Notes under the pieces: generated by a model
Told to the model about the DNA's origin: nothing
What the model saw: the letters and a program-made list of their open reading frames with translations, nothing else
Databases searched by the model: none
Shown: one piece after another, positions 1 to 64,000 of the stretch
How positions within the stretch are numbered: the stretch's first letter is position 1
Layout: the number at the start of each line of letters is the position of its first letter
Assembly: GCA_902516285.1 (NCBI GenBank)
Contig: CABXXT010000001.1
Location: 35,655-99,654, forward strand
Length of the DNA: 64,000 bases
Reading direction: 5' to 3'
DNA from: an uncultured SAR86 cluster bacterium
Lineage (GTDB): Bacteria > Pseudomonadota > Gammaproteobacteria > Magnimaribacterales > D2472
Translations under genes and position numbers: made by a program

Positions 1-153
1 ACAGTAAAAGGCTCAGATTTAAACTTGGTAGATAAAGAATCTTATTCGAGAGGCCAACAAGCTATTGATTATGTTAATAGAGTAAAAGAGTACTACTTAC
101 TGATGAGCGCTCATGATTGTGTAGCTCCTAAAGATCAATTAATTTTCTTTTAA
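1..153 (+). CDS. 3' end (last 50 codons) of an unidentified CDS truncated by the window edge
   Basis: Frame +1 is open from base 1 to TAA at 151-153 (...[25 protein letters not shown]). My rough estimate is that 50 stop-free codons have a few-percent chance in DNA this AT-rich. It is absent from the ORF track (no start, short). It would overlap the uvrB 3' end by 26 nt, like other convergent pairs here. No family recognised. Confidence 0.4.
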
Positions 154-2137
154 GAGAATTAATTTTATCTCTGCATAAAGCAGCTTTTTCAAATTCCATT
201 TTTTTAGCTAAAGCAAACATTTCGTCTTCTAGTTTGCTAAGAGTTATGTTTAGATTATCAATTGTGTCATCCTGAATTTTGAATGGAATAATTTTTTCTA
301 TGTCCTCTTTTTTCTTCTTTGTATTTCCCTTAATTACTCTTGCTCCCTCCATAATATCTTTAACTTTGGTTGAGATAGATTTAGGACTTATATTATGTTT
401 TTTATTAAATTTTTCTTGTATTGATCTTCTTCTGTCGGTCTCGTCAATGGCTCTCTGCATGGATCCTGTAATTTTATCTGCATAAAGTATTGCTCTTCCT
501 CTTAGGTTTCTTGCAGCTCTTCCTATAGTTTGTATTAAAGTAGTATCTGATCTTAAGAATCCTTCTTTATCAGCATCTAAAACTGCTACCAAGCTTACCT
601 CTGGTATATCTAATCCCTCTCTCAAAAGATTTATACCTACTAAAACATCAAATTTCCCAAGTCTTAAATCTCTAATAATTTCTACTCTTTCAACAGTATC
701 GATATCTGAGTGCATATATCTAGCTGAAATATTATTTTCATTGAGATAGTCTGTTAAATCCTCCGCCATTCTTTTAGTTAATGTTGTAATCAGTACCCTT
801 TCCTTCATGGCTACTCTTTCATTGCATTCACCAATTACATCATCAATTTGATTTGAGGCTGGTCTTATTTCAACGTCTGGATCAGTTAAGCCAGTAGGCC
901 TAATAATTAACTCAACAAGATTATCTTGATGTTCTTTTTCATATCGACTCGGGGTAGCAGAAACATAAATTCTTTGTGGAGCTAACATCTCCCATTCCTC
1001 AAATTTTAATGGTCTATTATCTAGTGCTGAAGGTAATCTAAAACCATATTCAACGAGAGTTTCTTTTCTAGATCTATCTCCTTTATACATAGCACCAATT
1101 TGTGGTACTGATACGTGAGACTCGTCTATAAAAACAACAGCATCTTTGGGTATATAGTCGAAAAGACATGGTGGTGATTCTCCTGGATTTCTCCCACTGA
1201 GATATCTTGAATAGTTCTCTATGCCTTGACAATAACCGAGCTCTCGCATCATTTCTATGTCATAAGTTGTTCTTTCCTGAAGACGTTGAGCCTCAACAAG
1301 TTTATTATTATCTTTTAAAAACTCTAGGCGCGATTTAAGCTCATCCTTTATATCTGGAATGCAATTGGTAACAGTTTCTTTTGGAGTAACATAATGCGTC
1401 TTTGGAAATATGGTTGCCCTTGGTATTTCATTTATAAGAACACCAGTCAGAGGATCAAACCAAGATAATTTTTCTATTTCATCCCCAAAAAATTCTATCC
1501 TTAGAGCTTCTTTATCAGAATCTGCTGGATACACATCAACTGTATCACCCCTTACTCTAAATGTTGCTCTTCTAAAATCTAAATCATTACGAGTATATTG
1601 AAGTGCAGAAAGCCTAAGAACTAAATCTCTTTGAGAAATAGTATCGCCTCTATCTAAATGAACAACCATCTTCAGATATGATTCAGGAGCACCTAGGCCG
1701 TATATAGAGGAGACAGTTGCAACTACAATAGTATCTTTACGTTCTATCAAAGCTTTGGTTGCCGATAATCGCATCTGCTCAATATGCTCATTTATTGATG
1801 CATCTTTAGCAATATAAGTATCTGAAGTTGGAACATATGCTTCAGGTTGATAATAATCATAATAAGAAACAAAATATTCAACTGAGTTGTTGGGGAAGAA
1901 ATCTCTAAACTCTCCATATAATTGTGCTGCAAGAGTTTTATTGTGCGCCATTACAATTGCTGGTCTTTGCGTTTGCTCAATAACCTTTGCCATTGTGTAT
2001 GTTTTTCCAGAACCGGTAACACCTAAAAGAGTTTGATGCAGTAAACCATCTTGCAAACCTGCAACTAAATTATTAATAGCTTCTGGCTGCGATCCGGCTG
2101 GTTCAAAGTCCGAAACTACCTTTAATGTTTTTGTCAT
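128..2137 (-). CDS. uvrB: excinuclease ABC subunit B (UvrB)
   Basis: 669 aa, full-length and collinear with UvrB. Walker [13 protein letters not shown] box ([11 protein letters not shown]), helicase C motifs and a C-terminal UVR coiled-coil (...[15 protein letters not shown]). Confidence 0.97.
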
Positions 2138-2166
2138 TTACTTATATATAAAAAATTACTTATAAT
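2138..2166 (+). promoter_or_regulatory. candidate sigma70 promoter for tRNA-Asn (TTACTT-17 nt-TATAAT)
   Basis: Perfect TATAAT at 2161-2166, 17 nt upstream of the mature tRNA 5' end. A weak -35-like TTACTT lies 17 nt upstream of it. AT-rich context makes chance hexamers common. Confidence 0.3.
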
Positions 2167-2182
2167 GCTCTGCTATTAGCGT

Positions 2183-2257
2183 TCCTCAGTAGCTCAGCGG
2201 TAGAGCAGTTGACTGTTAATCAATTGGTCGTTGGTTCGATCCCAACCTGAGGAGCCA
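2183..2257 (+). tRNA. tRNA-Asn (anticodon GTT), CCA encoded
   Basis: I folded the 75-nt cloverleaf by hand. Acceptor TCCTCAG/CTGAGGA, D stem GCTC/GAGC, anticodon stem GTTGA/TCAAT with loop CTGTTAA (GTT), T stem GTTGG/CCAAC with TTCGATC loop, discriminator G plus CCA. Confidence 0.95.
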
Positions 2258-2286
2258 ATTTTTACATCTTTTAAAAAAAAATTCAT

Positions 2287-2703
2287 TCAAGCATTTAATA
2301 AAAAGAATTTTTTTATTAAATTGTATAGATTATCCCTTACTTTAGTAAAGACAATTTTTGATTGTTCATCTGAAAGATTTTTGTTTGCAGGATCTTCATT
2401 CATCCAATGTATTTTTTTCACATTATTATTCAAAACTGGGCATATTTCCTCAGAACATAATGTAATAGCAATATCAAGGTTATCAATAAATTCCTTATCA
2501 ATATCGTCAATGGATTTTGTAAAATGTTCTCTTATGTCTATACCAACTTGATCCATAGCCCATATAGCATTTGGATGAACCAAGTTTGATGGTTGCGAGC
2601 CTGCGCTTTTAATAACAAATTTTGATCCTAAAATTTCTCTGGCTAATCCTTCAGCCATCTGACTCCTCGCAGAATTTCCAACACATAAGAATAATATATT
2701 CAT
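2287..2703 (-). CDS. arsC: arsenate reductase, thioredoxin-coupled LMW-PTP family (ArsC-like)
   Basis: 138 aa. N-terminal CX5R P-loop (LCVGNSARSQMAEG) plus a second Cys pair (ITLCSEEICP) positioned like Cys82/Cys89 of Bacillus/Staphylococcus ArsC. It could alternatively act as a protein-tyrosine phosphatase. Confidence 0.7.
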   Translation of the reverse strand: MNILFLCVGNSARSQMAEGLAREILGSKFVIKSAGSQPSNLVHPNAIWAMDQVGIDIREHFTKSIDDIDKEFIDNLDIAITLCSEEICPVLNNNVKKIHWMNEDPANKNLSDEQSKIVFTKVRDNLYNLIKKFFLLNA

Positions 2704-2766
2704 AAAACTTAATTGTAGATTTCAAAATATAAGGTTATCTTATATTTAATAACAGATATTGATAAG

Positions 2767-3885
2767 GTGTTAAATAAAGTAAGTTTTAAACAAATGCTTG
2801 GCGGTCTTGATGGAAATCTTGGTATAGATGATTATTCGGAACCGTTAAATATATTAGTAGACTCAATTAATAACAATAACAAACTTAATCCTCTAAGTTC
2901 TATTGCTTTTAAGAATCAGCTTAAAGATAGATTCTTAGTTAGGCAAAAATTGCATAAGTTTATAAGTCATAAAAATTTTCCTGATCCCGCTGCTCCAATT
3001 TTTGTAATTGGATTGCCAAGATCTGGCACAACTTTTCTTTTCAATCTCCTTTCACTCGATAACAATCATAGATCTCCTTTATATTGGGAAATAATGAATC
3101 CCCTTCCACTTGTAAAAAATAATAAGCAAGAGGTTTGGCGAAAAAGAAAGATCAATCTAGAGCTTAAGTTTGCAAGAGTAATTATTCCAAAACTAAAAAA
3201 CATGCATCACATTAGAGCTGAAACACCAGAAGAGTGTGAACTTATTGCAACTATGAATGTAAGAAGTTTTGTTTACATATGTATGGCTAATATTCCTGAA
3301 TATGTTGAGTATCTTAAAAACTGCAGTTTCACTTCTGTATTCGAATGGCATAAAAAGTTCTTTCAAATGCTTGAATGTTCTGGAAGACCCAATAGATGGC
3401 TTTTGAAAGATCCAAGCCATATTGGACATATTCCAGAAATAATAACTACATACCCAAATGCAAAGTTCATCAATATTCACAGAAGTCCAATTGAATCTAT
3501 AGGATCTTTCTGTAGCCTAACGAAAAATATAAGATCAACTTTTAGCAAGTATGTAGAATCTGAAAGCATTGGTGAGACTGTATTAGATTTTTGGCAACAT
3601 AGTTTAAATAAAGGTATTGAAGATCGCAAAGTACTTCCAGATAATCAAATAGCAGATATAGCTTATTCAGAGTTTATAAATAGTCCTATTAATTCAGTTA
3701 AAAATGTTTATGAGAAATTAGGTCTTGATCTTAATATTGAAACAGAAAATAAAATGAGAGATTATCTTATTAGTCAAAAAAGTATAAAAAAAGAAAAGCA
3801 TACATACTCACTTGAAGAGTTTAATTTATCTGAAGAAAAAGTAAGCAAACATTTTCAGAACTACGTGTTGAACTATAAGTTTTAA
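2767..3885 (+). CDS. sulfotransferase family protein (PAPS-dependent)
   Basis: 372 aa. 5'-PSB loop GLPRSGTTFLFNLL and later R/S-containing 3'-PB-like region. GTG start at 2767 (the alternative ATG is 9 codons in). Acceptor substrate unknown. Confidence 0.75.
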   Translation: MLNKVSFKQMLGGLDGNLGIDDYSEPLNILVDSINNNNKLNPLSSIAFKNQLKDRFLVRQKLHKFISHKNFPDPAAPIFVIGLPRSGTTFLFNLLSLDNNHRSPLYWEIMNPLPLVKNNKQEVWRKRKINLELKFARVIIPKLKNMHHIRAETPEECELIATMNVRSFVYICMANIPEYVEYLKNCSFTSVFEWHKKFFQMLECSGRPNRWLLKDPSHIGHIPEIITTYPNAKFINIHRSPIESIGSFCSLTKNIRSTFSKYVESESIGETVLDFWQHSLNKGIEDRKVLPDNQIADIAYSEFINSPINSVKNVYEKLGLDLNIETENKMRDYLISQKSIKKEKHTYSLEEFNLSEEKVSKHFQNYVLNYKF

Positions 3886-3918
3886 TGATAAGATTTCTAT
3901 ACATTAAGAGAAATATTT

Positions 3919-4539
3919 TTGAGAAACTTTAAATCCACAATTTTTATTACTTTTTCACTTGCTTTGATCTTTATGGTAACGTCATGTGCAGATAAAACAG
4001 ATAATATAAAGATTGAAAAAAAAATGGAGAAAACTATGACTAACGCAACTATTAAAACAAACTTAGGTGATATCCAACTAGAACTCAATGAGGAAAAAGC
4101 ACCTATAACAGTTGAAAATTTTAAGAAAATTGCAGAATCTGGATATTATGAAGGAACAATTTTCCATAGAGTTATAAATGGATTTATGGTTCAAGGAGGA
4201 GGATTGACTGCTGATATGAGTAATAAATCTAGCGGTACAAGTCCTATTCAAAATGAAGCAAATAATGGTCTTACAAACGATCGGGGAACGATTGCAATGG
4301 CCCGAACAATGGATCCTCACTCTGCAACTAGTCAATTTTTTATAAATCATAAGGATAATGCATTCCTCAATCATACTGGAGAAAATCCTCAAGGATGGGG
4401 TTATGCAGTTTTTGGGATTGTGACTGAAGGTATGGATATTGTTGATCAAATTGCAGACGTTGCAACTGGTTCATCTGGAGCTTATCAAGATGTCCCGGAA
4501 GAAGTTATAACAATTGAGTCTGTTACACTTAGTGAATGA
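3919..4539 (+). CDS. cyclophilin-type peptidyl-prolyl cis-trans isomerase, probable lipoprotein
   Basis: 206 aa. Cyclophilin core ([14 protein letters not shown]...[17 protein letters not shown]). N-terminal signal with lipobox-like ...IFMVTSC. TTG start. The ppi-lpxH adjacency is as in E. coli. Confidence 0.88.
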
Positions 4540-5252
4540 AGCCACGCTTTATATCTGATATACATCTAAGCAAAGATAACCCTCACCTCACCAGTGCATT
4601 CAAAACATTCTTAAATGAATCTAAAGAGACCTGTACTCATTTATTCATATTAGGAGACTTGTTTGAAATTTGGATCGGCGATGATGATGATAGTTCTTTC
4701 CATCAAGAAATAAAAAAAGCTCTTATTGAATTTACTACAAGTGGTCCTGAAGCATTTCTTATGCATGGGAATAGAGATTTTTTAATAGGTGAAGGTTTTG
4801 CAAATGAAGTTGGTATTTCTATACTTCCTGACCCATATACCATAGATATTAATGGCTTAAAGACAATCCTTAGTCATGGAGATTTCTTATGCACTGACGA
4901 TAATGACTATATAGATTTTAGGAACAAAGTTAGATCTAAAGAGTGGCAAAAAGATTTCTTATCCAAAAGCATTAATGAAAGGAATGAAATTGCAAATTCA
5001 TTAAGATCGGAAAGTAAAAATGCTACTTCTAGAAAATCTCTTGATATCACAGATGTTAATATTGAATCTGTAAATAACTTTCTAGAAGAAAATGAACCAG
5101 ATTTGTTTATTCATGGTCACACTCACAGACCGCAGGTGCACAACAGCGATTTATCTAAAAGAATAGTGCTTGGAGACTGGAATTCTCATGGATGGTATTT
5201 ATCAATTGATGGTATTAATCATTCCCTAGAAAAGTTTGTTATATCCAAATAA
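4536..5252 (+). CDS. lpxH: UDP-2,3-diacylglucosamine diphosphatase (LpxH)
   Basis: 238 aa. Calcineurin-like metallophosphoesterase motifs in LpxH order: [33 protein letters not shown] overlap with the upstream ppi gene. Confidence 0.9.
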
Positions 5253-5288
5253 TCAAGCTTATTAAACCTATTGTCTAAAACAAATTTA

Positions 5289-5308
5289 TACTGTATATTT
5301 ATACAGTA
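5289..5308. promoter_or_regulatory. LexA (SOS) box upstream of umuDC
   Basis: TACTGTATATTTATACAGTA is a perfect CTGT-N8-ACAG palindrome matching the gammaproteobacterial consensus TACTG(TA)5CAGTA. It ends 15 nt before the umuD ATG. Confidence 0.88.
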
Positions 5309-5323
5309 TTTAAAAAAATCCTT

Positions 5324-5752
5324 ATGAAAGTAAATTACATCGGAAAAATTTCTGAAGAAAATCTGCCGGCAATATTTGTGCCATATTTTCTTGAATCAGT
5401 TCATGCTGGATTCCCTAGTCCAGCAAGTGACTATATTGAGAGCCCCATAGATTTAAATAAGCACCTAATAAAAAATGGTGCTGCAACATTTCTGGTTAGA
5501 GCTCAAGGACAGTCTATGGTTGGATCTGGTATAACTGATCAGGCAGTCCTTATAGTAGATAGGAGTATAAAACCTTCTCACAATAGTATTATCGTTGCTG
5601 CTATTGATGGAGAATTTGTTTGTAAGAGATTAAAGTTAAAGCCAAGAATGTGTTTAATGCCAGATAATCCAGAATACCCTCCCATTTTTATTAATCATGG
5701 TCAAGAATTAGAAATAGTTGGTACTGTTACTGCAGCAATCAACAAATTTTAA
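5324..5752 (+). CDS. umuD: translesion DNA polymerase V accessory subunit UmuD (S24 LexA-like peptidase)
   Basis: 142 aa. Ala-Gly self-cleavage site (VHAGFPSPA), Ser (GQSM) and Lys (VCKRL) dyad. Directly followed by umuC. Confidence 0.9.
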   Translation: MKVNYIGKISEENLPAIFVPYFLESVHAGFPSPASDYIESPIDLNKHLIKNGAATFLVRAQGQSMVGSGITDQAVLIVDRSIKPSHNSIIVAAIDGEFVCKRLKLKPRMCLMPDNPEYPPIFINHGQELEIVGTVTAAINKF

Positions 5753-7015
5753 ATGGCTATAGCTCTTGTAGACTGCGAAAGTTTTTATGCCTCCTGTGAA
5801 AGAGTATTTCGTCCGGACTTAAAAAATATACCTATCGTTGTGCTTTCTAATAATGATGGTTGTGTCATTGCGAGAAGTACCGAAGCAAAAAAAATGGGCA
5901 TTGCGATGGGAGTTCCCTGGTTTAAAGTAAAGGATTCTTTTTTAAAGCAAAAAGGTAAAGTATTTTCATCTAACTTTACATTTTACGGGGATATGTCTGC
6001 CAGGGTTATGAACATCTTAGAAGGATTTGTACCTAAGGTGGAAATTTATAGTATTGATGAAGCATTTCTAGATTTAGATACTCTGAGACAAAACTATAAT
6101 CTGTATGATTTTAGTTGTCATATGAGAATCCTTGTAAAGCAATGGACAGGAATTCCAGTAAGAATAGGTATAGCGCCTACCAAAACACTGAGTAAAATTG
6201 CAATTAATGAAATTAAAAGAATAAATGTACCAACATATGTTTTACAGTTGTCTAATAAAGATCAAATCAGATATGCTCTTGCAAATACACCTGTACATAA
6301 AGTATGGGGAGTTGGTAGAAAATTAAATGAGCACCTGAATAAAGCAAAAATTAATACAGCTCTAGATCTTGCAGAAGTGAGTCCTCAAAATATTAGAAGA
6401 AAGTTTAGTGTAGTACTAGAAAGGACGGTAAGAGAGCTCCGGGGAGAAAGGTGCCTTAGTATAGAAGATGATGTCTCATCAAAAAAACAAATTGTGGTAA
6501 GTAGAAGTTTTGGTGAAAGAGTTTCTAATCTTGAGACTTTAAAACCAATCGTGAGTAACTTTGCAGTAAGAGCTTCAGAAAAATTGAGAAAAGAAAAACA
6601 GAAGTGTTCTAAAGTATCAGTGTTTGTAAGAACCAGTCCTTTTAATAAAAATAAGCCGCAACATTCAGATTTAAAAACAATCAGTTTATTAACTCCTACA
6701 AATGATACTAGGGATATTCTAACCGCAGCAAAAAAAGCATTGGTACCAATCTTTAGGTCTGGATATGATTATGCAAAAGCTGGAATACTATTAAGTAAAT
6801 TTTCGAATGAGGATTCTAAGCAATTTTCATTATTCAAAGACCCAAATGAACCAAAAGAAAATACAGAATTTATGAAATACATTGACTATATGAACGCCTT
6901 TGAGACTCAAATATATTTTGCTTCACAAAATACAAAAAAGTGGTCTCCTATGAAGCAAAATATGACATCTCCCAAATATACAACAAACTGGTATGAGTTA
7001 CCTAAAGTAAATTAA
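5753..7015 (+). CDS. umuC: DNA polymerase V catalytic subunit UmuC (Y-family)
   Basis: 420 aa. Y-family N-terminus (ALVDCESFYASCE...SNNDGCVIARS), SIDEAFLD catalytic motif, little-finger region. The start codon abuts the umuD stop. Confidence 0.93.
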   Translation: MAIALVDCESFYASCERVFRPDLKNIPIVVLSNNDGCVIARSTEAKKMGIAMGVPWFKVKDSFLKQKGKVFSSNFTFYGDMSARVMNILEGFVPKVEIYSIDEAFLDLDTLRQNYNLYDFSCHMRILVKQWTGIPVRIGIAPTKTLSKIAINEIKRINVPTYVLQLSNKDQIRYALANTPVHKVWGVGRKLNEHLNKAKINTALDLAEVSPQNIRRKFSVVLERTVRELRGERCLSIEDDVSSKKQIVVSRSFGERVSNLETLKPIVSNFAVRASEKLRKEKQKCSKVSVFVRTSPFNKNKPQHSDLKTISLLTPTNDTRDILTAAKKALVPIFRSGYDYAKAGILLSKFSNEDSKQFSLFKDPNEPKENTEFMKYIDYMNAFETQIYFASQNTKKWSPMKQNMTSPKYTTNWYELPKVN

Positions 7016-7386
7016 ATTAAATCTAGTGCGAAATTCTTTAAAGTATCTATATCTATAACATTTAAGGCTTTTTTATTAGTTTTTCTTAGATATATTTTAG
7101 GCGCAAACCCGCATTCGAATGCCTCTTTCCATCTTTCAGCACATAAACACCAAGAATCACCCTCTTTGAGGCCTGGAAAGTTAAATTCTGGTCGAGGTGT
7201 ACTTAAATCATTACCTTTACTCTTTGAAAAACTTAGAAAGTCTTCAGTCATTTTCGCACAAACAACATGAAGACCTCTATCAAGTTCATCAGTTCGACAA
7301 AAGCCATCTCTGTAAAAACCAGTAATAGGATTTGAACAACATTCCTCTATGGAATCTCCATAAACATTAATCTGTTGAATCTTCAT
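7012..7386 (-). CDS. DUF2237 family protein
   Basis: 124 aa. The pattern PITGFYRDGFCRT...DRGLHVVCAKMT..FL.FS...GNDLSTP...FPGLKEGDSWCLCAERW matches my memory of DUF2237. Function unknown. Confidence 0.7.
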   Translation of the reverse strand: MKIQQINVYGDSIEECCSNPITGFYRDGFCRTDELDRGLHVVCAKMTEDFLSFSKSKGNDLSTPRPEFNFPGLKEGDSWCLCAERWKEAFECGFAPKIYLRKTNKKALNVIDIDTLKNFALDLI

Positions 7387-7564
7387 TTAACTCCTTTTTA
7401 TATTTTTCGTAATCTTCCCAGTCATGAGGAGTTCCAACATTTTGAATTCCATTTTTAGCTCTAAACAAACTTTTTGTTCTAAGCTTTGTCATATCTTCTT
7501 CTTTACCAAAAATTTTATTCCAACCATCTTTGAATAATTTTGAAATATTTTTTTTATCAGACAT
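7367..7564 (-). CDS. hypothetical small Lys/Glu-rich protein (65 aa)
   Basis: ORF only. Co-directional and tightly packed with its neighbours (8-nt gap upstream, 20-nt overlap with the DUF2237 start). No motif recognised. Confidence 0.4.
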   Translation of the reverse strand: MSDKKNISKLFKDGWNKIFGKEEDMTKLRTKSLFRAKNGIQNVGTPHDWEDYEKYKKELNEDSTD

Positions 7565-7572
7565 CGTATTTA

Positions 7573-7806
7573 TTACTTAAACTCACAGGTCATTTTTGCA
7601 ACAACTTCTCCTTCAACTGCTAAATTTAATTTAGCTCTTCCTTCCATTGTTCCAGTGACAGTACATTGCTCAATACTTTCTTCAACAATCATTCTAACAA
7701 TCTGTTTTAATTCAGATACTGATAATTCACTTACTGTTCTCTCAGGCTCATCATTTGCAAAAAATAGTCCAGAAAAAAACATACAAATCAATAATACAAA
7801 TTTCAT
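7573..7806 (-). CDS. hypothetical small secreted protein (77 aa)
   Basis: Clear N-terminal signal peptide (MKFVLLICMFFSGLFFA/NDE) and two Cys in the mature part. First gene of a 3-gene minus-strand unit. Confidence 0.5.
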   Translation of the reverse strand: MKFVLLICMFFSGLFFANDEPERTVSELSVSELKQIVRMIVEESIEQCTVTGTMEGRAKLNLAVEGEVVAKMTCEFK

Positions 7807-7883
7807 TTTTTAACCTCGCAGAATATATATATTTTATTAATTTTTATTATATTAATTTAAATAATTATTGGTATTATATTTTT

Positions 7884-8204
7884 ATGAAAGAATGCAAAGT
7901 CTTATTTAATGAAAAATGTTCAATATGTAATTTTGAAGTTAAACATTATAAAAAAAGATCAAATTTAAATTTTGTTGACTGCAGTTCAATGGAAGACAAA
8001 TACCTAAAAAAACTACATGTTATATTTGATGATGGTTCAGAGTTATCTGGAGTTGATGCGTTTATTCTAGTTTGGAAAAACACAAAAGGCTATGGTTGGC
8101 TAGCTAATATTGTACAGGCTAAAGGAATATATCATTTAGCTAAAATTGCTTATTTCTTTTTAGCATATCTTTTATTTTGGAGATATAAATATTTTGTTAA
8201 ATGA
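7884..8204 (+). CDS. DCC-family thiol-disulfide oxidoreductase (DUF393)
   Basis: From ATG 7884: KVLFNEKCSICNFEVKHYKK...FVD...DGSELSGVDAFILVW... fits the DUF393/DCC CxxC pattern. The 43 codons upstream in the ORF-track call (7755-7883) are low-complexity, overlap the neighbouring gene, and I take them to be non-coding. Confidence 0.65.
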   Translation: MKECKVLFNEKCSICNFEVKHYKKRSNLNFVDCSSMEDKYLKKLHVIFDDGSELSGVDAFILVWKNTKGYGWLANIVQAKGIYHLAKIAYFFLAYLLFWRYKYFVK

Positions 8205-8206
8205 GA

Positions 8207-8229
8207 ATGATAATCAAAACAATTATCAT
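8207..8229. promoter_or_regulatory. Fur-box-like palindrome upstream of the ferritin-like gene
   Basis: ATGATAAT-caaaaca-ATTATCAT is a perfect 8-bp inverted repeat. GAGAATGATAATCAAAACA (8203-8221) matches 14/19 of the E. coli Fur consensus GATAATGATAATCATTATC by my count. It sits 95 nt upstream of ATG 8324. Confidence 0.4.
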
Positions 8230-8323
8230 TAAATAAATACCTTAAATCAGTAGTTTACAATAATATTGAATATACTATAATTTCTTTATATTTACCATTA
8301 CTTAATAAAAAGGAGTGTATATT

Positions 8324-8764
8324 ATGGAAGAACAAACCATTGATAATAACGAAGTATGCGGAATCCTGAATGAGGTTATGGAATATGAATTAGCTGGTGT
8401 TGTTAGATACACTCATTCTTCAATGATGGTTACAGGTCCCTATAGAATTCCAATTGTTGCCTTTCTAAAAGAACAAGCAGCTGAGTCCCTTCTTCATGCA
8501 CAGCAAGCAGGTGAAATGATTGCTGGTCTAGATGGTCATCCAAGTCAAAGGATAGCTAAGATTGAAGAAACAAATCGTCATTCTATAAAAGATATTTTGG
8601 AAGAAAGTCTAAGTCATGAACTTCATGCCCTAAGCTTATATAAAAAATTATTAACTTGTGTTGAAAATAAATCTGTTTATTTGGAAGAGTATGCAAGAGC
8701 TCAAATTGGTGAAGAGGAACAACATTCTCTTGAGCTTAAAATAATGTTAAAAGATTTTAGTTAG
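8324..8764 (+). CDS. ferritin-like di-iron protein (bacterioferritin family)
   Basis: 146 aa from ATG 8324, preceded by AGGAG. Four-helix ferritin-like layout with Glu/His ligand patterns (...EYELAG..., ...AESLLHA..., ...SHELHA..., ...GEEEQHSLEL...), collinear with Bfr by eye. Confidence 0.7.
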   Translation: MEEQTIDNNEVCGILNEVMEYELAGVVRYTHSSMMVTGPYRIPIVAFLKEQAAESLLHAQQAGEMIAGLDGHPSQRIAKIEETNRHSIKDILEESLSHELHALSLYKKLLTCVENKSVYLEEYARAQIGEEEQHSLELKIMLKDFS

Positions 8765-9206
8765 CTTTCTTAAAATACCTTTCATGATGAGCTTCTGATA
8801 ACTGAAGAAGCTCATTGTTAATTTCGTCTTTTATCGTTTTGGCATCATAATAATTGATACTTTTTATTCCAAATTTTTCTAAGTCAAATTCTTGCGAACC
8901 AGCTGCTCTGAACAAATCAAAAATCCAAGTTAGTGGATTCAGTGAGTGGTTAAAGTTAATTGCATTTTCATCCAGTCTTGTCTCCAACAAATTTTGATCA
9001 ATTATCTCAAATCTGTCTTTTAAAATTGTTACTTTAAATTCTTCAAGACGATTATTTACAATACTCCTTTCTTCTTTTGTAAATTTTGTCCAATTTACTA
9101 TTTCATATGAAAATCTTTTGCAGCCCTTGCAAACCTCGTCACCAAATGTTGTGGTGCATATGCCTAAACATGGTGTTGAAGATCTGTTTTTTCTCATTTT
9201 TTTCAT
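8757..9206 (-). CDS. DUF1289-domain protein with C-terminal extension
   Basis: N-terminus TPCLGICTTTFGDEVCKGCKRFSYEIVNWTKFTKEERSIV matches the DUF1289 (YdhL-like) 4-Cys pattern. About 90 further residues are of no recognised family. Confidence 0.6.
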   Translation of the reverse strand: MKKMRKNRSSTPCLGICTTTFGDEVCKGCKRFSYEIVNWTKFTKEERSIVNNRLEEFKVTILKDRFEIIDQNLLETRLDENAINFNHSLNPLTWIFDLFRAAGSQEFDLEKFGIKSINYYDAKTIKDEINNELLQLSEAHHERYFKKAN

Positions 9207-9303
9207 AATTTATAAAAATAATAACGCATTTTTGATTATTTTTAAGCATTTAGTGGCTACCTTTTTATTAGAGGAGTAGAATATTGCCATCGGAGACCAA
9301 ACG

Positions 9304-11886
9304 ATGTTAAAAAATTACAAAAAACACGTTGAGGAGAGAGAAAAATTAGGCATTCCACCTCTTCCTCTCGATGTTGATCAAACAACTGAGCTTGTTGAGT
9401 TGTTAAAAGAGAAAAATGACGAATCAGAGCTTCTATTGTTCTTACTCAAAGAAAGAATCCCTGCTGGAGTTGATCAATCAGCATATGTTAAAGCAGCTTT
9501 TTTATCAGACATTACAAAAGGGTCTTCATCAAGCCCGTATATTAGTAAAAGTGAGGCGGTAGAAATATTGGGTACCATGTTAGGAGGATATAATATTCAA
9601 CCTCTTATAGAGTGTTTGAAAATTGAAGAACTTGGCGAAGTTGCAGCAAAATCACTCAGCAATACTTTGTTAATTTTTGATGCATTTAATGAAATTTTTG
9701 AATTATCAAAAGAAAATAAATATGCCGAACAAGTAATCAATGCCTGGGCTGATGGAACATGGTTTACTGACAAAACACCATTACCAGATCAAATTAAGCT
9801 TACAGTTTTTAAAGTAACAGGTGAAATAAATACTGACGATTTGTCACCTGCTCCTGACGCTTGGTCAAGACCAGATATTCCTCTACATGCTCTAGCAATG
9901 TTCAAAATGCCAAGAACAGGCTTACAAGAACCATTGAAAGAAATAGATAAACATAAAGCAAAAGGGAATCCCCTTGTTTTCGTTGGTGATGTTGTTGGTA
10001 CAGGTTCTTCAAGAAAATCAGCAACTAATTCCGTTTTATGGCATATGGGTGATGAAATCCCTTTTATTCCTAATAAAAAAGAAGGTGGTTTTTGCTTTGG
10101 AGGAAAAATAGCACCAATATTTTTTAACACTCTAGAGGACTCTGGTGCCTTTCCTATAGAGATGGATGTTTCACAGATGATTATGGGACAAGAAATTATC
10201 CTTGAACCATACAAAGGTAGAGTTATAGATGCAAATACAAAGGAAACTTTATCAGAGTTTAAATTAAAAACAGATGTCATTTTGGATGAGGTAAGAGCAA
10301 ATGGAAGAATTCCACTTATTATTGGTAGACAATTGACTGATAAAAGTAGAGAAGCACTTGGTTTAGATCCAACTGATATTTTTAAAAGGCCTGACTCAAA
10401 TGATAACTCTAGTAAAGGTTATACACTTGCTCAAAAAATGGTAGGAAAAGCTTGTGGAATTGATGGAGTCAGACCCGGAACATATTGTGAACCAAGAATG
10501 AGTACTGTTGGATCTCAAGATACAACAGGACCAATGACAAGAGATGAATTAAAAGAATTAGCTTGTCTTGGATTCTCTGCAGATCTTGTGATGCAATCGT
10601 TTTGTCATACAGCAGCCTACCCAAAACCAGTTGATATAGAAACTCAGCATAGTCTTCCAGACTTTATAATGAATAGAGGTGGAGTTTCACTAAGGCCAGG
10701 AGATGGAATAATCCATTCCTGGATGAATAGAATGTTATTACCAGACATGGTTGGAACTGGTGGTGATAGCCATACTAGATTTCCAATTGGTATAAGTTTT
10801 CCAGCTGGTTCTGGTTTAGTAGCTTTTGCTGCAACACTTGGAGTTATGCCACTTGATATGCCTGAATCAGTTTTGGTTAGATTTAAAGGTGAGATGCAAC
10901 CTGGAATTACCCTCAGAGATCTTGTAAATGCAATTCCATATGCTGCTCTTCAAACAGGACTTTTAACAATTGATAAAGATGGCAAAAAGAATGTTTTCTC
11001 AGGAAGGTGTCTTGAAATAGAAGGTCTACCAAATTTAAAGGTTGAGCAAGCTTTTGAGCTTTCTGATGCCTCAGCTGAACGTTCTGCTTCTGGCTGTACA
11101 GTGAGGCTAAATAAGGAACCAATAGAAGAATATCTTAAATCTAACATAGTTATGTTGAGATGGATGATTTCTAGTGGTTATGGGGACGCTAAAACCCTTG
11201 AGAGAAGAGCACAAGCAATGGAAGAATGGATTAAAAACCCTCAGCTTCTTGAGCCTGATGATGATGCAGAATATGCTGAGGTAATTGAGATAGATCTTAA
11301 TGAAATAAAAGAACCTTTGCTAGCATGTCCCAATGATCCAGACGATATTAAACCGCTTTCTGATGTTGCAAATACTAAGATTCAAGAAGTGTTTATTGGG
11401 TCATGTATGACAAACATTGGACATTTCAGAGCGGCTGGAACATTGCTAGAAAAATATAAATCTCTTAATTCAAGATTATGGATAGTACCGCCAACTAAAA
11501 TGGATGAAGAACAGCTTATTGAAGAAGGGATTTACAATATTTTTGGCACATCAGGGGCTAGAACAGAATTACCAGGCTGTTCTCTTTGTATGGGAAACCA
11601 AGCAAGAGTTCTTGCTAACTCTACTGTTGTATCTACTTCCACTAGAAACTTTCCTAATCGATTAGGGGATGGAGCGAATGTATTTTTGGCTTCAGCAGAA
11701 CTATCTGCTATCTCGGCTGTTTTAGGAAGATTGCCATCAATTGATGAGTATCACGAATACATGAATGACATTAATCCATTAGCTGACAACATATATAGAT
11801 ATTTGAACTTTAATGAAATTGAGTCATATGTAAAAAGTGCTGATAGCGCAGATATTCCAGCGATTAATATAGTAAACCCCTCTTAA
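9304..11886 (+). CDS. acnB: aconitate hydratase 2 / 2-methylisocitrate dehydratase (AcnB)
   Basis: 860 aa. AcnB-specific N-terminal HEAT-like and swivel domains precede the catalytic domains. Fe-S ligand contexts [11 protein letters not shown] and [14 protein letters not shown]. Confidence 0.95.
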
Positions 11887-11887
11887 A

Positions 11888-13381
11888 TTAACCTCTGTTT
11901 GATTTTGACTTTTCTCTTTGCATCTTTAGCTCGTCTTTTCTTGAGATTTCAAGCTCCTCTAAATAGTTTTCTACTAGCGGAGTTATATACTCACCAGTAA
12001 AAATTGAAGTCTCGAACTCATTTATTTCTGGATTTCCAAATCTCACCGTTTCAATCAAATCCTCTAAAGTCTGATAGATTAGCCAATCTGCATCTATCTC
12101 TTTTGCCACTTCATCATTTGACCTATTTGATGCTATTAGCTCTGATGTTGCAGGCATGTCAATACCATATAAATTTTGATATTTGATAGCAGGTGCTGCA
12201 GAAGCAAAATAAACTTTTTTCGCACCAGCCTCCCTTGCCATTTCAATAATTTTTTTACTTGTAGTTCCCCTTACAATTGAATCATCAACAAGCAAAACAT
12301 TTTTATCTTTAAACTCTAAATCTAAAATATTTAGCTTTCTTCTAACTGATTTTTTTCTTTCTTCCTGGTATGGCATTATAAAAGTTCTTCCAATATATCT
12401 ATTTTTAACAAATCCCTCTCTATAGGGAATATTTAAATCTACTGCTAATTGATTTGCTGCGGTAGTGGAACTATCAGGAATTGGAATTACAACATCAATA
12501 TCATGATCAGGATTTATTTCTTTTATTTGTTTTGCAAGCGATGACCCCATTCTCATTCTAGCTTTATATACTGAAATCTCGTCAATTTTTGAATCTGGTC
12601 TTGAGAAATAAACATATTCAAAAATGCAGGGTCTTTTTTGAGGATTCTCTGAACATTGTTGCGAAAAAAGTTTACCTTGTTTATTAATAAATATTGCTTC
12701 ACCTGGTTCAATATCTCTTAGTTTTGTAAATCCCATTGAAAGAAAAAGAGAATCTTCAGATGCAATAATATATTCTTTTCTTGTTTTTCCTTCTCTGACT
12801 CCAATCGATAATGGCCTGATTCCATTGTTATCTCTGAAAGCTAAAATTCCATGGCCTGTTATCAACGCAAGAACAGCATAGGCCCCATCACACCTTATAT
12901 GAGTTTTATTTACAGCTTTGAAAATATGCTCTGCAGTTGGATAAATTTCTCTTTGTTTACCCAATTCATGTGCAAAAATATTTAAAAGTACTTCAGAATC
13001 TGAATCAGTTTTTAAATGCCTCATCTCAGCATGAAATAATTCATTTCCAAGTTTTTTAGAGTTAGTTAGATTTCCATTATGTACAAGACTAATTCCATAT
13101 GGTGAATTCACATACATTGGCTGAGCAAATTCTTTACCAGCTCCTCCAGCGGTAGGATATCTTACATGACCAATACCGTAATTTCCTGTAAGCTTTTCCA
13201 TATGCCTTTGTTGAAAGACATCTCTGACATAACCCATGGATTTTCTGCTTTGGACTTTATCGTCTGAATCACATACAGCCATGCCGGCTGCATCCTGACC
13301 TCTATGTTGAAGCATCAATAAAGAATCGTAAATTTCAGCAGCTACGTTAGTTTCAGCTGAAATTCCAACTATTCCACACAT
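11888..13381 (-). CDS. purF: amidophosphoribosyltransferase (PurF)
   Basis: 497 aa. Ntn-amidotransferase Cys1 (MCGIVGI), PRTase loop VLLVDDSIVRGTTS. Confidence 0.97.
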   Translation of the reverse strand: MCGIVGISAETNVAAEIYDSLLMLQHRGQDAAGMAVCDSDDKVQSRKSMGYVRDVFQQRHMEKLTGNYGIGHVRYPTAGGAGKEFAQPMYVNSPYGISLVHNGNLTNSKKLGNELFHAEMRHLKTDSDSEVLLNIFAHELGKQREIYPTAEHIFKAVNKTHIRCDGAYAVLALITGHGILAFRDNNGIRPLSIGVREGKTRKEYIIASEDSLFLSMGFTKLRDIEPGEAIFINKQGKLFSQQCSENPQKRPCIFEYVYFSRPDSKIDEISVYKARMRMGSSLAKQIKEINPDHDIDVVIPIPDSSTTAANQLAVDLNIPYREGFVKNRYIGRTFIMPYQEERKKSVRRKLNILDLEFKDKNVLLVDDSIVRGTTSKKIIEMAREAGAKKVYFASAAPAIKYQNLYGIDMPATSELIASNRSNDEVAKEIDADWLIYQTLEDLIETVRFGNPEINEFETSIFTGEYITPLVENYLEELEISRKDELKMQREKSKSNRG

Positions 13382-13965
13382 TAAGAATCCCCATCTTTAG
13401 TGTTGTTTTCATTTGACACTGGAGGTACCTCATTTTGAAGAGGTTCTATCATCTCCAATGCTTCGTCTACCAGATTTCTATTATCTACTAAATTTCTAAA
13501 ATATGCTTCTATTTCTGGAGCATAAGTCTGAATTATTGGAGTTATTTTTGAGTTTATAATTAAGTCAGTGGATTTCAAGCTTGATGGTAATAAGAGAAAA
13601 ATAACAAATATTACTACCAAGCCTCTGGTAAGACCAAAAAGAACTCCTAAAAATTTATCAAAACCAGAAGCTCCTGACCATTTTATGAGCTTGCTAATAA
13701 ATTTAATTAAAATCCCACCAAGAAATATAAAAATTATAAAAACAACAATGTATGAAATTATTTTTGATATTTCTTCATTGCCTATATATTCATTAATTTT
13801 TGGTGTAGCTAAGAATTCAAGGCTAATCGCCGCAACAAATGCAGCAAGCCATAGAAATAATGACAAAAATTCTTTGGTAAAGCCTCTGGATAACGATATT
13901 ACTCCTGAGGCAATCAAAATAACTAAGATTGACCAATCAGTTAAATTTAACCCTAAAGCTTCCAA
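13381..13965 (-). CDS. cvpA: colicin V production protein CvpA (membrane protein)
   Basis: 194 aa, about 4 TM helices. Conserved cvpA-purF adjacency with a 1-nt TAATG stop/start overlap. Confidence 0.85.
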   Translation of the reverse strand: MEALGLNLTDWSILVILIASGVISLSRGFTKEFLSLFLWLAAFVAAISLEFLATPKINEYIGNEEISKIISYIVVFIIFIFLGGILIKFISKLIKWSGASGFDKFLGVLFGLTRGLVVIFVIFLLLPSSLKSTDLIINSKITPIIQTYAPEIEAYFRNLVDNRNLVDEALEMIEPLQNEVPPVSNENNTKDGDS

Positions 13966-14402
13966 CGAGTTATTTCTCCATTAGTTGACTTAGATAATTC
14001 CTTAATTTTGTTCATATTCACAACAATATCATCTTCTGAAATAAAAGGCCCTACATAAACTACAAATAAATCTTTTTCGTTATCAAATTTTTCTACGAAT
14101 GCCGGCAGCCCTGCAATCCTAATATCCTCAACAAGTTTATCTGCGTTATTCCTTATTGATAATATATGAGCGCGATAAACAAAAAAGTCAAAATCTTTTT
14201 CCTCGTATGTTTCAAAATCTCCTGTATTTATTTTTTTTGAATCAGATATTTTTTTGTTAATTGGTTTAGCGTCTAATATATCTTCTTGGGTGACATTTGA
14301 TTCAACAGTTAAGGTAGGTGATCCATTTGGATAAAAGAAATAAAGAATAAATATTATTAAAGATGAAATACCAAATAACCCAGCAAGCCTCTCAATATGC
14401 AT
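13953..14402 (-). CDS. SPOR-domain protein (DedD-like)
   Basis: 149 aa. N-terminal TM anchor and a C-terminal SPOR-like repeat (FFVYRAHILSIRNNADKLVEDIRIAGLPAFVEKF...LFVVYVGPF). Occupies the dedD position between accD and cvpA. Confidence 0.6.
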   Translation of the reverse strand: MHIERLAGLFGISSLIIFILYFFYPNGSPTLTVESNVTQEDILDAKPINKKISDSKKINTGDFETYEEKDFDFFVYRAHILSIRNNADKLVEDIRIAGLPAFVEKFDNEKDLFVVYVGPFISEDDIVVNMNKIKELSKSTNGEITRWKL

Positions 14403-15247
14403 TAATTTTTATAAATTTTTCTTAATATTCCAGTAATCTTTGATCTGAGATTTGTTCTATGCACAATCATATCTATCGCCCCATTTTTCAATAAATATTC
14501 TGATTTTTGGAAATTATCTGGAAGCTCAATTCTCAAATTTTGTTCTATAACTCTTCTGCCTGTGAAGCCACTCAAAGCATTAGGCTCTGCTATATTAATA
14601 TCACCCAACATAGCAATGCTTGCAGAAACGCCGCCGTAAATAGGGTCAACTAGAACAGATATGTAAGGTAGTTTTTCTTTCTTGAACTTTTGTATAGCTG
14701 CAGATGTTTTTGCCATTTGCATAAGTGAGATCATTGATTCTTGCATTCTTGCTCCACCACTCGTTGCAAAACATATAAATGGACACTTATCTTTTATTGC
14801 TAAATTAATACCTTGTACAAACTTTTCTCCAACAACACTACCCATAGAGCCACCAAGAAATCTAAACTCAAAAGATGCAACCACAACATCTGTTGAATCT
14901 AATTCACCTTTTACAACTATTATCGCTTCTTTCTCACCTGTGGCTGCAACTGCATCTTTTACTCTAGTTGAATATTTTTTTGAATCTTTAAATTTTAGTG
15001 GATCTTTTGTAGTTAGGTTTGGTGCTATTTCAGTGTAAGAGCTACTATCTAAGAAAATATCAAGTCTTTTTCTTGCACCTATCCTAAAATGATAGTCGCA
15101 TTTTGGACAAACGTATAAGGATTTTTCAAGCTCAGGCGTATATAAGACTGCTCCACAATTTTTGCAAGAGGTCCACATTCCATCAGGTACTTTACTTTTA
15201 GTCTTTAAAGTGCCTATTGAAGGTATTAATCTTGTTAACCAGTTCAT
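14402..15247 (-). CDS. accD: acetyl-CoA carboxylase carboxyltransferase beta subunit (AccD)
   Basis: 281 aa. N-terminal Zn ribbon CKNCGAVLY...CPKCDYH and carboxyltransferase core (GGSMGSVVGEKF...SGGARMQE). Confidence 0.95.
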   Translation of the reverse strand: MNWLTRLIPSIGTLKTKSKVPDGMWTSCKNCGAVLYTPELEKSLYVCPKCDYHFRIGARKRLDIFLDSSSYTEIAPNLTTKDPLKFKDSKKYSTRVKDAVAATGEKEAIIVVKGELDSTDVVVASFEFRFLGGSMGSVVGEKFVQGINLAIKDKCPFICFATSGGARMQESMISLMQMAKTSAAIQKFKKEKLPYISVLVDPIYGGVSASIAMLGDINIAEPNALSGFTGRRVIEQNLRIELPDNFQKSEYLLKNGAIDMIVHRTNLRSKITGILRKIYKN

Positions 15248-16029
15248 GATATTGCTTGTTTTATTTCAGTAATATACTCTCTTATTCTATCAAATTCTTT
15301 TGTCACTGAGTTTTGTTCAATCATTTGCACAATAGATGACCCTATAATAATACCGTCAGAATGCTTAGATAACAGTGATGCGTCGCTTGCAGATTTAATA
15401 CCAAAACCAGCAAGCGTAGGGACTGATGCATGTTTTTTTATTTCGTTAACATTATTAGAGATTTCATTCGAATCTAAGTTTGACGCTCCTGTTACGCCTC
15501 TCAAGGTTACATAATAAACAAAACCAGAGCTATTTTTTGCAATAGATTCAATCCTATCTTGTTTTGTTGTAGGTGATATAAGTGAAATAGTATTGATTGA
15601 TGAACTTTTGATACCATAATCATTTAGATTGAGCTCTCCCGGAATATCGACAACCAATATTGAATCAATAGCACTATTTTTATTTTCTTCAATAATTTTT
15701 TTATGAAACATGAATGTATTAAGATAACCCATTAAAATAAGAGGTGTAGATGAATCTTTATTTCTAAAAATTTCAACCATTGAATAAATGTCTTTTAAAG
15801 AAATATTGTTCTTTAGGGCTCTGTCATGGGCTCTTTGAATTACTGGACCTTCTGCAATTGGGTCCGTAAAGGGAACGCCTATTTCAATTGCATCCACGCC
15901 AGCCTCAACAAATAAATGCATTAAATCAATGGTTGTCTCTATATCAGGATCACCAGCAACTAAGTAGGCTACAAGAGCTTTTTTATTTTGTTGTTTAAGG
16001 TTTGCTAATGTTTCTGTTAATCTATTCAA
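15244..16029 (-). CDS. trpA: tryptophan synthase alpha chain (TrpA)
   Basis: 261 aa TIM barrel with TrpA motifs ([22 protein letters not shown]). ATGA-type overlaps with trpB and accD. Confidence 0.95.
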
Positions 16030-17231
16030 AGTTTAATTCCATCTATCTCAGCAACAGTATTAATGTCCTTGTCACCCCTTCCAGACAGATTAACAATTAT
16101 GTTTGCAGATGAATCATATTCTTTCATCAAAATATCAAGATAAGCAAAAGCATGAGCTGTTTCAAGAGCAGGAATTATTCCCTCTAATTCTGATACTTCG
16201 TGAAATGCTCTTAAAGCTTCATCATCGCTAACTGCAACATATTCAGCTCTTCCTGAATCTTTAAGCCAGGAATGTTCAGGTCCAACACCAGGATAATCTA
16301 GGCCGGCAGATACAGATTTTGTTTCTTTTACTTGACCTTTTTCGTCCTGCATTAGATAGCTTAGTGCTCCATGCAATACTCCTGGAATACCATCATTTAA
16401 TGGTGCTGCATGTTCACCAGTTTCAACACCCTCACCACCAGCTTCAACACCAATAAGTCTTGTTTCATTCATAGAAATAAATGGATAAAAAGCTCCCATT
16501 GCATTGGAGCCACCACCAACACAAGCAACAATCGCGTCTGGCATTGCACTAAATAATTCTTTCGATTGTGATATTAATTCCTCTCCAACAACTGAATTAA
16601 AGTCTCTGACAATCATTGGATAAGGATGAGGTCCAGTTACGCTTCCAATAATGTAATAAGTATTATCTACATTTGTTACCCAATCTCTCAAGGCTTCATT
16701 TAATGCGTCTTTCAGCGTTGCAGAACCAGAATTGACAGCATGGACGTGAGCACCCAGAAGTTTTATTCTGTAAACATTTAAAGATTGTCTCTCAACATCT
16801 TCTGAACCCATATAAATATGGCATTCTAAGCCCAATCTTGCAGCAACAGCAGCAGTTGCAACTCCATGTTGTCCAGCACCAGTTTCTGCAATAATTCTTT
16901 TTTTTCCCATGTATTTAGCTAATAGAATTTGTCCAATAGTGTTATTAATTTTATGAGCACCCGTATGATTTAAATCTTCCCTTTTAAGCCAAATTGAACC
17001 AGTTCCATAATGCTTAGTAAGTCTTTCTGCAAAATATAGTGGTGATGGTCTACCAACAAACTCTGATAAATCACTATAAAATTTTTCCTTAAATTCATTA
17101 TTATCTTTTAGTTTTGTATATGTCGTCTCCAGTTGCTCAAGAGCATACATAAGGGTCTCAGGAACAAATTTTCCTCCAAAGTCTCCATAAAAACCATTTT
17201 TATCTGGCAAATTTTGTTTATTTGTTTTCAT
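16026..17231 (-). CDS. trpB: tryptophan synthase beta chain (TrpB)
   Basis: 401 aa. PLP-lysine motif [11 protein letters not shown] and GGGSNAMG loop. Confidence 0.97.
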
Positions 17232-17233
17232 TG

Positions 17234-17851
17234 TTAAAAATTTTTAAAAATCTCTTTAATCAGTTTTATTTCTTTTACGCCTTCTGTGGACTCAACACCC
17301 GAATTAATATCAATGCACCATGGGTCTATACCTATAGCATTATCAACATTTTTTGAATTAATGCCACCTGATAAAATAATTTTATGCTCTTTTAATACTT
17401 TTTTTGGAATAAGCTGCCAATTAAATGATTTTCCAGTTCCTCCATGCACACCCTTTTGATAATTTTCTAACAAAATCCCTGCAGCATCTGGATACATATG
17501 AATTTTATCAAGACAATTAACATCCTTGAATCTTATAACTTTCCAAAATTCTTTTTTGAATAATTTACAGAATGTATTTGTCTCATCTCCATGGAATTGG
17601 AGAAGAGGATTTTTAAAATATGATGAAGTTTCCCTAACAAACTCCTCAGATGCATTCACATAAACACATACTGGTTTTTTATCTTTAAAATCTGTTTGAT
17701 TAATCGTCCTTAAGAAATCATTATTTACATTCCTTGGACTATTTTCATAAAAAATAAATCCTAGAAAATTTGCATTACTTTCAGATGAGATTAAATAATC
17801 AAGTATTTTTTGATTATTGATTCCACATATTTTATAGAGGGGTTTGTTCAT
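17234..17851 (-). CDS. trpF: phosphoribosylanthranilate isomerase (TrpF)
   Basis: 205 aa monofunctional PRAI (KICGI..., [21 protein letters not shown]). truA-trpF adjacency as in pseudomonads. Confidence 0.9.
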
Positions 17852-18633
17852 ATTTTGAATCTATCAAGTAAATTTTTTACTGGACTTTGTATTTTTAATT
17901 TAGAGTCATAGCTTGGGCCTAGAAAGAATAAGCCAGATGCAGGAAGTGTTTTTCCAGCAAAAGATCTATCTTTCTTTTCAATTATTTCGCTCACTGAAAG
18001 ATTGTTTTCATTTTTCGATATATCTAATATTGTTCCAACCATAATTCTTACCATATTCTGCAAAAAAGCATTTGCAGATATTGAAATAATTATAAATTTA
18101 TTAAAAGTTTTCACTTCAGCCTTAAAAACTTTTTTAATAGGGTTCATTGAGTTACAACTTGAACTCCTAAAGGAACTAAAATCATGTTCTCCAATAAACA
18201 TTTTTATTTGTCGGGACATTTCTTCAATATCAAGTGTATTTGAGACCCTATGTGAATATTTATCAAAAAATAATTGCTTACTTGATGAATTATAAATGAC
18301 ATATGAATAATTCCTATTAATTGCAGAAAATCTTGAATTAAACGAATCAGGAACATTATGAATCTCTTTAACAGATATCGTATTTGGTAGATTTGAATTA
18401 ATTCCTTTTATCCAATTATTATCTTCTCTTTTGAGGTTTGTTTCAAAATCAAAAACCTGAGATAGAGCATGAACTCCTGCATCAGTTCTACCAGAATAGT
18501 TAATCGAAATGGGATTTCCTGTAATTTCCATAATAGCAATTTCAAGTTGTTCTTGAATCGTTATTGCATTCTTCTGACGCTGAAAGCCAGAAAAATCTGT
18601 GCCATCATACTCAACTGTAAAAGCTAATTTCAC
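17848..18633 (-). CDS. truA: tRNA pseudouridine(38-40) synthase TruA
   Basis: 261 aa. Catalytic Asp motif GRTDAGVHA and TruA fold pattern (YDGTDFSGFQRQ). Confidence 0.93.
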   Translation of the reverse strand: MKLAFTVEYDGTDFSGFQRQKNAITIQEQLEIAIMEITGNPISINYSGRTDAGVHALSQVFDFETNLKREDNNWIKGINSNLPNTISVKEIHNVPDSFNSRFSAINRNYSYVIYNSSSKQLFFDKYSHRVSNTLDIEEMSRQIKMFIGEHDFSSFRSSSCNSMNPIKKVFKAEVKTFNKFIIISISANAFLQNMVRIMVGTILDISKNENNLSVSEIIEKKDRSFAGKTLPASGLFFLGPSYDSKLKIQSPVKNLLDRFKI

Positions 18634-19937
18634 TCTTGATTGATTTTTGAAAGGAGATTTGATGAAAGTGATTTAATTTCTTCATCTTTTGACTCTTTAA
18701 TTAGATAATTTAGTATATTTTTTGAGGCATCATAATCTTTCATTTCAAAATAAGTTACAGCTAAATCAAATTGTTGTTGATCTCTATTATTATTAATACT
18801 TAAGCCATCAGGTATTCCAAATTCAGTCTTGTCATCATCAACCGCCTCCTCAAAATCATATAGAATTTTTTTACCATTTTTATAATTGTTGTATTGAATA
18901 TAAATCAAAGCTAACAAAATACCTGAAAGTACCGAAACTAATGAAATAAATAGGATATCCATGAGTTCAAAACTTCTATCATTTTGAACCTCAGCTGATT
19001 CTTTTGTTTTATTGATTAACTCTTGTGCAGTATCGTTTTCAATTCCAAGTGAAATTTCTTTAGTATTACTTTTTATTAATGTTTCAGGGTCACTTGTCTC
19101 ATCAAATGTAAATTGATTAACATCCTCAGTTTTTTCCTGAATTTCTTCAGTATCAATTTGATTTTCAACTACTTTTGGAGCAGTTAATACAAGCAAAGAT
19201 CTTGAGGCAGTTTTAAAACTAGATGAAAAGGAAGTATTCATATCAAAAATAGACTTTCTTGCTATTTCAAAAGATATATTTTCCATTTCTGAAATATTAG
19301 GTATTTGAATATCTATATCACTTCTAATTAAATTAATATTATTGTCAATAAAGGCAGACTTATTTCCTAAATAAATTGACCACATAATTTGATATATTGA
19401 AATATCGTTCAAACCTTGTTTGATTTCTGTTGCCAAACTCCACATGGTTGAAATATCCTCAGCTTTATAAATTTTTTGAACAACCTCAGTATTTGTAGAG
19501 ACTTCGTTTATATTAGATATATCATTTTGGAATACATTATTTAATGATTGATTTGTGACGGCTCTTTCTTTCGAGGCTTGTGATCCTCTTGATTTTGAAG
19601 GTAAGAAAATAAAAATATCCTTTTTTAGCTTATCTTTTATGTTAATTTGAAAACTGAAATAATCCTCAAAATAATTACTAGACAGAACTATTTTAAATGT
19701 TTGATAATCATCAAAATTTTCAAGCAATGTGTATTTAATTAAGTTGTCATCAATAATATCTTCTGACTTATATTCATTTATAAATATTTCTGAATCTTTG
19801 ACATTAGCATTTTTTATTTTTAACTCAATTACCCTTTCGTCATTAGAATTAGTATTTATTTCTGGAGAATATAAAATGATATCTGAGAGAACATTCAAAG
19901 AAATGCTTATTAAAACAAAGTAAAAATATTTCAGCAC
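18630..19937 (-). CDS. FimV-like protein (LysM-like N-domain, TM segment, C-terminal FimV/TPR motif), shortened
   Basis: 435 aa. LysM-like segment YKAEDISTMWSLA...IYQIMWSIYLGNKSAFIDNNINLIRSDIDIQIP parallels the FimV N-domain. A TM helix (ILFISLVSVLSGILLALIYI) and the C-terminal motif DLAVTYFEMKDYDASKNILNYLI follow. Occupies the fimV slot between asd and truA. Confidence 0.6.
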   Translation of the reverse strand: MLKYFYFVLISISLNVLSDIILYSPEINTNSNDERVIELKIKNANVKDSEIFINEYKSEDIIDDNLIKYTLLENFDDYQTFKIVLSSNYFEDYFSFQINIKDKLKKDIFIFLPSKSRGSQASKERAVTNQSLNNVFQNDISNINEVSTNTEVVQKIYKAEDISTMWSLATEIKQGLNDISIYQIMWSIYLGNKSAFIDNNINLIRSDIDIQIPNISEMENISFEIARKSIFDMNTSFSSSFKTASRSLLVLTAPKVVENQIDTEEIQEKTEDVNQFTFDETSDPETLIKSNTKEISLGIENDTAQELINKTKESAEVQNDRSFELMDILFISLVSVLSGILLALIYIQYNNYKNGKKILYDFEEAVDDDKTEFGIPDGLSINNNRDQQQFDLAVTYFEMKDYDASKNILNYLIKESKDEEIKSLSSNLLSKINQE

Positions 19938-20947
19938 AGTTTATTATTTTCAATTAGTTGTTCAAGAATTTGTACAGCATTCAGAGCAGCCCCTTTACCG
20001 TAAACATTATCTGCAACTATCCACATAGAGACCCAACTCTCATTATTAATAATTTGTGTTCTTATTCTTCCAACAAAAACATCTTCGGTATCATCTGCGT
20101 TTTCAAGAGGAGTTGGATATTCTAACTTTGATGGGTTATCTATAATGGTTATTCCTGAAGAAACTGACAATAGATCACATATTTCTTTTTTTGTAATGGG
20201 ATTGTTTGTTCTAAAAAATATTGCTTCTGAGTGACCATTAATAACAGGAACCCTTACACATGTTGCCTGAACTTCAATATTTGGATCTAAAATCTTCTTC
20301 GTTTCCCAAACAACTTTCATCTCTTCTTTTGTAAAATCATTATCAAGAAAAATATCACATTGAGGTATGGCGTTAAAAGCAATTTTCTTTGGGTATACTT
20401 TTGGCTCAGCGTTTTTGTCATGTAATTGAAGATTGAGTTCTGCTACTGCATCTTTACCAGTTCCAGATACAGCTTGGTAAGTGGCAACATTTAATATTTC
20501 TACATTATATTTTCTATGGATTGGTTCAATTGCCATTAAAAGTTGTGATACAGAACAATTTGGATTTGCAATAAGTAATGGGCCTTCAACATCATTAAGA
20601 ATATATCCATTAATTTCTGGAATAATTAATGGTACGTCCTCTTCATATCTATATTCTGAAGATAAATCTATTACAAAAGAACCCATATTCACAAAATCTT
20701 TTGCATACTTTCTGGCAACATCTGAGCCAGCTGAAAAAATAATCATACTTGCCTTTGTTGAATCAAAGCTTGATATATCTTCGATAATATATTTTTTATT
20801 ATTAAAAGAGATTTCTTTTCCTACAGAGGCGTGGCCAAGAGGAAAAAAATTATTAATATTTACTTTCTTTTTCTCCAATAAAGATATTATCTTATTTCCT
20901 ACGACACCAGACGCTCCAACTAAAGCTAAATTAATTGAATTATTCAT
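19931..20947 (-). CDS. asd: aspartate-semialdehyde dehydrogenase (Asd)
   Basis: 338 aa. NAD-binding GASGVVG and active-site Cys context ANPNCSVSQ. Confidence 0.93.
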
Positions 20948-22016
20948 CTTTAATCATCTCAATTATTTTTTTTGCAACTTCTGAAGTTTTTAGATACTTT
21001 TTGTCTGTTGTTATATCAATAGTTCTATTACCAGACTCGATAAACTTTCTAATAGCCTTATCAATTTTATTTGCGGCTTCCTCCTCGTTTAGCGAATATT
21101 TTAGTGCCATTGATAGTGAAGAAATCATTGCCAAGGGGTTTGCTAAATTTCTTCCTGCTATATCTGGTGCACTACCATGACATGGTTCAAACATACCCTT
21201 GAATGAGCTATCCAATGACGCTGAAGGAAGCATGCCAATTGAGCCAGTAAGCGTAGCAGCAATATCTGAAAGAATATCTCCAAAAAGATTGCTCGAAACT
21301 ATCACATCAAACTGATTAGGGTTAAGAACTAATTGCATTGCAGCATTGTCAGCAAGCTGATGCGAAAGCTCAATATCTGGATAATCTTCAGACATTTCAG
21401 TCACAATAGATCTCCAAAATTTTGATACCTCTAATACATTAGCTTTTTCAACAGAGCATAATTTTTTATTTCTTTTTTGTGCAGATTCAAATGCTATTCT
21501 AGCAATTCTCCTAATTTCTTCTTCATTATAAATCATTGTATTAAAAGCATAGTTAGGTTCTTTATCTAAAAAAATACCTCTAGGTTCACCAAAATATATT
21601 CCTCCTGTAAGTTCTCTTACAATGAGGATATCAAGATCATTTATTATTTCTTTTTTTAATGGAGATGCGTCTGATAACTCGTTAAATAAAAAGGCTGGTC
21701 TAAGATTTGCAAAAAGATTTAATTCTTTCCTTAATCTTAATAAAGCATTTTCAGGTCGATCATCCCAGTCCAGATCATCCCATTCAGGGCCTCCAACAGC
21801 ACCAAATAAAATAGCATCTGACTCCTTAGCTGCATCAAGAACATTATCTGGTATTGGTGAACCTGACTCGTCATAAGCTGTTCCACCAACATTCATTGAT
21901 GTTACTTTAAAATCAAGGCTATATTCATCAATTATAAAATCTAAGACCTCAACAGCAGATGCGGTTACCTCTTGACCAATGCCATCACCTGGCAAAACTA
22001 ATACTTTTTTACTCAT
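20940..22016 (-). CDS. leuB: 3-isopropylmalate dehydrogenase (LeuB)
   Basis: Start placed at [17 protein letters not shown] (ATG 22014-22016; ATG at 22022 also possible). Signature NLFGDILSD. The ORF-track N-terminus to 22058 runs into leuD. Confidence 0.95.
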
Positions 22017-22659
22017 TAGCATATATCCATGGTTTTGATGACATCCTATTTTTTTCAAAGTTTAAGATTTTCTCTTTCTCTTTCAGGCTAACATCAACAT
22101 CATCTAATCCATATATGATTCGATCAATTAGATGATCATCTACTTTAAAATTTAATTTATGTGTGTCATCTATGTAGATCTTTCTTTGTTGAAGATCTAT
22201 AGAGAGTTCAACAATATCTTTTTTAACTAAACCAAAAAGTTCTTCAATTTCATTTTTTCTTAACTTGATTGGTAGTACCGAATTTTTAAAACAATTATTA
22301 TAAAAAATGTCTCCAAATGATGATGCTATAACTGCTTTAATGCCAAAATCTCTTAAGGCCCATACAGCGTGTTCCCTTGATGAACCACATCCAAAATTAT
22401 CCCTTACAAGAAGAATTTTAGATTCACTATATGGTTTGTTATTTAAAATAAAATCTTGGTTGATATGTCTATCTTCTTTTTTAACACCAAGCTTTCCATC
22501 ATCCTTATATCTCCATCCATCAAACAAATAATCTTCATAGCCAAATTTTTTAATTGATTTCAAATATTCTGTTGGAATGATTTGATCTGTGTCAATGTTA
22601 TCTCTATCAATATAACTTACTACTCCATCTATGATTAATCCTTCACTATTAGATGTCAT
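22009..22659 (-). CDS. leuD: 3-isopropylmalate dehydratase small subunit (LeuD)
   Basis: 216 aa. Swivel-domain motif [11 protein letters not shown]. Overlaps leuC by 4 nt and leuB by 8 nt. Confidence 0.95.
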
Positions 22660-24053
22660 GATGGCTCACCGACAGTTCCATTTATAGCTGTGTATGCTGC
22701 CATTAGTGGACTCATTAAATGGGTTCGTCCTAAATAACCTTGTCTGCCCTCAAAATTTCTATTTGATGTAGATGCACATCTTTCATACGGCTTTAATTGG
22801 TCAGGATTCATTCCTAAACACATTGAACATCCGGGATCTCTCCAGATAAAACCAGCTTCTTTGAATACTTCGTCAAGACCTTCCATTTCGGCTTGCTCTT
22901 TAACCATTCCAGAACCTGGAACTACTATTGCCTCAATAATATTATCAGCAATCGTTTTACCTTTAACTACTTTTGCAGCCTGCCTAAGATCCTCAATTCT
23001 AGAATTTGTACATGATCCAATAAAAACTTTATCAAAAGTTAAATCAGATAACTTAGATTCATTTTGTATGCCCATATAATTTCTGGCTAATTCAATATTC
23101 CTTTTGTTATCATCATTTGCACTTAAAACTGTTGGTATTTCATCATCATAATTCACAACCATTTCTGGTGAAGTACCCCATGTAACTTGTGGCTTAATTT
23201 TAGATACATCAATAACAACTTCATTATCAAATTTTGCTCCATCATCAGTGTTTAAATTTAACCAATAGTTTTCGGCTTTCTCTAAAGTTTTTTTATCTAG
23301 AAAAGATTTTTCTTTTACATAATTTATTGTAGTTTTGTCTGGAGCAATTAGTCCTACCTTCGCACCTGCTTCAATTGCCATATTACAAATAGTCATCCTG
23401 CTTTCTACAGAAATATCTTTTATGTAGCTCCCCGAAAATTCTATTGCATAACCAGTACCACCTGCTGTTCCAATTAAACCAATAAAATATAAAACAATAT
23501 CTTTTGAAGAAACATTTTCGACTGGGGTTCCTTCGAACCTAACAAGCATATTTTTTAGCTTAGACACTTTTAGACACTGCGTGGCAAGAACATGCTCAAC
23601 TTCTGAAGTTCCAATGCCCATAGCTAAACATCCTAACGCACCATGAGTTGAGGTATGAGAATCTCCACAAACTATTGTCATGCCTGGCAGGGTATATCCA
23701 AGCTCTGGGCCTATAACATGAACAATGCCTTGCTTTGAAGATTTAATATCAAACTGTTTGATTCCAAAAGCATTACAATTCTTATCAAGCTCAACTACTT
23801 GTATCTTTGAAATCTCATCTTTTATTTGATTAGAATTAAAATCATTCCCTCTAGTTGTTGGGACATTATGATCTGGAGTAGCAATATTTGCTCCAAGCCT
23901 CCAAGGTTTTAAATTTTTTTTTGCTAATCCCTCGAATGCCTGGGGTGATGTTACTTCGTGAAGATAATGCCTATCGATGTATAAAAGAGATTCACCCGAA
24001 TCAAGTTGGGTAACGTGATGCTCTTCCCAGAGTTTGTCGTACAAAGTCTTCAT
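22656..24053 (-). CDS. leuC: 3-isopropylmalate dehydratase large subunit (LeuC)
   Basis: 465 aa. Aconitase-family Fe-S ligand contexts GSCTNSR and [10 protein letters not shown]. Confidence 0.97.
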
Positions 24054-24058
24054 TATAT

Positions 24059-25141
24059 CTATTCTGTAAATGGTAGTTTTTGTTCAACATCAGCGCACTG
24101 TGCTCTATTAATTAATAAGTGATCTACTAAAACAATACTTACCATTGCTTCAGCAATTGGAACAGCTCTAATGCCAACACAAGGGTCATGTCTTCCTTTA
24201 ACTTCTATGTCAACTTCTTCGCCATCCTTATTTATAGTTTTACCTTTTGTTTTTATGCTTGAGGTTGGTTTAATAATAAAGCTAAGATTGATATCGTCTC
24301 CATTAGATATTCCTCCAAGGATTCCTCCTGAATTATTTGAAGAATAGCCTGACGCTGTGATTTCATCTCTTGCTTCAGAACCTTTTAAGGTTAAAAGATC
24401 ATCTACGTTCCCAATAGATACTGATTTGACTGCATTGATTGTCATTATTGCTTTCGCAAGATTAGCATCGAGCTTCTCAAAAACTGGGTCACCAAGGCCT
24501 ACTGGACAATTTTCAACAATAACTCCTAGCTTTGCACCCACAGAATTACCCTCTTCAATTAATTTGTTAAACATAGAATCTAATTCAGAAAGTTTTGATT
24601 CGTCACAAAAAAAATATTTATTTGCAGTTTTTTTATGATTTATAGTTTCAGCTTTTATTTTACCAATCTCAGAAACAAATCCATTTACAGTTATTCCTTC
24701 TTTTTGAAGTATTTTTTTAGCAACTGCTCCAGCGGCAACCCAATTTACAGTTTCCCTAGCGCTGGATCTTCCTCCACCCCTATAATCTCGATGGCCATAT
24801 TTTGCTTGATAAGTAATGTCTGCATGATTTGGTCTAAATACATCTTTAATATCTGAGTAATCTTTTGATTTTTGATCTTTGTTATAAATTATCATTCCTA
24901 TTGGAGTCCCAAGCGTTTTTCCTTCAAAAACACCTGACATTATCTCAACTGCATCATCTTCTTTTCTTTGAGTAGTTACATCTGACTGTCCTGGCTTTCT
25001 CCTATCTAATTCAAGTTGAATATCTTCATTAGTAAGTTCTATTTGAGGCGGACATCCATCTAGAATTGAGCCCATAGCACTACCATGACTCTCTCCAAAA
25101 GTCGTAATTTTAAATATTTTTCCAAACGTATTGCCTGACAT
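24059..25141 (-). CDS. aroC: chorismate synthase (AroC)
   Basis: Start placed at [20 protein letters not shown] (ATG at 25141). Signatures GESHG, RPGHAD-like RPNHAD and [13 protein letters not shown]. The ORF-track extension to 25273 overlaps prpD and has no homology value. Confidence 0.95.
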
Positions 25142-25191
25142 GGCGATAATTATAGTCCAAAATGCTAAAAAAGCTTTATTTTTAGGGTTTT

Positions 25192-26652
25192 TTACAACTG
25201 TTTGGTTTTTTTGGATAACAAGCTTTGGAAATCTACTACTGAGGTTTCTTCTAGTTCTTGTTGACTCATACAAAGTTCAAATATTCTTTTAGCAATATCT
25301 TCATCATAAGTAATTGCTAAATTAGACTTAAATTTATTTTCTAACACTGGTATGCCTTCATCTCTTCTTCTCATATGGCCAATGGGGTATTCAACCTCGA
25401 TTTCATCTGTTGAAGTACCATCAATAAAAGAAATTTTTATTCTATTTGCGATAGATCTTTTATCAGCTTCAAGGTAATCTTTTGAATATTTTTTATCCTC
25501 ATTAATAGTCATTTTTTCTCTTAATATATCTATTCTTGGATCTTCTGCAACATCATCCTCATAATCTTCTGCTATTAAATTTCCTTTAAGTAATCCAATT
25601 GCAACCATGTACTGCAAACAGTGATCTCTATCAGCAGGATTATTTAATTCTCCAACTTTTGAAATAATTCTTATTGCAGATTCATGGGTTGTAATTTCAA
25701 TTAACTTTATTTCATTAATCCTATCTTTAACGACATTATGAAGTTTTACAGCAGCTTCTACTGCCGTTTGGGCATGAAACTCAGCAGGAAAACTAATCTT
25801 AAAAAGTATATTTTCCATAACGTAGGTTCCAAGTGGTTGAGGCAATACAATTTGTTTTCCATCGAATAAAACGTCTTCAAATCCCCATACTGGAGTAGAG
25901 AGAACACTTGGATATCCCATTTCTCCAGACATAGTTATCATTGCTAGTCTAACAGCTCTACTTGTAGCATCACCAGCTGCCCAACTTTTTCTTGAGCCTG
26001 CATTCGGAGCATGTCTATATGTTCTTAAGCTTTGGCCATCGACCCAAGCCTGACTTACAGCATCTTTGATTTGATCAATAGAACCACCCATTAATTTAGT
26101 TGCAATTGCAGTTGAAGCAACTTTTACTAAAACAACATGGTCTAACCCTACTTTATTAAAACTATTTTCAAGAGCTAAGACTCCTTGAATCTCATGAGCC
26201 ATAATCATCGACTCTAATACAGTTCGCATTTTGAGTGGTACTTTTCCACTTGCAATGTTTTGCTGTGATATAAAATCGCAAACTGATAAGATTGCCCCTA
26301 AATTATCAGATGGATGACCCCATTCAGCAGCAAGCCAAGTATCGTTATAATCAAGCCATCTAACAATGCAACCAATATCAAATGCGCCTTTAATCGGATC
26401 AAGTTTATAATCTGTTCCAGGAACTCTTACCCCAAAAGGCACTTTGCTATCCTTTACAATTGGACCTAACATTTTTGTACAAGCTGGAAATTGAAGTGCT
26501 AATAAGCCACATCCGATAGTATCCATTAAGCAATTTCTTGCAGTATCTAATGCCAAATCAGATTCTATTTCAAAATGAGAAACATAATTAGCTATTTCAG
26601 AAATTAAGTTATCAAAATCTGGTCTGATATTCAGATCAACATTTGATGACAT
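25192..26652 (-). CDS. prpD: 2-methylcitrate dehydratase (PrpD)
   Basis: 486 aa MmgE/PrpD-family protein, directly downstream of prpB-prpC. Confidence 0.9.
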
Positions 26653-26656
26653 TTAT

Positions 26657-27778
26657 TTAGGGCCTATCGTTGATATCAATCCAATCAGAGGATTCGACAC
26701 CAGTATATTCTGCACTGGGTCTTATTATTCGGTTATTAGCCCTTTGTTCCATACAATGAGCAGTCCAGCCAGAAACTCTAGACATAACAAATATTGGAGT
26801 AAAAAGTTTTGTGGGAATTCCCATATAAAAATACGCGGGAGCATGAAAAAAATCAGCATTTGCAAACATATTTTTTTCATCTGCCATAACTTTTTCAACC
26901 TCATCTGCAACCAGATATAAAGTATTATCATCAGCAAGCTTAGATAATTGTTTTGCATATTCCTTGATTACAGCATTTCTAGGATCTCTTATTGAATAAA
27001 CTGCGTGACCAAAACCCATAATTTTTTCTTTTTTGTTAAGCATTTCTAAGACGTTTGATTTAGCTTCATCTTTTGATTTCCAGTTCTCTATTAATTCCAT
27101 AGCTTTTTCGTTTGCACCCCCATGAAGAGGTCCTCTCAAGGAGCCGATAGCAGCGACTACACATGAATGAATATCAGACATCGTTGAAGCACAAACTCTT
27201 GCTGTGAATGTTGATGCATTAAACTCATGTTCCGCATATAGAATAAGAGAGACATCCATAACTTTTCTGTGTAAATCTGAAGGAGTTTTACCATGCAAAA
27301 TATGAAGAAAATGACCAGCCATTGATTCTTCATCATTAACTAAATTAATATCTAAACCTTCATGAGAGTATTTATACCAGTATGTGACTATTGACGGCAT
27401 TGTTGCAATCATTCTATTTATTGAATTAAGTTGATTAGAGAACTCACCTTCAGGTTCCAAATTTCCAAGCATTGATGTGCCTGTTCTCATAACATCCATT
27501 GGATGAGCTGTAGCAGGGATTTTTTGAAGTACTTCCTTAAGTGCAACTGGAAGATCTCTATGACTTTTTAATAATTCTTTATAATCACTTAATTCTTGTT
27601 GATTAGGTAACTTGTCATATATTAAGAGATATGCAACCTCTTCAAATGAAGATTTTTCTGCAAGTAGTTCAATTTTATGTCCTCTATATGCCAATCCTTC
27701 GATTTGTCCAACTGTAGAAAGAGATGTTTCTCCAGCGACTTGACCTCTTAAACCTGCACCCTCTAATTTTTTTGTCAT
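26657..27778 (-). CDS. prpC: 2-methylcitrate synthase (PrpC)
   Basis: 373 aa citrate-synthase fold (GPLHGGANE, GFGHAVY catalytic His contexts). Sits between prpB and prpD. Confidence 0.9.
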   Translation of the reverse strand: MTKKLEGAGLRGQVAGETSLSTVGQIEGLAYRGHKIELLAEKSSFEEVAYLLIYDKLPNQQELSDYKELLKSHRDLPVALKEVLQKIPATAHPMDVMRTGTSMLGNLEPEGEFSNQLNSINRMIATMPSIVTYWYKYSHEGLDINLVNDEESMAGHFLHILHGKTPSDLHRKVMDVSLILYAEHEFNASTFTARVCASTMSDIHSCVVAAIGSLRGPLHGGANEKAMELIENWKSKDEAKSNVLEMLNKKEKIMGFGHAVYSIRDPRNAVIKEYAKQLSKLADDNTLYLVADEVEKVMADEKNMFANADFFHAPAYFYMGIPTKLFTPIFVMSRVSGWTAHCMEQRANNRIIRPSAEYTGVESSDWIDINDRP

Positions 27779-27792
27779 TATTTCTAGTAACT

Positions 27793-28665
27793 TTAATCCT
27801 TATTTGAAAATTTTATATCCAGTTTTTTTTCATGATTGTAATAATCTAAAACTTCATACAACTCTTCCCGGGTCTGCATTATATCTAACAGACGCTCTTG
27901 TGTCCCGTCTTTGATTATTGAATCATAAATTTTTTCCGCAGATGCGCTCATGGCTCTGAAGGCAGTTAAAGGATATAGGATCATATCAACACCAACCTCC
28001 TTAAGTTGGTTTTGGTTAAATAAAGGTGTTTTTCCAAACTCTGTGATATTTGCAAGAACTGGAATTGAAAGATTTTTTTTAAAGACTTCATACTCTTCAA
28101 TTGAAGTTACGGCTTCTAAAAAAATACCATCAATACCTTCTTCAATGTATGCTTCACATCTTTTAATAGCTCCAGTAATTCCTTCTGAAGCAAGAGCGTC
28201 TGTTCTGGCCATAATAAAAAATGAATCATCAATTTTTGAAGACACTGCAGTTTTAAGCCTCTCCTTCATTTCATCTATTGAAACTATTTTTTTATTTGGT
28301 CTGTGGCCGCATCTTTTATCAAAAACTTGATCTTCAATATGCACCGCAGCACAACCTGCTTTATTCATCTCAAATATAGTTTTAGAAATGTTATCGGCAT
28401 CCCCCCAACCTGTATCAATATCAACTAAAAGAGGAAGAGAAGTTGCATTTGTAATTCTTTTAACATCAATAAGAACATCATTCATTGATGTAATTCCAAG
28501 ATCTGGTAATCCGTATGAAGCTGCAGCTACACCACTTCCAGATAAATATATAGCTTTATGATTAGCTCTTTCAGCAAGTTTTGCTGAATAAGCATTAATT
28601 GTTCCAGGTATTATAAGCGGTGAATTAAGCTCTAATGCTTTTCTAAATTTTTCTCCAGGTTGCAT
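27793..28665 (-). CDS. prpB: 2-methylisocitrate lyase (PrpB)
   Basis: 290 aa. PEP-mutase/isocitrate-lyase superfamily with the KRCGH active-site loop (EDQVFDKRCGHRPNK). Confidence 0.92.
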   Translation of the reverse strand: MQPGEKFRKALELNSPLIIPGTINAYSAKLAERANHKAIYLSGSGVAAASYGLPDLGITSMNDVLIDVKRITNATSLPLLVDIDTGWGDADNISKTIFEMNKAGCAAVHIEDQVFDKRCGHRPNKKIVSIDEMKERLKTAVSSKIDDSFFIMARTDALASEGITGAIKRCEAYIEEGIDGIFLEAVTSIEEYEVFKKNLSIPVLANITEFGKTPLFNQNQLKEVGVDMILYPLTAFRAMSASAEKIYDSIIKDGTQERLLDIMQTREELYEVLDYYNHEKKLDIKFSNKD

Positions 28666-28666
28666 C

Positions 28667-29326
28667 TTAATAAAACTTTATTCCCCTTATAATTCTATCT
28701 TTATTATTTTTGCGTCTCCATCTATTTGTATCCCTTAAGCTGTATACACATCCACAATATTCTTGCTGATAAAATTTTTCCCTTTTTGAAATCTCTATCA
28801 TTCTTGATGAACCACCTTGTTTTCTCCAATTAATATCCCAGAAACTTATATTTGAAAATCTTGATGCAGCTCTCTTACCAGATTCATTAATCTGGTTCAT
28901 ATCCTTCCATCTAGATATGCCTAGAGTTGTAGCAAAAATTTTAAACTTATTTTCGTAGGCAAATAATGCTGATCTTTCAAATCTCATATCAAAACATTTT
29001 GTGCATCTTTCCCCTCTTTCTGGTTCATTCTCAAGCCCTTTTATTCTTTCAAACCAATTTTCTTTATCATAATCACCATCCACGCACTCGAAACCAACTT
29101 TTTCACAAAATCTCCTATTCTCATTTTTTCTAATCTCATATTCATCTATCGGATGGATATTAGGATTATAAAAAAATACAGTAGTTTTAATTTTAGAAGC
29201 AGCCAATGCTTCAATTATTTCACCAGAGCATGGAGCACAACAACTATGAAGCAATAATTTATCTTCATTATTGGGTAATGTCATTAGAGGTCTAACATAC
29301 TTACTTAATTTATGTGCTTCTGTCAT
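28667..29326 (-). CDS. queH: epoxyqueuosine reductase QueH (DUF208)
   Basis: 219 aa. [12 protein letters not shown]-terminal Cys cluster plus downstream Cys (CTKC..., EYCGCVYS), typical of QueH. Confidence 0.8.
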
Positions 29327-29931
29327 CTTTTAAAATTTGAATTTAATTTTATAGCATTCTCTAAGTCATCATAGTTATGAAAAGACTGGATTTCAGGATA
29401 CTTTGAGGAAATTTTATCTGGCGCATTTATAAAAAAACCTTTTTCTGCAATTTCAAACATTTGAATATCATTATGCGAATCCCCAGCAGCAAAACATCTG
29501 TATCCCATTCCTTGAAATGCTTTTATTGCTTGCTGTTTGGCTTTAGTATGTCTGAGTTTATATGAAACAATTTCATCATTCTCTACTATAAGGTTGTGAC
29601 AGAGCAAAAATGGAAACCCAAGTTTTTTCATTAAAGGTTTTGCAACATCGTGAAAAGTATCGGATAGAATTACAATTTGGAAATTCTCTCTTAATCCGTT
29701 TACAAAATCTAAAGCTCCTGGAAGCAATTCAAGAGAATTTGCTGCTTTTTGAACATGTGAAAGTTTTATCTTTTTATCTTTCATCACCTTTAATCTCATA
29801 TCTAAAAGATCTTCATAAATAGGAATATCTCTTGTAGTCATACCGAGCTCTTCAACCCCAGTATCTTCAGCAACTCTTTCCCATATTTCAGGGGTAAGAG
29901 TACCTTCCATATCTAAACAAACTATTTCCAT
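29323..29931 (-). CDS. thrH: HAD-family phosphoserine phosphatase / homoserine phosphotransferase (ThrH-like)
   Basis: 202 aa. HAD motif I (CLDMEGTL) and motif IV (AAGDSHND). N-terminus [33 protein letters not shown] closely parallels P. aeruginosa ThrH as I remember it. Confidence 0.7.
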
Positions 29932-29933
29932 AA

Positions 29934-30836
29934 TTAATTATTCTTTATCCCGTATGGTACGTGTCCTGAAGTAGTATTTTTTAAAGCACTCATAATATGC
30001 TTTTTTTGATCATCAAAGAAGATGTCCGCGTCAAAAGATTCTAAAAATTTGTTTTTAGATAAGCCGCCCAGAAAAAGAGATTCATCAATTCTTACCCCCC
30101 ATTCTCTTAAAGTTTTAATAACCCTTCTATCTGATGGCGCTGACCTTGCAGTAATAAGAGCTGTTCTAATTGGACATTCGTTGATTTCAAAATCATTTTG
30201 AATATTATTTAATTGAACTAAAAATGATTTAAACGGACCTTCTTTAAGTGGTGTGGTGGAGTTAACCTCATTTTTGATAAATGCCTTTAAGCCATCTTTT
30301 TGAAAAATTTTTTCTGATTCATCTGAAAAGATTACTGCGTCTCCATCAAAAGCTATTTTTAACTGATCAGAGCTTGATTTTTTATTCTTAGTTAATTTCC
30401 TTGAGAGAATTGTAGCCGCCGCAACATTGCTTTTAATTGCAAGTTTTACATCATCGATACTGCTAGATAAAAAAAGATGTACTCCAAAATCTTTTACATA
30501 TCTGTGAGGACTTTCGCCACCACAAAAAGCTGCCCTATTAATGTTGAGTTTGTGATCTTCAATAGAGTTTCTTATTCTAAGGCCAGTATCAGAGGTATTT
30601 CTAGATAATAAAATTACTTCAACTCTGTCTGCATCATTATATAGTTCATTAATTTTTAAAATTTTTTTAACAAGATAAAAAGCTTCGCCAGGTTTTAATG
30701 TTTTATTTTCATTTTCTACTTGATAACTCTGATATGACTTAAGTCCCTCATTTTTATATATTTCATGACTTTTATCTAAATCAAATAATGCTCTCGATGA
30801 GATTCCTATTATTAATTTAGATTTCCTGTTTACCAT
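29934..30836 (-). CDS. 5'-nucleotidase family protein (cN-IA-like, pfam06189-type)
   Basis: 300 aa, two-lobed. IGISSRALFDL... N-lobe and HAD-like FDGDAVIFSDESE ... ITARSAP ... FFDDQ C-lobe. Family assignment from memory. Confidence 0.55.
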   Translation of the reverse strand: MVNRKSKLIIGISSRALFDLDKSHEIYKNEGLKSYQSYQVENENKTLKPGEAFYLVKKILKINELYNDADRVEVILLSRNTSDTGLRIRNSIEDHKLNINRAAFCGGESPHRYVKDFGVHLFLSSSIDDVKLAIKSNVAAATILSRKLTKNKKSSSDQLKIAFDGDAVIFSDESEKIFQKDGLKAFIKNEVNSTTPLKEGPFKSFLVQLNNIQNDFEINECPIRTALITARSAPSDRRVIKTLREWGVRIDESLFLGGLSKNKFLESFDADIFFDDQKKHIMSALKNTTSGHVPYGIKNN

Positions 30837-30865
30837 AGATCTTGAAAAAAATATAAATTACATTA

Positions 30866-30885
30866 TACTGTATATATATTCAGTA
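30866..30885. promoter_or_regulatory. LexA (SOS) box in the nt5/lexA divergent region
   Basis: TACTGTATATATATTCAGTA has the CTG-N10-CAG gammaproteobacterial SOS-box form. It lies 11 nt upstream of the lexA ATG and 29 nt from the start of the oppositely oriented 5'-nucleotidase gene. Confidence 0.88.
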
Positions 30886-30896
30886 AAATTATTATT

Positions 30897-31514
30897 ATGA
30901 AAGTAATTACTTCACAACAACAACGAGTATTAGATTGTATTCAAATTTACATAAATAAGACAGGTTTTCCGCCAACTAGAGCAAACATTTGTAAAGAGCT
31001 TGGTTTTAAATCACCGAATTCGGCAGAAACACATTTAAGAGCTCTAGAAAAAAAAGGCTTTATAGCAATTGAAAGTGGAGCCTCAAGAGGTATATCTATC
31101 ATTAATGATGAAAATTCTTATGGAAGTAAAGATAATTATCCTGTAATAGGTCTTGTTGCTGCTGGGTCCCCAACTCTTGCAGAAGAAAATATAGAAAGAA
31201 CTATTAATTGTCCTAAATCATTTTTTGAGTCTAAATTTGATTATTTTCTAAAAGTTAAAGGTCTTAGCATGAAAGATGCTGGAATAATGGAAGATGATTT
31301 AATTGCAGTAAAAAAAACAACTGATGTGAGAAATGGTGATATTGTTATTGCAAGAATCGATGATGAAGTAACAGTAAAGTTTTTTAATAAAAAATCAGCT
31401 AAATTAGTTGAACTCGAACCAGCAAATGAAGATTTCGAAACTATAAAAGTTAATTTAGAACGAGATGAGTTAAGTATTGAAGGAAAAAGTATTGGGCTCT
31501 TAAGAAGGAACTAA
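30897..31514 (+). CDS. lexA: SOS repressor LexA
   Basis: 205 aa. N-terminal wHTH (GFPPTRANICKELGFKSPNSAETHLRALEKKG), Ala-Gly cleavage site (VAAGSP), Ser (GLSM) and Lys (VTVKF). Confidence 0.96.
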   Translation: MKVITSQQQRVLDCIQIYINKTGFPPTRANICKELGFKSPNSAETHLRALEKKGFIAIESGASRGISIINDENSYGSKDNYPVIGLVAAGSPTLAEENIERTINCPKSFFESKFDYFLKVKGLSMKDAGIMEDDLIAVKKTTDVRNGDIVIARIDDEVTVKFFNKKSAKLVELEPANEDFETIKVNLERDELSIEGKSIGLLRRN

Positions 31515-31768
31515 TGAACTATAGTTTGCTTTTTTGAGAATTTATCTCTTTGTTTATCAAAAAATTCATCTAAATCACTAACATTACCGCTCACACTTTC
31601 TATACCTGCTCGAATCATCTCTTTTGCTACAGTTAATTCTTGACCTTGAAGAAAATCTTTTGATTCTTGTGAAAAGCATATTTTAACAATAGGATTTTTA
31701 TGATCATCTGATCTTCTTAATACAATACTTCCATCGGCTAGTTGTGCTAATTCTAAGTAGTTAGTCAT
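31511..31768 (-). CDS. hypothetical protein (85 aa)
   Basis: I place the start at ATG 31768 (MTNYLELAQLADGSIVLRR...), preceded by GGAGA at about -9. The ORF-track start at 31804 overlaps the upstream gene. No family recognised. Confidence 0.5.
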   Translation of the reverse strand: MTNYLELAQLADGSIVLRRSDDHKNPIVKICFSQESKDFLQGQELTVAKEMIRAGIESVSGNVSDLDEFFDKQRDKFSKKQTIVH

Positions 31769-31790
31769 TTTATCTCCATATAAATTTAGC

Positions 31791-32228
31791 TTAACACTCA
31801 TCAAGCATTTTGCGAAGCAACTCTTGGGTGTCTTTGTACTTATCTAATATTAAATTATATTTTTTCAAGTTATTTGGTTCATCTGTAACTATTAAATTAT
31901 CGTTATTAACGTTTACTAGTTTTTGTTTTGATTTTTCCATCATAACTAATAATCCATTGGGTTCGATTTCTTTTATAAAAATATTTTTTATTGTGTCGAT
32001 TTTTGATAATTGTAGCCATTTTTCTGAAAAACAAAATGTTTCAATATTTGGAATACCATTTATCAGAGTAGAATTTATCTCATCAGTAAAATATGAAATG
32101 CTTTTTTCAAGACATGTTATGAAAAGAAGTTGATTTTGGTTGTCTCTGACAGACCCTCCAAAATTAATTTTATTAAGAATTTCTTTTGATAAATCTAGGT
32201 ATAGGTTTGAAAGTTCTCTATTTTCCAC
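31791..32228 (-). CDS. hypothetical protein (145 aa)
   Basis: GTG start sharing one base with the topA stop (TAGTG). The long ORF has no internal alternative ATG near the N-terminus. No family recognised. Confidence 0.5.
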   Translation of the reverse strand: MENRELSNLYLDLSKEILNKINFGGSVRDNQNQLLFITCLEKSISYFTDEINSTLINGIPNIETFCFSEKWLQLSKIDTIKNIFIKEIEPNGLLVMMEKSKQKLVNVNNDNLIVTDEPNNLKKYNLILDKYKDTQELLRKMLDEC

Positions 32229-34837
32229 TAATCTTTTTTATTTTGTTTCCATTCACCATCAGAAAATACTGCCGTCCATTTAGTTTTCTTTCCATCTTTT
32301 TCAGAAGCAACATAATGAATGTCATCAGTTCTGTTATATCTAATCACATACTCATTACCATCTATATCTTTTTCAGGTGCACTGAGAAGATATGTATGTT
32401 TATCTTTGTTTGGTAGAAAGCGACATGCCTCATTAATTTCAAGATTAAGTTTATTTATCTCATGAACCTTAGGTGCCCTCGTCTCTCTATTTTTTGGATA
32501 TTGACTTGCAGCTAAAAATAAACCCTTCATGCTATCACGCAATAAATAATGATCTTCACATTTAACACATTTTAAATTTTTTAGTTCAATAGGCTCCATT
32601 GTGATTGGTTTGGGTTCTCCGTTTCTTTGTAAGGCTCTTGTGGCTCCACAGTTATCATTCAAACAACCAAAATATTTTCCAAACCTGCCTGTTTTAAGCT
32701 GCATTTCAGAACCACATTTATGACATTCAAGAGTTGGGCCGTCATAACCTTTTATTTTAAATTGGCCCTCTTCAATCAAATAGCCGTCACAATCTGGATT
32801 TTTTCCACATACATGAAGTTTACGATTTTCATCAATAAGATAATTATCCATGCTTGTTCCACATTTTGGACATCTTTTTTTTATTAGAAGGTTTGTAGCC
32901 TCCTCACTATCATCAACACTAATTGCTTCGTCACCAGACACTAAATTGAGTGTTTCTTTACATTTATCATCTCCAGTATTCTGATATCCAGAACATCCCA
33001 AAAAAACTCCATTTGATGAATTTCTAATAACCATATTTGTTTTACCACATCGACAGATAATGTCTGTATTTGTAGGTTGGTTACCTCTCATTCCATTTTC
33101 TTCTGAGGCAGAAACTAAATCTTTTTGGAAACTATTATAAAAATCATCCAAAACATTTCTCCAATTTAATTCACCTCTAGCGACACAATCTAAATTATTT
33201 TCAAGATTAGCGGTAAATTCATAATCCATAATGTCATCAAAACTTTCAATTAATCTTTCAGCAACAATATGACCAATTTTTTTAACAAAAAATCTTCTAT
33301 TTTGAATTTCAACATACCCTCTATCTTGAATAGTAGAAATTATGTTTGCATACGTGGATGGTCTCCCTATGCCCTTCTTTTCAAGTTCTTTTACTAAAGC
33401 AGCTTCAGAGAATCTTGCTGGTGGTTTTGTAAATTTTTGATCGAGATTTACTTCATTTAATGTAAGTATTTCTCCTTCTTGTAATGGCGGTAAAATATCA
33501 TCATCAGATTTTAAAGGTTGCGATATTTTTGTATATCCGTCGAAAACAATTTCTCTTCCTTTTGCTGTAAATGTATATTCACCCATATTAATTTTGGCTG
33601 AGGTCGATAAATATTCAGCATCTGGCATTTGAGATGATATATATTGTTGCCATATTAGTTGGTAAAGCCTTTTCTCCTCTTCAGTATGATTCATAAGATC
33701 GTCTGCAGTAAGGTAAGCATTTGTTGGTCTTACAGCTTCATGAGCTTCTTGAGCATTCTCAGTGCTTGAATAAATTCTGGGGGCATTAGTTAAGTATTTT
33801 TCGCCAACCCTCTCTCCAATGAAATTTCTAGCATCCTGAATAGACTCTTTGCTTAAACTTGGAGCATCAGTCCTCATGTAAGTAATATGTCCAGCCTCAT
33901 AAAGCTTCTGAGCAACTCTCATTGTTCTTTTAACTGTAAAGCTTAATTTTGTACTCGCAGCCTGCTGAAGTGTAGATGTAATAAAAGGTGCTCTAGGTTT
34001 TGTTTTGACAGGTTTTTTTATAATTTCATCTATAGATATTACTGAACTTTTGATAAGATCTTGTATCCTAATGGCTTCTTCTTTCTTTAATAATGGTTGG
34101 GACTTTTTTCTATTAAGTAAAAAGGGAATACTTAAATCATCTTTATTAAGAACCATTGAAACCTCCCAAAACTCTTCTGGAATAAATTCTTGGATTAACC
34201 TTTCTCTTTCATCTAAAAGTCTCAAAGCAACAGATTGAACTCTTCCCGCAGAAAGACCTCTTGCAATTTTCTTCCACAGCAAAGGTGAAAGCTCGAACCC
34301 TATAACTTTGTCAAGAAACCTTCTTGCTCTGTAAGCTTTTACTAAATCTAAATCTATCTCTTTTGGATCCTCAAAAGAATCTATGATTGCTGACTTTGTA
34401 ATTTGATTAAATCTAACTCTTGAATACTCATATTTTTCAGGTCCAAGTGCCTCTTTAAGATGCCATGCTATTGCTTCACCCTCTCGATCAAGGTCAGTTG
34501 CAAGATATATATGGTCGACTCCTTTTGCAGATTTTTTTAAAGACTTTATTACTTTTTCTTTCTCAGGAATTATTTGCCAATCAGCCTTCCAGCCATTGTC
34601 TGGATCAATACCCATTCTTCTAATTAGTCTGTTTCTATCATTAATAGTTTTAAGTCTGATTTTCTCTTCAGGTGATAAATCTTTCGGAATTGATGCTCTT
34701 TTAGTATTTGGCGAAGCTTTTTTTGGAAGATCTCTTATGTGTCCAACACTTGATTCAACAATATATTCTGATCCAAGATATTTTGAAATAGTCTTAGCTT
34801 TTGCTGGTGATTCTACTATTACTAAAGATTTAGCCAT
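32228..34837 (-). CDS. topA: DNA topoisomerase I (TopA)
   Basis: 869 aa. Toprim N-terminus (VIVESPAKAKTI), active-site Tyr context GHITYMRTDA and several C-terminal CxxC zinc-ribbon repeats. Confidence 0.97.
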   Translation of the reverse strand: MAKSLVIVESPAKAKTISKYLGSEYIVESSVGHIRDLPKKASPNTKRASIPKDLSPEEKIRLKTINDRNRLIRRMGIDPDNGWKADWQIIPEKEKVIKSLKKSAKGVDHIYLATDLDREGEAIAWHLKEALGPEKYEYSRVRFNQITKSAIIDSFEDPKEIDLDLVKAYRARRFLDKVIGFELSPLLWKKIARGLSAGRVQSVALRLLDERERLIQEFIPEEFWEVSMVLNKDDLSIPFLLNRKKSQPLLKKEEAIRIQDLIKSSVISIDEIIKKPVKTKPRAPFITSTLQQAASTKLSFTVKRTMRVAQKLYEAGHITYMRTDAPSLSKESIQDARNFIGERVGEKYLTNAPRIYSSTENAQEAHEAVRPTNAYLTADDLMNHTEEEKRLYQLIWQQYISSQMPDAEYLSTSAKINMGEYTFTAKGREIVFDGYTKISQPLKSDDDILPPLQEGEILTLNEVNLDQKFTKPPARFSEAALVKELEKKGIGRPSTYANIISTIQDRGYVEIQNRRFFVKKIGHIVAERLIESFDDIMDYEFTANLENNLDCVARGELNWRNVLDDFYNSFQKDLVSASEENGMRGNQPTNTDIICRCGKTNMVIRNSSNGVFLGCSGYQNTGDDKCKETLNLVSGDEAISVDDSEEATNLLIKKRCPKCGTSMDNYLIDENRKLHVCGKNPDCDGYLIEEGQFKIKGYDGPTLECHKCGSEMQLKTGRFGKYFGCLNDNCGATRALQRNGEPKPITMEPIELKNLKCVKCEDHYLLRDSMKGLFLAASQYPKNRETRAPKVHEINKLNLEINEACRFLPNKDKHTYLLSAPEKDIDGNEYVIRYNRTDDIHYVASEKDGKKTKWTAVFSDGEWKQNKKD

Positions 34838-34906
34838 TATTAATATTTTTGTTCCTTTTTTATGAATATCATTAATTGGGTAGTATTTGCAAGATAAATT
34901 TTTAAA

Positions 34907-35347
34907 TTATTTTATTTGGTTCAATTTATCAATAATTAATTTTAATTCGCTGATTTCATCAATTTCATTCCAAGTAAACTTAATATTCTTTTCTGTAAAA
35001 ATTATTTCATTGATACTTTCTGAGACTTTTTCAATTTGCAAATTAATATTTACAAATTTATCAGAGTACTTAAATTTGACAGGAGAATACAACAATAATT
35101 TGCCTTTGTCTCTAACATAGTGTGCTTCTTTCAATTCTGATTTATTTTTAATCTGATAGTAGACTTCATCTTTATTGTAATTTTTAAAGTCATTTGATCC
35201 ATAAAGTGCAGAGGTAATGTTTGCACCAAGCTTCCTAGCTTCCATTCTCAATTTAGATATTTTTTGCGATTTTTTTGATGGTATTGCTAGTGAGACTGAA
35301 CCAATTAAAAAAAGTAATGCCAAAAAAAAGACAAGATACTCAATCAT
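34907..35347 (-). CDS. hypothetical membrane-anchored protein (146 aa)
   Basis: Single N-terminal TM helix (YLVFFLALLFLIGSVSLAI) then a Lys-rich soluble part. Packed 1 nt after pyrD. No family recognised. Confidence 0.5.
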   Translation of the reverse strand: MIEYLVFFLALLFLIGSVSLAIPSKKSQKISKLRMEARKLGANITSALYGSNDFKNYNKDEVYYQIKNKSELKEAHYVRDKGKLLLYSPVKFKYSDKFVNINLQIEKVSESINEIIFTEKNIKFTWNEIDEISELKLIIDKLNQIK

Positions 35348-35348
35348 T

Positions 35349-36338
35349 TCAAATACTCAAAATTTCTTGAATAATTTTTGGTCCTTTTATTACAAAACCA
35401 GTATATATTTGAACTAATCCAGCCCCAGCATTAACTTTTGCATTAAAATCTTGTTTTGAGATTACTCCTCCAACACCAATTATTGGAATGCTTTTTGACA
35501 GAGAGCTTATATATGATATTTTTTCAGTGCTCCTTTTCATTAATGGTGCTCCTGAAACTCCACCTTCAATTGTTTTAAAATTATCTTGCATTAGATTTGA
35601 TTTATCGATGGATGTATTAGTTGCAATAATTCCAGTTATAGATGAGTCATTAATTAACTTTAAAATATTTCTTACACTTTCGTTATTTTCATCAGGAGAT
35701 ATTTTGATAAAAATTGGTTTAGAAATATTTAAATCTTTAGATTTTGTATTAATCTTTTCAAGAAGCTCTTTTAAATAATCTTCTTTATGCAAATCCCTTA
35801 AATTTGGAGTATTTGGAGAAGAAATATTGATCGTTACATAGTCTGCATGCTCATGAACTTTCTCCAAGCAAATTAAATAATCTTTAATTCTCTTTTCACC
35901 TACTGATTGTTTATTAGCTCCTATGTTTACACCAACAACTCCATCATATTTTCTTTTCTTTAAATTTTTGACAAGATAATCAACTCCTTTATTGTTAAAC
36001 CCCAAGCTATTTATAATAGAGTTTTCTTTAAAATTTCTATGAACCCTGGGTTTATTATTACCTTGTTGAGAGACTGGGGTAACGGTTCCTACTTCCAAAA
36101 AACCAAAACCCAAGCTACCTAAGCAATCTATAAAATCGCCATTTTTGTCCAACCCGGCTGCTGTACCAAGCCTGTTTTTAAATTTGATATTTGCAAATGT
36201 AATGATTTCATCTTTTGATATTTTTTTAAAAAAAATATTAAGTAAATTAATTTTATATAAAAAATTTAGAGAGTTTAATGAAATAGAATGTGCTGCTTCT
36301 GGTGGAAAAATTTTTATAACTTTAAGAAAAAAATTCAA
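35349..36338 (-). CDS. pyrD: dihydroorotate dehydrogenase (quinone), class 2 (PyrD)
   Basis: 329 aa. N-terminal membrane-association extension, FMN-barrel motifs (GLDKNG, NISSPNTPNLR with the class-2 Ser base, GVGGV). Confidence 0.93.
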   Translation of the reverse strand: MNFFLKVIKIFPPEAAHSISLNSLNFLYKINLLNIFFKKISKDEIITFANIKFKNRLGTAAGLDKNGDFIDCLGSLGFGFLEVGTVTPVSQQGNNKPRVHRNFKENSIINSLGFNNKGVDYLVKNLKKRKYDGVVGVNIGANKQSVGEKRIKDYLICLEKVHEHADYVTINISSPNTPNLRDLHKEDYLKELLEKINTKSKDLNISKPIFIKISPDENNESVRNILKLINDSSITGIIATNTSIDKSNLMQDNFKTIEGGVSGAPLMKRSTEKISYISSLSKSIPIIGVGGVISKQDFNAKVNAGAGLVQIYTGFVIKGPKIIQEILSI

Positions 36339-37198
36339 ATAATATCCTTAATTATTTCTTTGATCTTTTGGTTTATTGCTTTATCTTTCAATGCAAGCGC
36401 AATGGTAGCATGAACAAATCCTTCTTTACTACCACAATCAAATTTCTGACCATCATATATATATCCAAATACTTCTTCATCTTCGATTTGAAGTTTTATT
36501 GCGTTAGTTAATTGAATTTCATTAGATGAATCACATTTTACTTTTTTTAAATACTTAAATATTGATGGTGTAAAAACGTATCTTCCTAGTACTGCAATAT
36601 CTGACGGTGCATTTTTTGCTAATGGTTTTTCAACCATATCACTTATTTGAATTATTTTATTATTTATTATTCCTGGTTTAATCACACCATATTTATGAAT
36701 ATTGGCTTTATCTACTTTATTTAATCCTATGACCGTGCTGTCTGTTTTTTTATTGAGCGTTATTATTTGATTTAAACATGCTTTTTTTGATAAAAATAAA
36801 TCATCCGGTAGCATAACCACAAACGATTCATTCTTTATGTATTTTTCAGCTTGCAATACTGCATCACCTAGACCTTTTTGGGATTTTTGATTAACATATT
36901 TAAAGGTTATTTTTTCGAATATCTTGGGATTAAGTTTTTCTACAAAATTATTCTTACCAGATTTGATGAGTCTAGATTCGATTTTTTTGTTCTTTTTAAA
37001 ATGTTTTTCTATTGAATTTTTTTCATTGCTAGTTATGAATATAATTTCATTAATGCCTTCTTTAATTGCCTCCTCCACAGCATATTGAACAAGGGGTTTA
37101 TCTATGATGGGTAGCATTTCTTTTGGGGTTGCTTTTGAAGCTGGAAGAAATCTAGTTCCAAGTCCTGCAACAGGCAATACTGCTTTTTTAATCATCAT
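36335..37198 (-). CDS. galU: UTP-glucose-1-phosphate uridylyltransferase (GalU)
   Basis: 287 aa. N-terminal signature AVLPVAGLGTRFLPASKATPKEMLP. Confidence 0.93.
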   Translation of the reverse strand: MMIKKAVLPVAGLGTRFLPASKATPKEMLPIIDKPLVQYAVEEAIKEGINEIIFITSNEKNSIEKHFKKNKKIESRLIKSGKNNFVEKLNPKIFEKITFKYVNQKSQKGLGDAVLQAEKYIKNESFVVMLPDDLFLSKKACLNQIITLNKKTDSTVIGLNKVDKANIHKYGVIKPGIINNKIIQISDMVEKPLAKNAPSDIAVLGRYVFTPSIFKYLKKVKCDSSNEIQLTNAIKLQIEDEEVFGYIYDGQKFDCGSKEGFVHATIALALKDKAINQKIKEIIKDII

Positions 37199-37827
37199 TT
37201 ACCTATTAAGCTTAAATTTATAAATTTATATATTATAGCAAAAGCAATTCCTGAAACTAATCCACCAAGATGAGCAAAATTTGCTACTGAACCAAATCCA
37301 AATAGATCCAAAAGCCCTAAAAAGCCAAGCACCATCCAAATAATCATAAAAAGATATAAAGCAGGAGGAATTTCATATCTCTGATAAACTGAATCCATTT
37401 CGTTAATCATACAGTATCCTATTAGACCATAAATGACTCCTGAGAGTCCTCCAAATAAATTTGAACTTACCCAGTAAAACTGAAGAAAATTACTTGAAAT
37501 TGAAGAGAATAAAACAAGTGTTATAAATATTAATTTTCCATCAATTTTTTCAATTTGCTGACCAAGTATGTAAATCCACAAGGAATTAAAAGCAAGGTGA
37601 GCAATAGAAAAATGCAGAAACATCGGAGTTACTAAACGCCACCACTGATTTTGATTAAAAAATGTTTCATTAAATGTTGATATTGAAACATACCCAAGAT
37701 TTGAAATATTTATTTTTGTGTATGTGAATGGCTCAATTATTGAAATAACTGAGCCGAAGTTAGAAATAACACTCAAGAGTGCCGCTAGAGTTATAATTGG
37801 AATATATATAGTACTAAATATTTTCAA
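37195..37827 (-). CDS. rhomboid-family intramembrane serine protease
   Basis: 210 aa, about 6 TM helices. WRLVTPMFLH motif, catalytic Ser in GGLSGVIYG and His in FAHLGG. Confidence 0.8.
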   Translation of the reverse strand: MKIFSTIYIPIITLAALLSVISNFGSVISIIEPFTYTKINISNLGYVSISTFNETFFNQNQWWRLVTPMFLHFSIAHLAFNSLWIYILGQQIEKIDGKLIFITLVLFSSISSNFLQFYWVSSNLFGGLSGVIYGLIGYCMINEMDSVYQRYEIPPALYLFMIIWMVLGFLGLLDLFGFGSVANFAHLGGLVSGIAFAIIYKFINLSLIGK

Positions 37828-37828
37828 T

Positions 37829-38692
37829 TTAATTGTTTGAAATATTTAGACTCCAGCCAAGCTTTTCTCTACAAGCTTCAAAAAAATCATTACTTTTTGG
37901 ATGAACCAATTTCAGCGTTTTTTCCATTTTTGAAATTGAAATATCTTCTTTATAAGAGAGATTTATGTCTGCTTGACCATCAACACAAATTTTTGCTTCA
38001 TCTGATGGTCCCTCAAATAATTTGATGTCAACCTTTTCGTCAGATGAAATTACAAAAGGTCTTGAAGATAAACTTTGAGGAAGCATTGGAAGAATTGTCC
38101 AAACGTCTAAACTTGGATGTATTATTGGTCCTCCAGCAGAGAGTGCATATGCTGTCGATCCAGTTGGAGTTGCCACTATAAGCCCATCAGATCTTTGTTC
38201 GTAAACAATTTTATCATTCACGCTTAATCTATATCTCATCAATTGAGCGTATGAGCCTGAGTGAATTACAATTTCGTTTAAACCAAATAAATGGTTTTTA
38301 CCAAATGTTGCAGAAACAAGATTCCTTTCTTCTATTATGTATTCATTATTAAAAATTTCATTTATTGCATGTTCAAAGTTATCAACTGCGATATCGGTTA
38401 AAAAACCAACATTGCCCATATTGACTCCAAGAATAGGAATTTCGTGATCCAAATATTGTCTTGCTGAGTTTAGCAAGGTTCCATCTCCACCAAAAACAAT
38501 TATGAGATCGACTTTATTCACGAAAGATTGCTTATCTATTTTTAGAATTGAATCGTTCTCATAATCCTGAGATTCTTCAATAAATAAATCCACCTTCTTC
38601 TCAGATAGATACGTAATCATTAAATCAAAACTTTTAATATCAATATTTTGATTATTTTTCTTCTTTATGAAGATGCCAATATTTTTAAACAT
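37829..38692 (-). CDS. nadK: NAD kinase (NadK)
   Basis: 287 aa. GGDGTLL motif and NE/TPTGSTAY motifs. Confidence 0.92.
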   Translation of the reverse strand: MFKNIGIFIKKKNNQNIDIKSFDLMITYLSEKKVDLFIEESQDYENDSILKIDKQSFVNKVDLIIVFGGDGTLLNSARQYLDHEIPILGVNMGNVGFLTDIAVDNFEHAINEIFNNEYIIEERNLVSATFGKNHLFGLNEIVIHSGSYAQLMRYRLSVNDKIVYEQRSDGLIVATPTGSTAYALSAGGPIIHPSLDVWTILPMLPQSLSSRPFVISSDEKVDIKLFEGPSDEAKICVDGQADINLSYKEDISISKMEKTLKLVHPKSNDFFEACREKLGWSLNISNN

Positions 38693-38818
38693 GTCGAAAA
38701 TTATACTCTTTGTATTGATTTTATATAAAAAAGCCTCTTATTTTATACTGTAAAAAAACTCGAAAAAATAAAATAAGTGCATATAATATTCGAGAAAACA
38801 TTAAAATCCATAAAAATT

Positions 38819-40012
38819 ATGAGTAATTTAGATAAATTTAGAGAAGAAACTAAGAGTTGGCTAGATAAGAATTGTCCTCCTTCCATGAGATCTGGTGCAG
38901 ATCCAACTATTCCTGTTGATGAAGTTTGGGGAGGTAGAAAAGCCTCTTACAAGAATCCTGAGTCTAAATTATGGCTTGAAAGAATGGGTGCTAAGGGTTG
39001 GACTATGCCTACGGTATCTAAAGAGTACGGTGGTGGTGGTTTATCCAAAGATGAAGTCAAAATACTTAATGAAGAGATGTTCTTTATAGGTGCAAAACAA
39101 CCATTATTGAGCTTTGGAATATGGATGCTTGCTCCTGTTTTACTAGAGTACGGAACTGAAGCTCAGAAAAAAGAGCACATCCCTAAAATAATCAAAGGTG
39201 AAATCAGATGGTGCCAAGGTTATTCTGAACCAGGTTCAGGTTCTGACTTAGCTAGTTTAGCAACAAAGGCTGAGGATGTAGGTGAATCGTTCATGGTTAA
39301 TGGCCAAAAAGTATGGACATCATATGCTGACAAAGCAGATTGGATTTTTGCTTTGGTTAGAACAGGTCCAAAAGAACCAAAGCATGATGGTATAAGTTTT
39401 TTACTAATAGATATGGAAACCAAAGGTGTTTCTACAAAACCAATTACCTTAATATCAGGCAAATCACCATTTTGTGAAACCTTTTTTGATAATGTTGAAG
39501 TTCCTAAAGATAATTTAATAGGAGAGTTAAATGCTGGATGGACAATTGCAAAAAAACTGCTTCAGCATGAGAGAGCTTTTATCTCTAATTTTGGTCTTGC
39601 TGCTGGTATGGGTAGCAAAAGAGATATTGTTTCAATAGCCAAAAAGCACTTAGGTGAAGATGCCGGAAGGATTGGAAACAACTTTTTTAGATCAGAAATT
39701 GCTTCTCATAAAATAAAAGAACACGCTTTTGGATTGACTTTAAAAAGAGCGGGTGACGAAGGCGGCAAAGCAAGTGCTACAGCTTCAATGTTTAAACTTT
39801 ATGGAACAGAACACAACAAAAAAAGACATGAACTTATGGTAGCTGCATCGGGTGTTGATGGTATTGCATGGGATGGTGATGAGTTTGACAAAGAAGATAA
39901 AAACCTCACAAGGGCTTGGCTAAGAACTAAAGGTAATTCACTCGAGGGTGGAAGTTCTGAAGTTCAGCTCAATGTAATTTCAAAGAGAGTATTAGGCCTA
40001 CCAACTCAATAA
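38819..40012 (+). CDS. acyl-CoA dehydrogenase family protein (pair 1, putative catalytic alpha subunit)
   Basis: Start placed at ATG 38819 (MSNLDKFREE...). ACAD motifs WCQGYSEPGSGSDLASL and NGQKVWTS. Glu in ...LLQHERAF... at the IVD/LCAD base position by eye, and Glu in ...SLEGGSSEVQ... at the MCAD position. Confidence 0.85.
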   Translation: MSNLDKFREETKSWLDKNCPPSMRSGADPTIPVDEVWGGRKASYKNPESKLWLERMGAKGWTMPTVSKEYGGGGLSKDEVKILNEEMFFIGAKQPLLSFGIWMLAPVLLEYGTEAQKKEHIPKIIKGEIRWCQGYSEPGSGSDLASLATKAEDVGESFMVNGQKVWTSYADKADWIFALVRTGPKEPKHDGISFLLIDMETKGVSTKPITLISGKSPFCETFFDNVEVPKDNLIGELNAGWTIAKKLLQHERAFISNFGLAAGMGSKRDIVSIAKKHLGEDAGRIGNNFFRSEIASHKIKEHAFGLTLKRAGDEGGKASATASMFKLYGTEHNKKRHELMVAASGVDGIAWDGDEFDKEDKNLTRAWLRTKGNSLEGGSSEVQLNVISKRVLGLPTQ

Positions 40013-40018
40013 TTTCTT

Positions 40019-41158
40019 ATGAAGTTAACTCTTAACGAAGAAGAACAGTTTCTTAAAGATACTGCTAAAAATTTTGCACAAGAAAGATGTCCAGTTACTC
40101 ATTTTAGATCCTTAAGAGATTCTAATGACCCACAACTATGGGATAAAGCAATATGGAATGAAATGTCTAAACTTGGATGGCCAGGTATTTTAATACCAGA
40201 AGAATATGGTGGCTCAAATTTTGGTATATCAGGTATTAGTGTAATACTTCAAGAGTGTGCAAAAACTCTCACACCCTCGCCTCTATTTGCAACTGGTGTA
40301 ATTGGAGCATACTCGATAGCAAATTTTGGAAACGAAAATCAAAAAGAGGAATATCTTCCAAAAATTGTAAGTGGTGAAATGACAACAGCTTTTGCTATTG
40401 ATGAATCAAGCCATCATAATCCTGCGGATACAGAAATGACTGCAGAATTTAAAAAAGATAAAGTAATTCTTAATGGAAAAAAAATATTTGTTGTAGATGG
40501 AGCAAGTGCAGACTTATTAATCGTACTGGCAAGAACATCTGGCAATAAAGGCGAAACAAGCGGCCTTACTTTGTTTTTTGTAAATTCAAATTCCTCTGGT
40601 GTAGAAAAAATTAAACTTGATATGGCAGATTCTAGAAACTATGCAAACATAGTTTTTTCAGATGTCGAAATCAATAAAGAAGATATATTAGGAGATATTG
40701 AGACAGGTGGAGAAACAGCTGAAAACATTCTAGATATTGCTAGAATTGCATTATCGGCTGAAATGTTAGGCAACTCTGAAGCAGCTTTTGAAACTACATT
40801 GGATTATTTGAAACAAAGAAAACAGTTTGGTGTCTTGATTGGTTCTTTTCAAGCACTTCAACATAGAGCTGCACAAATGTTTTGTGAACTAGAATTGACA
40901 AAATCTTCAGTGATGGCGGCAATGAGAGCTGCTGACGAGAATTCAAACGAACTTCAAAGACTCTCAAGTCTTGCTAAAACTGTTGCGGGAGAAACTTTAC
41001 ATCTTGTGTCAAATGAAGCAGTTCAAATGCATGGTGGTATTGGAGTTACTGATGAATATGATATTGGTTTCTTTCTTAAAAGAGGAAGAGTAGCTGAACA
41101 GATATATGGAGGTATTAAATTTCATACTGAAAGATATGCAAATTTGTCAGGTTTTTAA
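40019..41158 (+). CDS. acyl-CoA dehydrogenase family protein (pair 1, putative non-catalytic beta subunit)
   Basis: 379 aa with the ACAD fold (QRKQFGVLIGSFQALQHR). It has Ala at the IVD-type base position (...LDIARIAL...) and Gly at the MCAD-type position (...EQIYGGIKF...). 6-nt gap from the upstream ACAD. Confidence 0.8.
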   Translation: MKLTLNEEEQFLKDTAKNFAQERCPVTHFRSLRDSNDPQLWDKAIWNEMSKLGWPGILIPEEYGGSNFGISGISVILQECAKTLTPSPLFATGVIGAYSIANFGNENQKEEYLPKIVSGEMTTAFAIDESSHHNPADTEMTAEFKKDKVILNGKKIFVVDGASADLLIVLARTSGNKGETSGLTLFFVNSNSSGVEKIKLDMADSRNYANIVFSDVEINKEDILGDIETGGETAENILDIARIALSAEMLGNSEAAFETTLDYLKQRKQFGVLIGSFQALQHRAAQMFCELELTKSSVMAAMRAADENSNELQRLSSLAKTVAGETLHLVSNEAVQMHGGIGVTDEYDIGFFLKRGRVAEQIYGGIKFHTERYANLSGF

Positions 41159-41167
41159 TTTCATAAA

Positions 41168-42049
41168 ATGAAGAATTTTTTATCGAACTTAAAGGGTGTT
41201 ATCCATTTCATATTTATAATAATCGAACTCACTATTGGTTTTTCTACAATAACAATAGCTAATCTTCCTAGGCCATTTGTGTCTCAAAAACTCAAAATTT
41301 CTTTAGCAAGAATGTCTAATCATATTAGCGATTGGACGATATTGGGTTTCAAAGTCATCATGAACTTTTTTCATAACAATAAGATGGAAGTTATTTACGA
41401 GGATACCTTTGACAGAAATGACTGGTGTTTGGGACTTGCTAACCATCAATCATGGGCAGATATTCTCTTAATACTTTCTGCATCAAATTATATGATGCCA
41501 AATATTAGATTTTTTATGAAGAAAGAGCTCTCCTGGATACCATTTATATATTTAGCTAATAAAAATTTAAATATGCCCTTTGTTAATAGGCATTCAAAGA
41601 AACAGATCATTAAAAATCCAAACCTGAGGTTGCAGGACTATGAAAATACAATTAAATCATGCAAAAGATTAAAAAGAGCTCCATCAACAATTTTTAGTTA
41701 TGCAGAGGGAACAAGATTTACATCAGAAAAACATAAAGAACAAAATTCTTCATATAAGAACCTTCTTGAACCAAAAATAGGAGGTCTAGCAACTGCATTA
41801 TCAGCATTACCAGAATCAAAATATTTGATTGACTTTACTCTGGTTTATAAAACTGATCAAAGATCTGCTTGGGCGTTCTTGAAAGGAGATATGGCAGATG
41901 TGAAAATCCTGGTAAAAAAATTTAAAATCCCTGAAAGTCTCAAAAATAAGAGTTATTTAGATGACAATGAATATAGGATTGAATTTAAAAATTGGATTGA
42001 GGATATTTGGAGTCAAAAAGATAAGAGTATTGAATCTTTAAAATTCTAA
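41168..42049 (+). CDS. PlsC-family lysophospholipid acyltransferase (YihG-like)
   Basis: 293 aa. N-terminal TM helix, HX4D motif (NHQSWAD) and the EGTR motif (YAEGTRFT). Confidence 0.75.
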   Translation: MKNFLSNLKGVIHFIFIIIELTIGFSTITIANLPRPFVSQKLKISLARMSNHISDWTILGFKVIMNFFHNNKMEVIYEDTFDRNDWCLGLANHQSWADILLILSASNYMMPNIRFFMKKELSWIPFIYLANKNLNMPFVNRHSKKQIIKNPNLRLQDYENTIKSCKRLKRAPSTIFSYAEGTRFTSEKHKEQNSSYKNLLEPKIGGLATALSALPESKYLIDFTLVYKTDQRSAWAFLKGDMADVKILVKKFKIPESLKNKSYLDDNEYRIEFKNWIEDIWSQKDKSIESLKF

Positions 42050-42532
42050 TTTTGAATTCGATATAGCCCATCCATTAGAATCAACATATATCCAATACCC
42101 AGGAACAATATTAATTTCCTTTATTTTAAAAGGTACATTAATTTGTCCTGCCCCGACTGTCTTATCTGTTTTCTTTGGGAAAGAATTTTTCGCATACAAA
42201 CCAATTTGAATATCCTTTATAACTTCAACATCTCTAATATACCCATCAACAACTATTCCACTCCATTGGTTTTCATAAGCAATCTGAGCAATTTGATCTC
42301 CAACCATTGAACATAAATCTTTGCCTGTATGACTTATAAAGAGAACTTTTCCTTTTCCATTATTTTTTACAATATCTTTAACAACGCTATTAGAATGTTC
42401 ACATTGAGCAGTTTGAATTTCACCATAAAATTTTTCTATCCCGCCATAAGAATTATAAAATGAATCACCTATTTGAATTTTTTCGTAAAACTCATCACAA
42501 ATATCAGGAACGGTAAATTTCATAACATTCAC
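42038..42532 (-). CDS. rraA: RraA-family protein (RNase E regulator / HMG-CHA aldolase fold)
   Basis: 164 aa, collinear by eye with E. coli RraA (PDICDEF..., GKGKVLFI, MVGDQIAQIAYENQWSGIVVDGYIRDV). Confidence 0.78.
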   Translation of the reverse strand: MNVMKFTVPDICDEFYEKIQIGDSFYNSYGGIEKFYGEIQTAQCEHSNSVVKDIVKNNGKGKVLFISHTGKDLCSMVGDQIAQIAYENQWSGIVVDGYIRDVEVIKDIQIGLYAKNSFPKKTDKTVGAGQINVPFKIKEINIVPGYWIYVDSNGWAISNSKLEF

Positions 42533-42600
42533 TATTCTAATTCATTCTAAATTTAAAGTAAGTAATATAAAATATATACAATTAGTTATGGGAGAAAAAA

Positions 42601-43755
42601 ATGAAGTCGCAAATTTGTAAACTTTTAGATATTGAATTCCCTATGATTGCGTTTAGCCATTGTAGAGACGTCGTTGCAGCAGTTTCTAAGGCAGGAGGAA
42701 TGGGTGTTTTAGGTGCGGTTGGTCTTTCTCCAGAGAAACTTGAAATCGAACTAAAATGGATAGATGAACATGTTGATGGAAAGCCGTATGGTGTTGATGT
42801 ACTGGTACCAAATTCATATGTTGGCAAGGGAGAAAATCTTTCAACAAGTGACTTAAGAGAAATGATACCTCAAGAGCATAGAGAATTTCGTGCAGATATT
42901 CTTGAGCAACATAATATTGAAGCATCTGACCTTCGTGGTGGTGACGAGTCAGAAAAAACGGAAGAGAATTCCAATCAAGTTTTGGGTGCTGGTCTTGATG
43001 GGGCGAAAGAAGTTCTTGAGGTTGCTTTTTCCCATCCCATAAAACTTGTAGCAAATGCACTTGGGGTTCCTCCTAAATGGATGTTAGATATGGGTAAAGA
43101 GCATAATGTTCCTGTCGCTGCTCTTGTTGGAGCAAAACAACATGCTGTAAAGCAAGCTGAAGCAGGAGTTGATATTATAGTAGTTTCAGGCACTGAAGGC
43201 GGTGGGCACTGCGGAAGTGTTTCTACGATGGTTCTTGTTCCTGAGGTTAGAAGAGCTTTGAAGTCTTATGGTGATATTCCTATTCTTGCAGCTGGTGGCA
43301 TTTGCACAGGTGAACAAATGGCTGGAGTAATGGCAATGGGAGCAGACGGAGTATGGTGTGCTTCAGTATTTCTTCCAACAACTGAGGCAGAAACTTCAGA
43401 CAATATCAAAGAAAAGCTTGTAGCAGCATCTTCAAGTCATACTGTCAGATCAAAAAGTAGGACTGGAAAACACTCCAGACAACTCTCATCTCCTTGGGTA
43501 GAGGCATGGGAAGACAAAGATGCACCAGAACCCCTTCCTATGCCATTACAAACAATGGTAAGCGAACCTGCTCTGAAAAAAGTTGCAGACCAAGCTGCTA
43601 TTGGACATGAAGGAGCAAAACAACTTGAAACATACTGGGTTGGACAAGGTATTGGGTTAGTAAATGAGTCGATTACTGCTGGACAAACCGTTCAAAAGTT
43701 TAAAGAAGAATTCGTTGATTCTTATGAAAGAATAAATAAATTTTTATCAGATTAA
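42601..43755 (+). CDS. nitronate monooxygenase / 2-nitropropane dioxygenase-like FMN oxidoreductase
   Basis: 384 aa TIM barrel. NMO motifs (FPMIAFSH..., VVSGTEGGGHCG, LAAGGI). SD GGGAGA upstream. Confidence 0.78.
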   Translation: MKSQICKLLDIEFPMIAFSHCRDVVAAVSKAGGMGVLGAVGLSPEKLEIELKWIDEHVDGKPYGVDVLVPNSYVGKGENLSTSDLREMIPQEHREFRADILEQHNIEASDLRGGDESEKTEENSNQVLGAGLDGAKEVLEVAFSHPIKLVANALGVPPKWMLDMGKEHNVPVAALVGAKQHAVKQAEAGVDIIVVSGTEGGGHCGSVSTMVLVPEVRRALKSYGDIPILAAGGICTGEQMAGVMAMGADGVWCASVFLPTTEAETSDNIKEKLVAASSSHTVRSKSRTGKHSRQLSSPWVEAWEDKDAPEPLPMPLQTMVSEPALKKVADQAAIGHEGAKQLETYWVGQGIGLVNESITAGQTVQKFKEEFVDSYERINKFLSD

Positions 43756-43762
43756 ATAAAAT

Positions 43763-45697
43763 TTGTTGCTAAAAATCTTTAAAAATATAATTATTTTATT
43801 TATTGGTGTTCTACTAATAATAATCAGTTATGCGCTCTTGAATTATTTCAAACCATTCGAAAGAATTAATATAAGCATGTCTTTATATGATGATGTTCAA
43901 ACCATGATCATTGATGATCAAAAATTTAGAGATTTAAATAAAAATAATATTTTAGATGTCTATGAGGATCATAGGTTGGATGCTGAAACTAGAAGTGAAG
44001 ATCTTTTGAATCTAATGACAATTGATGAAAAGATTGGTCAAATGTTTCATCCTCCTTTTATCCTTAAACCAGATTTTTTTATGATGCTTTACGAGATTGC
44101 TATCAGAGGAAATAAACTAACAGAGACACAGATAGTTGATGATAACATTACTCATTTTAATCTTTATGGGAATCCAAGTCCTTTTGAATTAGGCGTAAAA
44201 ATAAACCACTTACAAAAAATTGCTTCAAAAACTAGATTAGGTATACCAATAACAATAAGTTCTGACCCAATTCATGAAGTTCCAAAAGGTGGAGGTGTAG
44301 CTTCATTTTCAGTTGATGGATTTTCTAAATGGCCTTCTCAATTAGGTTTTGCTGCATCAAAAGATACTAATATGGTTAAAAAATTTGCTGAAATTGTAAG
44401 AGAAGAATATCTAGCGGTTGGAATCAGAACTGCGCTTCATCCAATGTCAGATTTAGCTACAGACCCAAGATGGGCAAGAAACTTTGGTACTTTTGGTTCT
44501 AACGCAAAATTATCAAGCGATATGACAATTGCTTATATGAATGGGTTTCAAGGTAATAAAATAAATAACAAAAGTGTTTTGACAATGGTAAAACACTTCC
44601 CTGGAGGTGGTCCTCAAGAAAATGGTTTAGATGCTCATCTATATAGCGGACGAAATCAAATATATCCCGGTAACAATTTTGATTATCATTTAAAACCTTT
44701 TGAAGACGCAATTAAAAATAATTTAAAGGTCATAATGCCCTATTATGGCATTCCTGTTGGACAAACTAATGAGGATGTAGCTATGGCATATAACAAATAC
44801 ATTCTTACTGATTTATTGAGAAATGAGCTTGGTTACAATGGAGTTATTTGTTCTGACTGGGGCATTATCACTGGCAGACATTGGGGTGTGGATAATCTTT
44901 CTATAAAAAAAAGATATGAAAAATCATTAGCTGCTGGAATTGATCAATATGGTGGCGAAACAGACACCTCTTTCATTAAAAGTTTGTTCAATGAGAATAG
45001 AATTTCTGAAAAAAGAATTAACGAATCAGTAAAAAGAATATTAATGAATAAATTTAAATTAGGTTTATTTGATGATCCATATATAGATGAGGCTGAAATT
45101 CAAAATACTGTGAATACTGAATCAAATATTGAGGCAGGAATTGAGGCACAAAGAAAGTCTATTGTTTTGTTAAAAAATAATGGAGTGTTGCCTTTAAAAA
45201 AAGATACAAAAATATTCATTGACGGTCTTGATAAAGAAATTGGAAGTGAGTTTGGAACATTGGTAGAAAGCATTGAAGATGCTGATGTTGTTATTATGTA
45301 TATTCACACTGTTTTTAATGGTAATCAAGAATCGGGTTTGAATAGAATTTTTGATAATTTTCTTAGCACTTTATTCCCAGATGGAAATTTAGATTTAAAT
45401 AATGAGATAGTGAATAAGGTCAAAAACTTTTCAAAAGAAAAAGATTTAATAGTCGTTGTTGATTTAAATAGGCCAGTTATTTTGGAAAGTATTAAAGATA
45501 AAACTTCAGGTCTTATAGGAACCTTTGGAGTTCAAGATAGAGTAATGTATGAGGGTCTTTTTGGAATTTTTAATCCCTCTGGAAGATTACCCTTTGAAAT
45601 ACCCTCTTCGATGGAATCTGTTTTAAATCAAAAAGAAGACTTACCAGACGATACAACGAATCCAACATATAAATACGGATATGGAATAAGTTACTAA
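43763..45697 (+). CDS. glycoside hydrolase family 3 (beta-glucosidase/BglX-like), membrane-anchored or exported
   Basis: 644 aa. GH3 motifs KHFPGGG and the nucleophile context VICSDWG. The TTG start gives an N-terminal hydrophobic anchor (IIILFIGVLLIIISYALL). Confidence 0.85.
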   Translation: MLLKIFKNIIILFIGVLLIIISYALLNYFKPFERINISMSLYDDVQTMIIDDQKFRDLNKNNILDVYEDHRLDAETRSEDLLNLMTIDEKIGQMFHPPFILKPDFFMMLYEIAIRGNKLTETQIVDDNITHFNLYGNPSPFELGVKINHLQKIASKTRLGIPITISSDPIHEVPKGGGVASFSVDGFSKWPSQLGFAASKDTNMVKKFAEIVREEYLAVGIRTALHPMSDLATDPRWARNFGTFGSNAKLSSDMTIAYMNGFQGNKINNKSVLTMVKHFPGGGPQENGLDAHLYSGRNQIYPGNNFDYHLKPFEDAIKNNLKVIMPYYGIPVGQTNEDVAMAYNKYILTDLLRNELGYNGVICSDWGIITGRHWGVDNLSIKKRYEKSLAAGIDQYGGETDTSFIKSLFNENRISEKRINESVKRILMNKFKLGLFDDPYIDEAEIQNTVNTESNIEAGIEAQRKSIVLLKNNGVLPLKKDTKIFIDGLDKEIGSEFGTLVESIEDADVVIMYIHTVFNGNQESGLNRIFDNFLSTLFPDGNLDLNNEIVNKVKNFSKEKDLIVVVDLNRPVILESIKDKTSGLIGTFGVQDRVMYEGLFGIFNPSGRLPFEIPSSMESVLNQKEDLPDDTTNPTYKYGYGISY

Positions 45698-46956
45698 ATT
45701 GCTTCGTTTCTTGGTTTAAATTCAAGCACAGTGGCATTAATACAATATCTTGGTAACCCATTTGGACCATCATCAAAAACGTGCCCCAAGTGAATATCTG
45801 AAGAAATTGATCGAATCTCTGTTCTACTCATGCCATAACTATTATCTGGAAGTTCATAGACAGAACCCTCAACAGGCTTTGTAAATGAAAGCCATCCAGT
45901 TCTTGAAACAAACCTATCTCTAGTATCAAATAGGGGCATACCGCTTAATTTATCAATAAAAACTCCATCAGGTGTGTTTTTAAAGATCTCGTACTCTTTA
46001 CAAAAACGTGCATCTGTTCCTTTGTTAAATGCAACGTTAAATGCTTCAGAATCTCCCAATTTAAATTTACCTAATAATTCATAAAAGTCTTTAGGATCAA
46101 TGTATCCTTGATGTGCGAAAACTTCTTTTCCATTTTTCAAAAAAATTATTGATGGTGTGGCCCATGTAGGGGAAAAAACTTGAAGACCATGCAGTTGATC
46201 TGATGTTCTGTATGAAATAGGTATGCTGCCTTTATATTCATCAGTTACATTTAATTTTAATTTTTCACAATAAGGACAATAATTTTGTGAATCTAAAACT
46301 AATATTTGTTTTCCTTTCCGCAAAGGCTCATTATTTAACAAAGTTTTATTAGCATCATTAAAAACTATACCTGTTGATAAATCTGGGCAGTAGCCATTAG
46401 GATTTTTCTTTAGATAGTCCTGATGATAATCTTCAGCAAAATAAAAATTATCCAAAGGTTCTATTTTAGTCCTTACTTTTCCATATCCTGCATTTATTAA
46501 AAGCTCTTGATATTCTTCCGTAATTTCTATTGCAAGTTGTCTTTGCTTTTCATTAGAAAAAAGAATGGTGGATCGATATTGGGTTCCTATATCATTACCC
46601 TGCCTATTTAATTGTGTTGGATCGTGTGTTTCAAAAAAATGTTTTAAAATTTTCTCAAGATTTATAGCATTACTGTTATATGTAATTTTAACAACTTCAG
46701 CAAAATTATTATCATTATATTTATTTTTTAACTGAATTATTGATCTGTAATTTGGCTTAATGCCATAACCATTAGCATATCCTGATTGTGCATCTATAAC
46801 ACCATCAAGGGACTCATACCCTTTTTCAGCACCCCAGAAACAACCTGAACCAAGATATATAGTATCAATGTGAGTTGTCTTATTAGCTTCTAAACTTGGA
46901 GATATAAATACAAAAAATAATAAAAGAAAATTCTTGATTTTAACTATTGGTTTCAT
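45694..46956 (-). CDS. msrAB: exported methionine sulfoxide reductase fusion: MsrA - thioredoxin-fold (CPYC) - MsrB
   Basis: 420 aa. Signal peptide (FLLLFFVFISPSLEA), MsrA GSGCFWGAE...YHQDYL, central Trx/Grx-like YCPYCEKLK...ATPSIIF, and C-terminal MsrB (...TGWLSFTKP...HLGHVFDDGP...RYCINATVL). Confidence 0.85.
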   Translation of the reverse strand: MKPIVKIKNFLLLFFVFISPSLEANKTTHIDTIYLGSGCFWGAEKGYESLDGVIDAQSGYANGYGIKPNYRSIIQLKNKYNDNNFAEVVKITYNSNAINLEKILKHFFETHDPTQLNRQGNDIGTQYRSTILFSNEKQRQLAIEITEEYQELLINAGYGKVRTKIEPLDNFYFAEDYHQDYLKKNPNGYCPDLSTGIVFNDANKTLLNNEPLRKGKQILVLDSQNYCPYCEKLKLNVTDEYKGSIPISYRTSDQLHGLQVFSPTWATPSIIFLKNGKEVFAHQGYIDPKDFYELLGKFKLGDSEAFNVAFNKGTDARFCKEYEIFKNTPDGVFIDKLSGMPLFDTRDRFVSRTGWLSFTKPVEGSVYELPDNSYGMSRTEIRSISSDIHLGHVFDDGPNGLPRYCINATVLEFKPRNEAI

Positions 46957-47560
46957 ATTTAAAGCTTTTACTTTTTATAAATGCGGGTCTTGAAAATAAA
47001 TTATCAGACCATTTTTTAATGTTTGGTTTAAATGCTTGCTCTATTCCAAGAGCCTCAGCAAGATTTATGGCATAACTTACACATATATCTGCAAGAGTAA
47101 AGCGATTTGAACACAAGTACTCTTTATTATTTAAGGATGTTTCCAGCAGTTTCAACCTGGATACAAACCATCTGCTGTACCCATCAATTGCAGCATCCGC
47201 TACTCCAGGTTCTTGGAACTTGTACCTCAGTACGACGGTTTGAGGAAAAGTTAAAGTAGCATCAGAGTGATATAACCAATTTAAATAAAGTGGGTAATCA
47301 TCTTCATCTGGCAAAACTTGTAAATCAGATGGGCCATATTTCTCAACAAGGTATTGAGAAATTGCTACTGACTCAGTCATTTTTATATTTCCATCTATCA
47401 TATACGGAACAGTTCCAAGTATATTTACGTCTAAATATTCTTTCATAAAGACTCTTGGAGGAAATGGCATCATTATCAATTCATAATCTAAACCCATTTC
47501 TTCTGCTGTCCAAATAGGTCTCATAGCTCTAGAATTCTCAGTACCGTAAATTTTTATCAT
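46940..47560 (-). CDS. glutathione S-transferase
   Basis: 206 aa. GST N-domain (IKIYG..SRAMRP, TVPYMIDG, TESVAISQYL) and a helical C-domain. Confidence 0.8.
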   Translation of the reverse strand: MIKIYGTENSRAMRPIWTAEEMGLDYELIMMPFPPRVFMKEYLDVNILGTVPYMIDGNIKMTESVAISQYLVEKYGPSDLQVLPDEDDYPLYLNWLYHSDATLTFPQTVVLRYKFQEPGVADAAIDGYSRWFVSRLKLLETSLNNKEYLCSNRFTLADICVSYAINLAEALGIEQAFKPNIKKWSDNLFSRPAFIKSKSFKYETNS

Positions 47561-47599
47561 ATTAAAATTTATTTATTTCCAACATTTTACATCTTATTA

Positions 47600-47629
47600 A
47601 TGGTAATATTAATGATATTATATTACCAT
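47600..47629. promoter_or_regulatory. 10-bp perfect inverted repeat, candidate TetR-family operator of the carboxylase operon
   Basis: ATGGTAATAT-taatgatatt-ATATTACCAT sits centrally in the 93-bp GST/carboxylase divergent region, 24 nt before ATG 47654. A TetR gene lies within the downstream operon. Confidence 0.35.
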
Positions 47630-47653
47630 AAATATCTATATTAAATTTAAATT

Positions 47654-49312
47654 ATGAAAAAAGAGAATATTGCACCAAAAATTAAAACTAATTTAGACAC
47701 TAAATCAGATCAATATCAAAAAAATAAAGATATGATGCTCGAAAAGCTTTCATTTTTAGATGGTCTTTTAGATTTAGCAGAAATAGGTGGTGGCATGCAC
47801 CATCATGAGCGTTTAGCGAAAAGAGGAAAAATGCCAGTAAGGCAAAGAGTCCTAAATGTTCTTGATCAAGATAGTCCATTTCTAGAAATTCAACCTTTCG
47901 CAGCATACGGAACAACCAACTATCATGTGGGAGGTGGTTGTGTATCAGGAGTTGGAATAATTTCAGGTGTAGAGTGCGTAATATTTGCAAATGATCCAAC
48001 TGTAAAAGCAGGTGCAATGACAGTATATGTTGGTGAAAAATGGAAACGAGCAAAAGAGATTGCAAGAGAGAATAAAATCCCATTTATAAGTTTTGTTGAA
48101 TCTGCTGGTGGCGATCTCAGTGTAGGGAATAGTAGTGGTGACTCTCCTCCAATTGCTCCTAGTATTCAGCAAGGTCATTTTGCCTCAACTGGTAGATTTT
48201 TTTATGAAATGACAGAATTATCAAAATTGAGAATACCTGTAATATCAGTAGTTTTTGGTTCATCAACCGCTGGAGGTGCATATCAACCTGGAATGTCAGA
48301 CTACAATATTTTTATAAAAGATCAATCAAAGGCCTTTCTAGCAGGGCCACCACTTGTCAAAATGGCTACTGGAGAAGAATCTGATGATGAAACATTAGGA
48401 GGTGCTCAAATGCATTCAGAGGTTTCTGGTCTTTCAGATTATTTAGCAGAAGATGAGATGGATGCACTAAGAATTTGTAGAGAAGTCGTATCTCATTTGA
48501 ACTGGTCAAAAAAGGGTCCAAAGCCGAAAATAAAGTCTATAGGGCCTGTATATGATAAAGATGAATTACTTGGTATTTTAAGTGAAGATCTTAAATCTGC
48601 TGTAGACATAAAAGAAATAGTAGCAAGGTTTGTTGATGAATCTAGATTTGAAGAATTTAAGCCTCTATATGGATCTTCTTTAGTTTGTGGCTGGGCCTCT
48701 GTTCATGGATATCAAATAGGTATTATTGGAAATAATGGTCCTATTTATCCAGAGTCAGCTGAAAAAGGTGCCAGTTTTATTCAACTTTGTAACAAAAGAA
48801 ATATACCACTTATATTTCTGCATAATGTTACCGGTTTTCTTGTTGGTAAGGATTTTGAAAGGCAAGGTATTATTAAAAAAGGTTCTCAGCTTATAAATGC
48901 TGTATCTAATTCAATGGTCCCTCATATTACATTTATTGTAGGAGCTTCATATGGTGCAGGGACTTATGCCATGTCAGGTAAGGCTTTTAATAACAGATTT
49001 ACTTTTTTGTGGCCTACAGCAAAGATTGCAGTAATGGGGCCTGAGCAAATGGCTGGAGTTATGTCCATTGTAAGAAAAGCCAAAGCTAAAAGAGATGGCA
49101 AGAAATTTGATGAGAAGGCAGATGAGCAACTAAAAGCTATGGTAATTGAATATCTTGAAAATTTATCTCATGGTCTTGTTGCAAGCAGTATGCTTACAGA
49201 TGATGGAATTATTGATCCAAGAGATACTCGAGATGTAATTGGATTTTGCCTATCAATAGTTTGCAATAATGTTATTGAAGGAGCAAAAGAATATGGGGTA
49301 TTCAGATTATGA
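47654..49312 (+). CDS. acyl-CoA carboxylase carboxyltransferase (beta) subunit, methylcrotonyl-/geranyl-CoA carboxylase type (AtuC/LiuB-like)
   Basis: 552 aa. N-terminal GGG...HERLAKRGKMPVRQRV..LLDQDSPFLE pattern and two crotonase-like CT halves typical of MCC/GCC beta subunits. Confidence 0.9.
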   Translation: MKKENIAPKIKTNLDTKSDQYQKNKDMMLEKLSFLDGLLDLAEIGGGMHHHERLAKRGKMPVRQRVLNVLDQDSPFLEIQPFAAYGTTNYHVGGGCVSGVGIISGVECVIFANDPTVKAGAMTVYVGEKWKRAKEIARENKIPFISFVESAGGDLSVGNSSGDSPPIAPSIQQGHFASTGRFFYEMTELSKLRIPVISVVFGSSTAGGAYQPGMSDYNIFIKDQSKAFLAGPPLVKMATGEESDDETLGGAQMHSEVSGLSDYLAEDEMDALRICREVVSHLNWSKKGPKPKIKSIGPVYDKDELLGILSEDLKSAVDIKEIVARFVDESRFEEFKPLYGSSLVCGWASVHGYQIGIIGNNGPIYPESAEKGASFIQLCNKRNIPLIFLHNVTGFLVGKDFERQGIIKKGSQLINAVSNSMVPHITFIVGASYGAGTYAMSGKAFNNRFTFLWPTAKIAVMGPEQMAGVMSIVRKAKAKRDGKKFDEKADEQLKAMVIEYLENLSHGLVASSMLTDDGIIDPRDTRDVIGFCLSIVCNNVIEGAKEYGVFRL

Positions 49313-51231
49313 TCTTTAATTCATTATTAATAGCAAACAGAGGTGAAATTGCCTGTAGAATTATTAAAACTGCAAAAGAAATGGGTATAAGATCTATTGC
49401 TGTATATGTTGATGCAGACAGAGATGCCCTTTTTGTTAATCAGGCTGATGAATCAATTAGATTAGAGGATGGAGGATATCTTGATGGAAATCAGATAATA
49501 ATGGCTGCAAAGATGTCTGGCGCACAAGCCATTCATCCAGGTTATGGATTTTTATCAGAAAATGCTTCTTTTGCGAGGAAGGTAAAGAAAGAAAAAATAA
49601 TATGGGTTGGTCCATCTCCAAATGTTATTTCTGTAATGGGAGATAAATTAAAAGCAAAAGAGTTAGCAATTCAAGCAGATGTCCCTACTCTTCCTATGAC
49701 ATCTAAGCCAAATGAAGCTAAACAAATAGGCTATCCACTTCTCATTAAGGCTGCTGCTGGTGGTGGTGGAAAAGGAATGAGAATTGTTAATAAGGAAAGG
49801 GATCTTAAGGAGTCCATTCAAAGCGCTCAAAGAGAAGCTAAAACTGGATTTAATGATGAGAGAATTTTTATCGAGAGATACGTAGAAAAATCAAGACACG
49901 TAGAAATTCAAATATTAGGAGACTCATTAGGAAATATAATTCATTTAGGAGAAAGAGAATGCTCAATTCAACGGAGACATCAAAAAATAATAGAGGAATC
50001 TCCATCTCCAAGAATTTCTGAAGAAGTAAGAGATAAAATGGGTAAAGCAGCAGTAAAGCTTGCTAAAAAAATTAAATATGAATCAGCTGGCACTGTAGAA
50101 TTTCTGTTTGATGATCAGACAGAGGAATTTTGGTTTTTAGAAGTCAACACAAGGCTTCAAGTTGAACATCCTGTTACTGAGGAAGTTACAGGGATAGACC
50201 TTGTTAATGAACAACTTAAGATAGCTAGAGGTGAACCTCTTGAGTATTCTCAAGAAGACGTTGAGTGGCATGGTTCATCAATTGAAGCAAGATTATATGC
50301 AGAGGATCCTGATAATGATTTCCTTCCCGAGATTGGAACTCTCATTGCATTTGAAAAAAATGTCTCTGCTGAAGCTAGATGGGATACTGGAGTTAAAACT
50401 GGTACAGTCGTTGGGACTGATTTTGATCCAATGCTTGCAAAAGTAATTTCATATGCTCCAAATAGAACCGATGCAGCAAGTAAATTAGCTAAAGCGCTCC
50501 AATCTGCTCATATTGGAGGCGTGAAAACCAACAGAGACTTTCTAATTAATTGTCTCCAGTCGAAAGAGTTCATTGATGGAGATACTACATCAGACTTTAT
50601 TGAAAAAGTGAATCCAAGTAGAAAGCTTGAAATTAATGAGTCACAAATAGAACATGTAACAGCTATTGCAGCTATGTGGATTCAAGAACAAAATAGAAAC
50701 AATTCTAATGTTGCTAACTTTATGCCATCTGGCTGGACTAATGGCAGGCTTCCAAATCAAAAGATTGCTTATGAATTTGATAATAAAGAATTTATTGTTG
50801 AATATAAAAAAGATAGAGACGGGAAATTTATTTTTGCTTCAAGCAAAGATGCATTTATATATGCTTGCGATAAAGTTGGAATAGATATGATTTTTGAAGG
50901 TAAAAGAAATTATTCCCGAGTTACAGCTACAGAAGATAAGATTTTAGTTCATATGCCTTTTGGTGATGTAATGCTCGGGTTGAAACCAAGATTTAAAATC
51001 CCTGGTATAGAAACTACTATTGGTGGTCTTACTGCACCAATGCCAGGAAAAGTTATTGATCTTAAAGTAAAAAAAGGAAAAAATGTCAAAGCTGGAGATA
51101 CCTTAGTTATTTTAGAAGCAATGAAAATGGAACATTCTATAAAAGCATCTGAAGACGGCAAAGTAACGGAATTGTATATTTCAATTAATGATCAGGTAGA
51201 AAATGGCGCTTTATTAATGGTCGTTAAGTAA
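49309..51231 (+). CDS. acyl-CoA carboxylase biotin-carboxylase + BCCP (alpha) subunit (AtuF/LiuD-like)
   Basis: 640 aa. ATP-grasp biotin carboxylase (GGGGKGMRIV, ECSIQRRHQK) and a C-terminal biotinyl domain with the EAMKME motif. Confidence 0.92.
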   Translation: MIFNSLLIANRGEIACRIIKTAKEMGIRSIAVYVDADRDALFVNQADESIRLEDGGYLDGNQIIMAAKMSGAQAIHPGYGFLSENASFARKVKKEKIIWVGPSPNVISVMGDKLKAKELAIQADVPTLPMTSKPNEAKQIGYPLLIKAAAGGGGKGMRIVNKERDLKESIQSAQREAKTGFNDERIFIERYVEKSRHVEIQILGDSLGNIIHLGERECSIQRRHQKIIEESPSPRISEEVRDKMGKAAVKLAKKIKYESAGTVEFLFDDQTEEFWFLEVNTRLQVEHPVTEEVTGIDLVNEQLKIARGEPLEYSQEDVEWHGSSIEARLYAEDPDNDFLPEIGTLIAFEKNVSAEARWDTGVKTGTVVGTDFDPMLAKVISYAPNRTDAASKLAKALQSAHIGGVKTNRDFLINCLQSKEFIDGDTTSDFIEKVNPSRKLEINESQIEHVTAIAAMWIQEQNRNNSNVANFMPSGWTNGRLPNQKIAYEFDNKEFIVEYKKDRDGKFIFASSKDAFIYACDKVGIDMIFEGKRNYSRVTATEDKILVHMPFGDVMLGLKPRFKIPGIETTIGGLTAPMPGKVIDLKVKKGKNVKAGDTLVILEAMKMEHSIKASEDGKVTELYISINDQVENGALLMVVK

Positions 51232-51238
51232 TTTTTGA

Positions 51239-51859
51239 ATGCATAATATCGAATATAAAATAAATACTTTCGAAAATAAAAATCCAAAATTATTTACAAA
51301 AAGGCATCATGAAATTGCAGAAGCTCTTGAAAGGCTTTTAGAAAAGGGTGTGCCAGAACTTACAATGTCTCAGATTGCAAAGAAACTAAAAATTTCTTTA
51401 AGAACTTTATACGAAATAGCGCCAAGTAGAGACAAGCTAATATTAATGACAATGGATAATATCCTTAAAAAATTGGGCAAATTTGCTATGGATTCCGTAT
51501 CTGATATTGATTCACCAATAAAAAAATTAGAAAAATATCTTTTCATAGTTAATCAAGCCGTTGGTCCAAAATTTGATACATTTTTAAAAGATATGGAAAA
51601 AATTAATGGATCAAAGAAAATGGCAGACTATCATGAAAATTTCATTAAAAATATCATTAAAAGGCTACTTCTAGAAGCTATCCAAAAGAATGAAATAAAA
51701 AAAATTGATGTTAAAGCTTTTTCTATTCTTTTAGGAGGTATTGGAAGGGAATTTTTTAAAGAGAAGAATAAGAATTCAATTGACTTAACACCAGAAAAAT
51801 CTGCTAATTCAATAACAAGCATTATTTTAAATGGTATCAAACTGCAAACTTATGAATAA
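51239..51859 (+). CDS. TetR-family transcriptional regulator
   Basis: 206 aa. N-terminal HTH (LTMSQIAKKLKISLRTLYEIAPSRDKL). Embedded co-directionally in the operon. Confidence 0.85.
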   Translation: MHNIEYKINTFENKNPKLFTKRHHEIAEALERLLEKGVPELTMSQIAKKLKISLRTLYEIAPSRDKLILMTMDNILKKLGKFAMDSVSDIDSPIKKLEKYLFIVNQAVGPKFDTFLKDMEKINGSKKMADYHENFIKNIIKRLLLEAIQKNEIKKIDVKAFSILLGGIGREFFKEKNKNSIDLTPEKSANSITSIILNGIKLQTYE

Positions 51860-53624
51860 AGAATTTATAAAAATTGCAAACTGTAGTGGGTTTTATGGTG
51901 ATAAGTTATCGGCCGCAAAAGATCTTGTTGAGGGTGGTCCTATTGACGTTTTAACTGGAGATTACCTCGCAGAATTGACAATGGCGATTCTTTTTAGTCA
52001 AAAAATGCAAAGAGGTGAGGATAAAGGATATGTTGGTACCTTCTTAAAACAAATTAATGACATAGCAAAGTCCTGTAAAGAAAAAAATATTAAAATTGTA
52101 AGTAATGCTGGTGGCTTAAATCCAAAATCAATGGCTGATGAAATTGAAAAAATTTTAAGGGATCAGTCGGTAGATATGAAGGTAGCTTATATTGATGGTG
52201 ATGATTTAATGTCAAGAATCCCTGATCTGACTGAATCTGGTGAAACATTTAAAAATATTGATAAGAATGTGAAACTTGATGATTGTGGTCATTCGCCATT
52301 GACGGCTAATGCTTATCTTGGGGCATGGGGTATAAAAGAAGCATTAGATAATGGCGCTGATATTGTTGTATGCCCAAGGGTCACTGACGCTGCAGTAGTG
52401 ATTGGCCCAGCTGCATGGAAATTTAATTGGGCCAGAGACAATTACGATGCATTGGCAGGTGCTTTAGCTGCTGGTCATATTATTGAATGTGGGTGTCAAG
52501 CCACAGGTGGAAATTATGCTTTCTTCAAAGAGGTTAAAAGCTTTGATAATGTTGGCTATCCAATTACTGAAATTTATGAAGATGGAAGTTTTTACATCAC
52601 AAAACATCAAAATACCGGAGGTCTTGTATCTAAAGGGACAGTTACTGCTCAGCTTTTGTACGAAATAAGTTCTCCTGCATATGTAAATCCAGATGTAATA
52701 GCTCATTTCGATACTTTAAAAATTGAAGAAATTGAAGAGGATAAAGTATTTGTGTCAGGCTGCAGAGGTAGCTCTCCACCAAAAAAACACAAAGTCTGTA
52801 TTAATCTTGCAAGTGGTTTCAGAAATGGAATGGAAGTTATTCTGACAGGTTTAGATATTGAAGATAAGGCTAAAGTATTTACTGATGCATTGTTTAATTC
52901 AGTAGGAGGAAAAGATCATTTTGATGAAGTTTCAATTCAATTACATAGAACAGACAAAGAAAATCCATTAACCAATGAAGAAGCAATGGCTTCACTTTTA
53001 ATTTCAGTAAAATCTAAAGATCAAAATTTAGTTGGAAGACTGTTCAGTGCAAAAATAATTGAATTGGCTCTAGCTAACATCCCTGGTTTCTTTGCACAGG
53101 GTGGTGTTAAATCTAGTGGTCCAGTTGTCCTTTATTGGCCTGCTCTTGTAGATAGTAAGTATATTAAAGAAAAGGTGCATATTGATGGGAAAGAGATAGA
53201 GGTTTTACCAACAAGCCAATTAGAATTAGATGAAATTTATTATCAGAAAGACCCAGTTAAAGTTAAAAAAATTAAGATAGAAGACGAAAGAGATATATAT
53301 TTTGGTGATATATATGGAACAAGGTCTGGTGATAAAGGTGGTTGTGCAAATCTTGGAATTTGGGCGAAAAACTCTAATGCATTTGGGTTTCTTCATAATT
53401 TTTTAACAGTAGAAAAACTTAAAGAACTTCTACCAGACTTGAAAGACTTCAAAATCGAAAGGTATGAACTATCAAACATAAATTCATTAAATTTTTATAT
53501 ACACGACATACTGCAAGATGGTGTATCCTCTAATGACAGAAAAGATGCTCAGGCAAAATCTTTAGGTGAGTATCTAAGGGCAAAAAAAATTAAAGTTCCA
53601 CAAAGTATTATTGGAGAATTGTAA
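51852..53624 (+). CDS. atuA: AtuA-family (DUF1446) acyclic-terpene-utilisation protein
   Basis: Start placed at MNKEFIKIANCSGFYGD (ATG 51852, 8-nt overlap with the TetR stop). About 590 aa. N-terminal CSGFYGDK...GGPIDVLTGDYLAELTM pattern matches DUF1446/AtuA as I recall it. Confidence 0.75.
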   Translation: MNKEFIKIANCSGFYGDKLSAAKDLVEGGPIDVLTGDYLAELTMAILFSQKMQRGEDKGYVGTFLKQINDIAKSCKEKNIKIVSNAGGLNPKSMADEIEKILRDQSVDMKVAYIDGDDLMSRIPDLTESGETFKNIDKNVKLDDCGHSPLTANAYLGAWGIKEALDNGADIVVCPRVTDAAVVIGPAAWKFNWARDNYDALAGALAAGHIIECGCQATGGNYAFFKEVKSFDNVGYPITEIYEDGSFYITKHQNTGGLVSKGTVTAQLLYEISSPAYVNPDVIAHFDTLKIEEIEEDKVFVSGCRGSSPPKKHKVCINLASGFRNGMEVILTGLDIEDKAKVFTDALFNSVGGKDHFDEVSIQLHRTDKENPLTNEEAMASLLISVKSKDQNLVGRLFSAKIIELALANIPGFFAQGGVKSSGPVVLYWPALVDSKYIKEKVHIDGKEIEVLPTSQLELDEIYYQKDPVKVKKIKIEDERDIYFGDIYGTRSGDKGGCANLGIWAKNSNAFGFLHNFLTVEKLKELLPDLKDFKIERYELSNINSLNFYIHDILQDGVSSNDRKDAQAKSLGEYLRAKKIKVPQSIIGEL

Positions 53625-53627
53625 GAG

Positions 53628-54413
53628 ATGACTAAATTATCTTTAGAAGGTTTAAAATTTTCAGCAACTGAACTAGAAATTAAAAATAATATTATGAGAA
53701 TTACACTCAATAGGCCTGAGAAAAAAAATGCTTTGAACAACGTTATGATGAACGAAATTAATTATGCATTAGCATATGCAAAACAGGAAAAAACTATAAG
53801 AGTCGTGGTATTTGCAGCTAAGGGAGATATCTTTTGTGCTGGTGCAGATTTATCTAGAACTAAATCTGAATCAAACGTACCAAAGCTAGACAATGCTGAT
53901 GATATTAGTCTATCCATAAGACATTTATACAAACCAGTCATTTGTAAAATTCAAGGTCCTGTTCTTGCGGGTGCACTTTTGATTGTTTCAAATTCTACCC
54001 ATGCAATTGCTGTAAATGAAGCAACATTTTCAGCTCCCGAGATTCATAGAGGATTATGGCCCTTTATGGTAATGGCAGGTTTATTTAGAATAATGCCAAA
54101 AAGAGCAGGATTAGATTTTATAATGAGAGGTAAGCCAATTGATTCAAAAAAAGCTCAGGAATGGGGTTTGATAAATGAATCTGTAAAAAAGGAAGAACTT
54201 AACCAAAAAGTTGATAAACTTGCCGATGAACTTGCAAGTTTGGCACCTGAAACAATGCAATTTGGACTTGAAGCATATGAAAAACAGGATTCAAAAAGCT
54301 TTGATGAAGCACTTCCATATTTAAAAGAGCAAATAACTAAATGCTTTGAAGGTAAAAATGCAAAAGAAGGAATAACTGCATTTCTTGAAAAAAGAAAGCC
54401 AAATTGGGATTAG
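53628..54413 (+). CDS. enoyl-CoA hydratase/isomerase (crotonase; AtuE/LiuC-like)
   Basis: 261 aa. Crotonase oxyanion-hole motifs (FCAGADL; ...PEIHRGLWP...). Confidence 0.88.
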   Translation: MTKLSLEGLKFSATELEIKNNIMRITLNRPEKKNALNNVMMNEINYALAYAKQEKTIRVVVFAAKGDIFCAGADLSRTKSESNVPKLDNADDISLSIRHLYKPVICKIQGPVLAGALLIVSNSTHAIAVNEATFSAPEIHRGLWPFMVMAGLFRIMPKRAGLDFIMRGKPIDSKKAQEWGLINESVKKEELNQKVDKLADELASLAPETMQFGLEAYEKQDSKSFDEALPYLKEQITKCFEGKNAKEGITAFLEKRKPNWD

Positions 54414-54425
54414 ATTGGAGATTAT

Positions 54426-55652
54426 ATGGATTTAAATTTTGGAACAGAATACAAAGATTTTACGAATGAAGTAAAAGATTTTTGTAAAAAATATTCAGGA
54501 ATTCATTTCTCTGATTCATCTAAAGTACCTTTATCTGGATCATATAAGTCTGGTGAAATGCAAATGAAAAGATCGGAATGGCAAAAGATCTTAATAGAAA
54601 AAGGCTATTTTGCAAGATCAATTCCAAAAGAATATGGTGGTTATGGTGGCGAAAGTGACATTATAAAAAGTAGAATAATTGCCGAAGAGTTTGCGAAAGC
54701 AAAAATTCCTCCACCAATGGGTGGTCAAGGTATAGATATGCTTGTACCTACTCTCCTTGAACTAGGAACAGAAAAACAAAAAGAAAAATATGTTAAACCC
54801 ACCCTGCTTGGTGAAATTATATGGTGTCAAGGATATTCAGAACCAAATGCTGGCAGTGATCTTGCAAGTCTTCAGACTAAAGGAGAATTAATTAAAGGGA
54901 ATTGGATAATTAATGGTCAAAAAATTTGGACGAGTACTGCTCAATACTCGCAAATGATGTTTTGCTTAGTAAGAACCGAACCTGAAGCAACAAAACATGC
55001 TGGTATAAGTTATTTGTTAATTCCAATGGATACTCCTGGAATTGAAATTAGGCCATTAGTAGACATGACTCTTAATGCTGGATTCAATGAAGTATTTTTT
55101 ACAGATGTAACAATCCCAGAGGAAAACATTGTTGGAAAAAGAGGAGAAGGATGGTCGGTTGCAAATGCAACATTAAGCCATGAGAGAGGCTCGCTGTCTG
55201 ATCCTAATGCAATGATGAATAGATTAAATTCACTTATAGAAAGAATGAAGCAAGAAACTATAAATGGTGAAAAAGTAATTGATAATCCAATTTACAGGGA
55301 CAAACTAATGAAAATTCAAGGTAAGGTTATTGCATTTCAATCTAATTCACTTCGCGTTTTGTCTGCGAAACTTAATAAAAATCAAGATGTAAAAATTGCT
55401 GGAATGATTCAAAAGCTTGTTGGCACAGAACTAAGACACGAGCTTGAGGGTTTTGCAATAGATATTATGGGTGAATTGGGAACACTATATGAGAATAGTC
55501 CTAATTTGAGGGATGGTGGCTCATGGCAAGTTGCATATATGTATTTTCTTGGATTGATAATTGGTGGTGGAACCAGCCAAATACAAAAAAATATTATTTC
55601 TGAAAGAGGTCTTGGTATGCCAAAAGAGCCTAAAGTTCAACAAGGATCATAG
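54426..55652 (+). CDS. acyl-CoA dehydrogenase family protein (pair 2, putative catalytic alpha subunit)
   Basis: 408 aa. Paralogous to 38819..40012 (WCQGYSEPNAGSDLASL, NGQKIWTS). Glu in ...TLSHERGS... at the IVD/LCAD base position, and Gly at the MCAD position (...LIIGGGTSQIQ...). Confidence 0.85.
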   Translation: MDLNFGTEYKDFTNEVKDFCKKYSGIHFSDSSKVPLSGSYKSGEMQMKRSEWQKILIEKGYFARSIPKEYGGYGGESDIIKSRIIAEEFAKAKIPPPMGGQGIDMLVPTLLELGTEKQKEKYVKPTLLGEIIWCQGYSEPNAGSDLASLQTKGELIKGNWIINGQKIWTSTAQYSQMMFCLVRTEPEATKHAGISYLLIPMDTPGIEIRPLVDMTLNAGFNEVFFTDVTIPEENIVGKRGEGWSVANATLSHERGSLSDPNAMMNRLNSLIERMKQETINGEKVIDNPIYRDKLMKIQGKVIAFQSNSLRVLSAKLNKNQDVKIAGMIQKLVGTELRHELEGFAIDIMGELGTLYENSPNLRDGGSWQVAYMYFLGLIIGGGTSQIQKNIISERGLGMPKEPKVQQGS

Positions 55653-55653
55653 T

Positions 55654-56742
55654 ATGTACTTTGGTTTATCAGATGATCAGATTTTTTTTCAAGATAATGT
55701 AAAAAAGTTTCTTGAAGATAATGCTCCTTTGGATGTTATAAAAAAAATTGCTAGTAATGAAGATAAATTAAGCAAAGATGATTTACACAGAGGCATAATA
55801 AATTTAGGAATAAATAATTTGTTAGTTCCTGAAATAAATGGTGGCCTTGGGTTAAATTTGCTATTTGCGTCTGCGGTTGCACAAAGTTTGGGAGAAGGAA
55901 TAGCTACTGTACCATTTATTGGTTCTTATGTTATGGCGCCAATTTCACTCTGTTATGGTGCAAGTGACGAACAAAAAAAAGTTTATCTAGAATTAATGGC
56001 GGAAAATAAAATTAATTTTTGTGTTGGCTTCTCAGAATTCTTTGGATCAAGAGATGATTCAGAAATCACGATATCAGACAACTTAATAAATGGTAAAACT
56101 ACATTTGTAATTGATAATGACTATGCCACACATGCAATGATATCTGATAAAAATGGTCAAATTGGAGTTGTTTCTTTAGACTCATCTGGGATAAAAATTA
56201 TTGACTTATTAACAGTTGATAAGACTAGAACATTCAAAGAAATGCATTTTAAAGACACAGAAATAGATATTCTTTATGAGAGCACAAATTCAAAGGAAGC
56301 TATTCATAAAGCAATGAATGCTGGACGAATAGTCGCTGCAGCAGATTCACTGGGTGCATCGCAGGCGATGATTGATAAAGCAGTGGCGTATTCAAAAGAA
56401 AGAAAACAATTTAATAGGGTTATTGGTTCTTTTCAGGCAGTAAAACACATGTGTGCAGAAATAGTTTCTGAATTAGAGCCATGTTATTCATTAATTTGGC
56501 ATGCAGCTCATTCTTTTGATACTAATGAAAAAAGTCAGTCATTAATGGCTTGTCATGCAAAATCTCATACTTCAGATATTTCAAAGAAAGTATCTAAAAT
56601 AGCAACTGAAGTTCATGGAGGAATGGGATTTACTGATTTATTGGGCTTACACTATTGGTTCAAGAGAATTGGTTTAAATAGGCATTTGTTAGGATCTCCT
56701 GAAATTTTAAGAGAAGAAGCTGCAAAATCTCAAGGCTTATAA
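55654..56742 (+). CDS. acyl-CoA dehydrogenase family protein (pair 2, putative non-catalytic beta subunit)
   Basis: Start placed at ATG 55654 (MYFGLSDDQIFF...), 1 nt after the upstream stop. ACAD core ERKQFNRVIGSFQAVKH. No Glu at either base position by eye (...MNAGRIVAA...; ...HLLGSPEIL...). Confidence 0.8.
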   Translation: MYFGLSDDQIFFQDNVKKFLEDNAPLDVIKKIASNEDKLSKDDLHRGIINLGINNLLVPEINGGLGLNLLFASAVAQSLGEGIATVPFIGSYVMAPISLCYGASDEQKKVYLELMAENKINFCVGFSEFFGSRDDSEITISDNLINGKTTFVIDNDYATHAMISDKNGQIGVVSLDSSGIKIIDLLTVDKTRTFKEMHFKDTEIDILYESTNSKEAIHKAMNAGRIVAAADSLGASQAMIDKAVAYSKERKQFNRVIGSFQAVKHMCAEIVSELEPCYSLIWHAAHSFDTNEKSQSLMACHAKSHTSDISKKVSKIATEVHGGMGFTDLLGLHYWFKRIGLNRHLLGSPEILREEAAKSQGL

Positions 56743-56744
56743 CT

Positions 56745-58790
56745 TTGATAGTAAAAGCTAAAATTTTAATACTTTTTTTATTATGTACTTTTGTAATTGC
56801 AGAGGATTACGAGAACATTGAAGTTAGCGAAACAAAAAAGAAATTAAGCAATGAAATTTTTAAAAAGCTTGAAAAAGAACATTACATAAAAACAATTAAT
56901 AAGGAGGATTTTAATGAAAAATATGTAAAAGCAATATTTGATAGGCTGGATAAAAATAAAAATTATTTTACAAAAAATGAAGTTAGTGAATTTATTAAAG
57001 AATCCAAAAAGGATAATGAAAATATTTTTGATATTTTCCTTGCCTACGAAATCATAAATCTTTACTTTAAAAAGTTAATTGAATTTTCTGATCTTCAAAT
57101 TGCTATGATTGAACAAGATGAGTTTGATTTTAAAACTGAAGAATATTTAGACATATTTTATGAGGACAATGAATGGTTATATGACGTTTCTGAAATACAG
57201 AATCTTTGGAGGTTAGAAACTAAGAATGATCTTTTAATTGCAAAAATATCGGACTCTTCAAGCCCAGATTATAAAAAAGACCTAGTAAAAAGATATAAAA
57301 ATAGGATCAGGAGAATTACTCAACAAAAGGAAGAAGATATTTTCACATTAGCAATAAATATCTTAACAAATCAATTTGATCCTCATTCATCTTATTTATC
57401 ACCAAGATCTGCTGAGGATTTTGATGTAAATATGAGCTTAAAACTAAGTGGGATTGGAGCTCTATTAGGTGTTGAGGATGACTATACAAAAATAATAAAT
57501 TTAGTTCCTGGAGGTCCAGCTGAGAAGTCTGGAAAAATTAATCCTGAAGACAGGATATCAAAAATAAAACAAAAAAATTCTGATAAGTTTATAGATGTTG
57601 TTGGATGGAGAATTGACGAAGTAGTTGATTTAATAAGAGGAGAGGCAGGGACTGAAGTAGAGATCGAATTTATATCATTCAAAGAAGATCTAGATTCAAG
57701 AAAAATAGTAACTCTTAAGAGAGAGGAAATTAAGTTAGAAGATCGCGCAGCTAAGTCGGAAGTTATAGATTTTAATGAAAGTAAAATAGGTATTATTGAC
57801 CTACCCTCTTTTTACATCGATTTTGATGAGTATCAAAAAAGAAATAAAGATTATAGAAGTAGTAGTAAAGATATTAAAAACATACTAAATGATTTTAATG
57901 ATCTTGAAGTAGATGCAGTAATTCTTGACTTGAGGAATAATGGAGGCGGAGCATTAATTGAAGCTAATAAAATAATTGGTCTTTTTGTTTCCTCTGGTCC
58001 TACTGTGCAGGTAAAACAAAGTAAAGGCTATATCCAACCATATGGTGATACACGAGCAGTTCAAATATGGAAAAAACCAGTTTTAGTATTAGTAAACCGT
58101 TATTCTGCTTCAGCATCTGAAATTGTTGCAGGTGCAATTCAAGATTACAGAAGAGGAATTGTTGTAGGACAAAGAACTTTTGGAAAAGGAACTGTTCAGA
58201 GCCTAGAAAATCTTTCTCAGGGTCAACTAAAAATTACTGAATCAAAATATTACAGAATAAATGGAATGAGTACTCAAAATAGAGGAATTATTCCAGATAT
58301 AGAGTTACCAGTAACTTGGGATATTGATTCTGTTGGTGAAAGCTCATATCCAACTGCCCTGGAGTGGGATCAAATAAGGCCATATAGGCATAGAAAATTT
58401 GAAATGAGTCCAGATGTTATTGAAAATGTCCTTAGTCAACATGAAATAAGATTAATTGATGAACCAAACTTAAACTATTTAAAACAAGTAAGAAAAAGAT
58501 ATGATCTTAATAAAAATAAAAAGGTGGTAAGCCTTGATATTGAGGAAAGAAAAATTCAAAAAGATTTAAGAAAAAGTTGGCTATTGAATATAGAAAATCA
58601 AAGACGAAGTGCAATTGGTATGAGCGTTTTTGCAAGTTATGAGGAGATGGAAGATTATAATGACAGAGATACTGACTATAATAATAATTCGATAGATCTT
58701 GAAAGTGACTATCAGTTAATTGAATCAACTAAAATTATTGATGACTTTTTAAAATTTTCCAATAAGAAATTAATTTCGGTTGTTGAATGA
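56745..58790 (+). CDS. prc: tail-specific (C-terminal processing) protease Prc, S41 family
   Basis: 681 aa. TTG start giving a signal peptide, a PDZ region, and S41 Ser/Lys contexts (NRYSASASEI...TFGKGTVQ). Confidence 0.88.
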   Translation: MIVKAKILILFLLCTFVIAEDYENIEVSETKKKLSNEIFKKLEKEHYIKTINKEDFNEKYVKAIFDRLDKNKNYFTKNEVSEFIKESKKDNENIFDIFLAYEIINLYFKKLIEFSDLQIAMIEQDEFDFKTEEYLDIFYEDNEWLYDVSEIQNLWRLETKNDLLIAKISDSSSPDYKKDLVKRYKNRIRRITQQKEEDIFTLAINILTNQFDPHSSYLSPRSAEDFDVNMSLKLSGIGALLGVEDDYTKIINLVPGGPAEKSGKINPEDRISKIKQKNSDKFIDVVGWRIDEVVDLIRGEAGTEVEIEFISFKEDLDSRKIVTLKREEIKLEDRAAKSEVIDFNESKIGIIDLPSFYIDFDEYQKRNKDYRSSSKDIKNILNDFNDLEVDAVILDLRNNGGGALIEANKIIGLFVSSGPTVQVKQSKGYIQPYGDTRAVQIWKKPVLVLVNRYSASASEIVAGAIQDYRRGIVVGQRTFGKGTVQSLENLSQGQLKITESKYYRINGMSTQNRGIIPDIELPVTWDIDSVGESSYPTALEWDQIRPYRHRKFEMSPDVIENVLSQHEIRLIDEPNLNYLKQVRKRYDLNKNKKVVSLDIEERKIQKDLRKSWLLNIENQRRSAIGMSVFASYEEMEDYNDRDTDYNNNSIDLESDYQLIESTKIIDDFLKFSNKKLISVVE

Positions 58791-59599
58791 AAATAGTATC
58801 TTTTAATATAAATAGTATTCGTGCAAGGCCACATCAAATAGAGCATTTAAGGGATACTATTGATCCAGATATAATTGGTCTTCAAGAAACAAAAGTTAAT
58901 GATCCTGATTTCCCAATAGAGATGATTAATGAAATCGGATATCACGCGGAATATTGGGGACAAAAAGGTCACTATGGTGTGGCGATTCTAAGTAAGGTAA
59001 AGCCATTAAATACTGTAAAGGGGTTTATTGATGATAGTGAGGAGGACCAAAAAAGATTTATTCAATCGACCCATAAGTTAGGATCTCAGGAAATAGTAAT
59101 AATGAATGGATACTTTCCGCAAGGTGAAAATATCAATCATGAAACAAAGTTTCCTAAAAAAGTTAAGTTTTATAATGATCTTGAACAACATATTTCTGAA
59201 CTAAAAAAACATTCGAAAAATCTAATTGTAATGGGTGACTTTAATGTATCTCCGGAGGATATTGATATTGGAATTGGCGAGCATAATGCAAAAAGATGGC
59301 TAAGAGATGGTAAAACTTCATTTCAGCCTCAAGAAAGAGAAATGTGGAACAAAATTAAAGATTTGGGTTTTGTAGATACATGGAGAGTTATAAATCAAAA
59401 CGAATCCTCAATTTATTCTTGGTTTGACTATAGATCAAGAATGTTTGACCAAGATCCTAAAAGAGGCCTCAGAATAGATCATATTTTGCTTTCAGAAAAT
59501 CTTAAAAGCACTATTAATAAAGTTGGCATAGACTATCAGGCTAGAGCAATGGAAAAACCATCTGATCATTGTCCTGTATGGCTGGAGATTAATGAGTGA
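58787..59599 (+). CDS. xthA: exodeoxyribonuclease III (XthA)
   Basis: 270 aa. ExoIII/AP-endonuclease motifs (SFNINSIR, LQETK, GDFNV, SDHCPV). Confidence 0.93.
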   Translation: MKIVSFNINSIRARPHQIEHLRDTIDPDIIGLQETKVNDPDFPIEMINEIGYHAEYWGQKGHYGVAILSKVKPLNTVKGFIDDSEEDQKRFIQSTHKLGSQEIVIMNGYFPQGENINHETKFPKKVKFYNDLEQHISELKKHSKNLIVMGDFNVSPEDIDIGIGEHNAKRWLRDGKTSFQPQEREMWNKIKDLGFVDTWRVINQNESSIYSWFDYRSRMFDQDPKRGLRIDHILLSENLKSTINKVGIDYQARAMEKPSDHCPVWLEINE

Positions 59600-60029
59600 A
59601 ATAGAGTTCAGGACTCCAAATTCAAAAAATGAATTTTTAGAATATGACTTATTTCGTTGGAGGCTTTTAAGAAAACCTATAGGTAAAACAATTGAATCTT
59701 TAAAAGATGATTTTGAAGATTTTAGTTTTCATTTAATAGGGATTAAAGATAATCAAATTATTGCTTGTGGCAGACTTCACTTTAATACTAAAACTGAGGC
59801 TCAGATAAGGTATATGGCTGTTGAAAAAAATTTTCAAAGAAATGGGATTGGAAGAAAGATTCTAAAAATTTTAGAAAAAGAAGCAAAAAATAAAAATGCT
59901 AGAAAAATAGTCCTTAATGCCAGAGATCATGCAATTAATTTTTATAAATCAACTAAGTACAAAGTTGTAGGCAAATATAATGGTTCAGATACTGGAATTC
60001 CACATACAACAATGGAAAAAAAAATTTAG
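59592..60029 (+). CDS. GNAT-family N-acetyltransferase
   Basis: 145 aa. Acetyl-CoA motif A (VEKNFQRNGIGRKIL). Confidence 0.8.
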   Translation: MSEIEFRTPNSKNEFLEYDLFRWRLLRKPIGKTIESLKDDFEDFSFHLIGIKDNQIIACGRLHFNTKTEAQIRYMAVEKNFQRNGIGRKILKILEKEAKNKNARKIVLNARDHAINFYKSTKYKVVGKYNGSDTGIPHTTMEKKI

Positions 60030-60494
60030 CTACCTTCTTTTTTCGAAAAAGCTTTTAAGTAAATCAGTGCTCTCCTTTTGCATCAATCCATACTCATATT
60101 CAACTCTATGATTGAGATGTCTTGCATCTAAAAAGTTGTCAATTGAAATAATGCATCCTGTTTTTGGTTCTAAAGTTGAAAAGATAACGGACTTCAATCT
60201 TGAATCAACTATAGCTTTTGCACACATATGACAGGGTTCAAGAGTTACATACATCTGACAGTTTACTAATCGATAATTTTGAATATTTTTTGAAGCATCT
60301 TTAATAGCATTGATTTCAGCATGTGAAGTAACGTCATTGTTGATAATTACATTGTTACGTCCTCTTCCAATAATTTTTCCATTATTAACAATAATTGCAC
60401 CAACAGGGACTTCATTATAGTTATAGGATTCTTGAGCTAATTCAAAAGCCTCGCTCATAAAAGCTTTATCTTGTTGAGAAAACATTTTAATCAA
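60030..60494 (-). CDS. tadA: tRNA adenosine(34) deaminase TadA
   Basis: 154 aa. CDA zinc motifs HAEINAI and PCHMCAKAI. Confidence 0.92.
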   Translation of the reverse strand: MIKMFSQQDKAFMSEAFELAQESYNYNEVPVGAIIVNNGKIIGRGRNNVIINNDVTSHAEINAIKDASKNIQNYRLVNCQMYVTLEPCHMCAKAIVDSRLKSVIFSTLEPKTGCIISIDNFLDARHLNHRVEYEYGLMQKESTDLLKSFFEKRR

Positions 60495-61021
60495 TAAAAC
60501 TCTAAATGAGCTATATCAACTTGTGCACTAAAATCTTTACCATATGCAGCGATAGCTAGCGTCTCAATATTTCTAGTATTCATCTTGTTTCTAATGTAAA
60601 AATTTGATTTTTTGAAATCATTGAATGGAATTTCAATTGATGTCCAATTTTGATCAGGTTTGAAAGAGACAATGTACCTATCCCAAGGGAATCGGCACGC
60701 TGGGGTTCTTATCCAGATAAAATATTCATCCTCAGTTCCCCTTACTGTTAACCTTACGCCATTATATTTAGACAAATCGTCTTGAATCCTAACAACTGAC
60801 TGAATAAAACCACCGTTGTTTTTCGTACTTACATTTCCTTCTAGTCTGTAAAACTTCTTTTCGTTTTCTTTCAGTAAATTAAAATTTACTTCCGAAATGC
60901 CTCCCATTACTTGATCAGAGATTGATCTCCAATCAGCACGAATATCATCTAAATTATCTATTATCATTGAGAAGGAAGTCGTTGAAAATAGCATCAAAAG
61001 AAAATAACATTTCTTGAACAT
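60491..61021 (-). CDS. CIA30-domain (complex I intermediate-associated protein 30-like) secreted protein
   Basis: 176 aa. Signal peptide and a W-x5-D-x-VMGG-x-S pattern (DWRSISDQVMGGISEV) typical of CIA30-like beta-sandwich domains. Confidence 0.6.
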   Translation of the reverse strand: MFKKCYFLLMLFSTTSFSMIIDNLDDIRADWRSISDQVMGGISEVNFNLLKENEKKFYRLEGNVSTKNNGGFIQSVVRIQDDLSKYNGVRLTVRGTEDEYFIWIRTPACRFPWDRYIVSFKPDQNWTSIEIPFNDFKKSNFYIRNKMNTRNIETLAIAAYGKDFSAQVDIAHLEFY

Positions 61022-61023
61022 AT

Positions 61024-62178
61024 TTAATCTAGATTGACTTCTTTTTCTGCTTCAAACCAAGGCAAGTCAACAACAATTGAGGATATTTTTTCATAAGGTG
61101 CCTGGACGATTATCTCAGTTCCTGGTTTAGAATAGTGAATATCAACTATTGCTAAGCCAATATTTTTTTCTAATCTTGGTGAGTAAAAGCATCTTGAAAG
61201 TCGCCCAATTTTTGTATCCTTACCATCAAGCACTGGCCAAAAATTCTCTGGTACTTTTAAAATTGGTTCACCTTCAAGCTCAACACCAACAAGTTTTTCT
61301 TTTAATCCAGCTTTGTTGATTCTTTTTAAGGCCTCTTTACCTATAAAATCAATTTCCTGATCCAGGTCAATCAATCTTTCTAACCCAATCGTATAGGGGC
61401 TATGTTCTCGACCAAAATCACTTCCATAAGATAAAAGTCCACCTTCTATTGTTCTAATTGTATTCGGAGCAATTACAGCACCATTAAATTCCTTTGCGGC
61501 CTCGTATACAATTTCAAAAAGCTCATTACCTAATTTTCTATCTTGCAAATAGAGTTCATAGCTTAATTCTCCACTCCAACCAGTTCTTGCAATTACCATT
61601 GGAATTTTCTCGATAGATGTCTTTCTAGCTTTATAGTAACCAAGATCATCATGCTCTCCATTAAATAGTTTTTGAATTAATTTTCCAGATTTAGGTCCAC
61701 TTATTTGTAAGGGAGATACATCAGGCTCAATTACAGTCACATCCAGTCCAGAATTTATTGCAATGCCTTGGAGCCACAAAAGCACATCTCCATCACCTGG
61801 AGAAATCCAAAATTTATTATCTTCAAGTCTCAATAAACAAGCATCATTTATTATTCCACCATCCGAATCCATCAACAAAATATATTTGCAAAAACCTATT
61901 GAGCATTTTGATAAATTTCTAGGAGTAATAAGCCTTACAAAAGCATATGCATCTGGTCCAGTAATTTCTACCTGACGTTCGGCAGCAAAATCTCCAAAAG
62001 TAACATCGTTAACCAGGCTATGATACTCTTTCTCTGGCCCAGAGAATCCGGTAGGTAAATACATTTTATTGTAGACAGTAAAGCCAGTAACTCCGTATTT
62101 TAGCGTAGAATCAAAATAAGGCGATTTCCTAATTCTTGATCCGATACCTATAAGCAGTGGCAGCTTTGATGTTGACAT
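61024..62178 (-). CDS. GcvT-family aminomethyltransferase, DmdA-like (possible DMSP demethylase)
   Basis: 384 aa. It is not canonical GcvT, because the FDVSHM motif is replaced by FGDFAAERQVEITGPDA. The string of motifs SRIRKSPYF / FTVYNKMYLPTGF / ITPRNL / GGIINDACLLRL..NKFWIS / EPDVSPLQISGPKS / IEGGLLSYGSDF is collinear with DmdA as I remember it. Family confidence is high; the specific substrate is uncertain. Confidence 0.6.
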   Translation of the reverse strand: MSTSKLPLLIGIGSRIRKSPYFDSTLKYGVTGFTVYNKMYLPTGFSGPEKEYHSLVNDVTFGDFAAERQVEITGPDAYAFVRLITPRNLSKCSIGFCKYILLMDSDGGIINDACLLRLEDNKFWISPGDGDVLLWLQGIAINSGLDVTVIEPDVSPLQISGPKSGKLIQKLFNGEHDDLGYYKARKTSIEKIPMVIARTGWSGELSYELYLQDRKLGNELFEIVYEAAKEFNGAVIAPNTIRTIEGGLLSYGSDFGREHSPYTIGLERLIDLDQEIDFIGKEALKRINKAGLKEKLVGVELEGEPILKVPENFWPVLDGKDTKIGRLSRCFYSPRLEKNIGLAIVDIHYSKPGTEIIVQAPYEKISSIVVDLPWFEAEKEVNLD

Positions 62179-62283
62179 ATTTACCTTTGTTTTTTTTGCT
62201 ATTTTAATCCTAAAATATTGCTATAGTAAATGAATAATTTCGATATTTAGACTATTATCTATTAAAGGAATTAGGGGAGCATT

Positions 62284-63387
62284 ATGGGTAAAAAAAGATT
62301 TTTTGATGACAGATTAAAATATCTATCGTTTATTCAAAATACAAGTGAAAAAAAATGTATTTCTGAAAGAATTTATCCTCATGTTGCAAGTATGCCTGAG
62401 AATAAAACTTACCTAAGAATCTTAGATGCTGGTACTGGTGACGGAACTATTAAATCAAATGTAATTAAAAGTTTTCATAGATATCATCCATATACTTCTC
62501 TGTTAATTACTGGAAAAGAAGTAAGTTATGAGGATCTTAAAAATACACTAGAAAAAATGCCTGACAGATTTGTTGAACATCCAAATCTATTAGTTACCAT
62601 GACCAATGTTAAATTTTCTGAATTAGGTTCTATAGAAAGTTCAAATAAAATTGATGATAAAAAAGTTAAAAAATTTAATCTTGTTTTAAAAAGTGATAAT
62701 TCATTTGATTTTAATCAACAAATCACAGGAAGCTTACTTGGGAGTTTCATTAAAAAAAATTGGGGAATTGAAATAGATTCAAAGGGAAGAACTTCATACT
62801 CTAATCCTTGTATTGTAAGAATCTATAGAGATGACCATAAAAGATACTTAGAATCTTTTATTGAAAATGATTACGAAAATAATAATTACGATTTAATTAT
62901 TGCCTCTCAAGCATATAGGGCAGCTGCAAGCGTAAACTCAAAAGTAAAAAATGTTATAGGGCCTCTAATGAGGCTTCTTAATAAATCTGGAAAGCTCCTT
63001 GTAACTCATTCTTCTGGAGGTCGTACCGTGCAAAAAATTTTAAAGGTTGCATTTAAAGACAAAGAAGCTTTCCCAAATACAGCAAAAGATATTGTTGATT
63101 ACTTAAAAGATAACCCTGTAGGAGAAAATAATCGATATTCATTTGTAAAACCAATTAGTTATGGTTTTAACTTTAAAAGAGCTCCAGATCAAACTGTAGC
63201 TGAGTTATTTGGTCATGGTATAGATGCTAAGTGGGCAAATATCCTTTATGTGGGGCAAATTCCTGAAAAAGATATTCAAGCTTTAGATAGTAAAACAGCT
63301 CTTATTCAGAAGGTAAAAAATGAAATAAAAAAAGCAGGTCAAATACAATTTAAGAATGAAATGTTTACAATTAAAAAATTAAGATAG
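62284..63387 (+). CDS. hypothetical protein with class-I SAM-methyltransferase-like motifs
   Basis: 367 aa with a good SD (GGGGAG). Motif-I-like ILDAGTGDGT, acidic post-I (LLITGKE), then after a >100-aa insertion YDLIIASQAY and LLNKSGKLLV. No specific family recognised. Confidence 0.45.
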   Translation: MGKKRFFDDRLKYLSFIQNTSEKKCISERIYPHVASMPENKTYLRILDAGTGDGTIKSNVIKSFHRYHPYTSLLITGKEVSYEDLKNTLEKMPDRFVEHPNLLVTMTNVKFSELGSIESSNKIDDKKVKKFNLVLKSDNSFDFNQQITGSLLGSFIKKNWGIEIDSKGRTSYSNPCIVRIYRDDHKRYLESFIENDYENNNYDLIIASQAYRAAASVNSKVKNVIGPLMRLLNKSGKLLVTHSSGGRTVQKILKVAFKDKEAFPNTAKDIVDYLKDNPVGENNRYSFVKPISYGFNFKRAPDQTVAELFGHGIDAKWANILYVGQIPEKDIQALDSKTALIQKVKNEIKKAGQIQFKNEMFTIKKLR

Positions 63388-63797
63388 TGAAAATTCTTAT
63401 CATGGGCCTTCCTGGAAGTGGTAAAACATACTTAGCAGAAAGATTGCAGCCTCTGTTAAATGCTGCTTGGTATAATGCTGATATAGTTAGAAGAATGGCA
63501 AATGATTGGGACTTCTCTCCCGAAGCAAGAATAAGACAAAGTTTAAGAATGAAAAACCTTGCAGATTTTGAAAAAAAACAAGGAAGAATTGTAATATGTG
63601 ATTTTGTTTGTCCAACCAAAGAAACAAAAGATAATTTTGATCCTGACATTACAATTTGGATGAATACAATAGAATCAGGTAGATATGAAGATACCAATAA
63701 AATGTTTGAAAAACCAAAAGAGGTTAATTTTGTTATTACAGAAATGAATGACAATAATCACAAGATAATTTCAAAAAAAATTCTAAATCATGTTTGA
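63387..63797 (+). CDS. short P-loop kinase, adenylylsulfate (APS) kinase-like
   Basis: 136 aa. GTG start sharing one base with the upstream stop (TAGTG). Walker A GLPGSGKT, then NADIVRR...DFSPEARIRQSLRMKNLA...IVICDFVCPTKETK collinear by eye with CysC (LDGDNVR...GFS.EDR.ENIRR...ISP.R). Lid/C-terminal region shortened. Confidence 0.55.
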   Translation: MKILIMGLPGSGKTYLAERLQPLLNAAWYNADIVRRMANDWDFSPEARIRQSLRMKNLADFEKKQGRIVICDFVCPTKETKDNFDPDITIWMNTIESGRYEDTNKMFEKPKEVNFVITEMNDNNHKIISKKILNHV

Positions 63798-64000
63798 TCC
63801 AAAAAAACCTACAGTTCAAATGCTAGGACGATGGCAACCATGGCATCAAGGCCATCAGGAATTATTTAAAAGATGTATAGCAAAAACAGGGCAAGTTATT
63901 ATTCAAGTTCGAGATGTTGAAGGAGCCTCGGGTGGAGCTGGGCAAAATGATAATCCATTTTCATGGAAAGAAGTTTGTAAGAGTATAGAAGATGGTCTAA
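63790..64000 (+). CDS. nucleotidyltransferase (cytidylyltransferase-like, NadM/NMNAT-type HxGH motif), 5' part only
   Basis: Open to the window end (70 codons). ATG 63790 overlaps the kinase stop by 8 nt. MLGRWQPWHQGHQELF resembles the GRFQPFHxGH motif of archaeal-type NMN adenylyltransferases. Not in the ORF track because it has no stop. Confidence 0.55.
   Translation, partial: MFDPKKPTVQMLGRWQPWHQGHQELFKRCIAKTGQVIIQVRDVEGASGGAGQNDNPFSWKEVCKSIEDGL

Follow-up and report, generated by a model that had tools for sequence, protein, structure and literature searches.

The window analysed here, a 64,000-nt stretch of DNA, comes from a SAR86 (Magnimaribacterales) bacterium; the 80 genome loci found at 73-98% identity are all from SAR86 or from unclassified Gammaproteobacteria MAGs. 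It carries two neighbouring acyl-CoA dehydrogenase (ACAD) genes, ACAD-1 and ACAD-2 (hereafter alpha and beta), at the 3' end of an Atu-like gene cluster (Table 1).

Table 1. Genes and sequence features of the ACAD locus, numbered from the first nucleotide of the window.
Feature	Position	Strand	Basis or remark
Second alpha/beta pair in the window	38777-41158		15 kb upstream
Carboxyltransferase (CT), methylcrotonyl-/geranyl-CoA carboxylase (MCC/GCC) beta family	47654..49312	+	PDB matches
Biotin carboxylase (BC) + biotin-carrier domain fusion, MCC/GCC alpha type	49309..51231	+	Pfam Biotin_carb_N, CPSase_L_D2, Biotin_carb_C, Biotin_lipoyl
TetR-family regulator	51239..51859	+	PF00440, 22.8 bits, just under the 24-bit cut-off; syntenic position in SAR86
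AtuA-family protein	51831..53624	+	PF07287 (524.7 bits) and PF23544
Enoyl-CoA hydratase (ECH)	53628..54413	+	Pfam ECH_1; 12 nt 5' of alpha
ACAD-1, alpha (large, putative catalytic) subunit	54426..55652	+	408 aa
Alpha Pro95-Pro96-Pro97, 'Pro-loop', start of helix E	54708..54716	+	ChsE4 alignment
Alpha Glu253 codon, predicted catalytic base (helix-G / IVD-type position)	55182..55184	+	ChsE4/Tcur3483 alignment
Alpha Gly380-Gly381-Gly382, replacing Tyr-Glu-Gly of MCAD YEGT	55563..55571	+	MAFFT and HMMER
Alpha/beta coupling junction	55642..55656	+	Junction sequence
SD-like AAGGA; alpha TAG; beta ATG	55642-55646; 55650-55652; 55654-55656	+	AAGGA inside the alpha 3' end
ACAD-2, beta (small, putative non-catalytic) subunit	55654..56742	+	362 aa
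Beta Gly224 codon, at the IVD/LCAD/ChsE4-type catalytic Glu position	56323..56325	+	Alignments
Beta Glu249-Arg-Lys-Gln-Phe253, equivalent of MCAD ERKTF	56398..56412	+	Alignment
Beta Glu319-Val-His-Gly-Gly-Met-Gly-Phe326, equivalent of MCAD QILGGNGF	56608..56631	+	Alignment
Beta Leu346 codon, at the MCAD Glu376 position	56689..56691	+	HMMER alignments

The core of an Atu cluster is present, comprising AtuA, a two-subunit carboxylase of the MCC/GCC type, a hydratase and a TetR regulator, and the order CT-BC-TetR-AtuA-ECH-alpha-beta is kept in 57 SAR86 loci. AtuB/AtuG dehydrogenases (SDR), an AtuH ligase (AMP-ligase) and a homomeric AtuD were not found between positions 47654 and 56742. The carboxyltransferase matches human MCC beta (474 bits), Pseudomonas aeruginosa MCC beta (471 bits) and GCC beta (5ikl_B, 445 bits) in the PDB, scores that do not tell MCC from GCC at the sequence level. 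A PDB search found no solved relative of the AtuA-family protein, and the best NCBIfam scores of the hydratase (PRK08139, 182 bits; EchA19, 163 bits; gamma-carboxygeranoyl-CoA hydratase, 120 bits) all lie under the respective cut-offs.

Alpha and beta are separated by 1 nt (TCA TAG T ATG). The open reading frame listed for ACAD-2 reaches further 5', to a TTG at 55561; as its homologues are all 361-365 aa long, the true start codon is the ATG at 55654. Pfam recognises all three ACAD domains in ACAD-1 and, in ACAD-2, the N-terminal and C-terminal ones but not the middle one. Reading frames, junction and domains agree in making these two ACAD-fold genes 1 nt apart, as the initial annotation had described them. 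The arrangement is conserved across the SAR86 order, and the pair is very abundant in marine metagenomes: beta directly follows alpha in every one of the 77 SAR86 loci whose sequence extends far enough, the alpha stop and the beta start lie -1 to +3 nt apart in 71 of 72 pairs, and an SD-like motif occurs 4-12 nt 5' of the beta start, inside the alpha 3' end, at 67 of 71 family junctions. In the wider family (marine, soil and compost metagenomes) 69 of the 71 loci that are informative have alpha directly 5' of beta, and the two genes are adjacent on Sphingomonadales plasmids as well. They also occur naturally fused. In the 775-aa fusion protein P0332 the N-terminal half shares 27% identity with beta (4e-41) and the C-terminal half 35% with alpha (2e-72), and a second beta-alpha fusion, P0356, is similar to it; the same order of halves has been reported for CasC (PMC8399759).

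Residue conservation was scored over 70 alpha sequences (68 from SAR86 and two from Sphingomonadales) and 73 beta sequences (71 and two). The alpha motif LSHERGSL pairs with LNHERVAL of ChsE4 and LNHERIGL of Tcur3483 in HMMER alignments, and with LDLER of IVD-type ACADs in MAFFT alignments. Glu253 is thereby aligned to the Glu of ChsE4 NHER (residue 247) and to that of Tcur3483, and it is invariant (70/70). At the position of MCAD Glu376 alpha has Gly (IIGGGTSQIQ against IYEGTSQIQ), each of its three glycines being likewise invariant (70/70). The first of them, Gly380, is aligned to the leading Gly of FGGG in Tcur3483, which is replaced in the G363A variant (6wy9). Pro95 and Pro97 are aligned to ChsE4 Pro89 and Pro91, Pro95 being invariant (70/70) and positions 96 and 97 variable; these ChsE4 prolines have been tied to an unwound helix and a larger pocket (PMC11153573). 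Alpha therefore has the ChsE4-type pocket features, namely the helix-E proline (ChsE4 Pro89 / LCAD Pro132) and the key glycine (Tcur3483 Gly363), which on alignment show a likeness of pocket type and are not proof of steroid specificity.

In beta, MNAGRIV places Gly224 at the helix-G Glu position, and HLLGSPE, whose LLGS is set by HMMER against YEGT of 4l1f_A and 1ukw_A, places Leu346 at that of Glu376; both residues are invariant (73/73). Position 350 (in GSPE), four residues past the Glu376 equivalent, is Glu in 70 and Asp in three of the 73 sequences. By-eye alignment had suggested a helix-G Glu and a Gly for Glu376 in ACAD-1, and in ACAD-2 no Glu at either base position with the RKQF-x5-FQ core retained. 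All of this is borne out: ERKQF...SFQ is present in ACAD-2, and a proper alignment places no catalytic Glu in that protein. Arg250, Gln252 and Phe253 of the core, as well as all eight residues of EVHGGMGF, are invariant (73/73).

Kim et al. are said to have named, in 1993, Arg281, Gln349, Gly353, Trp166, Thr168 and Ser142 as the FAD contacts of MCAD, and we take the Arg281 region (ERKTF) to contact the ADP part of the FAD of the neighbouring subunit. Invariant in alpha are YSEPxAGSD, W-T-S, Glu253 and GGGT, that is the flavin-ring motifs and the base, while the ERKTF site reads M-K-x-E-T, with no Arg, and the QILGGNG site D-I-M-G-E-L-G. Invariant in beta are R250-K-Q-F, F260-Q261 and EVHGGMGF, with FSEFFGSRD for MCAD VTEPGAGSD, F-V-I for MCAD W-I-T and two deletions in the beta-barrel. 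Judging from these residues, alpha and beta carry complementary FAD half-sites and the reciprocal site is defective. The pattern agrees with the published description of the heteromeric ACAD family, in which alpha provides the isoalloxazine site, the Glu and the substrate site and beta contacts the ADP-ribose (PMC11153573, PMC8399759).

Beta is the faster-evolving of the two (mean identity 0.64, against 0.79 for alpha). It is the more diverged gene in 99.5% of genome pairs, and its divergence tracks that of alpha (r = 0.89). This rate, along with the loss of its catalytic residues, is what would be seen if ACAD-2 were a decaying duplicate, a functionless pseudo-enzyme beside an ACAD-1 acting alone. 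Such decay seems extremely unlikely, however, as the beta reading frame is intact, at the length given above, in 71 of 73 sequences; 91 beta columns are invariant, the whole motifs ERKQF and EVHGGMGF among them; the gene has been kept in a streamlined genome of about 1.2 Mb, throughout the SAR86 order and in Alphaproteobacteria; and alpha lacks the residues to complete an FAD site with another alpha. On this conservation, beta is evidently under selection.

Among solved structures, alpha is closest to ChsE4 (4x28_A, 1.7e-46) and Tcur3483 (6wy8_B, 3.1e-43), with homomeric ACADs far behind at 1.5e-27 or weaker. Beta matches Tcur3481 (6wy8_A, 1.2e-14) at rank 15 and ChsE5 (4x28_D, 4e-9) at rank 41, below generic homomeric ACADs. 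The HMM scoring proposed as a check on the initial annotation thus came out divided, alpha being nearest to ChsE4 (FadE26) and Tcur3483 but beta to generic homomeric enzymes. The best NCBIfam match of alpha is pimC_large (TIGR03204; full length, 222.8 bits, 6.4e-66, cut-off 623.85), and beta matches pimD_small (TIGR03203; full length, 75.8 bits, 3.4e-21, cut-off 652.7) and IpdE2 (NF050027; 88.2 bits, cut-off 450); neither protein reaches any equivalog cut-off. Structure prediction for beta alone was poor (mean pLDDT 60.8), and a fold search with the model returned the generic ACAD fold only.

The ranking of homomeric ACADs at the top of beta's PDB matches would suit two independent homotetrameric paralogues, with ACAD-2 using an unconventional base such as Glu350, as would the conservation of Glu/Asp350 and the fact that beta is an intact, conserved ACAD-fold protein. 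This we regard as very unlikely. Both known base positions of beta are filled by invariant residues that are not Glu, the middle domain of beta has neither the flavin-ring motifs nor a Pfam match, and strict adjacency, translational coupling and natural fusions are unexpected of separate enzymes. Alpha, for its part, lacks the Arg and Gln-x-x-x-Gly contacts required of a homodimer partner, and alpha alone should therefore hold FAD poorly.

We consider instead, with a probability of roughly 0.78, that the pair encodes two subunits of one heteromeric ACAD of the ChsE4-ChsE5 / PimC-PimD type, presumably alpha2beta2. The heteromer is well supported by sequence because the half-sites are complementary, the genes are adjacent across loci and fusions exist. 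Alpha would provide the pockets for the flavin ring and the acyl-CoA, with Glu253 on helix G as catalytic base, and the base-less beta, with its degenerate flavin-ring site, would clamp the ADP-ribose end of the alpha-bound FAD through its C-terminal residues. Since alpha is without the reciprocal residues, each alpha-beta dimer should be able to fill its alpha-side site only; with one filled site per dimer, a tetramer would have two FAD and two active sites, and translational coupling would have both proteins made in fixed proportion. The assembly, FAD stoichiometry and activity that we infer here match the alpha2beta2 enzyme first proposed for this locus, a proposal that has passed every sequence-level test run (base, half-sites, solved relatives of alpha, coupled adjacency and fusions), whereas the part of it that is specific to the Atu cluster has been weakened.

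That, in this lineage, the pair works for the neighbouring Atu-like genes (MCC/GCC-type carboxylase, AtuA and enoyl-CoA hydratase) has about even odds. In this role it would form the 2-enoyl-CoA of a bulky beta-branched acyl-CoA, the branch then being carboxylated by the carboxylase. The alpha/beta pair itself is an independent two-gene module: in 20 of 77 SAR86 loci no Atu gene lies within 10 kb of it, its neighbours there being unrelated beta-lactamase-like, Amidohydro_2 and malate synthase G genes, and AtuA adjoins it in only one of 80 metagenome loci of the wider family, that one being SAR86-like. Moreover, the heteromeric ACAD type is not peculiar to the Atu-like cluster, since the window holds a second alpha/beta pair.

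It may accordingly be asked whether the heteromeric ACAD is functionally unrelated to the Atu-like genes, a stand-alone module brought next to them by genome compaction; we give this a chance somewhat short of one half. Tight same-strand packing runs on into the unrelated Prc and Xth genes, the pair has another neighbourhood in the 20 SAR86 loci noted above, AtuA or a carboxylase almost never lies beside it in the wider family, and its recurrent partners elsewhere are P450, ferredoxin, NMO-family, thiolase-like, DUF35, acyl-CoA synthetase and FAD oxidoreductase genes. The established Atu route from geraniol requires no ACAD, the substrate of AtuD being citronellyl-CoA. Sterol side-chain or other bulky acyl-CoAs would be possible substrates of a stand-alone enzyme, a role put forward for the FadE26/27 homologues that were already reported in SAR86 in 2024 (PMC11582366). 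Against such independence, the order AtuA-ECH-alpha-beta is kept over SAR86 lineages whose alpha identity runs from 98% down to 76%; every other Atu-like cluster inspected has an ACAD at a comparable place (one of homomeric type each in Rhodococcus, Acinetobacter and Mycolicibacterium), while the SAR86 cluster, from CT to beta, has no ACAD besides the pair; and ACAD, MCC-type carboxylase and hydratase make a chemically coherent series. The retained Pro95 and Gly380 lend some support to the earlier suggestion that a heteromeric ACAD at this place points to a bulky or unusual substrate; the Atu link is what the 20/77 and 1/80 loci and the second pair weaken.

A more specific scheme, which we find rather improbable, is that CT-BC-TetR-AtuA-ECH-alpha-beta forms, in most SAR86 cells, a single 'de-branching' module for bulky beta-alkyl-branched acyl-CoAs. 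The alpha2beta2 ACAD would yield the 2-enoyl-CoA, the MCC/GCC-type carboxylase would carboxylate the branch carbon, and the hydratase (along with AtuA, at an unspecified step) would prepare removal of the branch. Candidate substrates abundant in the surface ocean would be the C24-alkyl sterol side chains of algal sterols and phytol-derived isoprenoid acids. Actinobacteria have been described as treating the side chains of sitosterol and campesterol in the same order of reactions (PMC6678751, PMC10049677). If this scheme were true, two pathways that have been treated separately would merge and AtuA would gain a testable context.

Several per cent of the bacteria in the surface ocean belong to SAR86, in whose genome beta-oxidation genes predominate, with substrates that are for the most part guessed at (PMC11582366). 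Reading the pair as one two-subunit enzyme would halve the apparent number of independent ACADs, would mean that both genes must be co-expressed in experiments, and points to a bulky or branched substrate. Should the pair serve the carboxylase and AtuA, a major ocean heterotroph would have a means of stripping alkyl branches from algal sterols or isoprenoids, and there would be a handle on AtuA function; should it not, it would simply be one further member of a described enzyme family.

The pair most likely belongs to an enzyme type known from bacterial steroid breakdown, here situated beside a terpene-type carboxylase cluster. AtuD, the citronellyl-CoA dehydrogenase of Pseudomonas and Acinetobacter, fills the same ACAD slot in a cluster with AtuA and a carboxylase, and its base is likewise on helix G (the cluster ACADs of Acinetobacter and Rhodococcus have ER there). 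AtuD-type enzymes are, however, encoded by single genes and have complete FAD motifs on both sides, unlike alpha and beta. As alpha scores 99 bits against Acinetobacter AtuD and 459 bits against the Sphingobium alpha, the pair is not an AtuD orthologue, and that assignment was rejected. PimC-PimD, the large and small subunits of pimeloyl-CoA dehydrogenase, have the same large-then-small gene order, but the SAR86 pair has no pimA, pimB, pimE or pimF neighbours and scores far under the equivalog cut-offs.

ChsE4-ChsE5 (FadE26-FadE27) of Mycobacterium tuberculosis (PDB 4X28) are likewise products of adjacent genes, and no solved structure is closer to ACAD-1 than ChsE4 (162 bits across residues 58-400). 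It shares with alpha the base Glu in an xHER helix-G motif, GGG in place of YEG and the Pro89-type proline, while ChsE5, like beta, has no base; as published, the flavin ring of this enzyme lies in alpha and the ADP-ribose end in beta (PMC11153573). The SAR86 pair differs in that beta is only distantly related to ChsE5 (4e-9), alpha has two extra Pro-loop residues and a longer N-terminal segment, and it is carried by a marine gammaproteobacterium whose genome measures about 1.2 Mb; steroid catabolic genes (cyp125, fadD19, chsH and ltp) were not found within the 64-kb window. In Tcur3481-Tcur3483 of Thermomonospora curvata (PDB 6WY8/6WY9), the 'key glycine' is the counterpart of alpha Gly380, and Tcur3481 is colinear with beta (residues 3-334 against 3-336, 364 against 362 aa) at the low similarity noted above. 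That enzyme works on bile-acid side chains (PMC8399759), whereas nothing at the SAR86 locus indicates bile acids.

The closest relatives in cultured organisms are the pairs on Sphingomonadales plasmids (pF2 of Sphingobium yanoikuyae and pSfKp5.2 of Sphingopyxis fribergensis), with 56% identity in alpha and 46% in beta and the same residue pattern; the two genes overlap there by 1 nt. Their cluster (P450, ferredoxin, FCD regulator, NMO, Coq4, thiolase-like, DUF35, alpha, beta, acyl-CoA synthetase and FAD oxidoreductase) is without Atu genes, unlike the SAR86 window. In the fused ACADs of the CasC type (Rhodococcus jostii), as in P0332 and P0356, a beta-like, base-less N-terminal half precedes an alpha-like C-terminal half with the Glu, and what these enzymes hold in a single polypeptide is encoded in SAR86 by two genes coupled at stop and start.

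Two genes of the acyl-CoA dehydrogenase (ACAD) fold, here called alpha and beta, follow one another with a single base between stop and start (TCA TAG T ATG); the initial annotation had described this arrangement, and the ORFs, the junction sequence and Pfam all agree with it. An automatic ORF list puts the beta start farther 5', at a TTG at 55561; we place it at the ATG because all homologues are 361-365 aa long and begin there. Pfam matches all three ACAD domains in alpha and only the N- and C-terminal ones in beta, whose middle (flavin-ring) domain goes unrecognised. The window has a G+C content of 32%, and each of the 80 genome loci carrying relatives at 73-98% identity belongs to a SAR86-cluster bacterium or an unclassified Gammaproteobacteria MAG, which puts the host in SAR86 (order Magnimaribacterales).

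Table. The two ACAD genes, their neighbours and related features (window coordinates, except for the plasmid cluster)
Feature	Position	Strand	Remarks
alpha ORF	54426-55652	+	408 aa, ACAD fold
beta ORF	55654-56742	+	362 aa, ACAD fold
Shine-Dalgarno-like AAGGA	55642-55646	+	inside alpha 3' end, window junction
carboxyltransferase (CT), MCC/GCC family	upstream of alpha	+	474 (human MCC), 471 (Pseudomonas MCC), 445 (GCC) bits
biotin carboxylase (BC) + carrier domain	upstream of alpha	+	
TetR-like regulator	upstream of alpha	+	
AtuA-family protein	upstream of alpha	+	524.7 bits; no solved relative
enoyl-CoA hydratase (ECH)	upstream of alpha	+	best curated PRK08139, EchA19, gamma-carboxygeranoyl-CoA hydratase, all below cut-off
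second tandem ACAD pair, alpha/beta type	38777-40012 and 40019-41158	+	411 aa, 379 aa
NMO/FabK-like gene	42601-43755	+	between the two pairs
conserved catabolic cluster	L081 (Sphingobium yanoikuyae pF2) 3309-17330		built around pair relatives

The top PDB matches of alpha, ChsE4 (1.7e-46) and Tcur3483 (3.1e-43), are each the catalytic subunit of one of the two ChsE4-ChsE5-type heterotetramers with crystal structures, and the best homomeric ACAD reaches only 1.5e-27. Its best curated profile is pimC_large (222.8 bits over the full length, under the equivalog cut-off), and beta matches the IpdE2 and pimD_small profiles, both likewise under their equivalog cut-offs. When the N-terminal and middle part of beta alone was compared with the PDB, MCAD ranked first, not the beta subunits. 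An AlphaFold2 model of beta, built from a 70-sequence alignment, had a mean pLDDT of 60.8 (below 50 in the N-domain), and Foldseek matched this low-confidence model to generic ACADs only (TM 0.6-0.7); the model would support an ACAD fold and nothing beyond it.

HMMER alignments set alpha 'LSHERGSL' on 'LNHERVAL' of ChsE4 (PDB 4x28_A) and 'LNHERIGL' of Tcur3483 (6wy8_B). The Glu of the ChsE4 'NHER' is residue 247 in the numbering of the alignment, the residue that Yang et al. 2015 reportedly identified as the catalytic base. The register between alpha and ChsE4 is right, since ChsE4 Pro89 and Pro91 fall exactly where PMC11153573 numbers them, an indirect check of the numbering. The helix-G Glu noticed earlier in the first protein is Glu253, invariant among the 70 alpha sequences of a conservation set (70 alpha, 73 beta) drawn from SAR86 and two Sphingomonadales. 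Its Gly at the MCAD Glu376 position likewise stands, MCAD 'IYEGTSQIQ' aligning with alpha 'IIGGGTSQIQ'; the human MCAD sequence used for comparison agrees with the PDB entry over residues 41-193. As for beta, 'LLGS' falls on 'YEGT' in alignments to two solved ACADs and 'MNAGRIV' on the helix-G segment 'LDGGRIG' of a solved ACAD, and because of these alignments we assign Leu346 and Gly224, both invariant in the 73 beta sequences, to the two known base positions. Alignment against solved ACADs thus places no catalytic Glu in beta at either position, in line with the initial annotation.

The two proteins would also divide the FAD site between them, judged by sequence against the MCAD contact residues reported by Kim et al. 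1993. Alpha has invariant YSEPxAGSD, W-T-S and GGGT, and M-K-x-E-T and D-I-M-G-E-L-G stand in it at the MCAD ERKTF and QILGGNG sites. Beta retains the RKQF and FQ core first seen by eye (R250-K-Q-F, F260-Q261) together with E-V-H-G-G-M-G-F, all invariant, and its middle domain carries two deletions as well as FSEFFGSRD and F-V-I in place of VTEPGAGSD and W-I-T. In the heteromeric ACAD family the isoalloxazine, the Glu and the substrate site lie in alpha and the ADP-ribose contact in beta, with one FAD per alpha-beta dimer (PMC11153573, PMC8399759), and the complementary half-sites of the SAR86 pair follow this published logic. In the substrate pocket, the invariant Pro95 of alpha occupies the position of ChsE4 Pro89, and Pro97 of the window protein that of Pro91, the loop being two residues longer; LCAD, ACAD11 and the steroid ACADs are described as owing their enlarged pocket to this proline (PMC11153573). 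Gly380 of alpha matches the first Gly of Tcur3483 'FGGG', a position changed in the G363A entry 6wy9 and called the 'key glycine' by Stirling et al. 2020 in their title (cited in PMC8399759). Pro95 and Gly380 favour a bulky or branched substrate without identifying one.

Linkage of the two genes is equally regular. In each of the 77 SAR86 loci that extend far enough past alpha, beta comes directly after it. Of the 72 complete pairs, 71 have between -1 and +3 nt from stop to start, and a Shine-Dalgarno-like motif lies within the alpha 3' end at 67 of 71 junctions. In the wider family, defined by 51-98% identity to a Rhodobiaceae beta, alpha is directly upstream of beta in 69 of 80 metagenome loci and absent in 2, the remaining 9 being too incomplete to judge. 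Those two (L102 and L103; L-numbers denote genome, plasmid or metagenome loci carrying relatives), are the only informative loci with a beta-type gene and no alpha directly upstream; in them the two genes could be split apart, or beta could be an orphan. Two metagenomic proteins are fusions: P0332 (775 aa) is beta-like over residues 1-360 (4e-41) and alpha-like over residues 381-775 (2e-72), and P0356 (788 aa) is similar, each with a base-less N-terminal half and a C-terminal half holding the helix-G Glu and GGG. CasC of Rhodococcus has the same order of halves, beta-like and then alpha-like (PMC8399759). Mean identity is 0.64 for beta and 0.79 for alpha, and in 99.5% of genome pairs beta is the more diverged of the two; it thus evolves faster, its divergence tracking that of alpha (r = 0.89), and it has intact ORFs and 91 invariant columns; it is, as far as these sequences indicate, not decaying, and fast evolution tracking alpha would fit a scaffolding subunit. 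The relatives, half-sites, linkage and fusions support well, at the sequence level, the earlier reading of alpha and beta as one heteromeric enzyme, to which we give a probability of about 0.8.

The five genes upstream of alpha lie on the same strand with gaps of -29 to +12 nt. MCC and GCC scores do not separate the two possibilities for the carboxylase, and no AtuB/AtuG dehydrogenase or ligase is found among the genes of the block, for which 'Atu-like' is a fair label and 'Atu' is not. The TetR-like and AtuA ORFs overlap by 29 nt as listed (51831-51859); in other SAR86 loci the tblastn match to AtuA starts a few codons farther on, and the AtuA start may lie downstream of 51831. The TetR-like gene is co-directional and mid-block, an unusual placement for a TetR repressor.

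The Atu-specific part of the initial annotation finds only partial support. In favour of a functional link between the pair and these genes, the order CT-BC-TetR-AtuA-ECH-alpha-beta-Prc-Xth, which includes two downstream genes unrelated to the pair, is kept in the 57 loci of L001-L060 with upstream sequence; since the Atu-like clusters of Rhodococcus DK17, Acinetobacter and Mycolicibacterium each hold one homomeric-type ACAD, the pair takes the place that an ACAD would normally have in such a cluster. Against this, L061-L080 carry an orthologous pair (alpha 73-76% identical) flanked by a beta-lactamase-like gene on one side and by Amidohydro_2 and malate synthase G on the other, with no Atu gene within 10 kb, and in the wider family AtuA adjoins the pair in one SAR86-like locus only. 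Also against a link, the context that recurs outside SAR86 is the P450/NMO cluster known from Sphingomonadales plasmids (described below), and gene packing is tight in the streamlined genome, unrelated genes included. With support and counter-evidence both present, a functional link stands at about even odds. That the pair is an AtuD orthologue is ruled out, alpha scoring 99 bits against Acinetobacter AtuD and 459 bits against a Sphingobium alpha. A promoter and terminator scan of 46800-60200 gave counts not above those of shuffles, so no operon boundary was drawn there.

Reviews describe the removal of sterol C24-alkyl side chains in actinobacteria as ACAD desaturation at C24-C25, MCC-like carboxylation of C28, hydration and aldol cleavage (PMC6678751, PMC10049677), and the Atu and Liu pathways share the logic of this four-step de-branching. 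By analogy, the steroid-type alpha2beta2 ACAD, the MCC/GCC-type carboxylase, the hydratase and AtuA might together remove branches from algal sterols or phytol-type acids, which we consider unlikely; no lyase or ligase is among the genes of the SAR86 block. In Mycolicibacterium, P450-ferredoxin, a thiolase with an OB-fold protein and paired MaoC hydratases are further members of the AtuA cluster, and the Rhodococcus cluster adjoins SCP2, ketosteroid-isomerase-like and Mce genes, contexts that would lend weak backing to de-branching.

Tandem ACADs beside AtuA are not always alpha/beta pairs. On Sagittula sp. MA-2 plasmid p6 (L084, 5641-14400), a roseobacter AtuA-BC-BCCP-CT cluster is divergently paired with a set of genes for two tandem ACADs, an SDR, a hydratase and a pair of PaaI thioesterases; the ACADs resembled another alpha/beta pair in an Atu-like cluster but were rejected as one because both are complete and IVD-type, with 'LDLER' and full FAD motifs. 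The window itself contains a second pair of alpha/beta type. Its 411-aa protein has ChsE4 and Tcur3483 as top PDB matches (1.7e-45) and contains 'LLQHER'; unusually, the site corresponding to MCAD Glu376 is also a Glu, within 'LEGGS'. In the 379-aa protein (Tcur3481, 2e-33) the two base positions are occupied by Ala and Gly, and QRKQFG and MHGGIG are kept.

Downstream of this second pair lie an acyltransferase, RraA and a nitronate-monooxygenase (NMO) family gene. NMO genes recur near alpha/beta pairs: besides the window gene, one lies within the Sphingomonadales plasmid cluster (7193-8332 in L081), and another comes next after beta in the metagenome locus L113 (at about 8245), its product 55% identical to that of the window gene. 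The steroid-ring enzyme IpdC belongs to the same family, so NMO might be a functional partner of such pairs. The stretch from NMO to the carboxyltransferase (42601-47560) varies among SAR86 loci L001-L060: some genomes carry a GH3 beta-glucosidase there, as does the window, and elsewhere NMO either precedes the carboxyltransferase by about 2 kb or is inverted (L051, L055-L057, L059). Methylcitrate-cycle genes (PrpD-family, PrpC-like citrate-synthase-family, AcnB-type aconitase) occur at 25192-27778 (-) and 9304-11886 (+), away from both pairs and among housekeeping genes (trp, leu, accD, purF). Propionyl-CoA released when branched chains or sterol side chains are oxidised would be consumed by this cycle.

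The closest cultured relatives of the pair are Sphingomonadales plasmid proteins (alpha 56%, beta 46% identical), and the recurrent context elsewhere is P450-ferredoxin beside FCD-NMO-(Coq4)-thiolase-like-DUF35-alpha-beta-acyl-CoA synthetase-FAD oxidoreductase-hydrolase. In full, hydrolase and PaaI follow ferredoxin, FCD is a regulator, and Coq4 precedes the thiolase-like ('transporter') gene. The same cluster is present in L083, L129, L141, L143, L144, L146-L148, L151, L155, L157 and L163, is common in marine metagenomes, and occurs on conjugative or mobilisable plasmids. In SAR86, an ecologically important organism, fadE26/fadE27 homologues were reported in 2024 with the first isolate, broadly in three of four families, and were read as serving sterol side-chain degradation (PMC11582366). 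Neither 'terpen' nor 'carboxylase' occurs in that paper, so the adjacency to AtuA and carboxylase genes is apparently undiscussed there. The SAR86 pair is a member of an established enzyme kind, partly anticipated in the literature, whose heteromeric-type members include ChsE1-E2, ChsE4-E5, IpdE1-E2, the Scd pairs, Tcur3481-3483, PimCD and the fused CasC (PMC11153573, PMC8399759).
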